A stretch of 63,904 nt of DNA, filler included, from Parasitella parasitica NRRL 2501 (Eukaryota > Fungi > Mucoromycota), in assembly GCA_025201805.1 (NCBI GenBank). It is 8 parts of 8 records of this genome, joined end to end, with 100 filler letters (N's around TTAATTAATTAA, not from the genome) between each part and the next. Parts side by side here need not be neighbours in the genome. Positions count along the whole stretch, not along the records: positions 59,676 to 60,708 come from MU619683.1; 7 more parts are not named here. One strand, written 5' to 3'. How positions within the stretch are numbered: position 1 is the first letter of the stretch; the number at the start of each line of letters is the position of its first letter. Positions 1 through 63,904 of the stretch are shown in pieces. Below the pieces are notes generated by a model. It did not search any database, had not been told where the DNA came from, and saw nothing but the letters and a program-made list of their open reading frames with translations. A program made the translations under genes and the position numbers.

Positions 1-693
1 AATTGAAAAGAAGTAAAAAGAGTTCAAGACAACATTTGTCTGTCAACTAGATCAAATCTTGTCAACCCGATCGAGAGATTTACACATGAGACAACTCCGA
101 AAGAGAATGCACACACATGGATCCCACCTGTTGATATCGCCCGGCTGCCAATGTTGTTATATTGTGTATCAAGACCAGACTCTGTTTTTAATAAATTATA
201 AATACCTAGCTAGTTTTCATCGAAAATATCCTCATTCAGATTTTAACTAAAATGAATCTATACAAAGCTTTCGAAGTACTACTTGTCAATCTACTTTTCT
301 ATCTATTTACCAACTCAATTAATCAACAAACCTGATTGATTTTTTCGATCGCGATACTGATGTATATCAGGCTTTTTTTTTTCTTTTTTGGTAAGAGCAC
401 CCATTTTGGCATTGGGTATAACAATAATAGAAAAACAAAATAACATATTCAATTCATTTTTAGACCTGAGCAGAATTATTTCAGCTATTACTTAAAGGCC
501 TTGTTAGCCAAGTAAAAATTGTACACAAATAAATTTTGACTTTGGCACTTAGATCATAAAGTACTAGAATATGATACAAGTTCTATAAAAGGTTGCTGTT
601 TGCAGGGCTGCGCCCTTAAATTGAACCAAGAAAAAAACTCTTTGAATCTGTTCGGTATAGTTCCACTGTTGTGTTCGTGTCTCGTATTCTCTT

Positions 694-860
694 ATGTGTC
701 CCATTTTCATGTCGATGTCCCACTTTCATATTAACGTCCCATTTTCGTATTCGTCACCCATTTTCCTAGTAGTGGCCCATTTTTGTAATCGTGTCCCAAC
801 TCAATTTGGAAATGACCAAAATTTATTTTCATTGGCCCAACTTAGTTTCGTCAACTGTAA
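694..860 (-). mobile_element. Isolated Tc1/mariner-like transposon end with subterminal repeats
   Basis: About 6 degenerate (G)TCCCATTTT motifs roughly 21 nt apart, ending in ...GTCAACTG-TA (TA-CAGTTGAC on the minus strand). No partner end found. Confidence 0.4.
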
Positions 861-937
861 CGATGTAACCAAGTAAAAAGTTTTCCAAGCCTCTAATTCA
901 GTATTCGGTGCCCCCAGACGAATGGGAATTTCCTGTA

Positions 938-1070
938 TAGTGCGTCTGGTAAAGATTCTTCAAAAACGACAATCATTTTTTAGTTAGGGTCATTTACTTT
1001 TGGGAAACGGACATAATGCTTTTCTGAAATCGTCATTTCTCAAAACGGACAAAATTTACCAGCCGCACTG
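938..1070. mobile_element. 133-bp MITE of the adjacent Tc1-like family
   Basis: Left end TAGTGCGTCTGGTAAA matches the reverse complement of the right end CAGTGCGGCTGGTAAA at 14/16. TA flanks at 936-937 and 1071-1072. The same terminus occurs at 5907-5922. Confidence 0.75.
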
Positions 1071-1758
1071 TATCAATATGAGAAACAATTGGGCTAGATC
1101 TGCCGTAGGAACACCAGCTAGAGTGGAAACCCCGAAACTAGAGTGCCATCCCATACAATTATCGGTGCTACATTCGTCTAGTGTTATCCATGTTGTTATG
1201 AAAAAGCCGCCGCTAAGGAAGGAGAAAGCACATAACAAAAAGGCAGCAGTGGTTAACAAGAAAAAGAGAAAGCTCGACAAAGGGAAAGAACGAGCTTCAG
1301 ATGAGATTATTATGGAAGAACTCATTATAGAGTACGTTGACATTGCAGAGGGTACTGATGAAAGCAATAAGCCAGTACCAAAAGGCACAACCACGGCTCA
1401 TTTTGTTAAATTCATGAGTGAACTCCTTGACATCATGGATCTTGATGGGAGTCTTATGGGAAGCTATCTTGTAATGGATTACTGTTCAATCCATAAATCG
1501 CACCCAATGTTTAGAAAAATTGAAAGTCGAGGTTATAGGGTGATGTACCTGCCCCCTTACTCGCCTGAACTGAATCCCATTGAGCAGTTTTTGGCTATTG
1601 TCAAAGGAAAAATGAAGCGTCACCGGTTGATGACTGAGGAGAATTTGTCGAGCAGAATTGCCGATGCTTGTAATGATATACGCTTTAGTGATCTGTATGG
1701 CTTCTGTGATCATTCTAAACGACAAATCATAAATTGCTACAACAAAACCCCATTCTAA
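1071..1758 (+). pseudogene. Tc1/IS630-family DD34E transposase, C-terminal half (left arm)
   Basis: VMDYCSIHK...LPPYSPELNPIE with 34 residues between D and E. 5'-truncated just after the DEAGF motif, with apparent compensating frameshifts near 1137-1170. Confidence 0.9.
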
Positions 1759-1789
1759 GCATTTTCTTATTTAAAAAAAAATTGTCATC

Positions 1790-1947
1790 ATATTAGTATC
1801 AGTATCGGTATTGGTAGCGGTATCATATTAGTAGCGGTAGCGGTAGCGGTATCGCCTTTTGCTCTTCAAGAAAATGATGACGTATTAGTAGCGGTAGCGG
1901 TAGCGGTAGCGGTAGCGGTATCGGTATCGGTATCGGTATCGCTTTTT
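1790..1947. repeat. GGTAGC/GGTATC hexamer arrays split by a unique spacer (left arm)
   Basis: Tandem hexamers visible directly. Inverted copy at 3846-3955. Confidence 0.95.
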
Positions 1948-1960
1948 TTTCGCCTCGTTC

Positions 1961-2983
1961 ATGAATAATTCCTTATCTCCAAAATCGTGCCCAGGTAGAG
2001 ATCTGATGTCAAAAAGAATCATCCAAGATCCCACTGTCATTAACTACATCACCACGACTTTGGCAAACACTCAAAATGACTACCATGTGGGAAACCCCGA
2101 ATGGAGTGATGGAACGCGTTCGGATGTGGTCTTGGAACCAAAATCGTCGGTTCTTAATCTCCCTTCAATTATTGTGGAAATCCAGCACACCGTTAATCAA
2201 TTGTTTATGAAGAGAGCAGTTAACTACTGCCTACAAGCCTTTAAGAGATACAAGGTGGACCCAATTATTCTGATTGTATGCGTTAATACTTTACATAGTT
2301 ATGTTGTTCAACGTACAATGGCTAGTCGTTTCCCTGGCGGTTATGCCTTCCCCTCCGAACCTTGGGCTGCAGACTGTATTATTCTTTCCAAAGAAAGTCT
2401 TGGTGAAGGCAATATAGATACACCTTTAAACTCGTTGATTGCACTTGGATTGTTTTTTACTAGTCGTGCTCTTTCTATCGTGAATGCTCCTTTTGCTGAT
2501 GACCCAACAATGCAACATTTATACACTTTGGCTTTAAGTCACGAGGAAGATCAGCACAATAATATTTTGTTGCCATTGCTTGAATCCCAAAATCGTGAAT
2601 ATGAGAGATTATTGTCACTTGCCAATACAGTCGGATCACCTGATGTATTGATCCAAGCAATTAATGATGCAAAATCTCGAAATGATAAACTGAAAAGAAA
2701 AGATGATTCAGATCCTGCCGGTTCCTTGTCGAACAAAAGAACAGCAACAGCAACCAACTCTAGCGCCTCCTCCAGCATTAACAACAATAATGATCGATAT
2801 AAACAAGGCATGGATTTTGTTGAGCAATTCAAGCAAGCAAGAATTCAAAAAGGCCATAAAAAAATGGATTGGATAACATGCTTGGAAGAAGGTACAAAAT
2901 TGGGATTGCTGAATTATAAAAATGCCAACGCTCTTCGCAACCAATTTTCGAAGTTCACAAAACAAAAAAGCAAAAATCAGTAA
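1961..2983 (+). CDS. Rpn/PD-(D/E)XK-like nuclease-domain protein with helical C-terminal extension (340 aa)
   Basis: Intact ORF with the pattern RSDVVL...IIVEIQ...FMKRAVNY, resembling the R-x-D...E-x-Q...R-xxx-Y signature of the Rpn/PDDEXK_2 family. Confidence 0.7.
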   Translation: MNNSLSPKSCPGRDLMSKRIIQDPTVINYITTTLANTQNDYHVGNPEWSDGTRSDVVLEPKSSVLNLPSIIVEIQHTVNQLFMKRAVNYCLQAFKRYKVDPIILIVCVNTLHSYVVQRTMASRFPGGYAFPSEPWAADCIILSKESLGEGNIDTPLNSLIALGLFFTSRALSIVNAPFADDPTMQHLYTLALSHEEDQHNNILLPLLESQNREYERLLSLANTVGSPDVLIQAINDAKSRNDKLKRKDDSDPAGSLSNKRTATATNSSASSSINNNNDRYKQGMDFVEQFKQARIQKGHKKMDWITCLEEGTKLGLLNYKNANALRNQFSKFTKQKSKNQ

Positions 2984-3204
2984 AATAAATACTCTTTATT
3001 CAAGATCATGTAATTCAATTTTATCAATCAGTAAATAATAAATAAAAAAAAAAGAATTCATTACGCTTAGAAATTAAGGACGCATTAAAATACCCACTTT
3101 CTATTGTTGTTTAATAAAGTAACCTTTTTCCAGTCTTGTTCAATTTGTTAATTTTTTATACACCTTTTTACGTATCCAAGACCTCTGGTTACATTAACAT
3201 TGCT

Positions 3205-3791
3205 TTAATGAAAGCTATGTATAAGTTGCATCGTGGGATCGCCAATATTTCGCAGCTTCAGTTTCTGTTCTTCATCATCAGAAAAATACAAAGCAAGTAC
3301 CACTAGAGGGTCAAGGTGTTGGCTAGCTTCGTCTTCGCTAAAGCTAATTCCATCTTTGGAGATAACCAGGCACTTTTCCGCCCAGACAGTGCTATTCAAT
3401 GTCTGCCAATGAGGATTTTGTAAATCGGGCGACAACATTGACCTTACTGACAATGGAATCTTGTCAGTACAAAGAAGAACGAGAAAAGGTTGAACGTCAA
3501 TATGGTTCTGTACCTCCAAGCATTTCTCAATTGATCGTTTCAACGATATTTTCGTGACGTTCGGCTGAATCTCCAAAAGGATTGCGCTTGATTGAGCTTG
3601 ATAAAGAATAAAATAGGAACCGTCGGCCAAAAACTCTTCACGAACAAAACTGAATGTAAGACCATCCTCTTTCAAAATTGATTTAGCAACAAGGTTAATG
3701 AAATCCGAGTGCTGTACAGCGTTTATAACTAAAAAATAACGTGAGCAAGTATTCTAACTACCTTACAGGCTTATCTACCTCCATTGTCCAT
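3205..3791 (-). CDS. Short paralog of the 1961-2983 protein lacking the first catalytic Asp (about 178 aa, probable intron 3778-3729)
   Basis: Aligns by eye: LLEIQ/IVEIQ, VWAEKCLVISK/PWAADCIILSK, LDPLVVLALYF/LNSLIALGLFF, DPTMQ/DPTMQ. ATG at 3791 plus a 50-nt GT..AG intron restores the frame. Confidence 0.7.
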
Positions 3792-3845
3792 GTTTCAAGA
3801 GAAATGAAAAAGAGTTAGAAATTAAAGCGAAGGTGGCTTTTTCAG

Positions 3846-3955
3846 AAAAAGCGATACCGCTACCGATACCGATACCGCTACCGCTACCGCTACTAATACG
3901 TCATCATTTTCTTGAAGAGCAAAAGGCGATACCGCTACCGCTACCGCTACCGATA
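3846..3955. repeat. Inverted copy of the hexamer arrays and spacer (right arm), running into the gap
   Basis: Reverse complement of about 1835-1947, including the identical spacer CGCCTTTTGCTCTTCAAGAAAATGATGACGTATTAG. Confidence 0.95.
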
Positions 3956-4935
3956 NNNNNNNNNNNNNNNNNNNNNNNNNNNNNNNNNNNNNNNNNNNNN
4001 NNNNNNNNNNNNNNNNNNNNNNNNNNNNNNNNNNNNNNNNNNNNNNNNNNNNNNNNNNNNNNNNNNNNNNNNNNNNNNNNNNNNNNNNNNNNNNNNNNNN
4101 NNNNNNNNNNNNNNNNNNNNNNNNNNNNNNNNNNNNNNNNNNNNNNNNNNNNNNNNNNNNNNNNNNNNNNNNNNNNNNNNNNNNNNNNNNNNNNNNNNNN
4201 NNNNNNNNNNNNNNNNNNNNNNNNNNNNNNNNNNNNNNNNNNNNNNNNNNNNNNNNNNNNNNNNNNNNNNNNNNNNNNNNNNNNNNNNNNNNNNNNNNNN
4301 NNNNNNNNNNNNNNNNNNNNNNNNNNNNNNNNNNNNNNNNNNNNNNNNNNNNNNNNNNNNNNNNNNNNNNNNNNNNNNNNNNNNNNNNNNNNNNNNNNNN
4401 NNNNNNNNNNNNNNNNNNNNNNNNNNNNNNNNNNNNNNNNNNNNNNNNNNNNNNNNNNNNNNNNNNNNNNNNNNNNNNNNNNNNNNNNNNNNNNNNNNNN
4501 NNNNNNNNNNNNNNNNNNNNNNNNNNNNNNNNNNNNNNNNNNNNNNNNNNNNNNNNNNNNNNNNNNNNNNNNNNNNNNNNNNNNNNNNNNNNNNNNNNNN
4601 NNNNNNNNNNNNNNNNNNNNNNNNNNNNNNNNNNNNNNNNNNNNNNNNNNNNNNNNNNNNNNNNNNNNNNNNNNNNNNNNNNNNNNNNNNNNNNNNNNNN
4701 NNNNNNNNNNNNNNNNNNNNNNNNNNNNNNNNNNNNNNNNNNNNNNNNNNNNNNNNNNNNNNNNNNNNNNNNNNNNNNNNNNNNNNNNNNNNNNNNNNNN
4801 NNNNNNNNNNNNNNNNNNNNNNNNNNNNNNNNNNNNNNNNNNNNNNNNNNNNNNNNNNNNNNNNNNNNNNNNNNNNNNNNNNNNNNNNNNNNNNNNNNNN
4901 NNNNNNNNNNNNNNNNNNNNNNNNNNNNNNNNNNN

Positions 4936-5732
4936 TTTCGGGGTTTCCACTCTAGCTGGTGTTCCTACGGCAGATCTAGCCCAATTGTTTCTCATATTGA
5001 TATTAAATCCAGCCTCATCGATAAAAATGCAGTTTTTTGTTTTGTCTAAATCTGAGTCTTTCCATTTCATGAACAATTCATATCTTGTCTGCAAAGTTTT
5101 CTCAGAATTCCTTGCCTCAGGTTCGAAGCTAGGCTTCTTGACAGAGATGAGCATATTATTTTTCAAATGATGGTTGAGTTGAGGCTTCGAAATGATGAAG
5201 TCCATGAACTGTATAGTCAAAGATTCAATGATATCGTCAGCATAAAGCTGAGGATCTTCGTCAAGTAATTTTTGAATATACTCCTCGTGCTCGATCTTAA
5301 ACGAACTTGGTCGACCAAAATTCATTTTCGACTGCTTGTAAGGTATTTCTCCAGTCTCTACGTAACGATCCCACCATCGTTTGGCAGTACGAGGATGTAC
5401 ACCAAATGTCTTTGCATAGTAAGTTACCAGTCCCCTTTGCATGGGACTCTCAATCATTCGATCTATAAATAGTTCCCATGTTTGGTCACTATAGTTATTG
5501 TATACTGCTTGGGTGTTTTGCTTGGCAGCTTTGGGCTTTTCAGCTGTATTCTCAGTGGTTGCCTTTTCTTGGGGCTTAAGACTTAAGTAAGTCTTTTGGC
5601 TTGTTATTGTTTCCAGAACAATGTTGGGATCGGTGATATCGGTTAAGACACCCTCCATTGGTCAAGGACTTTCTCTCCTTGTTCGTTGTAAACGTTTTCT
5701 TGTTCATCTTCGTAAAAAAAGGTGTTTGTCAT
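4936..5732 (-). CDS. Tc1/IS630-family transposase, N-terminal half (right arm, runs into the gap)
   Basis: HTH region (AKTFGVHPRTAKRWW) and CIFIDEAGFN. 4936-5002 is the exact reverse complement of 1071-1137. The probable ATG at 5732 is one base out of frame with the ORF starting at 5658. Confidence 0.88.
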
Positions 5733-5809
5733 TGCAAAATTTGATATAAAGGCAAAAGAAAAGGGAAAGCTTCAGGGACATATGTATTTCGCCAATTTGA
5801 CTTAACTCA

Positions 5810-5922
5810 AAACGACAATTACTAAAGCACAAGCCAACAAATACATTTTTAATAACCGACAATCATTTTTGGCTAAACGACATTTATTTTTTGCAAACCG
5901 ACAAAATTTACCAGCCGCACTG
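5810..5922 (-). mobile_element. Terminal inverted repeat with subterminal CGACA repeats; TA target at 5923-5924
   Basis: TA-CAGTGCGGCTGGTAAAATTTTG on the minus strand, a typical Tc1 CAGTG terminus. Confidence 0.85.
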
Positions 5923-6457
5923 TATCTAGCGAGCGAATACCCTTATCAAGTTGTAATCATGTAGACGCAATATTGCCGGCCCTCTAAAACAATGGTAATA
6001 TAAGCCTTAAACGGTTTACGATTTTTAAGTCAAAGTAAAGTATGTCTCCAAACTGTAAATAATGGGAGCTATACCCTGAGTAACTCTTGATGCTTTAAGA
6101 TAAAATGTGAACCTATAGAGTAACTATAAGCCTGTGGGTCCTTTGAATCGTATAAACTGCATTGGATCTTGGAGAATTGATAATCAATGAACACAGTTTA
6201 TACACAATGAACGCGCATTTCAGCGTATTAGACATTTTCATGGACACCATCTTTTAACTATGATGATAATGGCTAAATGACGACCTACACATCATGAGAT
6301 CAGGCTCATTGCTTAGCGCATTCAATTAAAATACATTTACAGGTTGTCCTATTAAAAATTCATTCTAGCTCTGTCATGTGCCAAAATCTGGCAATATATA
6401 ATCAGTCAGGAAGAACATGTATTTTTGCTCTTTCCCAAACATTAAAAACGAAACGAA

Positions 6458-7435
6458 ATGGATACCTTGCCTAATGAAATATTGTCTGCCATATTCAACC
6501 AAGTTGGATTGGAGTCGATAGTGAAATTAGCCGAATGTCGATTAGTTTCTTCGCTTTGGGATCAACTTTCCGCGCAAGTATTGTTTAGTCAAACGGTAGA
6601 TTTGAGAACGAACGGGCAGATTGCCAAGTTTAATTACCACTTGGCCAGGAAGCCAGCGCTTGCTCATTTCATCCAGTCAATCCATCTGTCCGATTTAAAC
6701 CCTCCTTTGTCATTCCAACGCGAGTTTCTCAGTTTGGCATTGACACCAAATATCAGGTATTTGACAGGTGAAGTGAATGAGGAATTATTTTCTTGTTTAC
6801 TAGATGTGGCTAAAAGATCAGCAAAGGCTGGAGAGAAATTCTCCAAGCTTCAAGTGTTGCCGGAGCTATCTTTAAGGGAACCTTTTGGACCACGAGTATT
6901 TCTAACTGTGCAAGATGTATCAACCTCGTTGATGCATGTTAAACAATCTTTATTGCATACCAAATACTTTCATATCGCATTCCATTTCAAAGAAAGTTTG
7001 AGAGAGTTAAGTATCTCACAGTTTCCGGATCCTACGAAAACGATGAAGACGTTCTTTGCTCACCTGAATGAGTTCAAGAGTTTGACCAACCTCACTTTGA
7101 ATTTCTTTGACGTGTTCCCCGGTGACCAGTGTCATGGTTTCCTTGAACTGGACAAAACTCTCAACAAGTGCGAACATCTGCAGTTTCTTAGACTCAGATG
7201 GTACAGCGCTGACGAACGTTCAATGGGAACAGCCGAATTCCAAGAATGGCTTTCAAGCAATGTTATGAAAGTCCCAGGCCCTCTTAAACTTGAACTGGCA
7301 GGCGTATCGATTTCTCATGTAACAGAGTATCTTGTCCACAAGTACCCCAATATCTCTTCAGTGCGGCTTTCAAGCCTTACGCTCAGAGAAGTGCGCGTTA
7401 TGAATGCAATTGCGCACATCGATAGGGAGTTGTAA
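6458..7435 (+). CDS. F-box protein with LRR-like body
   Basis: N-terminal LPNEILSAIF...CRLVSSLW F-box pattern, then LxxLxL repeats. Possibly truncated at the C-terminus. Confidence 0.8.
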   Translation: MDTLPNEILSAIFNQVGLESIVKLAECRLVSSLWDQLSAQVLFSQTVDLRTNGQIAKFNYHLARKPALAHFIQSIHLSDLNPPLSFQREFLSLALTPNIRYLTGEVNEELFSCLLDVAKRSAKAGEKFSKLQVLPELSLREPFGPRVFLTVQDVSTSLMHVKQSLLHTKYFHIAFHFKESLRELSISQFPDPTKTMKTFFAHLNEFKSLTNLTLNFFDVFPGDQCHGFLELDKTLNKCEHLQFLRLRWYSADERSMGTAEFQEWLSSNVMKVPGPLKLELAGVSISHVTEYLVHKYPNISSVRLSSLTLREVRVMNAIAHIDREL

Positions 7436-7499
7436 GAATGCTCAAAATCGAAGAAATAGTCTTTCGTTTTATTGTTTAAGCTATGCTATAATTTTTTTT

Positions 7500-7690
7500 A
7501 TATGACCTACATTTGTATGCTTTTTATATGACTTACACTTGTATGCTCTTTAAGTGGACCATATATGTCTCTATATGCCCCACATATGCTCTTTATATTA
7601 CCACTATGCTTTTAAGTGGCCTACATATGTCCTTATATGACCCACATACGCTCTTTATACGTACGACTCATTTACCTGTAATATTCGTAT
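7500..7690. repeat. Degenerate tandem repeat, about 20-25 nt unit
   Basis: Recurring TATGACC(T/C)AC and TATGCTCTTTA motifs. Confidence 0.6.
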
Positions 7691-7881
7691 TTAAACCTCG
7701 TAAATTATGTTTCCATGTATAAATAAAAAAATGTTGTAGGCCAAAAAAAAAAAAAGTATTAAAATTCGCAAATGCAATAATGTTTAGGTAGTTATAAAGT
7801 TGTAGATACAAGGAATCTCTGCAATGCTTTGTTAATGATCAAGGATTCAAGTTCCATGTGCAATCCAACATGATTCTTTTA

Positions 7882-10291
7882 TTACTTTTTACTTCCAAAC
7901 CATCCACCGTTCCCGGGCTTCTTACTATCATCACCTCCTCGCTCAGGAATTTCAATCTTGCAAATGCGATGCTTTTTATCTAATGCCTTGTCAACCACAA
8001 TATGAACGCGCCCGCCATCCAAAACATCGTCATTCTCGTTGGCTTTAGCAATGAGGTTGACCACCTTTCGTTCTACTTCATACTTGATGCTACGGGCACC
8101 ATAACGAATATTATAGCCATCCGACAATACATCTACGACCTCAGGGTCCCATGTCATTGTGATGCCATGGCGCGCCCTTGCCTTTTCAGCCCACCTCGAA
8201 AGTTCCCTAGAGGTAATTTCGCGCAATTCTTCCTCGCTGAAAGGCAGAAAGAACAGAACTTCATTGATACGACCTAAAAATTCATCACGACGAAAGTGCT
8301 CATAGAGGATGGGGTGTATAACGTGCTCGATAAACTGACGGGAGAGCGAGATTTGGCGTTGTACCTGATCGGCTGCTTCTTCTGATTTGGGTTTCTTGTT
8401 CGGCTCGACTACAGCAGCAGTGCCCGTCGTTTGAGCATCTGAAGACACAGAGGCTTCTAGTCGCAGCAGCTCCGCTTCATCCGCAATTTCATGCTGAGCC
8501 AAATTGGATGTCATGACAAAAATGGCGTCCTTGCATTCGACTGTCGTACCTTTACCATCAGTTATACGACCTTCATCAAACAATTGGAGCATGATAGTCA
8601 ATACATCTGGGTGTGCCTTTTCAACTTCATCCAGTAAAACAACCGCATTGGGGCCTGTGATAGGTAAATGTTAGATACGCCCATCTTTTCTTGTATTGTA
8701 TAGAGGCGTTCATACTTACACTCCTTGAGTTTTTCTGTCAGCTGGCCACCCTCGTCGTAGCCCTGTACACCATCAAATTGATTGGTATGGTTTAAATGCA
8801 TTGCCTTGAGATACTATGTACTTACCACATAGCCTGGCGGAGAGCCAATAAATCGAGAGACATCATGCTTATGCTGAAACTCACTCATGTCTATGCGGAC
8901 AAATCCCTTATCCAATTGCTTGCCATGGAGATGTTGTGCAAGAGCTACGAGAATACCGTTGAGTCATGGAAATCAGGGTGTGTGTGGCAGATACTCATCT
9001 TACCCTTTGCAAGCTCCGTTTTGCCTACACCAGATGATCCGCAGAACAAAAATACAAGGGGATGCTCTTCGTCGTGCCATCCGTTTTGCTTACGTCTAAT
9101 CGCGCTAGCAAGAGCGTGGATTGGGCCCAACTGGCCCACAATGCGAGCCTTCAGAGCGTCTTCCAACGGGTGCTTTTTTCGGTACTCTTTGTCTTTCAAG
9201 AGCTGAGCTTTTCGTAGACGTTCATCATGCTCTGCCTTATCTTTCGGGAACGAAGTCTCTTTCTCTATGCGACAGAGGGACAGAGGTTATGGGTAGGCTC
9301 TCATATGCAAATAGTGGACCTACTGTGCAGCATTTCCTCGATTTCTGTATTTTGCTCGCCTGTGAATCGCTCGACATAGTACAAATATTCGCGAGGTGTC
9401 AGTCCATGTGAATTACGAACCAAAGGATCAGCAAAATGATCCAACAAAAGCTTTACAATGCTGGGGTTACATATAATAACTGCGTAGTGAAGAGCAGTGT
9501 ACTCTCGATAATCTCTGTACGGCAAGAGGTCTTCAGAGAAGTCGACTTGACGAATGTTGGCGGCTTGATGGGATCGGGGATAATACTGATCCTCCAGATT
9601 GGGATCTGCAAAAATGTGCTGAATTGGTGATCATCGTCCTGGCAACTAGCGTTTTTTTTTTTTCGACATACCTGCCCCCTTTTCCAACAAGAACTTGACC
9701 ATTGGCTCATTATCTTGAATCACAGCTACTTGCTACCAAACGAAAGCTTGAGTGGAAATATCAAGCCTGGAGTGTGCAGCAAAACTTACCAATGGCGTCC
9801 AGCCGTATCTGTGATATACATTGGGACTAAAGTTTGGGTCTTCTGCCAACCTAGCCACCGTTAAAAAATGCGTGTGATATATATAAATGTACGTCGGAAA
9901 CCCCATTTTCTTTACCTTTTCAATGCCTTTAAATCATTCTGTACGATGGCTTGACAAATGGAATCACCCAAGGCTACAATGAAATGTGTCAATATGATGC
10001 GCATGACTGGGGATATTTCGAGCACTAGTTACAGTCATTTGCTTCCAAAGCCAAGACGTTGTTATCCAAGAGTCCATACGTTAGAGCTGCTGCCGTGAGC
10101 ACAGCGGATGTCTTCCAGAGACTCGAGAAATAGCGTGTTTTCTGCTGTTGCGTGGCCACTACGGCCGCAGTTGCAGTTGAAATGGTTTTAATTGTCGCTG
10201 GAAATGCGGATTTAGACGTTGGAAGCGAGCATGGTCGTCCAACAAGAGTGCGCACAGACACCCTATTTTGCAATAGCCTTAGTCGCAACAT
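7882..10291 (-). CDS. CLPB: Mitochondrial ankyrin-repeat AAA+ disaggregase, CLPB/Skd3 type (multi-exon)
   Basis: Arg-rich presequence, ankyrin motifs (TALHYAV), [58 protein letters not shown]. Confidence 0.9.
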
Positions 10292-10499
10292 GGTTGTATG
10301 AAAGAGAAAAAGCAGGAAAAAAAAGACGCATAATCAAAGTAGGGGATATTTTAATTCACAAAACAAGTCCGGGTCTTTGATGAGACTGATGCATAGATAG
10401 AGGAGTATATTATTAGGACATGTACATGATAAAGAAAAAAAAAAAAAAAAGGCAAGAAAAAGAAAGGATAGATATTTTACAGTTGTTGTAATACCAAGA

Positions 10500-11682
10500 T
10501 CATTCAACTGCATCGCTGATGCCGTCCTCCAGGATGGCAAAAGTGCATTCACTCTCTGCCAATGAAGGCGAATCGTAGATTTTACAGATACGATTTTCAC
10601 CACGGCCTTTGCGCAGCTGCAGCCTTGTACATGAAGCATGAGCAATGATGTTTCCGCCTGCCGGTTTTTTGGGATCCGGATTGAACATGGAAGCTCCACC
10701 GTCCACCTGTGCCACGACCTGGTTGGTGATGACAACCGCCACGCCAAACTCATCTGCTAAACGCTGCAGTTGGCGAAGAAACTGTGCTAGATGCATCTGA
10801 CGTGCGGCCAGTTCTCCACGACCTGAAAAATCTGTGCGATAAAGTGCCATGGCTGAATCAACAATCAAAATGGAGAATCTTGCTTCGGACATCATGGCTG
10901 CAGCTTGGATTAAAAGCGATGTTTGGTGATCTGTGTTGTATGCACGAGCATAGGCAATGTTGTCTAGTGTTTCTTCGCCGTTCAACGAGTACTTGTTTGC
11001 GATAGAGAGAATACGGTTTGGTCGAAATGTGGCCTCGGTATCGATAAATAGACATTTGCCTTCTCCCCCTCCCATACTCACTGGTAATTGCGCAGTAACT
11101 GCCAATGTGTGACACAGCTGGCTCTTGCCTGTTCTGAATTCTCCAAACAGCTCTGTTATAGATCCTGTCTCAATGCCACCTAGCACAGCGGTTAGCTGCT
11201 GTGTTGAAGAGACTCCGTAGCAAATTTACCTCCCAAAATACGATCCAGTTCTGTGGAACCTGTTGTTATGGTTACAATTTCTTGTCGACGCTGATGCACA
11301 TCCATAGCCGTAGTAAATCCCAAATTAACGATTTTTGCGGCTGATTTGTGCGGATAAGTATTTGGATTGTCAAGTGTTTGCAGAAGGGGGGGGGGGGGAC
11401 AATGCCTACCTTCTGCGAGAATTCGATCTGCTTTTGTTTCTGATATTCCTTTGATATTGAGCAACGCTCTTTTTGTTGCATAGGCAACGGATTCAACGGT
11501 AAAGAAACCACCCTCCTTCAGTTTCTTTATATCAGTTGCTGAGATTCCAGAGCTCTGGGTAAAAGAAAAAAAAATCAACAACTTGAATGACTGGATACAT
11601 TGACAGTGTGTTCTCTGCTTACCTCTAATTTGGCAATTAACAAGTATCCAGTCTCTTCTTCCCCGCCTTGTGTTTGGGACAT
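10500..11682 (-). CDS. RAD51: DNA recombinase Rad51 (multi-exon)
   Basis: [52 protein letters not shown] at 11682. Confidence 0.97.
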
Positions 11683-11991
11683 GATAGTGCAAGCGTAATT
11701 CAACAAGAGAAAAGACAAAATTGGATTCGAGATGCGAGTGGCATCCCTTTCTCGTGTCTGCAAAGCGCGACTGTGAAAACATTCAGTGTTACAGGACCAT
11801 TTAACGAATCAAATGTTATCCATGATCCCTCAAAAGGAGATGAGGTTGTAAATGTTTATTTAAAGCCATAGTGACACGGCCATCAAAGGATTATGTGCAT
11901 TCCTACTGCGTAAACTACTCTTTGGATGGTGCATTTACTACCGTGTTTCCGCAAATAAAAGCACATTACTTGTACGCAATCAGACCTGTAC

Positions 11992-12032
11992 AAACAACAA
12001 CAACAACAACAACAACAACAAAAAAAAAAAAA
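11992..12032. repeat. (AAC)n microsatellite plus poly-A
   Basis: Seen directly in the sequence. Confidence 0.9.
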
Positions 12033-12052
12033 AGAGTTTATAATATACAAGT

Positions 12053-15000
12053 CTATTGTTTTTTTATAGTCTGAATCCATGGATGCTTTAAAGCGTCCAA
12101 CGGCTTCAACCTTTCCTCAGGCTCCCATGTGAGGCATTTACTAATAAAGTCTCCAAAATCTCGGTCAAAAGTGTCGTACGTCGATCGCTTGAGTGCTTCT
12201 GTGAACGTCTGTGAGTTGGGCCTTCTCTTCTTGCCTTTAGAGTTGATTGCTTTACGGGGCTGATCGTACGAATCTGTGGATTAGCCAGGCCAACATTAGT
12301 ACACTACAATCATGCATACATTGCTAATAGTCTATGGCACATACCAAAAAACTGCTTTTTCCTTGTGCACCGGTCTAAATAGTCTTTAGTTGGCACGCCT
12401 ATCAATTGCATAATACATGCTAATTGATCAGGCTCATTCTCACCCGGAAACAAGGGTTTCCCGGTGTATAGTTCTGCCAAGATACACCCTGTACTCCACA
12501 TATCGATGGGCAATCCATAATCTAGTCCAAGGATGACTTCAGGGGCACGGTAGAATCTACTTTGGATGTAGGTGTATACTTTTTCATTAGAATAGCATGA
12601 GCTGCCGTAATCAATTACTCGGATCCCACTGCGATCGGGTTGCTTTAGTAGGATATTCTCAGGCTTTAGATCACAGTGAATGACATTGTGTTCACTGAGA
12701 AGCTTTAACGAGGTCAGGATCTGGAAAGCAAACCTACACGACTTTGCCATCAGGTGCAAATAATAATCACAGCTTGTGTTCGTATTTACCTCTTTACTAA
12801 TCCCATACTAAATCCTTGATACGAATTTTGTTGAAGAATTTCGTATAAATTAAGGCTCAAGCATTCGAAAACTATGCATAAATGGTCTCTGAAATAGAAG
12901 CTATCCATCATCTTGACATTATAATGTTTATGCTTGGGATCCTATATGGAAGGCATAAATAAAAAAATAAAAAAAAAGTTTGGTTTCGCATGTTTCGCAT
13001 GCAAGTATACAATCATACCCATTTCATCAGCTTCTCCAGGATCCTCACTTCTGTTTGCGCTTGCGCATGAAATCTCTTTTTGTTTCGAATAATCTTGACG
13101 GCCACAAATTCACTGTCGCTTTGCTTGTGATCTTTGCATTTTACAACCTGTCCAAAGGATCCCTTTCCCAAACTTTCTACAATTTCATATCTATAATTCA
13201 AATGATCTCGGAGGGCAATGTGGTAATCACCCTTCTCGTCATCATAGCCATAGTTATGAGCTGTTTCGTCAGTTGACGCCTGATGCTTCTTTGCATGAGA
13301 GCCGACGTAATAAATAGCTGGGTATCGCATAATCTCTGTCCTTTCAAACGGTGACAGAAATGGTCTATATCGATTCAAAGCAGCTACAAGCATGCATATG
13401 ACGTTAATGCAAGCGTCCAAGCACCAAAACTAAGACACTTACTCTTTGCACTCATGACTTCTAAATTCCCATCCTCCTTTCTGTACTCTTCGACAGCTGG
13501 CTCATCATTGTGCTGCTGTTCCTCGCTCTCTGTTGGAATACAGACATCAACGAGGCACTGCAGCCTATCATGTATTTTATCCATCCGGGAATCATGCGAT
13601 GCAGTATGGTAGATGCCAAGTGGCGGAAATCCTTCTCTTGGATGATCCTCTATGACAAGATCATCAGGCTGGCTGATTAAACCTTGTGCTGAGATTAAGT
13701 TTGCACTGAGCCTTCTTGAGTTTTCCCTCTCTCTATCCAGTTGATCTTGTAGAATGTCAGTCGCTCCGGTTGGGAAAGAAGGCCGTCTTTGGTAGTTCAC
13801 AGAAACTTCCTTCCTTGAATTTGGCGGAAATTGTTTGATTGACTTTGGCACAACAACCTCTGGTTTCCTCAACTTGGTGGCAGGGGTTGTGGTCGTTGCA
13901 GTTGGTATGTTTGGCACCTGATTGATAGCAGTAGATCGTGTGATGTTCGCTGGTTCCTGAATTTGTTGTGTTTCATCTTTGGCGATTTTGCTGCTAGTAT
14001 TTTGCTGCTGCTGAACAGATTTTGGTAGTGGGATTCTGGTATTTGAGCTGCATGGTTTAATTGATGTCTTTTCTTGCTGGTGCTTCATCAAATCTCCAAT
14101 TGTGTTTGAATGTTCGGTCAAAGTTGCCTGATTAAAGAATTGAGAAATGAATGTCAGTACAGGAAGGGTCAAGTAAAAGAAAGAGAGAAAAGAAGCAATT
14201 TCAGTTTTGCCTTTGCTCTCTCCTCTTTTTCTTTTAAGAGGAAAAAAAAAATTAATAAATTTACATGATGGGCTCCTTTTTTAGAAGGTAGAAGAATAGT
14301 AGGTGACAAGGTCAAAAGGTCTTCTTTGGAATCGTCAATGTCAGGTATCGTTTTATTATTGCGCACAGGTGATATCAGTGGATCAAATTCAGCCAAGTCT
14401 CGGTTTGCCTTTCCTGATTCTCGAGGAATAGGCTTGACAAGCCTAGCTATAGACGTATGTCGAACACGTCTACCGGGCGAGGAGGGTGGTGTTGGGCCTA
14501 GTTGTTTAGATGGTGTAGCAGATGTTGCCGCAGAAGAAGAAAGACCAACGGTAACAAGTGAGAAAGTGGTAGTATTGGTGGCAATGAGAGTGGGATTAGT
14601 AGGATTATTAGATGAATTAGTGGTTGGAGATACGCTCTCTGTCGATTGCGTATAGTTGGCTGATTTACGGGGCGTAGGAAGTCGAGTAGGCATCGCTTTA
14701 GTCGGTGATTTGGTGTCCACAACAGCAGCACCATCTACGCTCAAAGGTTGCTTTTGTGGTTTTTGTAATGGATCAAACTCGTGTAGCGATAAAGTAAGCG
14801 ATGTGCTGCAATCATTCTTGTCCAGCAAGTTGACGCTATTCTTGTTGCTCTCATGTAACGAATCACAAGGTTTTCTCTGGCTGATAACGTTTGGTTGAAC
14901 ACATGGATATTCTGTCATGTCTAGTAGATTAGCTGAAGCTCTTCTATTTCTGGCTGATTTTTCAATTTGCGGTTCTCCTTGACATGCCTCCTCTAGGCTT

Positions 15001-15086
15001 CCTGTGTATGTATTTTCTTCTTCTTCTTCTTCATCAGTAGATTCAAGGTAATTGATATTCTTTAGCTGGTTCCTATAGCTAGACAT
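12053..15086 (-). CDS. DYRK-family dual-specificity kinase (class 2/Pom1-like) with a long disordered N-terminus (multi-exon)
   Basis: DH box [48 protein letters not shown]. Start codon uncertain. Confidence 0.9.
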
Positions 15087-17169
15087 ACTTTTCGGTTTTA
15101 GGACACATGAAAATGTTAGCAAAAGTGATGATGAGCAAACATCTGATTTTCATTTTACCTAAATATTTACAGTATATAAATCCTGGAGATTGCAGTGAGT
15201 ATAAATAAAGCAAAAAGGCAGAAAGGCTACAATAAGGTTAGAACTAGTCTTGGAGCATAGCAAAAGATACAAGACTTTACACTTTATTTTGAAAGTAAGC
15301 AATAGGACCTTATTATATGCGATGATATTTATGAAAAAAAAAAAAAAAAAAAAAAAGAGATGTGAAAAGGGATCCCTTGTTTTATGCTGTTTTAAAATAT
15401 GGTGGAAACATAAGACATCACACTACATGCACCTCAATATTATCACACTTACTAATTGTGTAGTCTCATCCGTTGATTGTGCACTGCAAATACATCAAAC
15501 TCAATTGTTTGTTTATAAATGCGTGCAGGAGGCCAAGAATAATGAAAAGTTAATAAAGGGATACCAGCATGTTTATTAAAAAGAAGTAAAACAACATCTA
15601 CAAAGAGGTGCTGTTCTTTCGAGATTTGCTGCTTTGAAAATCCCTTATGCATCGACTATCGATACATGAGCACAGATATTTCAGACTACAAAGCTATGTA
15701 AGGAGCCCGTACCTTCTAAATAAGAAATAAAGTGTGCATTGAGCCGTTGAACTGCCATGCTTGATTCATTTCATACAAAGAATATATCGTCTTTCCGTAT
15801 GCTACATGAATGTAATATACTCCGGGTTTTATGTAACATGCTGTGTAACAATTCCAATACTTTTATGGTGTTCATCAAATAAATCCTCTCCAACACATCA
15901 GCAAGAGGTCTATAGAAGGGATTACATCTGCACTTTCTGTGGTACATATTTGAGGAACTATAGCAAAAATAAGACCAAGTTTCTTTGCAGATATTTCCAT
16001 CATTTTACAAATATAAAACAGAACTTTATAAGAAAGAATTTATTGACAAGAGATGGCTAATTTTCCATCGTCTGTCACCAAGATTAGACACTGAACTCGA
16101 TATCACATAACTTCTATATCATAGCAGTTTATTTTTTTGTCATTCCAAGTCTTGCTTAATCCTAAGCTTTTCTGGCACAACAATTGCATTTTATATCAAG
16201 GTTATCTCGTCTTAATAAAACCACCTGTTATAGTTTGCCGTATTATGCTAAGCTAGCATTACGTTGGCAGGTTTAAACATAAAATTGCAATATATGGCAC
16301 TTTTGAAGATTTGTAGTGTATATTAAGCGAAAGTCTCTACGCTATGTTTATAAAATGTTAATGCTCTTACGCAGAAAATATATCAAACATGAGGAATCAT
16401 CTTGGCTGAATGCAATTATCTCTTAAAGTACACCATTTTGATCTAACATAATGGTGTGCAAAGGATAGCAAGATTCCATCCAAATGCCATGTTCTTTGTA
16501 CTGATAGCTATGGTTTTATACTGACATCAATTCCATGAGCCAGATTGATATGTCACATTGCTTATTTTCTTACTTTATGATTAACTCTACTGAGATTATT
16601 TGTTCCATAAATCTAACAGACTATAGTTTTTTTTTTTTTTTCTTATAGTAGAGTAATTCCAAATGTGGTAGGTGCTTGGATGCCTGTAGGATTTCGTTGT
16701 GTGCTTGATATAATAATGTATGTACTACCCGTTTTACAAGCTCTAATAGACCCTTTTATGCAGATACATGTTAAATAATAACAACAACAAAAAAATCATC
16801 CAGATCAACTATTGACAGGCTTGGAATATCCTGACCGAGAAGATGTGATATGAAAAAGGCAAGGGAATTAATTGGCTTTATGAACGTATAAATATACCTT
16901 TGCGGGTGGTTCTATAAAAATGAGGACCTCCTTTAATGATATAATGCATTTATTCCGGTTCCTTTCTTTTTTTTTATTAGCAAAGACAATGACATGGTTC
17001 CTTTATATAACGCATTATATGAAACAATCAAAGCAATAGCGATCGCAAGACTGGCTTTTAATAGATGAGCCAAAGTCTTCTTATAGAGCACATACCCTTT
17101 CTCTTTCTCTCCCTTCCCGCCGCCCCCTCTTCTTTCCCTTATATAATTCATTTAGAAGACAAGAGAGAT

Positions 17170-18374
17170 ATGCAGAATCGTATAACCAAAACATGCCAGA
17201 TGAAAAAGAACAAGCGAGCCGATAAATTACGTGATTTGCTTCAATTAACACCATTTGACTCTATTCTACTTGATGCTTGTGCTAGAAAGCCGCTCAGCGA
17301 TGGTAAAATTTACTCTGCTTACACGGTGAGGTACATACGAAAACTAACCTTGCGCAAAGTTCAAATATTGCTAGAGGCGTCGCCAGGAGCCAATCCAGAT
17401 ACCATCCGAGATAAATATTTGCGAACACCATTACATATAGCCTGTGGCCGAAAAGATGATTTCGAAAATGCGACGAGTATAGCAAAATTATTGATTACAG
17501 CAGGATCTGACATAAATAATGGAGTTGGTGATGTAGATGGGCTTCAGCCATTGCACATGGGTAAGTATTCTATGGGTGGTTTTTCAGGGAATATAGGGGA
17601 AACATTGAACTTTCCATGTAGCTGTACTTGCGGGAAATCATCAATGCGTATTGATGCTGTTACACGAAGGTTGGTATGTTTAAAAACAAAAAAATTAGGT
17701 GACATTGAGCGCTTTAAACGTTTAAAACTGATGCTTGCATTAGGTGCGACCATACCATCAGCGGATCCGTTTCGCCTTACACCTTTACTTTTGGCAAAGT
17801 TGAAGCTGGATAATCTCCGGCATGCGCAACAGGCTATTCACAACACAGATGACGACGAGAGTCAGAGGATGTCAGAAAGTGCGAAAAGTCAATATGACGA
17901 CCTAAAATCTGTAAGTATGGTTCCTTTTTTTTTTTTTTTTTTTTGTGGTGCAAGTAGTCGTAATTAGGGTTACTTTTGAACCGCTGCGACCTTTTGGTTT
18001 TTATTATTGAATTATTGAATTATTGAATCTTGTAAGAGTAATCCCATGTTTCAACTAGGTTTTCTTTAACACAAGTATTGCAGATAACGCAGGTCTTGGT
18101 GTCTCATCTGGCAAATAAGCACATTACAACATTTGGACTGCCATCGTACGACACTTCAGGATACCATGGATTATCAGATTTCCTGTTCTCAAAGCAATCG
18201 GACGAAGAACTAAGCGATACAATATCATCGATTACAGACAAGCTGGCTTTGATAGGCATGAATGATGGAGAAGCAGACGAGAAGATTATTCAAGATTCAG
18301 TTAATGGACTAATAGAGAAAGTTAAAAAACTGGGCATCAATGAAGCCATAAATAAACACCATGATGAACTTTGA
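17170..18374 (+). CDS. Ankyrin-repeat protein (multi-exon)
   Basis: RTPLHIAC, LQPLHM and LTPLLLA motifs, with GT..AG introns joining the ORF pieces. Confidence 0.8.
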
Positions 18375-18501
18375 TTAAAACACAGCATTACTACACAACA
18401 ATGGTGGTCTTTACGCCACGTTTTTTTCCTTTGCTTTTTTGCCTCTTTTTTTTCTTTCTCTACATACTTGTACATAGCAAACAAAATACGCACTATTCAA
18501 A

Positions 18502-19542
18502 ATGAAGATGACAGGCTGGCAAACACGTCTGGCCTTCCCGGTGATTCCCAAGGAGCAATGGGAATTTCCTACTATGCCTCCTGAACCGCGAAATGATGAT
18601 CCGCCAGCAAAAAGAGTGCGTTTGGACGACCAACAGTCTTCAGCAATCATTGAAAAACAAGTAGTTGTCCGAATAGAAAAGCCTAGTCCAGAGCCTAGTC
18701 CAAAGCCTAGTCCAAAGCCAAGTCAAAAGCCCGATAAGCCCAAGCGTAAAGGCGCAGATACTGGTAGAAGGAAATCAAATGCACCAAATAAAGATAAAGC
18801 ACTAGCTATTAAGGCTAGCACACCTAGGCCTATTGCTGCTGCTGCTGCTCCATCATCTGCCACGAATCAAGACCAGGACGATGAGCTTGTTTACATAAAA
18901 AGCGAAGAGACCGAGCAGACCATGCCAATCATATGCAAGTATTATGCGAATAATAATGTATTAATAGAACCGCGTTGAATGCTTAAATTCCTCTTCTTGT
19001 ACCTAGTGCCCGATCCTAATGATCAAAACTATTACTGTTGTGCATGCAATTTACAAAAAGCATCACGAGCATCCTACCGATCTCATTTAAAGAATTTCCA
19101 CAAGATGCCACTAACACCACTGCAGCCGCCCTTGTTCACTGAAGCCTCGCCTAGGCTCCCCAACCTCTACGACGCTAATTTTTATTGTCGTGTCTGCGAG
19201 AGAAAGTTCAAAGACTCTGTAGCTTACCGCCGGCATTGTGGAAAATATCATGGAATGCTAATAGGTCGCACGCCGACTGTCCCAGACCCCAACATTATCC
19301 CAGATCCAGACGACCCACTAAACTACTGTCAAGCATGCAACAGATCTTATGAAGTGAGATCGATTTTTCGAGATCATCTACGTCGAGTTCACAAAATGGC
19401 CTTGGCACCTGTCTGCAACCCAGCTAATCTCGATAGATCCAGCGGATTTGTCTGTAGGTTTTGCCTTGAAACGTTCAAAGAGGGGAAGGTGTATGGGGTA
19501 CATTTGCAGGCTAAACACCAGGGCAAATTAGAAAAGAGATGA
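18502..19542 (+). CDS. C2H2 zinc-finger protein (4 fingers, one intron)
   Basis: Four CxxC-x12-H-x4-H units with PDPND-like linkers. Confidence 0.85.
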
Positions 19543-20201
19543 AATGTATCGATGCTTTGAAAAAAAGAAAAAAGAAAAGAAAAACGTGGTCTATGGATAA
19601 TTATGTTGCATAATAAAAATGAGCTACTCGGTGCATTTTGCTCTCTTTAAAGATGCTATTCATCTCTGGCTTGATGAACAATGTATCTAACCAAGTGCAT
19701 AGATAATACAGAGCGTATCTTGGAACCCGCCCTTCGTAGGCCATAAGTGCACCGTGCGTCGCAATAGACGATTTGACCGCATAGTAAAAAGATAAACACA
19801 TGCATTTCAGTACTACATGTAGCGCACTAAAGGCATATAATCACACTGACATGATGCCTTCCTTGCGACATCATTTTGGCAAAATGTGCACATGTAACGA
19901 AATGAGTCAGGTGGTACCATATATGATTATTCTCCTAAACGGCGTTGATCTCCCCTTAATGTAGACAGTAGTAGATAAGTGACGTGGACTTGACAATGCA
20001 TCTGCTGCTGTAGCATTAGCAAATGGGTTGCACAGTGACAAATACAGTAATATAAATGAGAAAGTGCCTTTATCTCTTCTCTATTTCCTTTTTCTTCCAA
20101 TTTATTCGCTTTCTCTGCTTTACTTCTAGAAAACCACTTTAAAAATATTTGAGGTGATTTGAACAATTTGTTTTTACTAGTAGTTATTCATGAAAAAGTA
20201 G

Positions 20202-21418
20202 ATGATTTTCGACGAGAATGCCCAGGTACAGTGGTGCTGATTGTGTGATTTTACAGAGAAATACTAACAGTTAGAGAATACAGCTGTCTTCTTCCTGTGA
20301 TTCAAAGTCCTCCTCTCATTACAATATCTGGGCAATGAGACAAAGAAAAGGTACATTGTTTATACACATATTAATAATTTCGCATAATAATCAATTGCAA
20401 ACAATAGAATCTGATATTGAGAATCGATATTACTATCGTGAAAAGGTATGGCATTCAAAAAGGAGGAAGAGCTATACATGTTAGGAGACTTATACGAGCC
20501 AAAATCCCTTAATTTAGCTATGTACTTCTCATTCAACACCCATCGCCAATAGCAACACGTACTATCTACAGCAGGAGGAAGAAGAGCAAAGCTATTCGTT
20601 TAAAGAGAAGAACCAGTTTTTAAAGGAAATCAGCCAAGTTCGACAAGACATTGTCCGCTTTAGAACTGAAATGAATGGACTAGCGAAACAGATGGATGGC
20701 ATGGAGATCGACCTGAACCATTCAAAAAAAAAAAAAAAGAAAGCCCCCCCCCAAAAGATAACCCGCGCACTGACATGACATCCTGCTTGAATAGATGAAA
20801 TCGAAAAGGGTTTGACAGCGACGCAGGAAGTCAACGTTAACCTTCAGGTTCTGCTGGAGAAAGCTGTAAATAGTCAAAGAGAATCAGATGTGTATGCAAC
20901 GCGGGCGATGCGACACATCCACATAAATTTAGCCACCGTAAGTCGTTGTTATGCATTACAAGGCGCAACTAAATATTCACACACAACGCATTTTGCAGGT
21001 TGTGTACGAAACTGGTCAATTAAGAGGTCGGCTAACGTCAATTGCAGACTATCAAAAGCAGCACCAAGGCAATGTGAGTGATATGGCAGAACGAATGCGC
21101 GAATACACCAATATGCTCGAACAAGCTCAGGGCACGATACAATCCTTGCAAGAGCCGAGCAACAGAATCCGTCTGCTGCTGTCGCCAGAGCCAGAAGATG
21201 TGATGAACTCATTGGATATAAAATCGAGTTCCAACGACATCAAAGACCTCTATAGACATCGCATCATACGAAAGCGAGCATCAAACCCTGAAGTTACAAC
21301 GTTTTCGGCCCCAGTTGTCCTGAATCGAAAAAAACAGGCTTGGCTTCCTCAAAAAGGGCTAAGAATCTTACTAAACGACTATGATGATCATGTTGTACAA
21401 AATACCCTTTTTCAATAA
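20202..21418 (+). CDS. Hypothetical coiled-coil protein (multi-exon)
   Basis: Exon-like segments with GT/AG borders and heptad-rich peptides (NVNLQVLLEKAV, MAERMREYTNMLEQAQ). Confidence 0.55.
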
Positions 21419-22383
21419 ATAAAAATCCTGCTTTTCTTGTCGTATTCACTGCCTTTTTTTTTTCCAAAAAATGAGAGAAAGTTTCAGTTTCATGAAAAAA
21501 AAAAAAAAAAGCATGCAAATTATTGGGAAAAATTAAATATGTAATGAGGATAGGAAGACTGACAAGAGGGTTTACCCTTGTGATGCTTTGAAATGCATAT
21601 AAAACGGAGTATACTTCATCCTCCTCCTATGGATTTAGATATCATGCATTTTATCTTCCATCTAACAGAAAGAAGTAATATGAGCCAAAACAAACAAGTC
21701 CATACTTTTTACCTTTAAAAATTATCAACGTATCTCTTTTTATATCTAGGTGCTAGACAATTTTTTTTAAAATTCTAGTAACAACATCATTAACGAGATA
21801 CTCGATCTCGTTCCTCATCTTCAGTTCCATATTTCCATTTAGACATCTGACAAAATACGCCTATCGTAATGCGAGTGTAATAAATTACCAAGCAAAGAGA
21901 TGTGTTTGCCGAATTTTAACAAGCATAAAGAACATAATAAACCATACGTAAAGTAAGCATAATAAGAAACTTGATTTTGGATTTTGAGTTGCGATGAATA
22001 AGTTACGTGCAATATTTTGGTATCCAAACCATTACTTGTATATAGGAGACACGCTCTGGCTCAAGTCAATCTGATTTAGCTTATGTCCCTTCAAGTCATA
22101 TTCAAAAACGAATGAGCCATAAGCGGTTGCTGCTTAAGCGATCTGTGCAACGTAAATTTAAGCTTGCATATACTAGATACAATATTGATTTAGTGAAAGT
22201 TTAGACATATTTTGTATGATTTACTTGTCTATTATCAATTCAATTATTCAATTAATCAAAGACGCGCTTAATTTATGTTTAAAAGCAAAAGTTCTTGAAC
22301 TATATCTTTCTGCCTATTCTTTTCTTTGTACGCATTATTTTATTTAGTAAATTTCATATATAACTCTACATAGTATTATCCCC

Positions 22384-23541
22384 ATGTCTCAAAGTATAAA
22401 AGGATTCATCAGAAATAAAAAAATAAAAATTAATTCAAGGGATCCATTTTTTTTAATATTTTAAAGACGCTATCATTATCCTAGGCTAGATCATTTACTC
22501 AGTATATTTATCTGCCAACTATCTACACCACCGACTCCATTGATGAAAGATTATGTTAAATTATTGAAAATTTAGTCGATAGCACTTTAAAGAAATGGAA
22601 TGAATTATAATCGTTGATAAGACTAGAACGAAGAGTTCATCAGCAGCGGTGTGCTCTTCAAACTACTGATATTACTAATTCGGATTAAATCAATGCAAGG
22701 ATATGCTAATTAATTGGGTCAGGGAATTGATATTCACGCATCAGAAATATCATCACCAAAAGCAATCAGTATATTGTGGATGTACTTGGTCGATTGGACG
22801 GAATTCTGTCATTTTATGATCTTGACGTTCAACGGTGAAAGTTCTTCAGCTACTGCGATCATCAAAAGGTACATAATTAGCCCGTGAATATTTTCTTAGC
22901 CGGTGGAAGGAAATACAATCCTTATGCCGCTCATCAATTTAGTTGAAATGTTGCAGATGTTCGTACCAATCCGGATGATTTGCTCAACAGGAAGCGAACA
23001 AGAAGAACGCCGCCGCATGCAGAGACGTTAATTAAACCGTCAGCAACTAAAAGATAAGTTTCAGACATTTCTTGCATGTTTGCGGTATACTCTCTTTATT
23101 AAAACTATTGCAGATACAGATGGAGGAAGCTTGAATTCCTGCCAATCCCTGAAAATGCGGTTCCTGTCGTATGTCTAAGCGATCATAATTTTGAAAAAGA
23201 ATAATTCGTGTACGCCCGCATGGGTCGGCAAGGACCTTTAAGAAGCTATCGCACGAAGCTGTCATTTTCTGCCAATAGGTATCAATGAATGTTATACAAG
23301 TATATAAAGCGGTCGCGGGAGGAATTAACATGGAATTCTGAAACTTGCGAGCAGCAGAGCATCTACCTTGCATTCTGTCCTAGTCTGTAAAAACTGTAGA
23401 CGTGTATGGCATCGAGATGTGAACGCTGTGTGCAACATTCAGGTTTTGGCAATGATAGGGTTTCTCAATGAAAATCTCAAAGTATTCCATTACCTTGAGT
23501 ATCAAAAACTCGCGACGGTTAGTCCGCGTGAGTATACTTGA
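22384..23541 (+). pseudogene. Decayed Fanzor/TnpB-like RuvC nuclease
   Basis: Manual translation gives INECYTS at 23281-23301 (RuvC-II-like) and LHSVLVCKNCRRVWHRDVNAVCNIQ from 23368 (Zn finger plus RuvC-III) in one frame with internal stops. The 5' limit is uncertain. Confidence 0.75.
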
Positions 23542-23789
23542 AAAGGGAGGGATTTTAGTACTATGACTAACGCTTAATTATGTGAATGTCCTTATTCATT
23601 TACCAACTTTTCTCATTTACTATTTCCTGTTTCCCAATAACTTGAAATTTTTTCCCATTTTCCTGAAATAGACAGTATTAGATACCATGATTCAATGCAT
23701 GATTTCTATTCCTTTCTTTCTCGTTTTCACCTCTCTTTCTTATCTCCTTCTTCTCTTCTCAACAAATATACACCGTGTATCGTAAACAA

Positions 23790-24008
23790 ATGGCAAGCAA
23801 CAGAACGAAAGGTGTAGCCGGTCAATCGCCTATCATTATGGGTGCCCTTATTTTAGTACTGGACATTTGGATAATATATAGCGCCATTGTGTCATCAAGG
23901 TCCATTGCGTTCAAATTGGGCTGGACTATCACCATGGTTATGTTTCCATTCGGCGGATTGATGCTCTACTTACCCTTTTCCATATTAAACTCTTTAACGG
24001 AACAATAA
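23790..24008 (+). CDS. Small 2-TM protein, PLDc N-terminal-like
   Basis: LILVLDIWIIY...KLGW...FPFGGLMLYL pattern. Confidence 0.6.
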   Translation: MASNRTKGVAGQSPIIMGALILVLDIWIIYSAIVSSRSIAFKLGWTITMVMFPFGGLMLYLPFSILNSLTEQ

Positions 24009-24278
24009 AACCATGTATTTTCTCAAGCATTTTCTTGTACCAGGTCGATGATGTGAAAATCCCAAGATAATTAGTATATAAACAGCTGATACATATTACA
24101 ACAAACAAATACATCAAGTTTTAATATGCTACAACTGTTTTATTTTTAATATATATATATAAAATACTCTAAAAAAATCAATAAAATGAACGTAATTGTG
24201 TGAGAAAATGAATATAAACGGTAGGGATAATAAGAGAGGGAAAGCAAAATGTTGTCTAATGGAAGCGCAATAATTCAT

Positions 24279-25385
24279 TTAATATCTACCGCGACCTCCA
24301 CGACCGCCATGGAAATCACCACGACCACCACGACCACCACGACCGCCACGACCGCCACGGAAGTCACCACGACCACCACGGAAATCACCACGGCCACCAC
24401 GACCGCCACGGCCACCGCGTCCACCACGACCGCCAACACGCTCACGGTCATCGGCACCAGAGAAATCAGTGCGAAGAGGACGGCCATTGATTTCAACGCC
24501 ATTCATGCCTTTGACAGCAGCTTCAGCCTGCTCAGGACTCTCAAATTCGAGGTAGCCGATTCCTCTAAGAGAACCATCTTCTCTATTGAAAGGGAGTCTA
24601 ATCTCACCAACCAAGGTGCCAAACTTACTAAAAGCTTCGCTAAGAGCAGAACGGTGGGAATCTTCGTCATAATCACGGTTGAGGTTAGCAATGAAAACCT
24701 TGGTAGACTTGGGACCATAGTTTTCATCCTTAGATTTGGTGCGGACGGATCCGTCTCCAGCACTATCCATACGAATAGTACGACCCATGAATTCGGTGTT
24801 GCTCAGACCAAGAGCAGCATCATGGGCGGCCTTGGTAGTAAAATCAATATGACAGAAGCCCTTGTTCTTGCCAGTAGCATTGTCTAATCTGATTCTAACA
24901 TCAGAGACCTCACCACATTGACTAAAGAATTCCTTGACATCCGCATCAGTAGCTTCCCAACTAATACCACCACACCAGACAGTAAAAGTTCCTTCTGAAT
25001 CGGTCTTGGCTACCTTGGCAGGAGAAGCCTCTTGATCTTCTTCGGCATCAGCTTTTCTCTTCTTGCCGCTGGTTTCTTTCTCTTCATCCTTGTCCTCCTC
25101 TTCATCAGAGGATGAATCAGAAGATGATGAGCTGTCAGAGCTGTCAGACTTGTCAGATGCAGATGAATCTTCCTTCTTTTCTTTTTCTATGATCTTGACT
25201 TCCTTCTTTTCGACAACTTCTTCCTCGTCAGAAGAGGAATCAGATGAAGATTCAGATGAAGATTCGGAGGAGCTGCTTTCAGAGCTTGAACTGGAGCTAG
25301 AGGACTCTACCTTTTGGGCCTTCTTGGAAACCTTGGTCTTCTTGTCTGTCTTGGTTGTCTTTTTGGTAATTTTGGAAGCACCCAT
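24279..25385 (-). CDS. NSR1: Nucleolin-like protein (Nsr1/Gar2)
   Basis: Ser/acidic N-terminus, two RRMs (KGFCHIDF, RGIGYLEF) and an RGG tail. Confidence 0.9.
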   Translation of the reverse strand: MGASKITKKTTKTDKKTKVSKKAQKVESSSSSSSSESSSSESSSESSSDSSSDEEEVVEKKEVKIIEKEKKEDSSASDKSDSSDSSSSSDSSSDEEEDKDEEKETSGKKRKADAEEDQEASPAKVAKTDSEGTFTVWCGGISWEATDADVKEFFSQCGEVSDVRIRLDNATGKNKGFCHIDFTTKAAHDAALGLSNTEFMGRTIRMDSAGDGSVRTKSKDENYGPKSTKVFIANLNRDYDEDSHRSALSEAFSKFGTLVGEIRLPFNREDGSLRGIGYLEFESPEQAEAAVKGMNGVEINGRPLRTDFSGADDRERVGGRGGRGGRGGRGGRGDFRGGRGDFRGGRGGRGGRGGRGDFHGGRGGRGRY

Positions 25386-26365
25386 CTTGATTATAAAAAG
25401 TAATATTTATGAAGAAAGAATCTTTTTTCTATTATGAAAATTTTGATCTCTTTTCAATCAAAATTGCAAAGAATCTGTGACATTGCAAAAAAAAAAAAAA
25501 AAAAAAAGCATATTAGTTTAACACGAAAAGCAGCCATTGTATTTAAGCTTTTTGGTTCATGCAAGCCACACCTTAACTTTATGATTGCCATACATGCCCA
25601 ATGAGAACTTTTTACATCGTTGTTATGGTTACATCAAAACGGGGGCTATTGCTTTGATCTTACTGTAACCACGACGGCATTTTTGATATCTCAAATTTTT
25701 AGACATACTTTTTTTTCTTTTTTCATTTTGTTTTTCTTCCTCCACTTAAAGCCCGAGGATATCAATCAATTTTCAATATGAAATGCTAGCAAATTTTTGA
25801 CATGAATGAGAAAAATTTGGTTGTTTCAAATAATATAAGATATAAACTCAAATAACTTGTCTCCGTTGCCTTTGAGACTCCTTGGCATCCATATTTTTCA
25901 AATCGGAGATGGGGTTCAATATCGACTGTTAGAAAATTGTACTTACTATCATATGCAGAGATCAATAAGGTGGTAGTCTTGTCTATGCTTTTCCACCATG
26001 GATAATTTTAGTATTGATTGATAAATGTTGTAAAAGGAGAGCTAATATTGCTATTCTATCTTACTCTCTCCACATATTCCCATTGATAGCAATTTGGATG
26101 ATACTGTTGTATCAACCTAAAAGAGTAACATTATAACCCAGTCGGCTTAAGTTTTCCACTCCTTTCATTCATCCTCTATAAATCAAATCTCATGGTAGGA
26201 TTGCATAAAAATCTTATTTTTACGACTAACACAGCTTGAACCGGACCTTTAATTTTCCCCGTTTTNNNNNNNNNNNNNNNNNNNNNNNNNNNNNNNNNNN
26301 NNNNNNNNNTTAATTAATTAANNNNNNNNNNNNNNNNNNNNNNNNNNNNNNNNNNNNNNNNNNNN

Positions 26366-27894
26366 CTTTCCAATGCACTTTATACAAGAAGTTACCAGGT
26401 GTTCCCTTGTGATCAATCACTGCTTGAATTTCAAATCTTTCATTGCAAAATTCATCAACAGACACAGGCTTTTGATTAGCAGCAGCCTTATACACAATAT
26501 GATGAGTTGGAACATCTCTACTAAGCAACGCACCAGTTCTATCCATCAAGACATAAGAACCATTAGCGGTAACATTATGAATCCGATAAGGACCTTCACA
26601 ACGTTCATCCAATTTATTTTGACGATCAACATTCTTGATCATAACCTGACTACCAATTGGATACGGTGCATCAAGTACTTTATGCTTCTTAGCAAAGTAC
26701 TTATGATCTTCGCTTTGCGTTTCTAAAATCCTTTTAGACAACGCAGGGATCAACACATCATGAACAAATTTATAACGTTCATTGATCAATTTGGTGTCAG
26801 CTTCTTCAAGACTCAGCGTTGGCTCCAGATCTGAATAATCTTCCAACATATTAGGTTGTCTATTAAATACCATAGCAAACGGACGAGATTTGTGCAATCT
26901 AGCATACTTGATATTTATACAAAAGTTGACCCAAGGAATATAACTTTCCCATTGATCACGTTTTCCTTTTAGCAACTTGATAGTTATCCCCTTCACAAGT
27001 TTCACATACGATTCAGCTACACTGTTGCCAAGAGGATTATAAGCAAGGCTCAAAAAGCGGCTTATTCCACTAATCTCCAACATTTCAGTAACAACATTTC
27101 CAAGAAACTCGGTAGTACCACGATCCATGGACAATGCTTTAGGAAAACCAAACAAAGCAAACACTTGCAATAGTTCTTTAGCGACACTAGAAGCACGTTT
27201 ATCAGGCAGCAAACATCTTTGTGCAACTGATTTTCCACATGTTTGACGCCATAGTGTCCCAACAAATGAGCACGAATAATCAGAGTGTCTCTTTGATCAG
27301 CAGGAGGAGTCATATACTCAGCAAACTTGAGTGCACGAAGAACTAATTCGTCCCGAAGAGTTTCCTTACTCTTTTTCGAATTCGACAGCACTCCATTGTT
27401 TGGCACTCTTTGACCATTTGCATGTGATATTCCCATGAATTTCACAGAGTTTTTCTTTATGCCACCCTCTTTTACAGAAAGGATATCTTTAGCTTTTCTT
27501 TTGTTCACATACATATTCTTTGTATTTTTTGCCTTTTTTCCACCATTAGCATAACTGCCCCCAACAAGATGATGAGCTTCAGCATTATCATCTTCATACA
27601 GTCGAGACAAAGCATCAGAAATACAGTTTAAAATACCAGGAATATGCACAACATCAAAGTCATACGCGAAAATCAATTCGTACCAGTTCAACATCATACT
27701 GTTAGGCGTGTCCTGAACATTAAGATAAATCAACGACTTATGGTCAACATGCAAGGTAAAACGACGCATATACAACCATCGATGAAACTTCTTAAAAGTG
27801 TACACAATAGCTAACAATTCTCGTTTAGTGGTAGAATAGTTACGTTCAGCTACAGATAACTTGCGCGACACCATACCAAGATAACGAATTTCGT
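26366..27894 (-). mobile_element. Ty3/gypsy pol fragment: RNase H, integrase (internally deleted), start of chromodomain
   Basis: AERNYSTTKRELLAIV, DHKSL, HLLGHYG, GPY motif, EIQAVIDH...YKVHWK. Bounded by gaps. Confidence 0.92.
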
Positions 27895-28099
27895 NNNNNN
27901 NNNNNNNNNNNNNNNNNNNNNNNNNNNNNNNNNNNNNNTTAATTAATTAANNNNNNNNNNNNNNNNNNNNNNNNNNNNNNNNNNNNNNNNNNNNATTTAA
28001 CCTTAGATCCGATTAGGAACGGTTGCCATGACAACTGAGTTGAAATAGTGGTAACCATGGTATTCTATGGATACAACACCTATCTCGTTAACACTTGGT

Positions 28100-29900
28100 T
28101 TCATTATCTTTTTTGATCCAACAACAATATTCCTACCCACCGTGAAAAATGGTCCCCAAGGTACTGCAACACATTAATGCACAGAAACTGAAGAAGGTTA
28201 TTCTGATGACTCCAGAGTGGACAACGCAATTTTGGTTCCCGATGCTCCTCAGGATGCGACAGTTGGACACCCCAATCTCTTACAAATACCACAAGATGCG
28301 ATTAACCGCGTGGTTATTATCAGGGAAGCTAGACAAAAGAAAGGTCTAACAATGGAAGTAAGCATGTTGTATTTGAAGGGAGACATAAGAGAAGAAGGAA
28401 CCGCAAGAGTCTATGATAATGGTTGGAAGAAGTGGACAACCTGGAGCTTAGAACATAACATTGATTACTGCGTATATGATAGTGAAAATATAGTTCGTTT
28501 CCTCATTGCTCACAAGCATTACAGCCCACAACATCTTAATACCATCAGATCTGCCATCAGCTTGGTTTTTAAACATATGCATTCAGAGAAGCCAAACATT
28601 GCTACTACAACAAGAACTCAAGACTTTTTTGCAGCAAGAAGGCGAAAACAGATCCAAATTCCAAGTTTACACCAACTGGAGACATGGGATACCAACATCC
28701 TTGTAAAGTTCATCAAGACAAAATGATACAACACAGAGAGCTTATCTACTGAAATCTTACAGTGGAAGACGATGGCTTTACTCTGTTTAGCTACAATGGC
28801 AGAACCACGATTGGACATGGGATGCTTTGCAAAGACGATATATGATTTTTTGATTGAGCACTGATGAAGTGGTTCGAGTGCCGTTTTACATTTCAGACGG
28901 GCAAAAGAAACCTAAGTTAAATCAATTACCATTGGAATATATTGAATGATGTCAACATTGTTTAGAATAACAAAATATAGCCAGAAAAATACAATTAGAA
29001 CTGAATATATTTATTTTGCTATAATTCCAAGATTGAATGCCGATTTAAACTAGTGTATGTTTTGAAGGTATTTATAGTTATTTGACAGTGCCGCAGCAAT
29101 AGGACCATGATCTAGGATGAGGGATAATTGGGTACACCTTGAACCAATCCCTAGGAGCTTGGTGGATAAGAGTTTCCGAGTTACCAGTAAGACAAGAGCA
29201 TAGATACGTATAAAGGATAGAATGTTGTTCCTGGTAGCTTTGATGGAAGAACATTCATCAGGATTAAACACCGACCTCAGGAACCAAATGTCATAGGATA
29301 TTACCACTTTTTACTGGGATAAAGATTCGCCATTCAATGTTACCACTTATGTCTCTTTGCCATGTCTAAATAAAGTCATTCCATTCTACTACGCATTTCT
29401 ACTCATGCTCGCTTTATGATGTATTATACAGAGTATAATACATTACCGCTAAGATTTGATCTGTATCCTAAACAAACATCTGCCCTGCCAATACTTTGCT
29501 GAAATTTGTGGAAAGATCGTCGCCGTTGAGAGAACAGTTGGATGAAGACCATACATTGTTCTTAAGATATATAAATATAATACTACCAAGGTATCTTCAA
29601 TTCGACCATCCACATTATCCAACTGGCTCATGGAAGTAATGCAACAAGCGGGCGTGGACAAAGCGTACAAAGCACACTCTATCCGGGCAGCCGCAAGCAC
29701 AAAGGCGGTCGAAAGGGGACACAAGATCAACTCCGTCAAAAAAAAACATTTCTTTTCATTACAAACCGACTGCCGCAAGTTCTACAAGTACACAAATCAC
29801 CAATTCAATTTTTACAACTGAGAGCCGTATCACATTAGGAGCTGAAGCAGAGGAAACTGAGATTGTTGTAGGTACGACCAACAATCAAGATGTTTCCGAA
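28100..29900 (+). mobile_element. Degenerate DIRS-like tyrosine-recombinase retrotransposon
   Basis: VILMTPEWTTQFWFPML, TARVYDNGWKKW and YKAHSIRAAASTKAVERG. Contains stops and is split by a solo LTR. Confidence 0.8.
28959..29474. mobile_element. Solo LTR (516 bp) with AACAT target-site duplication
   Basis: TGTTTAGAATA...TATCCTAAACA termini, AACAT at 28954-28958 and 29475-29479, second copy at 60809-61065. Confidence 0.9.
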
Positions 29901-30117
29901 ACGGAAGCAAATAATGTGATAAATGCCCACCCCTGGTACAATATCCCTCCCATAAAAAAATTGAATTACTTGTGTATGCTAGCCTTGAAAGATATAGGAA
30001 AAAAAGAGATTTATTTGTTTATAATTATATTTATATTAAAAATAAAGTGTGGCTCTTGAGAGCATTTATCATATTATTTGCTTTTATTACGCCAAATGTG
30101 CCAAAACTATAATGTTA

Positions 30118-31062
30118 TTACAATGGTTCGCGATTTAAGCATATAGCAAACTTGTTGTCAAAATATCTAGCAAAGCCCCCAAAATCACTGTAAAGAACTT
30201 GATTGATTGCATCAGAGATTCTTGCGGTCAGGTCCTCCTCAGCAAGAAGCCTTATTCGTTTCAGCTTGCTTTTCACCACTGACCAGAACTGCTCAATTGT
30301 ATTCAGTTCTGGAGAATATGGCGGGAGGTATACGCAGCCATATCCTCTGCTCTCGACGTACTTTCTTATATCCTCGTTGGTGTGGATAATCATCCATCAC
30401 CAAATAAGGGCCCTCGAATTGCGGATGCTTGTCGAGAATATCGATAGTCTTTGCAATAAAGTTGAAGCTGATGGCGTACTTTTCGGTTGCAAAATTGTAC
30501 AAAGCCGTTATGGAGACTTTAAGATCCTCGAATTGTTCTGTCAAGTTGCTCATCATTTCGTCTAGGGCTATCGAAGCATGTTCATTGATTAAGTTGACTA
30601 AGAACTTTTGTTGTTCGTCATTAAATTTGGATGGCTGTCCAGGCCTTCCGCTACCTGCCCTTCTCACAATCTCTCCTTGAGGAACCTCTTGATCTTTTTT
30701 GACCCAATTTTGAGCAGTGCGTGGATTAATACGAAGCTCCAAAGCCGCAGCGCGAAACTCTCTTGCCTTTCTCAAACACTAAATAAAAGAGCGTCTCCTT
30801 CTCAGAGGGCTTGTAGCTCCTATAAATTCGAATGGTTATCGTTACTATATCCTTATCATCTGTGCCTTCATCGACTTTTTTTGTTGACATAATTTACATC
30901 TCTCCCAGGAGGTTTGAGTTGGGTATATTCATCAAAATTCGTGACATTTTGAAGAGGATACGCCTCATCATCGACTTCCATTTGAATTACAGAGATTTTG
31001 TTTCCTCGATCATCAAAAGTTCCTCCCATTCCATCCTCATGTACACAACCACTCTGCATTGT
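30118..31062 (-). pseudogene. Tc1/IS630-family transposase pseudogene (frameshifts, internal deletion)
   Basis: INPRTAQNWVK HTH, YLVMD, YLPPYSPELNTIEQFW. The DExGF motif is missing. TGACCAAAT repeats at 31141-31195. Confidence 0.88.
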
Positions 31063-34021
31063 TGATAGTGTTTTATGTGAAGGAATGGAGAAGTGCGCCA
31101 AATTTTTATATGATTAGGCGTCAAGCTTTTCCAATATTACTGACCAAATTTTGTATTTACATTTGACCAAATCTACTTCACAATGCTAACCAAATTTTTT
31201 TTATCCATATTTTCACATTGTTGAGTACCGCTTCTGATGGTCCGCAAGTCCATCTTTACGTGCAACAAATAAAACTCATTTAAAAAAAAAAAAAAAAATC
31301 ATATCCAGGCACGGTTCAAAGTACTAAAAGAATTATAGTGGCAGAGATTGCGTTTCACCCAAGCAAATGTATGCGAAGGCGCAAAAAAAAAAAAAAAAAA
31401 AAATCAGGATGTTATTTCATTAAATTCACCTGGTGAATTCCATATCAGCCTCTAAAGACATCAGTTTTCAATTAGGCTTGCCTTCGCAATGTCTGTAAAG
31501 AAGGCTCATGGACAAACTTTGCAAAAGGTGGGTTTATACCTTCCAAAGCCTGTATTTTCTCAAGGCCAAACGAATTTCATGCAATTGCACGAGAAATGTC
31601 GTCTTTACTGAAGTCTTTCTTGAACGGCAGTACGATTACAATTACACACTATCTCCTCTTATACCGTAAAAATGCCATAAGTTTTCATTTATTTCGGAGA
31701 CTAGCAGCCTCGTAGATCGAGATGAACCCCACCTTAGCGTAGCGAAAGTGCAAAAAAACCACCAGAGTGGGCTGGGTGACCAGCTCGTTTTGAATAAAAA
31801 AAGTGTAATTCTTTGGCAATTAACTCTTGACATAACATGTTGGTTTTTTAACCAGAGTTCGGTGATCGTTGAGAGCCCATACATTTTAATATATTATATG
31901 ATTGAGTGTATCAACTTTAGCTTTGTCTACAAAAAAATAAGTAACCTGTCTATTTCTAGTGTCAATCACCGTCAACAAAGCTTAGACTGACAAGATGGCC
32001 AGTGGCTCCAAGTCAAAACTCAAAACGAAAATATGGTGCCTGAATTAACTACTAGACCGAGACTGACAGGAAGGCCAGCTGGCCCGTTCACCTACGACGT
32101 TGGCACATCTATCGATTGACCGGTTTACCGTGTAAATTAAAAAAAAAAACTCAATCTCTTATTTTACAAAGGTGAAGCTTAGAGAAAAGAGAAAAAAAAA
32201 TTCGTTCAATTTTCTATCCGTTGAATGTATAAATAGCCAAATTTGTCCATAATCTCGTCGGAACCAGTGGTATTTACGCATATCGAGGTGTGATCTTGAT
32301 AAAAAAAAAATGCATTCAAGTATCAGATGAAAAACGTTAGTTTTGTGTCAAGAATGTTTTGAAACAAAATAACACAGTTTATAGACGGGATATGTTTCTG
32401 CTCAGGCTCTCTTTTGCCATTATACAATCGTCACTCCAATCCTCTGTGCTAATCTTTGGTATTGTTCTCTGGCAATTTTTCTCTGTCTCCAAATAAACAC
32501 TGCAACTGATATCACTGCAACTGAAGCGTTCAAGCCCTGTTATGACAAAGGAATGGATTTAAAATGATAATCAGAATGATTTAGAAATACTTACTTCAAA
32601 TTTTATAAATCTTGCCCTTTCGACGCTCCTCACTCGAGGACAAGCTCGGAATGATGGCAGCGAGATAGCGTCGTCTTCATAAAAAGCCGTCTGATTCTTT
32701 TTGTCTGCCAATTCTGGGTCATCCCATTCGCAACGAACAGGTTCTTTACTACCAAACTCGACGCAATATGGTTGTGTTTTCTGCGCAACGAAAATGATTA
32801 GTTGATACTTTTATGTATAAGGCAATGCTACCTTTTCTAACGGATCGCATAATTGACATTCTCCAATTGAATAGCAAGAATAGGTTGATTTATCGACAGT
32901 TTCATGAGAATGAGTATAATCTCCCAAATGACGAGAGCCTGAATTTGCATCTTGAGCAACACCAAATGGAGGGGTTCTTCGAATATGGGTTTCAGCAGCT
33001 GTGATTGCAAAAATGTAAAAGCTGATATCAAATGTTGGTATGTTTACTGGTGCATAAAATCTTGCTTTACCTTAGTAGCGAAATGTATCTCATTACAAAT
33101 AATTATCAATTACAGCAAATTAATGCAACATCTAATCATCTGAAAGCTTTAGTCGCTAAAATTCAACATCTGTGAGTAGATTGTGGATTTATTGCATATC
33201 GTAAAAAAAAAAAAAAAAGGTAAGAGCATTGCTTAATAGAGGGCAAACTGAGTTCTTATGTGACCTTTTTCAAACTACATTGACCCCTCCCACAACAAGT
33301 TTACTTGCTTCTTGTTTAGACTTAATCCGTCAGAAATGCAAAAAAAGTCGTTGTGGGGCTCCTACAAAGCGCTACCACCGAAAACGAGAATTACATTGGG
33401 CCTCGGTACAACGTGGAATAATCTCAAAATGTGAATCTGTCTAATATGGTATAATAGGTGGAATGCTGTTTGCTACAGCAGGCATGTATTTAGCAGATTT
33501 AATCGAGGAACAAAAGCCAGCATCAGAGCTCGAGAAGCAGCAACTAGAAATCATGTCTCCTATCGTTATTGTAGACCATCAATCCAAGAAAAAATGATAA
33601 TACCGCAATGTAAACCACTAAATTACCAATAAAAGATTATTCTTAGAGAACACTGTCGAATTCTGAATAATTCACATGTCAAACTTTGTTTGCTGCTACA
33701 GTATTTCCATTGGCATGCCAGAAAAAATCAGTTCCACCCAGACATAGCGTGATCAAACATACACAAGTCCATCCTAATCTACTGAAAATACAAAGCCAAG
33801 TAAATCTAGTTAAGCTGGTCAATATGTATTAACGCACAAGACATTCGAGCGTATCGCATCTCTTTTGCACTGCTCAGGGTCAATGTGTTTCAACCTCGTT
33901 TCTTGCAAAAGATATTTGTTTGATGAACGAATTAAAAGTATTTATTAGTAATAGTCAAAAGAGTATTAATTAGATTATTAGAAGCAGTAGTAAAAGATCA
34001 AGTAGATATAAGTTGGGTTAT

Positions 34022-34549
34022 TTAAAAGAAACCTTGCTTGTAAGCAAGACCGCCAATAGCCAAACCAAGAGCGTAGATGATAATGGCATAGAGGCCACGA
34101 GCATAACGGTTATCGATGATTAGTTCAAGGACAAACCAGACGACGGCAACAGCAACAATGAACCAAGTGATAATCATAACAGCACGAGTAGAAGCACGGG
34201 CAAATGTATTCATGGAAAGTAAACAGACAAGAGAGAAGAGAGCGTCCTTGACAACTTGGTAGCCTCTTTCCAAGCGAGGAGCAAATGTACCTTGCATAAC
34301 AGGAGCCTTCAAATAGAACTTGCTCTTGTGAGTCGCTTCAGCTGCAGCCGTATCCGTTGCAGTAGCAACTTCTGGTTCAGTCGTTGTAGAAGAAACAGTT
34401 TGCCCAACAAAGAATGATCTGACTACCCAGATCAAGCCCCAAATGACCCATAATGTCATGAATGCAATCCAAGTAACACGGACATGCCAGTCTTGAACGA
34501 ATGCAGTTTCGGTAGCGTAAACAGAGTCAGTAGCAGCAGAGTCAGACAT
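34022..34549 (-). CDS. Uncharacterised multi-TM membrane protein (paralog A)
   Basis: 175-aa ORF with hydrophobic helices and a close paralog on the opposite strand. Confidence 0.85.
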   Translation of the reverse strand: MSDSAATDSVYATETAFVQDWHVRVTWIAFMTLWVIWGLIWVVRSFFVGQTVSSTTTEPEVATATDTAAAEATHKSKFYLKAPVMQGTFAPRLERGYQVVKDALFSLVCLLSMNTFARASTRAVMIITWFIVAVAVVWFVLELIIDNRYARGLYAIIIYALGLAIGGLAYKQGFF

Positions 34550-35581
34550 ATTCAGAATGTATATTTAGTATATGTATATTTAGTATAGATGTTGATGATA
34601 TTTGGTAGTTTCTGTTAAATGCCTATGAATTCGTGTCGTATTTATATTAAATCGTGTCGCCTTTCTTCGGAACGACAGTTTAATCCCATTGGTTAAACAA
34701 TAACACAAAAAAAATGATTCTTCCACAAGTCATCTGTTATTTGCATAATATTACAAATTCGAGAACATTGTATTATATTAACCTTAAAAGATCTTGTCAC
34801 TTTCTACCTTTGTGAAATACAATCTTTTCAACACGAGGCATTTATCATCGTACACAATCAACATTTTTATGGCATTGCTTTGAATGGAACTTCTGATAAT
34901 TTGATCATGTTTGATGAATAATTTCGTGTCAAATTGTTGACAACGCAAAGTCTCGGCAAATCAATCTAAGCAGTTACAAAGGCCAGGGAATGATATCATT
35001 TGATCAATAAGCATGGGGTATTGCTGATAAATTATCGAAACAAGGAAGAATGATCTGGAAATATTTTTCGTCTGAATTTCCGTAGTAGTGGCAATATAAT
35101 AATTCGCTTATATCATTGTTTGCGACAGATATTCGATAAAACATTTAAAGTTTAACCATGGTACCGTTGTGCTTTCTGAATATAGTTGCATTAAAATTTT
35201 TACCATTATATGGCCATCTATGGAAGTCTGTATCTTTCATTGCAATGGCATTGTATAATTGAATTTTGCTAACTACCTTGATAATTTAATATCAAAGATC
35301 TACATAATCGATTATCAAAGACTGTAATTAAAACCATGCAGAATACATAAAAATCGAGGGGTATTTGATTTACCTTGATTGGTTATGTCTAGGTTTTTTT
35401 TTCGGATGAAAGATGAATCGTTCCCGGCTGTTTAATTCTCCATTTCATGCGTGTACCTGTCAAATGTTTAAATCCAAATTCCGAAGTGGAAAAAAAAAAC
35501 AGATAATATATATATATGCCATCAATTCACTCTGAAAGTTACCCTCAACATCAATTCAATCACTTATTTAATCAGCTAATT

Positions 35582-36109
35582 ATGTCTGCTAATAATACCA
35601 TTGCTGCTGCTACCGGAATCAAAAACTTCATCTACGCCTCTGAAACTGAATTTGTTCAAGACTGGCATGTCCGTGTTACTTGGATTGCATTCATGACATT
35701 ATGGGTCATTTGGGGCTTGATATGGGTAGTCAGGTCATTCTTTGTCTCTTCTAGTACGACTGAATCTGAAGTCACTGCTGCTTCTACCGATCCAGAAGTC
35801 TCTCACAAGAAATCCTATATCAAAGCGCCTACTATCAATGGCTCGTTTGCTCCTCGTTTGGAAAGAGGATACCAAGTCGTAAAGGATGCTCTTTTCTCTC
35901 TTCTTTGTTTACTTTCCATGAATACATTTGCCCGTGCTTCTACTTATGCTGTCATGATTCTTGCCTGGTTTTTTGTTGCATTTGCCGTATTCTGGTTTGG
36001 CGTTGAGCTTGTCGTTGATAACCGCTACGTTCGTGTTCTTTACACTGTCATTTTCTACGCCCTCGGCTTGGCAATTGGCGGTCTTGCATACAAGCAAGGT
36101 TTCTATTAA
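35582..36109 (+). CDS. Uncharacterised multi-TM membrane protein (paralog B)
   Basis: Shares FVQDWHVRVTWIAFMTLWVIWGLIWVVRSFF and other blocks with paralog A. Confidence 0.85.
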   Translation: MSANNTIAAATGIKNFIYASETEFVQDWHVRVTWIAFMTLWVIWGLIWVVRSFFVSSSTTESEVTAASTDPEVSHKKSYIKAPTINGSFAPRLERGYQVVKDALFSLLCLLSMNTFARASTYAVMILAWFFVAFAVFWFGVELVVDNRYVRVLYTVIFYALGLAIGGLAYKQGFY

Positions 36110-36488
36110 ACTGCAAATTATTTAATTTTCTTGATATCACCACTACTACTTTTTCACTTTTTTCAAACTAATTTAATTGCGTTCTTACAAATGACTTGAT
36201 GTAAACTAATAAACTACGATTATGTGTACACATAATAATTTTCTAATTATATCATTTGAATCCTACATACTAGATTAAATTATTTCATTAAAGCAATTGA
36301 TGATATAGTATTTGCCATAGCTTCACCTATATAGAAACGAATTCTGCTTTATAGTATAATATTACGATATGGAATATACTACCAGATTAGAATCTAGAAT
36401 GCACTACATCCATTATCACACAATAACAAAGTAATCGCAGTGTCATAAGGGGAATTGTCAGTTTATTCAGTTTTTTGTGAATATATTA

Positions 36489-39334
36489 TTAGTCTTCGTT
36501 CTGCTCTTCCATGGCGGCTCTTGCCTCATCGATTTCATCTTGCATAATCTTTTTGCGCGCCAAAGCAAGTTTAGCTAAATCGAGTCGATTATTCTTTTTG
36601 AAAATAATAGCCAAACGTCGGTCATCCTCCATTCTCTTTTGAACATTTTTTAGATATGTATCCATATCTAATAGCCCCGTTTGAACTTGAATGACAAGCA
36701 TATTCATCTTGATTTCAAGTGATTGCTTTCTGTCAAGTAGATCCTCTTTCTGCTGTTTGGTGAGTTTGGATGCCAAGTTGGAGTTTACTAGATTGAGCTC
36801 ATGTTCTATGACCATGTTTGAAACAATGTTATCGATGCTAATCGTTCAGGTCAGTAACATGATTTGCTAAAATTCTGCACAAGTTACCTGTTGAACTCCT
36901 CCTCGGCTGCTTCTAATTCATTATTTCCAGGCAAATTCTCGTCTGCTTTTTGTTCTGGCAATGGTGCTGGTGCTGGTAATGGTTGTTGTTGGACAGGAGT
37001 AACTGCTGGCACTTGACCCGAGAGACTGGACGGTCCTGATTTTGACTGTGCTGGGGTTGATAAGACTGGACCACCAACTGTTAAATTGGCCAATGACAGG
37101 CACTCGGACACAGTGCTACCAAATGCATCCAACACAAGCCAGCGTTCTGACCGTTTGGCAATATCTTCACCTGCCAATGGCATCCTCAAATTGACTTCAA
37201 GCTGTATATTACCACCCGTCTTTCTCTTGCTGCCATCGAGTAACTGACAAAATACGGTGAGTAGGAAATAAGACGCCCAAGTGAAAATATAATCTTACAT
37301 CAAATATTCCGTTGATCGAAGATTTAGTGAGCAATCTCTCCATAGGGATAATCACTTTACCAAGCAAAACTGGTCTTTTAAATAAGCCATAAGCGTAATT
37401 GTTATGAAAGACTTGTACCGTTAACTTTTTTCGCTGGAGATAACGTTGAAACAGACGATTTGTACGGCTGATGGGGATTTGCATTGAAAAATCATATTGT
37501 GGATTAATGCCTGCTGCGACAGGTGTTTCCCCCTTGTTCATGACGGCTTGTGCTGTGTTTTCAGGCGGCCATCCACCGAAATTCCAGGCAACAAATGGTT
37601 CGAGGTTTGCTGAAATATCTAGTGTCGGTAAACTGGTTGCCTTGATGATTTTAAACTCCATCATGTTTTCAGGTATAGTGTCTAGCAAGTTTTTGTATGT
37701 GTAGTCCACTTGCTCGTAATGTAAAGGGGGTATGTTGGGCTTTGTTGCATGTAGCGACACTAAATCAGCGGAAAAGGCCTGCGCTACTTTCATGTAAGCG
37801 TCTTGCTGCTGAGAGTTCATCAAAGTTTTACTGTTGGCCTTGGTGCGGGCGGACGAAGTAAGCTGAATAGACAGATTGTGACAAACGTTCATTTGGTAAG
37901 TCAATTGAGCATCGATCTGATCAAATGAGGTGGAGTTCGGCCCTTGTAATACAGGATCTAATTGGCGTATCTTGCCATCACCCAGCGACATGTCTGGCTC
38001 TCCTGGTAAACGAACTGCTCTAGGATCGACAATTTCGCCATTCTTGAGGCGGATGCCTGTTTGCAGTAATTCTTTCGAGGTACGTAGCATCTGTTTGGCA
38101 CTAGCAAGGTTGCCTAATTTTTTGTAATAAAGGGCAGCTTCTTTGTATTTTTTTTGCAAACTGATAACTTTGTCGAGGATTTCTTGGATCTCCTGCATAT
38201 CATTAGTAGCAATAGGTGTTGGTGGTGTTAGTGGTGTTGGTGGTGGTCTGGTTGCTGGTTTGGTTGCTGGTTTGGTTGGTGTAGAAGACATTGTTGGTTC
38301 AGATAACAAAGGCAGTGTTGGGGTATTCTCTTGCGATTGTGTCGGTTCAGACGGGGCATCCCCTGCTGTAAATCTAGCTTCTGCTGGCTCAATGGAAGGC
38401 TGATGAATCTCTAATAAACTTTGATACTTTTGGTTGAACGTCTTTGATTCGCGCAGTAATGCAACTGCTGCCTTCTTATCGCCTTCTCGTTTTGCAGCCA
38501 ATGCCATTTTCTGGTATTCTTCTGCCTTTTTCTTCCAAAATCCAGGGTCAATTGACTCGTGTTTGCCTTGTTCAGTGTCTCTTTGATCAGCATCATCATC
38601 ATCATCATCACGCTTATCACGCCCATCACGCCCATCACGCCCATCACGCCCATCACGCTCATCACGCTCATCGTATGGGGAGGACGTAAGGGATGGATGA
38701 CGAAGCTCGATATCTTTGTTGTCAGCAGATGGCGAGTCAAATAGATGGTTGGCTGCTCTTTCAAGGTTATTGTCAAACATGTCGAGTGCTTTCAATGCCT
38801 GCGCTTGAGTGAATCCCATGCTGATCAACTCTTTTGCTTCAAGACCAAGTGATGTCGTTTGCTCTTGCGCAAGTGTGTTTGTGAGCATTGATAGCTCATT
38901 CTAGACAAATTACCAGTATTAGCTTTTGTGAAAGATGAGGTATAACATGCTCACCAGTAAGTTGGGATCTTGCAAATCGCTTTCATCGAGTTCTACTTCC
39001 ATGTCCAGGTCGTCTTGAGCTAGCGCTGCGTAAGAGTCGATGTCCATCCCCACACTCTGAACGGTTTGCGGCGCTTTTCTGACTGGTTTGGGTTCCTTTT
39101 TCGGTGGAGCCTTGGAGGTGGAAGTAGTTGATGAGATTTCTTGCAATTGTTTCTAAAGTTGCATATGAGTTTTTCCAGTTTTCGCAAAAAGGCAGAGGGC
39201 GTACATACCAATAACTCGGGATCGTCCATGTCAAAATCATCTTCCCCATCTTCCAGCGGAGAGTGGAGCAAGTCGTCCATGTCATTTATATCAAAATCCT
39301 TTGCAGAATTATCGGTTTTCTGCTTCCCAAACAT
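36489..39334 (-). CDS. CC2D1/Lgd-like protein: UBA, DM14-like repeats, C2 domain (multi-exon)
   Basis: LISMGF...NNLERAANHL (UBA), YQKMALAAKREGD and YKEAALYYKKLGN (DM14-like), C2 domain then RMPLAG...ERWLVLD. Confidence 0.8.
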
Positions 39335-39676
39335 GCCCAAAACAAAAAATAAGGGGGTTGAAAAAGGGAAAGACTATGTTGCCAGCTGGCAATGAATGAA
39401 CAGGTGGTGCATTGTACAGTAAGGCATCCCCCTTTTTGCCCGGTCCGAAGGATTGGGTGACCGTTGGACAAAAGGGAAATGGTCACTGGAACGATGGGAT
39501 GAGCAAACATCAAATATTTTTTCTCCTTCTACTCGAGTTTTATAGAATTTTAACGTCATGTCCACTATGCCAACAGTTGCCATTAGCAACATTGACGACG
39601 CAAAAAATACCAAAGAAGCAATTGAAGCGCCAACAGGTAGGGTTGTGTGGAACATGCTGTGGGCGTTGGCATTGAC

Positions 39677-41692
39677 ATGATGAGAGTAGGACCTGCTGAT
39701 AAACGCATTTACATTGGTGGATTGCATCCGTCAACCACAGAGGATCAGATTGTAGATCGTTTCAGTAGATTTGGCAAAGTATCTAATGTCGCTATTGCCA
39801 AGAACACTGACAGTAAGTATCGAGAGAATGGCCCATGCAACGTCGTGTGCTAATGCCTTATGAAATGCTTAGACGAATGTCGAGGATTTGCGCACATGAC
39901 TCTACACACCGAGCCCAAAAAGTGGGAATCATGTAAGGATTGAGTTTGTGGCATAGCTGTCTGTTGTGCTAAGCAGCGACATTTGTTAGGCTTGAGCGTC
40001 TACAATGGTGCGAAATGGAGAGGACAGGAGCTAAAGCTAGAGGAAGCCAAGATAGACTGGCAAGAACGCAGACGCCTTCGACAGGAAAAGATCCTGGAGC
40101 AAGAAGAAAAGAAAAGAAAGAGACTGTTAAGATGGAATGACAGCGAGGGCTTTCATGCAAAGGACATGACACCGGTGACAGACAATAACATGGGCACACG
40201 AAAGGGCTGGAAACGTGGCAGATATGGAAGAGCTATTAGTGTGATGAGGCTAAAGAAAAGCGACGGCACTATGTTTGTCTTTGAACCGACACATTACAAG
40301 AACAATCTGACAAAACTGTACAATATCGGCGTGCGTATGAAGCCTGTGAGGCAGCTAATCACTAAAGTAGAGCAAAATAGCTCAGATGAAGAGGACGACT
40401 GGCCCACCTACTCCAACAAAAATAACGAGCAAGAAGACTCCGAGCACCAAGACGACACAGAAACAATCAAGATAATGACACCCGACGAAAAGAGAAGGGC
40501 TGCTATGGATAAAATGTTTGAAGACCAAAGGATTAAAAAAGAGCTTATTAGCAAAGCGCTTGTTGCACAATCAGCTGGCATCAACCACACTACATTTGAT
40601 AATGACAACGACACCATGACAGATGACGCTATAAGCATGAATATAGACACTGAGCCAGATCATCTAAAGAGCCCTATCAAAGCAAACAAATGGATGTTTG
40701 ACTCTAGCGACGACGATCATAGCGACCAGGAATTAGAAATAAAAATAAACCCTGTCTTGGAAGGCGAAGCAGGTCGCAAAAGACTAGAGCTGCAAAAGAA
40801 GTTTAAAGGCGACGATCGCTTCAAATTGGGCCAAGACTTTATAGACAAAGATGAACAGGTTGCACAATCTAAAGACCTTGGAGACGACATTACCAAAGGC
40901 CTCAGCGCTGAGAAGGATCAGGCCATGGACGTTCTCCGGGCCATGTTTGGTGGGGATAAAGTTGATTCTAAACCTAGGCATCAGAGCAACACATGGGCCA
41001 GTTCTGATAGATTTGATCCCGATGCTGAGAATTCTTTGAAATACCTTGCCGAGGACTCGATTCATGATAGTGTCTCTGCCACAAATAGCCAAGACGAAGA
41101 CGACTCTGATTTCTTTGGTAAGCAAACGGTAGCGCATTTTGAATTATACGTTAACGCCTCAAATCAGCCCAACCCAGAAAAGCAGATAGTGCAATGCCTG
41201 TTGTGTCTACTGAAAGACATTTCAATGTCAACACTAATTTGAAGCCTCTGTTTGGCGACGCTGAAGAAGCACCATTCACTCTATTTGGTGAAAGCGACGA
41301 TGGCGATAAAGACAATGCAGAGTCATCATTTGCCACCCAAAACAAACCACTGTCTAGCTACCCTGATGATGAAGTTTCCCCCAGTTTTACTCCCAAGAGG
41401 ACAGAAGGTCGCCTTGGCTTGGGTGTGCTCTTCTTTTTCCATCTGGATGACCCTGCATTAATGAAAAAGTATGACTTGCCACTCCCCCGTTCAAACATTG
41501 CATTTATACATTTCTTGTAGGAGCTGCTATGCCTATGACTCAGAAGGCCTGTTTCAGGAAAAAATGGAGGAGCGCGATAGCTATGAGAGCAAGTGGAGGA
41601 CACAAAGACCAGTCATCAAGGAAATCCTGAAAAAGCGTTACAAGAAGGCTGCCAAGAACCAAAAGAGACGATCTGTAAGGCCTATAAAGTAG
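39677..41692 (+). CDS. NOL8: Nucleolar protein 8 (Nop8/NOL8-like; multi-exon)
   Basis: N-terminal RRM (RIYIGGL, YNGAKWRG), LELQKKFKGDDRFKL and RFDP motifs. Confidence 0.78.
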
Positions 41693-41867
41693 AATTTGAT
41701 TCCCATATTTTTTTTGTACTATAAAGTTTTGTTTATGCGCATGGATTCTTAAAGAGCTTAATTAGACATGATAAATCACTACATCAGGCTTTTTTTTTTT
41801 TATAAAAAAAAATTATGTCGAGCACTTTTTATTATTACAAACAAAGTTTTGAAATTGGATTAAATGA

Positions 41868-44570
41868 TTAGAACAGTGCTAGAATTTGGCTAAAGAATCC
41901 AGAGCTGGATTCGCTTGCTGGATCTCCATGCGAGTTTAATAATGCGCTTTTGGTTGATGATGAATACGCTTGACTGTTTGATGGTGCAGCCCTTCTCGAG
42001 AAGCCAGCAAATGAGAAGCCAGGTAGCACAAAGCCTTGACTGGATTCAGACTGTGATTCAGACGACACTGGGTAATTGCTCGGTAATGCAGCCATCATAA
42101 GTTTGGTAGCCGATTTAGTGATTACTGGAGCAGAGCCCGAGATGAACTGGTATGTGCCATCTGCATTTACTTGGACTACATTACCGATAGACAAGATATA
42201 AACTCCAGGGCCATAGAAACCAGGAATATTAAATGGGAAACTATATGTCACGCCATTAAGAACAGTATTCAAGCCTATAGGCGAACTGGTAGCAGACGCT
42301 GGTTTTGTTGTTGTTGTGGGAGCCCCAGGGCCACCTTGGATCCACTGCAAAATACCTGCTGCATTGATGTATACAGTATTGCCAGGGCTCAAAGTGTAGG
42401 TTCCAGGGCCGGTAAAGGTACTAACGCCAAAGCTGCCAGGAAGACTTAAGGGAGGGAAAGAAAGAGTGGGAAGTCGAAGCGACCCAGACCTAATGCCCAA
42501 GAAGCCGCTTCCGAGCACGTAAGAATAGGAGCCACTTTCACCCATTGAAACCACTGTGTTGGCATTGAGAGTATAAAGGCCAGGGCCTGTGTAAGTAGCA
42601 ATTCTACCACCGGTAGGGAGATCCAGTGCAGGGAAGGTAATAGTTGGCAGACTAACTTGAGTTGGATATGTTACCGCTGGTGCAGTAGTTGACTGAGAAG
42701 CCAAAGACTGCGGGCCACCTAAAATCCATCGAATTCCACCGTTTGCATCAATTGAGATCTGATTTCCAGGAGATATCATGTAGACGCCGGGACCAGTAAA
42801 CTGAGGAACTTGTACTCCGCCGGCAAGCGTTAGTGTTGGGAACGCAAATTGAGGAACATTGAGATTGCCGTTGTTTATGTTGAAGAATCCACTGCCGGAA
42901 ATGTAAGTGTAAGATCCCTCAGAGTTGACCGAGATGACTGAAGATGGGCCAACTGTGTAAGTACCAGCACCAGTGAAGCCAGGGACTGCGACACCGCCCG
43001 GAAGGTTGACACTAGGGAAGGTAATCACAGGCAAGGCGATTGATGGGAATGTTACAGGATAGATTACGGGCTGCGTTGAACTTGTGCTTGCAGATGTGGA
43101 GCTTGCAGGAGGTCCACCCGAGATGAATGTATACGTGCCATCATTGTTGACTTGAACGACGTTTCCAAGACTTAAAACGTAGATACCGGGCCCGTAGAAT
43201 CCAGGAATGTTGAAGGGGAATTTAAAGGTGACACCGCCTATAACCGTAGATCCAGGAGGACCAGTTTGGACGGGAGCTGTGGCAGTAGGAATCGTGAATC
43301 CAGGCAAAGTAAAGCCGCCCCCCGGAAGAGATTGGGGTCCACCTTGGATCCACGTAACGCCGCCAGATACGCCAATCGATACAACATTTCCAGGAGACAC
43401 AGTGTATACACCAGGGCCGCTGAAGCCAGGAATAGGGATACCGCCAGCAAGAGTGATGGTAGGCAATGCCAAAGGAGGAAGCGTCAGGCTACCACCAGTA
43501 CTTCCATTGGGGCCGCTGTTGCCCAGATACGTGTAGACGCCATTAGCTCCTACTGAAAGAGAAACACCGGGGGCGACTGTATATATACCAGAGCCAGTGT
43601 ATGCTCCAATTGCCAAGCCATTGCCAATGCTGATTGTGGGCAAGTTTAATGTTGGTAATGTTATGCTTGGGAACGTGATTCCAGCAGGTGCTGGTGTAGA
43701 GCTTGCGCTTGGCCAAGCGAATGTTGGGAACGTAAACCCGCCTCCAGCTGCCGTTGAAGGCCCTCCTTCAATCCATTTCACATCACCAAAGAATCCAATC
43801 GAGACAACATTGCCAGGTGAGTACGTGTAGATTCCAGGCCCACTATAGTTGGGCAATTTTATGCCACCCGCAAGCGTCAGCGTCGGCAACGATACACCTG
43901 GAAGAGACACAGATCCAGCAACATTACCACTACCACCAGTCAAGAATGTATAAGCTCCATTGGCATTTACAGAGACTATGTTTCCTGGGCTGACAGTATA
44001 CGTTCCAGGACCATTGTATCCGCTAATAGTAAAGCCACCACCAAGGTTCAACGATGGCAGATTCAGCGTTGGTAACGAAACGCTAGGCCACGTAATGCTT
44101 GGAAGAGAAATTGTAGGAAAGGTGAAGCCGCCACCAGAAGCAGTGGAAGGACCGCCCTGAATCCACTTGACATCTCCAAAGATTCCAATTGATACAACAT
44201 TACCCGGAGAATATGTATATACGCCAGGGCCGCTATAGTTTGGTAGCGTAATGCCACCAGCAAGAGTCAATGTCGGTAGAGATACACCAGGTAAGGAAAT
44301 AGACCCTGCTACGTTTCCACTGCCTCCAGTGAGGAAAGAAAACGCACCATTAGCACCAACGGATACCACGTTTCCAGGGCTAACTGTGTAGGTTCCAGGT
44401 CCACTAAAGCCTCCAATGCTAAAGCCTCCACCAAGGTTGAGAGTAGGTAAGTTCAGAGTAGGAAGAGTAATGCTAGGCCATGTGAAGGATGGTAATGAAA
44501 TTGTAGGGAAAGTAAATCCGCCTCCAGATGCTGATTGAGGACCTCCTTGAAGCCATGTAATACCTCCACC
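41868..44570 (-). CDS. Gly/Pro/Thr/Ser-rich tandem-module protein, 5' end lost in the gap
   Basis: Open frame from the gap edge with at least 12 G(P)GxYT-SPGNVVS-(W/F)IxGG modules. Confidence 0.85.
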   Translation of the reverse strand, partial: GGGITWLQGGPQSASGGGFTFPTISLPSFTWPSITLPTLNLPTLNLGGGFSIGGFSGPGTYTVSPGNVVSVGANGAFSFLTGGSGNVAGSISLPGVSLPTLTLAGGITLPNYSGPGVYTYSPGNVVSIGIFGDVKWIQGGPSTASGGGFTFPTISLPSITWPSVSLPTLNLPSLNLGGGFTISGYNGPGTYTVSPGNIVSVNANGAYTFLTGGSGNVAGSVSLPGVSLPTLTLAGGIKLPNYSGPGIYTYSPGNVVSIGFFGDVKWIEGGPSTAAGGGFTFPTFAWPSASSTPAPAGITFPSITLPTLNLPTISIGNGLAIGAYTGSGIYTVAPGVSLSVGANGVYTYLGNSGPNGSTGGSLTLPPLALPTITLAGGIPIPGFSGPGVYTVSPGNVVSIGVSGGVTWIQGGPQSLPGGGFTLPGFTIPTATAPVQTGPPGSTVIGGVTFKFPFNIPGFYGPGIYVLSLGNVVQVNNDGTYTFISGGPPASSTSASTSSTQPVIYPVTFPSIALPVITFPSVNLPGGVAVPGFTGAGTYTVGPSSVISVNSEGSYTYISGSGFFNINNGNLNVPQFAFPTLTLAGGVQVPQFTGPGVYMISPGNQISIDANGGIRWILGGPQSLASQSTTAPAVTYPTQVSLPTITFPALDLPTGGRIATYTGPGLYTLNANTVVSMGESGSYSYVLGSGFLGIRSGSLRLPTLSFPPLSLPGSFGVSTFTGPGTYTLSPGNTVYINAAGILQWIQGGPGAPTTTTKPASATSSPIGLNTVLNGVTYSFPFNIPGFYGPGVYILSIGNVVQVNADGTYQFISGSAPVITKSATKLMMAALPSNYPVSSESQSESSQGFVLPGFSFAGFSRRAAPSNSQAYSSSTKSALLNSHGDPASESSSGFFSQILALF

Positions 44571-46148
44571 NNNNNNNNNNNNNNNNNNNNNNNNNNNNNN
44601 NNNNNNNNNNNNNNTTAATTAATTAANNNNNNNNNNNNNNNNNNNNNNNNNNNNNNNNNNNNNNNNNNNNATTAAAAGTCCAATCAGCATTATATGCTCT
44701 TAAGGCTGCTAAACAAAGTGTTTTGTCTAAAATTACTTTCACGCTATAGCGTCTTGAAGAAAATTGACCCAATTTTTCAATTTAACGGTCTTTGATACAG
44801 CAGCAAATTTAACCACTTACGCTGAATACATTTCATACAGTAACATGTAGACTTTATCACTGTTTTCTGGCGCCTCGATTGAATGAGGAAAGACTAATCC
44901 GCAAAATGTTGAGATAATAGATTCCATGTTTTACAAAAAAAAAAAAGACAGAGAGAGATGCCCTCTTTACTATTGCTTAACATGGATTGATAAAGACATC
45001 AAACTAGATCACGGTTCTATTTCAAATGTTCCAAGGGTTCCAGGTTAATAACGACCTGTGTGCGATTATTATGCAACGACGAGTTTCTTAATTCTCTCAA
45101 ATTTTTCACGCTCGTAAGTATTGTATCTCTGCTGATAGAAGTACAGTATTTTGGGGCAGTTGCAAAACTCACAAGCGAACACTGTATATAAAGCAATTTT
45201 GTATACTTGGGATGATGTATCAAGGTGATTTCTTATCACGCTCACGTTTTTTTCTTAATACAAAAAGCTTTAATTTGTTCTTGAAAAAAAAAATACACAG
45301 TGAACTCTTGGCCAGTTTACTTTACATATGCATACAAATATAAATAAATGTAGTACCATTATATAGTATAGGCTAAATATGCTGCAGTAAAAAGAAACGC
45401 ATTTCGATTGAATCCAAAGACTGATTGATANNNNNNNNNNTTTCAATAATTCTACACAGATACTTGATTGGTCAGCGCATAATAGACGCATAATGAGGAT
45501 TAGCCTCGGTATCAACTATAACATCTAGATACCTGCTTTCAGCAGCGGAATGTCCGTGCTTCAACGTTTCACATAAAGCTTACGGTATTTAAATTTTAGG
45601 AGGCATTTGCTGTCTGCCATTGAAGACGTATATTCTCTTATAGCTATAAACCAATCTCATTGCAATTTGCAAATTAGCAGCACGATATCTATTATTATTA
45701 AAAATATTCCAATAAAAACTATTGGAAAAATATTATAGTATACAGTATAAGATAAACAAAAATCAAGGAGTAATAGTACTTTTAAGGTTTTTTCAGTCCC
45801 AATTGAGTTTGCTGATGCTCGATAAGACAATTAAATCCCCATTTTCAAAAAAAAAAAAAAATCGCTCAGCAAAGAAGCAAGACACAAATGATCATAACTT
45901 AATTTACTTGAAGTAAAAGCCCTTTACACAGAGTAAATTATCTTAAAATTCGGGCGAAATGGCATTAGTCTCGAAATTGGACACAATATTATTAAAAATA
46001 TGCTAAGCAATAGACATGTTTCTAATAATGTTTAAGTAGTAGAGTTGGATCTCATAATAATAAGTTTAGGCAGTAGTGAACTTGGTTCTAATAATAATAT
46101 GTCTAATTCTAATTAAACAATAAAAATAGACTTGGTTTCAATAATAAT

Positions 46149-46714
46149 ATGTTTAATTCAGGAGTCTCAATCAAAGGAACATGTAGTCCAATCGATACGA
46201 TCTCAACGCTTTACCCGACACCGAGTAACATACACTCGATTTTCGTCGCTAATATCAATGATATTCTTGACCTGGATAGAGGTGAAAGAGTTACGAAAAG
46301 AGAGTTGAAGCTTATGTTGCGGAATGCAAATGAAGACCAGAAAAATATCTACAACCATGTCAAAAATGAACTGGAGACTAATTCTGCTGTATTTATTTCT
46401 GGGGCTGCTGGCACAGGCAAATCGTATATACTCAGAATATTTGAGAGATACTACAGACTAAAAGGGTTTAAAGTATGTGCAAATCGTTACATGTTTTCGA
46501 TAATTAATAACTTGCTTCTCTAGGTCTTTAAATGAGCACCTACAGGCGTAGCTGCTCACAACATTACCGGACAAACTCTTCATCGGTTTTTTGGAATGGG
46601 AAATCAATCCGAGATTCCAAACTTTCAAAACTTAGATGAATACATCAAGCTATATCCCAAAATAATACTTCTTATTGACGAATATTCAATGATTGGTGCT
46701 TCACTGTTGAACTC
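46149..46714 (+). pseudogene. Pif1-like helicase fragment (probably Helitron)
   Basis: FISGAAGTGKS, intron at about 46473-46523, then VFK*APTGVAAHNITGQTLHRFFG and LLIDEYSMI with an in-frame TGA. Confidence 0.82.
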
Positions 46715-46815
46715 NNNNNNNNNNNNNNNNNNNNNNNNNNNNNNNNNNNNNNNNNNNNTTAATTAATTAANNNNNNNNNNNNNNNNNNNNNNNNNNNNNN
46801 NNNNNNNNNNNNNNG

Positions 46816-47227
46816 TGTCAAGGGACACAGACGATTTGGCGGGTTTTGGAAACAGCAGCGACATGGCCGCTATACACCTACGCTGATAACAAATGAACAT
46901 AATACGTCGCAAACGTGTGTTTTCTGCTTCCACAAGCTTCCTCATCCTGTGGCTGCTCTCAAAGGCAAAATGCAGCGAACAGCCGGTTCATTTCTTTGCT
47001 TGAATTCAGAATGCCCCAATGCCTTCAAGACAATGTGCCGCGACCAAGTCTCAGCACTTGCAATTGGTCTTGCTGGTCTTGGCTGCCTTTTGTTTGGAGT
47101 AACTTTCCCCTGCTTCGACCCAAACCCCACCACTGCCAAGCGCAAACAATTCAACAATTTAGCCCTATCTTTTTTGTACAGAAAACAGATACTGGGCTCA
47201 CCTTTCGATGGAGGCAATACTCTTTGA
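46816..47227 (+). CDS. Fanzor/TnpB-like nuclease, C-terminal part (5' lost in the gap)
   Basis: Open frame VKGHRRFGG...ITNEHNTSQTCVFC...CLNSEC...CRDQVSALAI, matching RuvC-II Glu, Zn finger and RuvC-III Asp. Confidence 0.75.
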
Positions 47228-48285
47228 AGGTTAGTAAAGAAATATAAAACGTGGAGATAACTCAATATTAATCGAGCGCTGCATCTTTGACTTTGACCTT
47301 TTAATACTATTGGGTAAGTGACATTCCCACTTATAAATTGTTTATAGAAAGTAACCAAAATCATGAATTGTCTTGAAACAATTCGAGTTACACATATGTT
47401 TGCGGTTAAACGCACTGATGGAATGTTTCAGTTGCACCTGAAAATGCTTAATTTGGAACCTCCAAGGGGTATTAGTGCCAACAATTTTGTACTTTTAAGA
47501 GTGCACTAAAAAATGAAAGCCCTCATTGAGCTTGGATTTTTTCTATTATTGTGCTCTTTGATATGGGATTGATGCTTTATATGCTCCACGCTGATAGAAT
47601 GATGCAATCGGTCTGTCTTGTTGGTTCGAGGTAACATGGTAAAAAGTGATAGGTTACTACAGCATCTATTTTGCTCCTTATTTATCAATCTCAAAGTAAT
47701 CCTTTGTAAAGATCAGAGCATCTGTGTTGCGGTTTTGAAACAAATCCTGCAGCCAGCTTCTAATGTTGTAATTCATCATTGCTGGGAAATGAACTCCCAA
47801 TCTCTAATCCACCACTGGTTGGTTGTTCTTCATGCAGAAGGGGGGGGGGCATACACGTTGTTAACTCAATGTATGCGGCTAGAAGATTCATGTACATACT
47901 ACTGCCCAATGCAGATTCCATACATGTCAATTTTAGTCAACTCTGTTCGTCTTTTGTCTGGTCCAAACACTTGATTCGAAGGTTTTACGTATGTATAAAT
48001 AATATCCATGCTGTCAAGTACATTTTCATTACCAATGGAAATTCAGATGGATAAAAGAAACATCGAATGCTGCTTTTCCTATCTTAAATCTCTGGTTTTT
48101 TTTTGTCATTAATCCTAGAGCATACTAGATAGATATGCACTTGGTACACACTAAATCAAAGGAGAGATCGTCTCTTCAGTTTTTTTTTAAGAAAAAATTT
48201 TAATAATGGCAAGCAAATCTATGATTAATCTATACGTAAATAAACATTAAATAGGTATTATCAAGTAATTTTCAAGGTAGTTTCT

Positions 48286-51200
48286 CTAAAACAGCTTGTA
48301 GAGCTGATCCTTTACATCCTTGCACAGGTCTATAGCCTTTTCAGCCCTAGGGTCTTGTTCATCAAGAGGTGGATAGTATTTGCACTTTAATCTTGTATCC
48401 AGCAACCAATTAATAAACTCATTTTCTACCAATTGGGCGTCCAGTTTGTTCAACATTTTAAATACGGTCAGCATATCATGTCGTAACATGGCGATTCTGT
48501 CTCTGCTCATATCTAAATCCACCGCCAATCGATAATGATCAGCAGCGTACCAATGTCGACTGTTGATGGCGTACTCTTCTTTTGCTGCAGCATCTGATCT
48601 GGACTGTAAAAACACTTGGAAGCTACACACACATCACAGGTTAGTTTCCCAAATACAAAAATACACGAGCCATTGAATGTCACCTTAGGGATTTAGCAAA
48701 AGGTGGTTGAATAGAGTTTTCCAAGAACCCTTCATCAAGATCACGTAAGTAGACAGATCTGGAAGTAGATTTTTGTAGAAAAATTGGCTGCTGTTCCAAT
48801 TTAGCGCGAGGAAGGTCTTTACAGGTGATATTGGGATGCAGAAATTCATCTAATTTATCAAGCATTCCACCTCCAGATTGCGCCCAAATCGTAGTCATAT
48901 ATACGGAACAACCAAGTAAAAAGAGCAATAGCAGTGCTTTCAAGTTGCTTGCGATGTAATCAATTACCATTGAATACCAATGCGTCTCGTTTCTTGTAGG
49001 TGGCCGATGCAAATTATGCTTTGACAGTCGTGGCGAAACGGACCTTGCTTGGCTGCCATGAGATTTTTGCTGTTGTTGCACTTTTTCTGGTACCTGTTGC
49101 AGATCAGAGGAGGGGGTTGGACTTAAATCGCTCCCTTTGTCTAATGCTGTAGTTGTCGATGAAACGGAAGGCGAAGGAGTAGCTTTTTCGGCAGTTTTAC
49201 TGCTGGTTGCGGCAGGCAGTATGAGGGGCTGAGCAACTGGTCGAGGGGCTACATGACCAGATCCAGCTTGTTGCTGCTTTACAATCGAGGCGATCGCAGA
49301 CGTAACCTCCAAATTCAAGTCTGTCGATTGAGTGTGTTTTGATGTCGAGTCCAAGCCGTTTGCATCCCTGTTTGCTTTGAGAAGATTCTTGTTGTATTCC
49401 ATTGCTTGATTGCGAGCTTCATCCACCGATTGTTTGATACCTTGAGCAGCCTTTTGTAAAATTGGGATAAAAACGCCTACACTGTCAGCCATTCCCTTGA
49501 GTGCAGCTCTTGTCACAATGGCTAAAGGTTTGCAGAGTCAGCATCTCTCTTTTTGAATAAACAGCAGCTTACCTCTAACAAGCACACTCTTGATCCATCT
49601 CACACCCAAATAACAAGTCAGTTGACATTCGGATTTGTTGACCCAAGTAATGCAATATCTAACAGAAGGAATAAACGCATCTGCGTATGGAAGTGCCGCA
49701 GTTTTTGTAGAAATTTGAACCGTATAACGACTAGATTTAGAAGCGCATTTTATTAGTGTATGCCCTTTAAATTTATTATTACTTACATGTAGTCCTCCTT
49801 GTGGATCAGAATTTGCGTCTCGACGACTTCAGCTTCCTTCATACGCACTTAAAGGGAAATATTTAATATGCAATTTGATCATTGAAAAGAATATGTGTGT
49901 GTGTGTGTGTGTGTGTTTTTCTTACCAATTGGGTTAGAAACAGGCATCCAATACTTCAGAATACGTTGCATCTTCCCATCAACAATGCCCCACTTGGAAA
50001 CAGACAAATCTTGAGCGATATAAGTATTTAGTTTGCAAATCAGCAAGAAGCAAACTACTTACCATGGCCCTCAATAGCAGCAGTTTTTCCAGCCCAAACC
50101 CCACCATCGGTTGGAGGAGCAGTCTGTTCGTCTGAGAAAAGTAGCTCGTAGCATCGCTTCGCAGATATGGGGAGGTTGATTTGAGCATCTTTTCTTTCTA
50201 AATGGTCATCACAGTTGCACTCAACAGACGATTCAGGGCAGGCAATATTTGATGGAGGCATGTCAGCTACACGTTTAGCAGTAAGAAAAATAGAAATCAG
50301 CGGCACAATATATATTGAAAGTAACACATTCCAACGTACGATCAGGTTTAAAAGGCTCTATTTTCTTGGGCGGTACTACTACTGCAGCTGCATTATTGAC
50401 AGGGATTGTTGGCTCAGATTCACCGCGTTGGCGAGCTATGGATTTTAAAACAGACGCAGGATTTATCCTTGATTCAGGACCAACAGTCGCAGCGTGAGGT
50501 CTATTATTTCCAGCTACCAAAGTTCTGGACGAGACAGATAAAATAGTGCCTGTGTTGCGCTCCTCTGTATTGTTTGCAATATGCGATAGTGCGCTATTGA
50601 AAGAAAGAGGCAAATCCACAACAACGCTTTTATGCGTTGCTGTGCTTTTGGAGATGTTTAGTATCTTGTTATACATGTCTCCACTCTGCATGGGCTCTCT
50701 GCTTTTTGCATTGTTGACAGCAAAACAAAGTTTTTCAGCAGTAGTTTCAACGTCGTCCATTAACGTGCCTAAAATCAGGGGCTCTTTGATATCACTGCGG
50801 CTGTTGGGAAGCAGTGTGATGGTAATGACAAGGTCGGAATTCATGGCCAATGCAGTATCGTTGACAAGACGAGCGAGGGATTGGTCCTTGACCACTTTGA
50901 CTTGATCAATATCCGTCAAACGTACAGCGACAGAATTGATGCAGGTCATCAATACACAACTGTAAAACCAAAATGTGGTTTGAGTAATAAAACCACGGCC
51001 TGTGTAAGCATAGCCAAAGTCTGAAGGCGGTCGTAGGCCAGTCTGGGCTAATTGATGCGCAAGGTCCCTTTCATATGTATCCGTCCCCCCTGGCGAGTTC
51101 AGCTTTGGTTTAGTGGCTTCAATTTCTGTTGTATCGTTTTGGATGGCGTCAGGTTGCTTTCTGAGGCAGCAAACGAATACTACGCAAAGGGGTCGATATA

Positions 51201-53339
51201 TGCATTACGCCAATGCCTTACAAAAACTTACCATCAAGCACTACTTCTTCGGATTTCACTCCACCAAATAATCGACGCAATTCTCTGTTTTGAGAAGTCA
51301 TCTTGTCAGAGTAACCTTGAATATCGACGTTTGAAATGCCAACAGAGGCAGGTTTGGCAGGCCATACAACCTGGGGCAGAGAAACTGAAGTAGGCGCCTT
51401 TGTGGCATTACAATCGAGAATGTTAAAATCTTGAGTCAAATTCATCATGGTAGGAACAAGTGCCCAAGGAATACCCCACGAGCCCCCAGGAAATTGCTTT
51501 GTAGTAGCAGTGGCCGTGGTAGATGAGGGAGCCCCTCTCGCAGCCTCCCATACTAATAGGGGCGTGAGGGATGAAGAGTTTGCAAGTGTGGCCTCTGTGT
51601 CTGGCGTAGTAGATACCATCACAATCGATGGGCCTTCTCCAGACAAGTTCTTTGACAAGGTGAGAGAGCTGTCATGGACGGAGGGGTGTTTATGATTACG
51701 ATAGCTACTGATAGAAATGTTTGAAAGGCTGGATGAAGAGTCAGCGTACTTCATTTTAGGAGATGAAGTGTTTGAGTGTGACATATCAGTGCTTGTTGTA
51801 GCAGTTGGTGATGATAAAGCGGTTGTAGCGGTTGCCTTCGATCTAATCAAGGCGGGAGATTTGGTCAGACTCATGGGTGAGGAGGCTGATCTATCCTCTT
51901 GCTGCTGTTTAGTGAACACCCTCAACCACTCTTGCTTGGTTTCTTCAGTTTCTGCTTGCAGCATGAACGATGCTTGCTGTTTGGGCTGAATAACTTCAAA
52001 ACAGAAACGTCTGTCGGTGTCGACGGCAGCATTCACCTGACAGTCTACCAGGCGGATCTTTGCCTCCATGGTAATGGACCCCTTTTGTTTACCAGAGCTA
52101 TTCACCTGGCAGACGCCAAAATACCCATCATGTATGAAGAACCATTTTCGCGCCCATGAATGACGAGAGACTCTTACAAACAAATGGCCCCATTTAGAAT
52201 TTCCCATACTGCCGTCTAATTTTTCTGTTTGCAGTGGTATAACGTATTTTCCAATATCTCGGTCAGGTGCTGTCAGCCTGATGAATTCTTCTTGCAGTTT
52301 TTCCCTGGCTATTTGCTGTCTATGCAACTGGTATGAACAAGTGAATTTATCCTATTATCATTTGCATTGTTAATAGCGGACATATAATGCTGTAACTGGC
52401 GTGCAACTTACGTCTATCAACCACTGTTTCCAATAGGACAGAGCAGCATCCAAATTTGCCCAAACTTGGATATCCTTGTAAAAGTCTTTATGTGCAACAG
52501 TTGCAGCAGTAAAGCGCTCAACGAGACAGTGCTCCAATGTTGATCGAAAATTCAGAATCCTCAACAAGTGTTGACCAGACATCCTCACATATTCCTTTCT
52601 TGCTTCATGCAGTCTGAATGCTTCTTCTCGAACTGCAGACGGTTCCTTTGACTTGCCAAGACCACTGTATTTCGCCAGCTGGTTCTCGTACTTTTCCATG
52701 GCCTTTTCGTGTTGCTTTCGAAAATTCTACAATGTGCATGATAAGTATAATCAAAAGCATGGCAATTGGCATGGTCATCACCTTGAAATCTCTCAAATGC
52801 GTCTTTACAAACAGCTGCAACGGCGATATCAGGCTTTCTTCAAGGTTATGAATCTACACAACGGTCAGAATTCATATAAACAATAAAAAATGTGGTTACA
52901 CCTATTTACTAGATTGGTCTTGAAGGATAGACTTGTTTGTAGTGCGTCCGCAAAGCCTTTGATTATGGCTCCTGTGAAATTGGGATCTTTTTTTGTGTGT
53001 TTGCAATCAGAAGAGATGAATCATTTTATACATGGCTGCTTATTGTACCTATTAGTGTCTCATCAAGGCCTTCAGGAATGGCTTTTTGACATACAGTCAG
53101 TGTTTCTGCATTGAATTCTAGTACAATAGTCATTATCAGCTCGATCAATGTAGCGACGTCTATCAAGCTTTACTGTTCAGTTTCTCGGTATACAGTCTCA
53201 AATGGCGTGCAAGTGAATCCAGCCAATGCTCTAAAAGCTCGAGTTGTTGGTCGTAGCGGTATATACTGGACCGGAACACAGGCGAATCCGTAACCGCATC
53301 ATACAATGTAATAATAGGTTGAAACGATGGCTCTTCCAT
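48286..53339 (-). CDS. Lam1/Sip3-like sterol-transfer protein (BAR, PH, GRAM-like, VASt/StART, TM; multi-exon)
   Basis: DSPVFRSSI BAR start, PH domain (WARKWFFI...DRRFCFEV), NRELRRLFGGV, CYELLFSD and a C-terminal TM. Confidence 0.85.
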
Positions 53340-53744
53340 TGTCAACTTTTCCTCAAACTAAACAAGAAAGAAAAACGACTAAATGAACGACGGGTAATTT
53401 TATCAGCAGAGCAGAAGCAGAGCGAATGATATTTTACGATGGCTGCCATTATAGAAAAGCGCGCGCTCGGTTGCCATATTTAAACTGCCATGGCAAGGGG
53501 CTGGAATATAGTATAGTTGCTAGGGATCTCTTCCGCATTGACTTCCCAAGCAGCCCTACTTTTACTCCATCTAGGTACAATAGCGCTACATAGATACCAA
53601 TCTAACCACCAAGTTTTATACGTCACTTGCTTGGTTTGCAGCAGGAGCCAATGTTTTTTTTCCCTTAAAACGGGATCTCTTACATAACATTTTTCCCCAC
53701 ACTTTTTTTTTTTTTTTTCTTCTGCTCCTTTCTGCGACAAGACA

Positions 53745-54908
53745 ATGTCTGCAATATCATTATATGACAAGGCATTTCGATCATATTTACTTACAAAATA
53801 CTCGCCTGCTGCCAATGCTTGCTTGAAAGCCATTGCTGCTTTAGATAGCAATGACCAGCCATCTACAAGACTCAATATCTGGACACTGTATTTGAACATT
53901 ACATCTACATTGCTGGCAGGCACCCCATTCTTGGGCGTCAACACCAAGCTACTCGGTATTGAGCCAGCAAACTCAATGGAGCAAGTATGTCGTTCCATTT
54001 GGAGAAAGGTGACCGAGGAGGGGTATCAAAGCGTTGGGAACACAGATGCCCGCCTTGTTTTTGCTTGGTAATAAGATGCGATATATTAGCATGTGATGAT
54101 TTATTGACAGATTGATAGCGTTGCTATGAACATCGAGTTGGAGCAGTTTGCTGTTGCAAGAAGCATCGCAGAGGAATGGTTTGCATCTTTATCCGATGAC
54201 ATGATGGACCATATTGCAGCAAATAGAGAGCAGGACCAACTGACAGAAGGTTATGTCAAAGTAGTGGAACTTTACATTAGCCGCACTTTGCCCCGTATGC
54301 ATGATTTTGAATCAGCCAACACTTTCTTGGAATACAATTCTGTATTGACTGACTCGAAAAAGAAGGTATTCTTGGTACATTTTATAATTAGAATTACATA
54401 ATCTGATTTACAGAATTAGGCTTTAAAGTCCATCATTCAGCAAGAGCAAGAATCAGCAGAAAGGGAAAGACAAAAAAAGATTCAAATTGAAAAGGAATTG
54501 GAGGAAAAGAAAAGAGAGGAGGAAAGGCTCTTGATGGAAGAGGCAAAGCGAATTGAACAAGAAAAGGAGAAGGCTCAAGTGGCAGAGGCAGAGGCAGAGG
54601 CAGAGGCTATGTTAGAAAAGTCAATTCAGGAAACCTCTGAAATTGCCACCACATCTCGCTCTGTTGTCAGTCAATCACCACTACCACAGCCATTACAGGA
54701 GCAGAAACAGCAGCAAACAGCGATCCAAAAATGGCTGAAGAATATCACGGCCAAAGGGGCAGCAACATCGGGTGCCATTTTAATTTTGCTCTTTGCATTG
54801 CTTGCTCTTTTGCGAGGTCAAAGAGGCCGTCTATCGATGGTCCTTCAAGGCTTAATGAATAAATTGCTGCAGACTGTAAAGATGGGCACCAAGGTGACTT
54901 ATATGTAA
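53745..54908 (+). CDS. PEX26: Pex26-like tail-anchored peroxin (3 exons)
   Basis: YDKAFRSYL, IWTLYLNI, YVKVVELYISRTLP, coiled coil, C-terminal TM, KMGTKVTYM end. Confidence 0.7.
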
Positions 54909-55588
54909 ACCAAATTATTGGCCTATTTTTTTCGGTATATATATTTTCTACTTGAATTTAGCCCACCTTTTTTTTGGGGGGGGGTGGGGACAATGTTGAC
55001 ATCATGATGTGAAATGACAGTTTCAATGTTTATGTATAAATATATTGAATCCAAGATAAACGTATAAAGAAATCGATACGATAGGTTATGTTCTTGTTGT
55101 CTGCATATCCCATCATCCCTTGGACACCCCCTTGTGCTTATTCACCGAAAAACAGGATGAAGCTAGAGGACCCCATCCATTTCTTTCTAACATGGCGGAT
55201 TGTCAATATAGTGCACTGATGAGCCTGAGTAACCAAAGTATGTTTATGGTGCAAAAAAACCATACGATGGGATAAATGCGGCGGAAGACAAGTATGTTCT
55301 AAATACTTTATTATTTAATAAGCAAGTATAATTTCACACTTTGGCCTATCAGATCAGTTCGTTTCACTCGATCCACGGACATGTATGTCATAAGGGTGAG
55401 CCGCTCCAAACATAAAATAGTTGGGGTTTTTTTTGTTGATGTTCTACTGCATGTGAAAAAAAAAAAAAAAAAGATAAGGTAGATATAAATGACACTTGCA
55501 CATTTGGCCTTTTTTTCTTTCTGCATTTCTTTACATACATATATACATACATATAATAATAATAATAATAATAATAACAACAATAATA

Positions 55589-57186
55589 ATGATACCAGAC
55601 TCAACATTTTCTAGAGGATTCATCTACTCATCTGCAGTTGTCCAAACAGCTGTGGCTCCATTTGCATTTATTTATTATGTTTACTACTTCACCACAGAGC
55701 AAAAGCTGTTCACGATTCATTCATCTGTCGACACATTTATACATTATTGGCTGGGATGCGAATTGATGTTTTACGTATTCTTTCAAATCACTCGCAATAA
55801 AATGCAGCGTATTTTACCGAGCGTTGCCCCAAGTGCCAAAGAACGAAGCGATCTGTATGCTGTTTGTTTAGCAAACATTGACGATGCTGAAACATGGCTG
55901 CCGGATTGGTTTACATTGAGCCATGATCCTTGCAGTCACCCCAACTTTGAAGACATTGGCAGAGATAACGTAGCAGAGTGGTAAAATTCGCTGTTTTCGC
56001 ACTCTGTAATCTCTTTATCTAACCAGATGCTAGGTTGTGTTGGGCCTTTTTCAGTTTGCCTCTAGAACAAGTCTTGCAAGATGACATCTCGACCGAAGAA
56101 TTAAACTACATGATTGATAAGTTTGAACAAGAATTCCATATACAATTTGATGCAGGTTACAATGAAGATATCGTCGCCTACCGCATTAATCTTGACCCAG
56201 TCCACGCCTATCATCGCCCTCTTGCATTTTATACGCTAATCATGTTCCTCACTGCTCTATTCGGCTTTGTTTGTCAATTTGTTTGGGGCATGAAGAAATA
56301 CGGGCCAGAGACAAGATCTACCATTTGGAATTTAATGGACTCCCAGTCCTATGAGACTACCTCTGTGAGTAGCGATGGCAACTCACCTGAGAAAGTTTCA
56401 TACTGGTTTCGTGATGGTGATCGTTCAAAGAAACCCATCGTCTTTATTCATGGCATTGGCGCTGGTCTCATGTGCTATATTTCGTTTGTGTACAAGCTAC
56501 TGACTCTGGACGCGCCCATCTTTTGTATTGAACTCCCTTTTGTTTCGATGCATTGCGTAGAAGATGTCCCTACTATGCAGGAGACTATTCGTGATCTACA
56601 GAATATGTTGCATCGTCACGACTTTAAAACTGCTGTCTTTGTTGCCCATTCACTAGGCACTGCTGTTACCTCTTGGGTTGTAAAATACACGCCCCAAAGT
56701 GTAGCTGGTGTCATATTTCTGGATCCAATCTGTTTCATGTTGCATTATAAAGATGTTTGTTCAAATTTTGTGTACAGGTCACCCAAGACCGCTGCTCAGG
56801 TAAGATTAGTAAAAAACTGGCTCGTGTGCATATTCTTATCTCTTTATTAGGGCCTTGTAAAGTATTTTGCCTCCACCGAATTATACATTTCGTATTACAT
56901 TTCTCGCCACTTTCATTGGTTCCAAACTGCTCTGTACGTTGCTCCAACTGTAACTCATCATAACCACGCTTATACCTCGGCCGTCAAAATGCCTCAAAAC
57001 ACAAAGGTCTTTTTATCTGAGAAAGACAACATTATAGATTCTCCCCGTGTTGATACTTATCTTAGCCATCATGGTGTAGATACAACTGTCATGAAAGGGC
57101 TGGATCATGCTTCTTTTCTTTTTCATCCTTCTTGGCAGAATGAAATGTTGGCTTCAATCAGCCAGTTTGTATGCCAAAAGGCTTGA
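55589..57186 (+). CDS. Membrane-associated alpha/beta hydrolase (3 exons)
   Basis: PIVFIHGIGAG, AHSLGT nucleophile elbow, FLDPICF, LDHASF. Confidence 0.88.
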
Positions 57187-59675
57187 ATCTTTTCTAATTG
57201 TACATAAGCTAGACTTAATTTACCCCTATTTTAAATAATAATAATAATAGTACAATGTCATCTTAACAAAGTTTAATTTATTTACCCCATTCAAATTGAA
57301 AATAAACCCTATACATGTGCTTAGCACAAATATGCAGCATTGTTTAAGTTAAAGTTGATATTTTTGTTTGCAAAGGTATTTTAAAATCCGTTACAGTTAT
57401 AAGTGACCAAATTATATAATCATAAGAAAACGGAATGATTTGCAACGAATATACGAGGGTGTATATATTTAGTGGTATGGATCACAAGTTCTGTTCGTCC
57501 GATTTTTCCATCATTGCCTTGGTTTCAATGTCGATCCAAAACTATTGTTGACTTTAACTGTATCACTGGTGGCGATGAACTTTTACTACATTGAGGTAAG
57601 GGATGAGCTGCGGAAGTTCGTCCAGCGATAAAGGGAGGCGGATGAAACCTAGTTCTGATACCACCAAGACATCACTAGGATGGAATTGCACATTGGTTTC
57701 TAAAAAAAAAAAAAAAAAGTTTGTATGGACTGAATTATTTTAATGATTGTAAACCTTCTCGCTGCCATGACTTGAAACATGTGCTTTCTTTTGTATTCGG
57801 CTGTACCTGGTTTAAAGGAAGTGCACAGCTGATGTAAATTAATATTAGTTTTCTTATAGTTTCTTGCGTGTTTGATTGGCTTTATTTCAAAATAGCCGAT
57901 AGTTTTGTGATTGTCTTCAGCACAACCATCTGGCTGGTTTTTGATGAATCTCGATATGACAGTCAGAAAATAATTTCTTGAAACACGTTTGCTAAGAATC
58001 TACAAAGGTCAAACTCTTTAATTTCTTTTTTATTGAAGCTTGGAACGGTAATGTCTACCATAGATTTTGTACATTGTAATAATCTAATCACAACCTTATC
58101 CGTGCTGTCATTAATCCAATGCCAATATTTGGATTTTGGCGTTTAATATGGCTAACAAGCGACAGTTAATATTGTCGGTGATTGTAATGAGTGTCATCAT
58201 GACGTCCATTGGAAAATTATGATCAACTTGGTTGAAGCCAAAAGAATCATACATGGTCGTCAACTTTCTTGGGATCGACTAAACCTGGACCAAATAATGT
58301 TCGCCAGGAGTCTTTCCCCACTTCAGTCTCATCGAGGATTAGGCTGACACAAACGCCAGCGAATCCGTTCGCCTACGACGTTGGCACATCCATCGATTGA
58401 GGAAATAAAAAATAAAAACTTAGCTTTTACCTCACGAACATCGTCTGCACAATTGAACCTTAAAAAAAGGAGAAAGAATGGAAGTGAGAAAAAGTTGCTT
58501 CATTGAATATTCAGCTTTTAGAGGCATGTCCCTTTGATAAATAATACAGTTTAATGACTTTTTCACAAAATGAGATACTCGAATTACGTGGATTTAAACA
58601 GGTAGAATTATTAGATGAAATTCGCTAAATGATGTGTCAATTTCTTAACCGGAAATCAAATTCAAGAAAACTCAATGTTGAACACAATCCAGGAACATAT
58701 ATCAATAGATAAAATTCCATATAAATATAGCTCTGTATGGCATGTTCATAGACTATAGATACAGTTTATCGTTTTGTATTCTTATAAAGTAGTAGAGGCT
58801 ACGTACGTCGTACATAACATACTTATACATTCACGAATTACGATATTTATTGTTGGTAATACCTTAACAAATAAATAAGCTACATAAATTGTAATTAAGC
58901 CTCATAGTGGTTCCAGCCTTATTCAAAAGTTAGATCAAGATGATTGCGGGATACCGGTGTTGAGACATCTTGCATACATCTTCTTTTTGATGTAAAATAG
59001 AACAGGTTCCTGGAAATGCTGTGATCTAGCAATATTTCGTCCGCACATTTTGTCAAACATTAGATACTATGTGGATAAGGATGGAGTAAGGTATAGTTTC
59101 GTATAAATAGAGATCGTATCTTATAGTATCGATGAAAGTAGTAGTCAGTTTCATATGTTCTGATTTAATTCAGAAATCCTTTATCACTTTAAATGACACT
59201 CAATTTTTACAAATTACTAGTTGATTTATCAAAAAAAAAAGTCAATAGGAATTAACCCGGTAAAGATCCGTTTATTATATTCAAAATAGAGGTTTTATAT
59301 ACTTTCTATGGAATGAGAGGAGCGATGTGAGGATAAAGGTCTTAGTGATGCAATCCGGGAGATGGGATAGATAGTATTTATCCCAAATGTCATGTTTAAT
59401 GTGTCAATTGCCCAACCGGAAGTCAAACTCAAGTAAACACAATCCTGAACACAATTCAGGAACATATCTGTTGGGTTAAAAAAGATAATAAAAAACCAAA
59501 ATGTTAACGAGATACGAAAACTTAAAGATACTTTATTTAAGATCGAAATTGCATCTGCTATTTATACTTTTTACANNNNNNNNNNNNNNNNNNNNNNNNN
59601 NNNNNNNNNNNNNNNNNNNTTAATTAATTAANNNNNNNNNNNNNNNNNNNNNNNNNNNNNNNNNNNNNNNNNNNN

Positions 59676-59866
59676 ATGTCGTAGAAATGCAGCAACAACA
59701 GCAGCAGAATAGAAACAACTATCATATAGGAAACTATAATAGAGGTAGAGCGCAACAGCAACATCCTGCACTACGACTATGCTATAATTGCAACTCACCA
59801 GATCACTTGGCCTTCAATTGCACTCATCCGCCCCAACAACATCAGGGAAAAGGCCGAGAGCAATAG
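59676..59866 (+). CDS. LTR-retrotransposon Gag C-terminus with CCHC zinc knuckle
   Basis: The frame from 59678 reads ...RLCYNCNSPDHLAFNCTHPPQQHQGKGREQ* (CX2CX4HX4C). Confidence 0.85.
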
Positions 59867-59915
59867 AAGACAGGAGAAATTCTATTGCTCGAAGTAAGTA
59901 TACTAACAATTCTCC
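59845..59915 (+). promoter_or_regulatory. -1 programmed ribosomal frameshift signal (G GGA AAA plus predicted pseudoknot)
   Basis: Heptamer at 59845-59851 in gag phase, 6-nt spacer, 11-bp stem GAGCAATAGAA (59858-68) / TTCTATTGCTC (59880-90), loop GGAGAA (59873-78) complementary to TTCTCC (59910-15). Confidence 0.8.
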
Positions 59916-60708
59916 AAATGAAATAGTGAACGTATACAAGAGTAAAGGAATTGAAGTTTATGGTCTAACATCTGACAACATTAGTAAAGAATATAATAAA
60001 GTAGTAGTTGCTTTAGATGTTGCATATAAAAATAACACACCCATAATATTAATCGCTACAAATGTGGTTGAGACAGGTGTCACGCTAAATATAGACAACA
60101 TTTTTGACACTAGTATGAAAATGAAGCCGATTATCAATTATGCAGATAAAACAATATTGACTACTACTATACCAATCAGCGAGCAAGAATCAGTGCAACG
60201 TAGGGGACGGGTTGGTAGAACGCGTGCAGGGAATTATGTCTTTAATCCAGTGAATTATACCAATTACGAAAGTCTGGATCAAATAGAAAGATTTGCAGCT
60301 TACGTACGTTGTCTCAAATGCAAATTAATAGTGGATGACTACTTTTATGAAGAAGCGCAGTTGATTGGTAAGATTACAGATATTAAAATCAAGAACTTGT
60401 TAGCAAGCACACTACATCCTCTTATGACTTTGGGCATGCTAGATGAGCAAGGGGCGTTTTATTACAATTATTTTGAGTTTAGACAATACATGACTGAAAT
60501 GGATGTAGAAAGCAAAGTGTTCAATAAAAGTTTGTTGCCTAGGGGAGCTATATCGAACTTTGAGAAAATGAACATAACAATAAAGGATGGTAACATATCA
60601 AGGGATGTGTTGATTAATGTTCCTCTCTCAGATTACATGATGGACCCAAACGTGTTATATGCTTTGTTTGAGAAAACTATTAGTCCAGAACATGTCAAGA
60701 AAATTCAA
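59916..60708 (+). CDS. Potyvirus-like CI (SF2 RNA helicase) C-terminal half, endogenous viral sequence in the -1 frame of gag
   Basis: ILIATNVVETGVTLNID (motif V), QRRGRVGRTRAG (motif VI), then a segment resembling the potyviral CI C-terminal domain. No stop before the gap. Confidence 0.8.
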
Positions 60709-60808
60709 NNNNNNNNNNNNNNNNNNNNNNNNNNNNNNNNNNNNNNNNNNNNTTAATTAATTAANNNNNNNNNNNNNNNNNNNNNNNNNNNNNNNNNNNN
60801 NNNNNNNN

Positions 60809-61065
60809 ATCCTTTATACGTATCTATGCTCTTGTCTTACTGGTAACTCGGAAACTCTTATCCACCAAGCTCCTAGGGATTGGTTCAAGGTGTACCCAAT
60901 TATCCCTCATCCTAGATCATGGTCCTATTGCTGCGGCACTGTCAAATAACTATAAATACCTTCAAAACATACACTAGTTTAAATCTTCATTCAATCTTGG
61001 AATAGCAAAATAAATATATTCAGTTCTAATTGTATTTTTCTGGCTATATTTTGTTATTCTAAACA
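60809..61065 (-). mobile_element. Partial second copy of the 28959-29474 LTR (inverted)
   Basis: Near-identical reverse complement of 28959-29218, ending in ...TTCTAAACA followed by AACAT. Confidence 0.9.
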
Positions 61066-62143
61066 AACATGAGAGTTGAGTTTTTTGATAATCTTAAACG
61101 GGCCGATTCTTCTATGATCAAGTTTCTTGGTTGGTCTCATGGATGTGATGTTCTTTGTGTTGATGTAAACTTCATTACCAATGTCAAGACCTTGGGTTTG
61201 TCTTTTACTTTTGTTGTAGTACAGGGCTTACGATTTTTAAGCGCGAGAGATGTTGATTTTACTTTTCTGCTGAACATCTTTTAACTTGTTTAAAAACTCA
61301 TCTGACGCTGGAGCGCATTCGCTATCCCCCTTCTTGATATTTATGTCCGCTTTGGGATGATATCCATAATTGCTGAAGAAAGGTGAGTATTTTGTGCTGG
61401 ATTGACATTGGTTGGTGTAACTAAATTCAGCCATAGGTAGAAGGTGAGACCAGTCAGTCTGTTGATAGTTGCAGTACATTCGAAGATACTGCTCTAAAAT
61501 AGAATTGGTTCTTTCTGTTTGGCCGTCAGTTTCTGGTCTGGAAGCAGTTGACATGTTTGCCTGAATATTTGTAAACTCTTGAGAAGAAGCTGTTTCCAAA
61601 ATTTGGATGTGAATAGTGCGCCTCTATCCGACACATTTGAAGTTGGTAATAAGCCATGCAGTTTGAAGATATTATGGATGAATATGGTTGCCAATTCTTT
61701 TGCCGACATATTTTCGTTACAAAGGACAAAATGGGCCATTTTGGCCAATCTGTCAACTACGACAAATATGCTAAATCGAAACCTTGATTTTGGTAATTTG
61801 ACAATAAAGTCCATGCTAATTGGTTCCCAAGGTCTGTTTGGAACTTGGAGAGGCATGAGAGGGCCTTGTGGGGCTTGCCTTGATGGTTTACCACGAATGC
61901 ATGTCTAACAGTTGGCTACATCATAGCGGTTTACAAATTTTGTCATACCTTTCCACCAGTAATTCCTTGAGAGAAGTTCAGCTGTCTTAAAACGGCCAAA
62001 ATGACCTGAAGTAATTTTATCATGATGCATTTTCCTCAATTTCAGTTTGATTTCGTTACTGTCAGGTACATAAATCAATTAATTTTTTAGCAGTAGTAGT
62101 CCAAAATCTTCATCGATAGAGTAATTTCTAAATCTGTTAATGG
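61066..62143 (-). mobile_element. Degenerate Ty3/gypsy integrase region
   Basis: PWEPISMDFIVKLP, VVVDRLAKMAHF, SDRG, PETDGQTERTN and a GPF motif, with frameshifts. Confidence 0.9.
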
Positions 62144-62275
62144 TGTTGAGATCTGCAAGATCGAAATAAGAAAAGTATAATATAAAACGTTGAATTAACG
62201 AGATACTAAAACTTGAGATTACTTTATTAAAGATTCAACTTTGCATCTGCTATTTATGCTTTTTACAACAACATA
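62144..62275. repeat. LTR-like repeat shared with 59469-59575
   Basis: Both begin TGTTG and share TTAACGAGATAC...ACTTTATT...TTGCATCTGCTATTTAT.CTTTTTAC. Far ends not defined. Confidence 0.55.
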
Positions 62276-63904
62276 AATTTTTGGTGACTTAGTTAAAATA
62301 CTAGTCGATACTAATCGATCAGAATAATTTGCAAGCAACATCATATCCTTAACAGCAGGGTACGATGTAATATTATACTACAAGGTTATTGATCTTTGAT
62401 CTGACAGTATACCTTATTGTTTGCCAATCATACAGATCTGTGTTACAGATAACCTTCCTGATTTGAAACAAAAAAGGCTTTATTCTCCTGTTTCGACAAG
62501 TAATAACAACACATCATTGGACAATCTCCAATCTTTAATTGAAGTATACTATCATGATCTCCTAACCTACATTATGGCAGATCACTCACACTTGTATCTT
62601 ATCCTCCCATCAGTCCACTTAGATTCTACACTAGTATATAAACCGTCATTTTTCCAATAAACGAGATCTTTGTTGTGCCAGTGTCAAAGGGCCCAGCGTA
62701 ATGTTATGTAAATATGATTTGTATAAAGTAATAAAGACTNNNNNNNNNNNNNNNNNNNNNNNNNNNNNNNNNNNNNNNNNNNNTTAATTAATTAANNNNN
62801 NNNNNNNNNNNNNNNNNNNNNNNNNNNNNNNNNNNNNNNCATGGTTATTACTGACGTTAGTTGATTCATGACAATTACCCGATTTGAAATTGAAGCAGCT
62901 GCTGGGGTATTTGCTATATACAAGAAATGTGCATCAGTTAAATGAATTTATTGACGATAATAACAAATAACCACCTACATTAACTGTAAAAAGAGACGAT
63001 ACACTAGATCATATAAAATACTCGAAAAAGAAGCAAGGAGGCAGCATCTTGAAAAAAAGTAGCAAGGTTTAGCTTCATAACATTTAGAATCCAGGGCAAA
63101 AATGAGCAACAAACCTCTCATATTATTGTATATGTTCAGATACTGGACACAAAAATAAACCTGTACCATGCCTAAATAGTAGAAGAGATCTAGTTTTAGT
63201 GTATTATTAATAAAGCAAAAGAAGCAAGCCAAAAAGTATGGAATACTACTTTGACATTTACACCCAAACGACGTAATGCAAAAAAGTGATTCATACAAAG
63301 TATCATCTCTAACTATTGCCTATATTCAGCAGTAAAATATTCAGTTATTTAGTTGCTACAAACAATTTAATGCACATAGCAATACCATGCTCTCGTATGA
63401 AAGATTAAACTGAGTAGAGCCTCTATATATTATTGACAAAAGGATGATTAATAGTTTGTTAAAATAAACTCGAATACATACCATGATGACAGCAATACGC
63501 AAAATATGTTGGGTATGATTTCTTTACACTAAGCTATACTGCAAGTTGTTCCTTGATGAAAGAGAAGAAACTGCAATTTTTTATGATGAAACTGCAGATA
63601 CGTGAAGATGTTATTACTCTGTATAATGTACTTATATTTGGCACAAATGTGCTAATATTGTGTGTTTTTTAAGTTAAAATACCAGTTCATAAAGTTTTAA
63701 AATTAGTAAGAACAAAAGAAAAAGACCAAAGAGAAGCTAACAAAGAAGCTAAAATATGCATTCGGTTATCACAATATGCAATGTTTTGGGCTAACCATGC
63801 AGGAAGAAACCAATGGAAAAACACCGCTACAAGAGGTCATCTCAACAATTGAAAGCAACCATGTACAAACAAAATATATACTTTATTCAAGTATATTGCT
63901 ACTG

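Follow-up and report, generated by a model that had tools for sequence, protein, structure and literature searches.

The closest described systems lie among transposons and among nuclease-fold proteins. The Tc1-MP1 group of the Mucoraceae and Rhizopodaceae has DD34E spacing, an HTH-type N-terminus and TA ends, with a 201-bp 5' leader and a 41-bp 3' UTR followed by a 141-bp TIR, as described in PMC9977792. In the Rhodnius mariner elements Rpmar49 and Rpmar17, an inverted duplicate of one end has taken the place of the opposite end, transposase sequence lies inside long repeats and the elements are non-autonomous (PMC4678618). The maize Mu killer and Ac composite insertions, which belong to superfamilies other than Tc1, incorporate an inverted transposase duplication with a junction at the transposon end and a possible hairpin RNA (PMC3440606; 10.1101/2020.01.07.897926), and the bacterial composite transposons Tn5 and Tn10 carry cargo between inverted transposase modules with their outer ends directed inward (definition as given in PMC9977792). 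Among the proteins, a predicted PD-(D/E)XK fold occurs in the REase-fold Crinkler/CR toxin domains and the YhgA/Rpn/DUF2887 nucleases (PMC5289972), while AACRNL is carried by flanking hAT/mariner ends (PMC12957317).

The locus analysed here (Table 1) lies in a window of 63,904 nucleotides from Parasitella parasitica NRRL 2501, a pseudo-scaffold with parts joined by seven linkers (44N-TTAATTAATTAA-44N), none of which falls within positions 938-5922. It shares the DD34E spacing, HTH-type N-terminus and TA ends of Tc1-MP1 as described, and has a 190-bp leader of similar length, but differs in its TIR sequence, in being frameshifted, and in having arrays and a nuclease cassette in place of the 3' TIR after the stop. 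As in Rpmar49 and Rpmar17, transposase sequence would be placed within long repeats and the copy is non-autonomous; unlike in these, a full transposase (~1.8 kb) would be contained in the arms, which enclose 1.9 kb of other genes and are known from one locus. The putative inverted transposase duplication, the junction at a transposon end and the possible hairpin RNA are features in common with the maize insertions, and the inward-facing layout around a cargo is that of Tn5 and Tn10. However, a composite transposon is made up of two complete flanking elements with both TIRs each, while the modules at this single known locus are incomplete, with no inner TIR visible at either arm and no 5' half in the left arm, and the composite organisation proposed in the first-pass annotation is not supported. 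The literature covered, mostly titles and the openings of abstracts and exclusive of subscription papers, Repbase and bioRxiv supplements, contained neither an array-bounded nuclease cassette nor a transposase-armed Tc1 in the Mucorales. The locus is best read, with a probability of about 0.55, as a Tc1-nuclease hybrid in which template switching produced a second, inverted arm before truncation set in, and which now persists as a decayed fold-back copy.

Table 1. Features of the P. parasitica locus, with positions counted along the window
Feature	Position	Strand	Remarks
TA	936..937	.	At left end; likely target duplication of the MITE itself
133-bp MITE-like unit, Tc1 TIR family	938..1070	.	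Own TIR pair
Transposase 3' half, DD34E	1071..1758	+	DDE_3 E 1e-16; starts at internal TA
3' UTR remnant, 28 bp	1759..1786	+	No Tc1 3' TIR after it
Left arrays, three blocks of GTAGCG/GTATCG units	1787..1948	+	End in T run 12 bp before ORF1 ATG
ORF1, intact, 340 aa	1961..2983	+	Predicted PD-(D/E)XK nuclease with C-terminal HTH-type domain
10-bp inverted microhomology pair	2576-2585 / 2827-2836	.	Two M. circinelloides models switch strand there
ORF2, convergent ORF1 paralogue	3205..3791	-	28 % over 127 aa, E 6e-14
Right arrays	3846..3955	-	Inverted copy of 1826-1948, run into gap
Gap, 980 N	3956..4935	.	Putative inverted transposase 3' half and array start
Transposase 5' half	4936..5732	-	HTH matches weak; ATG at 5732
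Tc1 5' end	5733..5922	-	21-bp subterminal repeats, perfect TIR ending 5922
TA	5923..5924	.	Right end

Transposase halves, hexamer arrays and the gap

The transposase 3' half on the plus strand and the 5' half on the minus strand are two Tc1 pieces facing inward around the core, and this layout is real. The earlier proposal that the left arm is mirrored on the right holds for the layout but not for the content: the left arm does not mirror what is visible on the right, the 5' half of the transposase being missing from it in full, along with the 5' end. The first catalytic Asp is located at ~5019 in the 5' half, with the second at 1477 and the Glu at 1582, giving a D to E spacing of 34. Judged on sequence, the halves are those of one Mucoraceae Tc1 (IS630-Tc1-mariner) transposase of the DD34E type with an N-terminal HTH, showing 44-67 % identity to full-length Tc1 relatives. 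An autonomous simple Tc1 element is not what is found: a 1-bp frameshift occurs near 5661 in the 5' half, two small deletions (~1134 and ~1168) scramble ~11 codons of the 3' half, and no TIR follows the stop. Compared to its relatives, the 3' half further carries N to Y and W to L changes, after the second D and after the E, respectively. A search of transposase proteins longer than 423 aa for a fusion with the core yielded only six plain transposases.

The TIRs begin with CAG and each is adjacent to a TA, those at 5922 and 1070 being perfect and that at 938 incorporating two changes. TA plus TIR with at most two mismatches occurs three times in the window, against a mean of 0.0 in 100 shuffles. 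The first-pass annotation was borne out for the right end, a perfect TIR ending at 5922 and followed by TA, and likewise in its statement that no visible inner TIR separates the core from the transposase stop.

At both edges of the gap the sequence is an inverted match to the left arm, as had been noted: the last 67 bp of the 5' half (4936-5002) are identical to 1071-1137 (67/67, E 8e-29), and 3852-3950 shows 97 % identity to 1831-1929 (E 7e-42). The visible mirror comprises these 67 bp and ~100 bp only, the remainder lying behind N, and the right edge differs from the left arm in the last five bases before the gap. The arms differ in the inner array block, with nine versus seven units in a different order, so that the copying was not very recent, unless both sides had arrays natively. 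A GAAAAA microhomology is common to the right array and the left arm/core junction. That the gap hides the inverted transposase 3' half and arrays, as initially suggested, is plausible and carries a good probability, since both edges enter opposite ends of a single 880-bp segment with orientations that agree, since in sequencing run X1 the 3' half occurs at ~3x and the MITE-joined form at ~1x single-copy depth, and since ORF1 and the right-flank F-box protein seemingly both occur on a 170,121-bp contig of a different annotated assembly. The size of the gap counts against it, as an exact mirror would take 688 bp rather than 980.

This misfit also speaks for an assembly chimera, in which arrays, transposase and possibly the core would be present in several copies, a contig ending in the core would have been scaffolded to a contig starting in the transposase from another locus, and no palindrome would exist. 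Each of the two contigs terminates within a repeat, the transposase occurs in ~3-5 copies in X1/X2, a 99 % identical ORF1 copy with a different end (P0001) is found on another record, and the window itself is a linker-joined pseudo-scaffold. Nevertheless, a chimera appears unlikely, considering that the two edges enter one repeat at its opposite ends and in the correct orientation, that ORF1 and the F-box gene seemingly share a contig in the other assembly, and that the inverted arrays flanking the core are both situated within one contig.

Core genes and their relatives

The structure model of ORF1 (pLDDT 80.8) could be aligned with NucS (Z 8.4, rmsd 3.3, 101 aligned), AF1548 (Z 7.2) and McrC (Z 6.9), and the top five Foldseek rows are all nucleases, but with E values of at least 0.006. 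On this model, ORF1 is predicted to adopt the PD-(D/E)XK superfamily fold and to function as a nuclease. The candidate active site, numbered from the Met at 2006, comprises E32, D40 and E58-x-Q60, of which E32 is conserved, while D40 is kept in 131/139 and E58 in 145/154 family members. The Lys position of (D/E)xK is occupied by Gln (Q60) in 144/154 members; Gln is likewise found at the catalytic Lys position in YhgA/Rpn proteins. The C-terminus was modelled as a three-helix HTH-type domain (pLDDT 85.7), with GT-1 (trihelix/Myb; Z 6.7, rmsd 2.1, 61 aligned) and the TopoVI-A HTH (Z 6.5) tied as its structural neighbours, and with no match in Foldseek. As with AACRNL (PMC12957317), ORF1 is located in a transposon neighbourhood. 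Crinkler (CRN/CR) effectors combine an N-terminal header with a toxin module, for example NTPase-HTH-REase. ORF1 differs from them in that neither a CRN header nor an NTPase or kinase domain was seen, the nuclease fold starting at model residue 1 and no header or NTPase being matched in Pfam, and in its C-terminal HTH-type domain and bounding arrays.

The ORF1 family comprises 859 clusters at 50 %, is multi-copy within one genome, and includes members at least 90 % alike across genera (clusters 5 and 10), with a Tc1 piece carried by only 1/189 family proteins. No Pfam match was obtained above the cut-off, below which weak matches to DUF2887 (6/51 members) and Transposase_31 (2/51 members) were found; the ESM Atlas returned only unnamed Mucoromycota clusters, and a profile search of PDB sequences only coiled-coil noise. 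In ORF2, the HTH domain is missing, as is the core Asp; with a candidate ATG at 3791 and a 50-bp intron (3778-3729), it is likely a dead ORF1 paralogue. Its interpretation as the truncated end of a zinc-finger gene, on the basis of P0002, was set aside as unproven, since the P0002 gene model possibly joins separate genes and ORF2 possesses its own candidate ATG.

Both arrays are directed towards a family ORF, lying 12 bp (ORF1) or ~55 bp (other side) away from it. N-terminally extended family models (n = 23; 48-76 % identity to ORF1) show array-like read-through (G-x-G-x-G before the start) in four cases, compared to 0/1373 background windows, which indicates that the arrays belong to the core and not to Tc1. 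We infer that the arrays form a cis part of the ORF1 family. The core, first described as cargo, is a repeat-bounded nuclease-family cassette rather than passive host DNA, and this array-bounded cassette is the more novel part of the locus.

The core could be an element in its own right, with the arrays as native terminal repeats, ORF1 as mobilising or maintenance protein and ORF2 as inactive partner, Tc1 having joined each side independently or through recombination of two Tc1-cassette hybrids. The arrays preceding distant ORF1 relatives, the direction of each array into a family ORF, the conserved candidate catalytic residues, and the size, copy number and cross-genus similarity of the family would all be accounted for. 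However, the DNA covered contained no stand-alone cassette delimited by ends or a target duplication, and the GAAAAA microhomology and the different upstream exons of P0002 allow for the right array being a secondary copy. Furthermore, we know of no eukaryotic cut-and-paste superfamily with a transposase of the PD-(D/E)XK-HTH type, and this alternative is considered decidedly unlikely.

Gene models of Mucor circinelloides incorporate the same Tc1-array-nuclease join at 95-97 % identity. For example, P0007 consists of the DDE 3' half, SGSGIG and ORF1, with a Tc1 part that is 95 % identical. P0026 reads ORF1 to 2836 and continues on the opposite strand from 2584, and P0007 carries the complementary junction; on these gene models, the junctions are those of a second fold-back at the 10-bp inverted microhomology. 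The Tc1-nuclease hybrid has probably passed between fungal species. We make no claim of horizontal transfer to P. parasitica, as the host is close to P. parasitica (two host proteins 93 % identical), the yardstick of host divergence being two genes, of ten host proteins looked up, and an F-box search. In P0002, ORF2 and ORF1 are found on one strand with different upstream exons, and its N-terminus gave nothing above 0.8 in the ESM Atlas.

The left-end MITE and the sequencing runs

The left TIR of the MITE-like unit, starting at 938 after the TA, is degenerate (14/16), while the perfect right TIR, ending at 1070, is oriented as the TIR at 5922 and has 23 bp in common with the Tc1 5' end. Its subterminal repeats, ~21 bp apart, are decayed, and it meets the transposase at a TA internal to the latter (1071). 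Contigs of runs X1, X2, X8 and X9 were compared over positions 480-1762, with contig depth serving as a rough copy-number estimate only. The flank-MITE join (830-1069) is bridged without difference in X1 and X2, in both of which a depth of ~730 at 1039-1081 reflects the many other ends of the MITE/TIR family. In X1, which is possibly the window's own strain, a transposase contig at ~3.2x single-copy depth starts exactly at 1071, and a 56-letter record at single-copy depth matches the MITE-joined form (1045-1100), with 26 and 30 letters on either side of the join and thus below the 31-letter rule. In X2, a 1646-letter contig at ~5x depth crosses 1071 unbroken into the 5' half, and among the matches listed the MITE-transposase join is on this account likely absent.

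X2 thus has the MITE joined to the flank but likely not to the transposase, and 938-5922 is therefore unlikely to have been inserted as a single unit. The single element with ends at 938 and 5922 envisaged in the first-pass annotation thus gives way to a separate left-end MITE, present at the site in X2. The X2 contig also seems to include the whole 5' end, suggesting ~5 full transposase copies and hence no long mirrored 3' TIR. The 3' half occurs in X9 at ~1.05x depth, with P0007-type letters at 4/4 positions within the X9 span, and two transposase arms are thus not general. X9 has no cover at 867-995, a gap in contigs to which no weight is given. X8 yielded only short pieces of distant Tc1 relatives within 480-1762, 4/5 of them less than 90 % alike; the suggestion that X8 (share 0.47 of 1-3955) contains the core without this Tc1 was discarded, as it is arithmetic only and a contig hole proves nothing.

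Neither a second copy with the same two arms nor an empty site was seen in the runs (480-1762) or the contig collections. The DNA context of the element was found in 0/54 and 0/50 candidate stretches of GTDB contigs, viral contigs gave one chance-level match, 0/28 and no TIR matches, and metagenome contigs gave only one locus, a 1017-bp, 33 % identical ORF1 relative without flanks. The least likely of the explanations is that of a mobile composite family bounded at 938 and 5922, transposase-bearing in either arm and inserted whole in the manner of a bacterial composite transposon. Inward-facing TIRs with TA at both ends, inverted arms and ~5 full transposase copies in X2 without a long mirrored 3' TIR may be cited in its favour. 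Against it stand the left end, a MITE that has a TIR pair to itself and in X2 apparently is not joined to the transposase, the degenerate left TIR, the frameshifts in the two transposase halves, the single-copy depth in X9, and the failure to find a second copy or an empty site.

Origin and meaning of the locus

The preferred reading, a decayed fold-back copy, takes as its starting point the order of Tc1 3' half, arrays and ORF1, without a Tc1 3' TIR, which is observed here and recurs in the M. circinelloides model. In the starting hybrid, the 3' end of a damaged Tc1 transposase runs into the hexamer-array/nuclease cassette. The right arm would then be a copy of the left, made when the template switched, either at the GAAAAA microhomology or inside inverted arrays, and the resulting ~5.5-kb unit, with a Tc1 5' TIR at both outer ends, could have been moved by transposase supplied in trans. 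A MITE may already have been present at the site, its perfect right TIR becoming joined to the TA at 1071 through adjacent deletion or one-ended transposition, and the MITE end likely removed the outer half of the left arm. As this join left only a degenerate left TIR, the copy is probably immobile. ORF1 putatively binds the arrays via its HTH domain and may nick or cut DNA, while read-through across the arms may generate hairpin RNA through which Mucorales RNAi would be directed against the family. The occurrence of ORF2 and ORF1 on one strand in P0002 is not explained by the template-switch model.

A broader reading is offered tentatively, as possible but well short of the preferred one. The Mucorales may harbour an undescribed, horizontally spreading, array-bounded nuclease-HTH cassette that builds Tc1-armed composites across species. 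It would be bounded by inverted GGT-N3 hexamer arrays, would encode a PD-(D/E)XK nuclease fused to a putative array-binding HTH, and would be either self-mobile or able to recruit Tc1 ends, with transposase-armed palindromic composites of the bacterial type exchanged between Mucor circinelloides and a fungus related to Parasitella.

Should the gap contain the mirror, the locus would represent a naturally occurring eukaryotic Tc1 whose cargo is enclosed by arms with the whole transposase, an example of how a composite-like element can come about in a single fold-back step, and a candidate hairpin source for fungal RNAi; fungi with Mariner copies under RNAi control are reported in PMC9963178. 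More importantly, the core points to a large Mucorales family of nuclease-fold genes with a conserved upstream repeat array, the members of which may be the transposases of a new element class or, alternatively, selfish Tc1 cargo.

Arms, transposase and ends of the element

Self-comparison of the window revealed that 1071-1137 is the exact reverse complement of 4936-5002 (67/67; E 8e-29), while the reverse complement of 1831-1929 occurs at 3852-3950 with 97 % identity (E 7e-42). Both values lie far beyond chance and bear out the first-pass annotation in that the gap edges match the left arm in inverted orientation. The same comparison identified a direct repeat (1043-1074 and 5895-5926), by which three terminal inverted repeats (TIRs) can be distinguished rather than two, changing the earlier picture of a single Tc1 element bounded at 938 and 5922. 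A TA with the 16-mer TIR (at most two mismatches) occurs three times in the window (938, 1070 and 5922), against 0.0 in 100 shuffles. The subterminal repeats of the MITE-like unit are decayed and resemble those at 5810-5905. As the transposase 3' half opens at the TA directly following this unit, neither the 5' half of the transposase nor the 5' end of Tc1 is present in the left arm, which is not the mirror image of the right arm that had been described. The hexamer arrays of the two arms are unlike in unit number and order, and the gap comprises 980 N where an exact mirror requires 688 bp.

Features of the element and its core
Feature	Position	Strand	Description
MITE-like unit	938-1070		133 bp; bounded by the TIR at 938 (14/16) and a perfect TIR at 1070
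ORF1	1961-2983		340 aa, open
ORF2	3791-3205	-	ORF1 paralogue, 28 % over 127 aa

The transposase 3' half matches DDE_3 (E 1e-16), with weak HTH matches in the 5' half and a catalytic D..E spacing of 34. Full-length relatives, including those of Rhizopus, comprise 442-478 aa and share 44-67 % identity. The transposase fits the Mucoraceae Tc1-MP1 group (PMC9977792), although the TIR sequence is unlike. The 3' TIR of Tc1-MP1 is placed 41 bp past the stop, whereas in the window the arrays begin 28 bp past the stop and no TIR follows, so that the reported absence of an inner TIR before the core holds. Both halves are damaged, with a frameshift near 5661 in the 5' half, small deletions near 1134 and 1168 in the 3' half (net -3 bases) and two altered conserved motif positions.

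The left flank (480-859) belongs to another high-copy Tc1/mariner-like repeat family, with 19-bp tandem repeats (696-798) and a different TIR ending at 857 (TA 858-859). In the sequencing runs X1 and X2, its contig depths sum to 6600-8000 close to its end (among the matches listed), indicating that several elements are nested at this locus. Elsewhere in the window, another Tc1 transposase is represented at 30130-30745 (-) by fragments with frameshifts, with a DDE part 51 % identical to the database protein P0049 and no TIR identified, while fragments at 26310-27874 (-), between two linkers, presumably represent a Ty3/Gypsy-like RNase H, integrase and chromodomain.

The predicted nuclease family of the core

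ORF1 has no Pfam match. The N-terminus of its predicted model (pLDDT 80.8) adopts a restriction-endonuclease-like fold (NucS: Z 8.4, rmsd 3.3, 101 aligned), and the best five Foldseek rows are all nucleases, none reaching E 0.001. The C-terminus is modelled as an HTH-type domain of three helices, for which GT-1 (Z 6.7) scores on a par with others. Within the family, E32 is retained in 116/138, D40 in 131/139, E58 in 145/154 and Q60 in 144/154 proteins; the latter is in line with the Gln motif of Rpn proteins. Weak matches to DUF2887 and YhgA-like Transposase_31 were found in 6/51 and 2/51 members, respectively. ORF2 lacks both the core Asp and the HTH domain.

The family is large in the Mucoromycota, with 20 near relatives and 859 clusters at 50 % identity (E up to 0.001); ORF1 Atlas clusters were obtained at 0.96-0.98. 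One 90 % cluster joins six Benjaminiella entries with Blakeslea, Mucor mucedo, M. saturninus and Choanephora, and another three Rhizopus species with M. hiemalis and Blakeslea. On such sequence groupings the family looks mobile. A G-x-G-x-G motif, the read-through expected from GGT-N3 repeats, lies just upstream of the start in 4/23 models (N-terminal extension of at least 12 aa) against 0/1373 background windows. These four models share 48-76 % identity with ORF1, two being close to each other. The arrays appear to travel with the ORF1 family, as judged from translations and not DNA, and a Tc1 piece occurs in one of the 189 family proteins examined (P0007). The C-terminal tail of P0065, a gene model related to ORF1, is presumably a TnpB/Fanzor-like zinc ribbon, hinting that the family also occurs beside other mobile nucleases.

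Related arrangements in other genomes

The M. circinelloides gene model P0007 runs from the DDE 3' half through SGSGIG into ORF1, with 122/128 residues of its Tc1 part identical to the window; the Tc1-array-ORF1 join is therefore present in another species. P0007 ends in a strand switch at 2585/2836, while in P0026 (M. circinelloides, 6.2-Mb contig) ORF1 is read as far as 2836 and then backwards from 2584, with a 10-bp inverted microhomology common to both switches. Together, the models describe an arm-spacer-arm fold-back about another centre, so that the unit has undergone fold-back at least once elsewhere. In the P. parasitica model P0002, a zinc-finger region, ORF2 and ORF1 are joined on one strand, and the core is therefore arranged differently there, a layout for which the origin proposed below does not account.

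Decayed element copies occur in M. circinelloides at 95-97 %, whereas two proteins of the host, which is close to Parasitella parasitica (93 % identity in both), fall in 90 % clusters without M. circinelloides, and the single-exon F-box-like gene of the right flank (6458-7435, +) has no close relative in the protein search (single-member 90 % cluster; best relative 45 %). This suggests horizontal transfer involving M. circinelloides, on the thin host yardstick of two proteins and the F-box gene. Tc1/mariner transfer is reported to be common in the Mucoromycotina (10.1101/2025.06.16.659975).

Proposed origin of the two-armed arrangement

The sequence directly shows the junction of a damaged Tc1 with arrays and ORF1. 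Beyond the core it shows inverted arrays and a Tc1 5' half that faces inwards, and on the left a MITE end that abuts a TA inside the transposase. The reading we favour, at a probability of roughly 0.55, is a damaged Tc1-cassette hybrid with a template-switched second arm and a left arm truncated by a MITE end. The second arm would have been copied from the first via template switching, and GAAAAA is common to both arm/core junctions. The product would be a ~5.5-kb unit with two Tc1 5' TIRs, potentially movable in trans, from which the MITE end would later have removed the outer left arm.

At least 0.61 of the words of 1-3955 occur in seven of the 24 listed runs, exceeding the maximum share attainable without the core (0.52), and the core sequence is thus present in these runs. 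Region 480-1762 was compared with the contigs of four of the 24 runs; the figures are among the matches listed, with contig depth a rough guide. The flank-MITE bridge (830-1069) occurs in X1 and X2 without differences and at single-copy depth. In X1, which may be the window's own strain, a transposase contig starts exactly at 1071 (~3.2x single-copy depth; range 2.8-3.9), and a 56-letter record at single-copy depth matches 1045-1100, its two sides of 26 and 30 letters falling below the 31-letter threshold. In X2 a 1646-letter contig (~5x depth) is unbroken across 1071, its 931 upstream letters beginning like the 5' half. We infer that in X2 the MITE occupies this site but is not joined to the transposase; the MITE would thus be older than that junction, and the TA at 936 would belong to it. 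The contig's extent suggests that X2 transposase copies lack a long mirrored 3' TIR. The TA at 1168 is missing from X1 and X2 alike, which leaves their collapsed copies frameshifted. In X9 the frame stays open over 1092-1554, with 4/4 P0007-type letters, and the depth (~1.05x, a rough contig value) argues against two arms there.

A contig of 170,121 bp is on record for both ORF1 (P0025) and the F-box protein (P0055), and one of 213,054 bp for two other window genes that lie here inside a 16,576-bp piece. A different assembly thus appears also to link the core to the right flank, possibly from the same reads and uninformative on gap content. Seven 44N-TTAATTAATTAA-44N linkers (26266, 27895, 44571, 46715, 59576, 60709 and 62740) identify the window as a pseudo-scaffold; its 100-bp 'inverted repeats' are these linkers, not genomic repeats. 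A 261-bp inverted match (28958-29218 and 60809-61066; 98 %) has one copy beginning at a linker and could reflect a repeat or, alternatively, a misplaced contig end, and a helicase-like ORF (60115-60756, +) runs into a linker. The 80 % inverted repeat at 34022-34549 (-) and 35582-36109 (+) is not a transposon, comprising divergent paralogous genes for 175-aa membrane proteins, which are also adjacent in P. parasitica (CEP08019/CEP08020).

An assembly chimera is the foremost alternative, albeit an unlikely one. Somewhat less probable still is a self-standing cassette to which the inverted arrays are native. Least probable is the mobile 938-5922 composite first proposed: the layout resembles a composite transposon, but the flanking elements are incomplete and movement as a unit is at most hypothetical.

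The long-TIR rearranged mariners of Rhodnius work alike (PMC4678618), REase-fold domains are linked to transposons in a discussion of Crinkler proteins (PMC5289972), and a CRN-like gene of fish is reported to ride flanking hAT/mariner ends (PMC12957317); ORF1 differs from Crinkler proteins in lacking a CRN header. Putatively, ORF1 binds the arrays and cuts DNA, and the arms may give rise to hairpin RNA. In Mucor lusitanicus, RNAi targets Mariner copies (PMC9963178), and in maize silencing is triggered by inverted duplications of transposons (10.1101/2020.01.07.897926). No account of an array-bounded nuclease cassette was found in the accessible parts of three surveys (PMC5751038, PMC7011435 and PMC4877112) or in the open literature searched, mostly titles and listings. 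The main promise of the locus lies in this array-bounded nuclease family, not in the palindrome.

Follow-up and report, generated by a model that had tools for sequence, protein, structure and literature searches.

In a contig from the genome of the fungus Parasitella parasitica NRRL 2501 (assembly GCA_025201805.1), the tail of a retrotransposon gag gene and its predicted −1 frameshift signal run straight into the rear half of a helicase gene that appears to come from a potyvirus-like RNA virus. The junction between the two is genuinely genomic rather than an artefact of assembly. We give a probability of about two in three to the reading that an LTR retrotransposon captured the viral sequence, accidentally and recently, through a template switch of its reverse transcriptase. 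The analysis follows up an original prediction made from the DNA alone, and the coordinates of the features concerned are collected in Table 1. Throughout, the window is the whole stretch of DNA that was analyzed, 63,904 nt in length.

Table 1. Features of the gag-helicase contig and its immediate flanks, in order of position along the window
Feature	Position	Strand	Basis or remark
LTR-like repeat end	59469..59575	−	Opposite sense to gag; context only; LTR reading inferred
3′ end of gag-type ORF: Q/N-rich linker, zinc knuckle, stop TAG	59678..59866	+	ORF reading; 5′ part in gap
CCHC zinc knuckle (PF00098)	59777..59827	+	Residues 34-50, E 2.5e-6
Slippery heptamer G GGA AAA	59845..59851	+	In phase with gag codons
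Predicted H-type pseudoknot	59858..59915	+	Stem 1 59858-68/59880-90 (11 bp), stem 2 59873-78/59910-15 (6 bp)
Inferred retrotransposon/virus junction	59905..59920	+	Alignment to a 13-relative profile starts at ORF residue 44 (nt 59917); motif IV unmatched
Second RecA domain, from past motif IV, and CI-type C-terminal domain of a poty-like SF2 helicase	59917..60708	+	264 codons, open into gap
Helicase motif V region ATNVVETGVT	60055..60084	+	Sequence
Helicase motif VI QRRGRVGR	60196..60219	+	Sequence
C-terminal domain common to Potyliviridae-like and helicase-only proteins, not DEAH-side or flavivirus sets	60250..60708	+	Group profiles
Placeholder gap	60709..60808	.	3,191 nt of further sequence follow 60708 in sequencing-run contigs

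The contig and its gag tail

The host DNA at 59676-60708 is a complete contig of 1,033 nt, flanked on both sides by placeholder gaps of 100 nt. Its surroundings are nested retroelement remains, with integrase fragments at 61240-61904 and high-copy repeats, and one host gene of the 64-kb window matches an Atlas cluster of 91 members that come mostly from Mucoromycota (score 0.95).

The gag tail (59678-59866) terminates in QGKGREQ*, and its zinc knuckle scores 27.8 bits on zf-CCHC against a Pfam cutoff of 20.8. Stem 1 of the predicted pseudoknot begins 6 nt 3′ of the slippery heptamer. The 86-nt fold that holds this stem has a z of −2.3, with 4 of 200 shuffles equally good, and the segment with stem 1 has the lowest energy among the 33 60-nt segments that were folded. 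The pseudoknot as a whole is predicted from geometry and stem 2 from complementarity only, the loop GGAGAA being complementary to TTCTCC at 59910-59915, a pairing that about 1% of random sequences allow; an Rfam search returned 0 matches. Knuckle, slippery heptamer, and pseudoknot together form the layout of a gag-pol −1 frameshift signal. All three parts had been called in the original prediction, down to the phasing of the heptamer, and all three were recovered here, the pseudoknot still as a prediction. Neither LTRs nor a primer-binding site nor a capsid domain was found within the contig, both flanks of which are gaps, and four sequencing runs yielded, at 85% identity, no parent element that pairs this gag tail with a normal pol. 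A Gag CCHC knuckle followed by a −1 frameshift signal (predicted, at 59678-59915) is the arrangement of Ty3/gypsy elements, which in full also comprise a capsid domain, pol in the order PR-RT-RH-IN, LTRs, PBS, PPT, and a target-site duplication, and from which the gag tail likely derives; because a word-index protein search gave no gag homolog, we hold this assignment to be likely at most. The heptamer G_GGA_AAC, which is related to G_GGA_AAA, is described as among the shiftiest, and a pseudoknot is described in the Ty3/gypsy-derived PEG10 (PMC5009743).

Several other features of the window were recorded. The minus-strand integrase at 61240-62273 is broken and interrupted near 62135 by an LTR-like high-copy repeat, of which 59469-59575 is a second end (81% alike), a pattern of nested insertions. 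A 69-nt direct repeat (58632-58700 and 59399-59467, 86% alike) stops just short of this LTR-like end, and a flank resembling it recurs near 28081-28134, which hints at a preferred target site. A 261-nt inverted copy of a high-copy repeat links 60809-61066 to 28958-29218 at 98% identity. Ty3/gypsy RNase H and integrase remains, along with a DDE_3 transposase piece with inverted repeats, lie at 26313-27946 (minus strand), 988-1929, and 3846-5002. Elsewhere, 34021-34519 and 35633-36110 form an inverted paralog pair (79% alike) for a Mucoromycota-restricted hypothetical membrane protein; a 900-codon G/S/T-rich ORF with internal repeats and without a Pfam or NCBIfam family (41871-44570, minus strand) perhaps encodes a surface protein; and an ORF piece at 46817-47224 (plus strand), without a Pfam, NCBIfam, or PDB match, contains a motif that may be TnpB/Fanzor-like.

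A half helicase in the −1 frame

Viral homology begins at 59917, 2 nt past the end of stem 2 and exactly where pol should begin, as had been proposed. From there to 60708 the −1 frame contains 0 stops, whereas the other five frames contain 12-32 (chance 1.5e-10), so the earlier estimate of about 260 stop-free codons was close to the 264 found. The frame scores 28.5 bits on Helicase_C against a cutoff of 23.5, and it carries the sequences ATNVVETGVT and QRRGRVGR, which we take to be motifs V and VI. A profile of 13 relatives matches only past motif IV, and relatives carry their Walker A about 190 residues upstream of where the match starts; Walker A, Walker B, and motifs Ia-IV, which a functional SF2 helicase needs, are absent from the piece, in agreement with the original prediction for Walker A/B. 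The first RecA domain is therefore missing, and it follows from SF2 anatomy that the product would be incapable of ATPase activity.

Neither Poty_PP (0 Pfam matches at E ≤ 1) nor HA2, which together with OB follows the core in cellular DEAH/HrpA/HrpB helicases (0 Pfam matches), was found in the helicase frame. An AlphaFold model of the frame (pLDDT 80.8) had potyvirid CI as its best folds in BFVD, across the full length and with TM 0.60-0.72 in the top 15, versus TM ≤0.55 for NS3 or DEAH structures among the matches listed from the PDB. The piece accordingly resembles the CI helicase of Potyviridae in its SF2 motifs V and VI and, as far as the model goes, in a CI-like fold.

Affinity of the viral donor

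A search of the helicase frame against 1.84 billion protein representatives gave 103 matches, 11 of them at E ≤ 1e-10 with 26-31% identity, and 7 of these 11 are helicase-C4 protease-RdRp polyproteins. Two matched clusters bear the names Switchgrass poty-like virus 1 and Plasmopara viticola lesion associated poty-like virus 1, both of which are placed within Potyliviridae (PMC13580087). The nearest relatives, with 31% identity at best, are fungus- or oomycete-associated Potyliviridae-like polyproteins and helicase-only proteins, where the groups are labeled here from Pfam and the tree, and "Potyliviridae-like" is named after the two named clusters. The best match, P0004, belongs to the helicase-only set, several members of which sit on contigs of 2.5-3.3 kb and which are possibly vivivirus or jivivirus segments. 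This set comprises P0004, P0009, P0011, P0015, P0017, P0021, P0024, P0025, P0027-P0029, and others, nine of which form a clade (98/96). By tree path, the protein closest to the query is P0005, a poty-like polyprotein (3,461 aa, on a 10.6-kb contig) that has about 520 residues past the RdRp without a Pfam match at 1e-5. The first DEAH-side protein ranks 29th among the 103 matches, and best matches to cellular DEAH helicases, which had been named as grounds for abandoning the prediction, did not occur. A word-index search found no close relative among proteins of 147-471 aa and one DEAH-side protein at 472-2,000 aa, ESM Atlas and NCBIfam gave only generic Helicase_C clusters or HrpA/HrpB-type matches, and close-relative scans of viral, metagenome, and prokaryote contigs returned 0 matches.

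The 153 residues past motif VI score highest on the Potyliviridae-like profile (39.9 bits; 9 of 9 rows; shuffle maximum 5.0) and next on the helicase-only profile (35.4 bits; 14 of 20 rows usable), against 5.2 bits on the Potyviridae profile (18 of 18 rows; shuffle maximum 5.3) and 2.6 bits on the DEAH-side profile (28 of 33 rows; shuffle maximum 8.0), with no score on the flavi-like profile (8 of 10 rows); across the five profiles, shuffle maxima were 3.9-8.0. The query has both a CI-like helicase without Poty_PP, which is a Potyliviridae trait (PMC13580087), and the C-terminal region of that group. Further marks of the group are its RdRp phylogeny, a C4 protease, tandem papain-like leaders, and a filamentous capsid. 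From the C-terminal domain and the modeled fold, a viral rather than cellular origin is firm.

Placement within the viruses is looser. A quick tree, which left out 4 of the 103 matches, put the query on the viral side (SH-aLRT 99). A careful tree of 38 rows put it outside the Potyviridae clade (97/87) and also outside the Potyliviridae-like clade of nine (100/99), which it adjoins together with P0005 at 88/72. AU tests reject none of three alternative placements (DEAH, p 0.42; Potyviridae, 0.22; helicase-only, 0.38). The original prediction of a potyvirus-type helicase thus stands for Helicase_C, motifs V/VI, and the CI-like fold, but not for the family itself: Poty_PP is unmatched and the Potyviridae score of the C-terminal residues is no better than shuffles. 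Similarly, the donor was viral, as predicted, but is placed outside Potyviridae proper and closest to Potyliviridae-like or helicase-only proteins, even if the tree does not reject other placements. To judge from these comparisons, the donor was likely an undescribed potyvirus-like RNA virus of a deep, unnamed, Patatavirales-like lineage.

The junction in sequencing runs

A CCHC knuckle is missing from the coding strand at all 11 of the closest viral loci, so the gag-helicase arrangement is not the viruses' own layout. Profile scans gave 160 loci, none of which matches the 1,033-nt contig by blastn, and no related chimera turned up in viral, metagenome, or prokaryote contigs. Six runs from five studies contain 92-100% of the sampled words of the contig, although three of the six may be sources of this DNA, leaving three studies, and the runs are only guessed to be DNA. 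In all four runs examined, from four studies, the entire 1,033 nt falls within a single contig, free of indels and with 1-2 differences; the four matching contigs are all near-identical to the stretch and possibly its source. With contig depth as a rough guide to copy number, the sequence is about single-copy in three of these runs and about fourfold in one: its depth is 40.8 in run X4 versus 38.8 for a neighboring unique contig (~1x) and 125.6 in run X3 versus 30.4 (~4.1x). Given one contig across the junction in 4/4 runs at genome-like depth, the claim of a genomic junction is upheld, and the other anticipated failures, a lack of reads across the junction and a contig foreign to this genome, did not materialize. 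The sequence thus has the marks of a non-retroviral EVE, namely, homology to an RNA-virus gene without a DNA stage and a place in host DNA (the runs being guessed DNA) joined to non-viral sequence.

Ten other runs contain next to none of the words of the contig, and two of these share sample labels with containing runs. Run X7, with the same sample label as X3, contains next to none of them, and in X9, one of the 10, matches to the neighboring contig are <95% alike, so that we read no presence/absence polymorphism into these runs. Among isolates, 2 of 1,033 sites differ, both non-synonymously and hence with no sign of selection on the integrated copy, which appears young. The run contigs, of 4,274 or 5,035 nt, extend 3,191 nt past 60708 in 4/4 runs and 50 or 811 nt upstream, that of X3 reaching 761 nt further upstream than those of X4-X6. 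They rule out 60809-62739 as the continuation of the contig; either no less than 3.2 kb is therefore concealed in the gap, or the scaffolds are wrongly ordered.

A contig of 2,229 nt, present in all four runs (X3-X6), matches 60655-60708 at 49 of 54 nt. Of the 30 nt preceding its match, 19 are shared, as are 8 of the 10 residues, and 5 of 7 changed codons are silent. On this evidence from sequence, the contig holds a real, diverged paralog of the viral helicase tail, which may stem from another capture, of a related virus, or represent a sibling element that has diverged. It runs 2,004 nt beyond the end of the 1,033-nt contig and starts 171 nt before its match; with only these 171 nt in front, the gag link is seen for the gag-helicase contig alone. 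An apparent untrimmed copy, on a 7,295-nt contig that has two short matches, was dismissed as probable chance: one of the matches consists entirely of CAG/CAA repeat, the expected number of chance 20-mers is about 0.17, and only 11 of the following 30 letters agree.

A proposed capture by template switching and its rivals

In the reading we prefer, the reverse transcriptase of the element would have copied co-packaged viral RNA and then returned to the element's own RNA where the pseudoknot ends on its 3′ side, a site that could plausibly cause a pause or break and may have set the junction, after which the hybrid cDNA would have integrated into the fungal genome. The correct frame after the junction would be a one-in-three event. 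If the copy is transcribed, the predicted outcome is Gag from most ribosomes and, from a minority, Gag fused to an ATPase-dead half helicase. A dominant-negative or small-RNA role is conceivable. The captured copy may still be copied in trans by sibling elements, and the excess depth in X3 would fit such mobilization or a local amplification. Against an accident, the −1-frame landing directly past the signal could reflect selection, and a paralog with mostly silent differences together with the X3 depth fits a mobile family equally well. Such a family would combine Gag with a frameshift-controlled piece of viral polyprotein, in which the half helicase is followed by pol or by viral protease and RdRp, and would be retained as useful to the element or the host. 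It would account for an in-frame junction no more than about 5 nt from where the pseudoknot ends, for the paralogous contig in every run examined, and for the fourfold depth, and the 3,191 nt past 60708 would fit pol or, by distances in relatives, a protease and most or all of an RdRp. We nevertheless regard it as unlikely: the paralog contig begins too close to its match to display a gag link, its silent divergence can arise in a free virus, the two isolate differences give no sign of selection on the integrated copy, and the contigs scanned hold no related chimera. Taken further, the −1 frame would stay open through the 3.2 kb past 60708 with viral protease and RdRp, and the element would make Gag and a frameshifted Gag-replicase and multiply in the manner of an LTR element (with some four copies in one isolate and a diverged sibling in 4/4 runs), keeping an RNA-virus replicase in a fungal genome; we rate this mobile hybrid as quite improbable.

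The capture could also have taken two steps, with viral cDNA entering a resident LTR element through DNA repair or a LINE enzyme, or with a longer capture later trimmed by deletion of helicase motifs I-IV. The nested retroelement remains around the contig and a viral part that begins mid-domain speak for this course, but a random insertion would not be expected to share the strand and frame of gag and to have its junction at the edge of the structure, and the one supposed untrimmed copy is probably chance, so that we give it long odds. A chimeric assembly, contaminating viral RNA, or the decayed remnant of a cellular DEAH helicase would suit a short contig between placeholder gaps, runs only guessed to be DNA, the generic or HrpA/HrpB-type matches in ESM Atlas and NCBIfam, and the AU test that does not reject a DEAH outgroup grouping. 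These explanations are largely refuted and now hardly credible, in that single contigs from four studies span the junction at genome-like depth and the C-terminal part scores far higher as Potyliviridae-like than as DEAH-side, where it stays below the shuffle maximum.

Known systems and significance

Most known captures of non-retroviral RNA by retrotransposons come from animals, and their junctions are usually decayed; Geuking 2009 is cited in the literature on copy-choice capture. The present junction appears young and is in frame where a predicted gag-pol frameshift signal ends, which opens the capture mechanism and a fusion product to direct tests. A close likeness is eBxnv-1 of Bursaphelenchus xylophilus, in which a plus-strand RNA virus gene (nodavirus RdRp) sits inside a Bel/Pao LTR element and which is young and near-invariant among carriers (PMC5177903). 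That element, as described there, is without gag and single-copy, whereas here gag and the predicted frameshift signal are kept and lead in frame to the viral gene, the host is a fungus, and there is a paralog. Aedes EVEs adjoining Ty3/gypsy and Bel/Pao elements likewise share the polarity of the LTR elements, but their described role is piRNA production, and the available part of that source mentions no gag-frameshift fusion ("gag" has 0 occurrences) (10.1101/127498). Same-strand capture by LTR elements through copy choice, or template switching, is proposed for both the Aedes EVEs and eBxnv-1 (10.1101/127498; PMC5177903). Viral helicases within retroelement reading frames are described from insects, in LINEs and Ty1/Copia fusions (PMC5563155; PMC6338049). 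Those are SF1 helicases with all motifs, including Walker A/B, and long conserved; ours is SF2, without motifs I-IV, and looks young.

On the viral side, Potyliviridae are the nearest named group, with a CI-like helicase without Poty_PP, an association with fungi and oomycetes, and EVEs of their own (10.64898/2026.08.03.742603; PMC13580087). The query differs in falling outside their 100/99 clade at no more than about 30% identity and in its Mucoromycota host; "Mucor" has 0 occurrences in the main texts of the two sources. The Potyliviridae EVEs in Tolypocladium and other ascomycetes were found by RdRp, with no retroelement fusion described in the parts of these sources that were available. 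The vivivirus VP5 or SF2-helicase-only segments (PMC12282112) are a further likeness in that the helicase-only set, of 700-1,100 aa, scores almost as well, but equating this set with VP5 is our suggestion, and the tree weakly prefers the Potyliviridae side (88/72). That poty-like viruses infect these fungi, as originally proposed, gains DNA evidence from a Mucoromycota host, but poty-like viruses of fungi and oomycetes are already an established family with EVEs in six fungal species, mostly Tolypocladium (10.64898/2026.08.03.742603, the supplements of which may list Mucoromycota), and only the Mucorales host would be new. EVEs of other viruses are known from Mucoromycota, as is a potyvirus-like sequence from Rhizophagus (PMC7482067). 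In the literature searched, mostly without subscription papers, neither an SF2 poty-like helicase placed under a gag frameshift nor a Mucorales poty-like EVE was found described. What sets this EVE apart, then, is its clean in-frame junction with the retrotransposon, together with an unnamed viral lineage and a likely new host group.

As far as its sequence can tell, the element likely records poty-like viruses infecting Mucoromycota-type fungi, and it provides DNA evidence for infection of a Mucoromycota fungus by a deep, unnamed, Patatavirales-like lineage. This bears on whether potyvirids arose in fungi, for which the evidence in 10.64898/2026.08.03.742603 and PMC13580087, as far as these sources were available, comes from ascomycete, rust, and oomycete samples. 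If the 3.2 kb past 60708 were to hold an intact protease and RdRp, the element would be a hybrid of retrotransposon and RNA virus.
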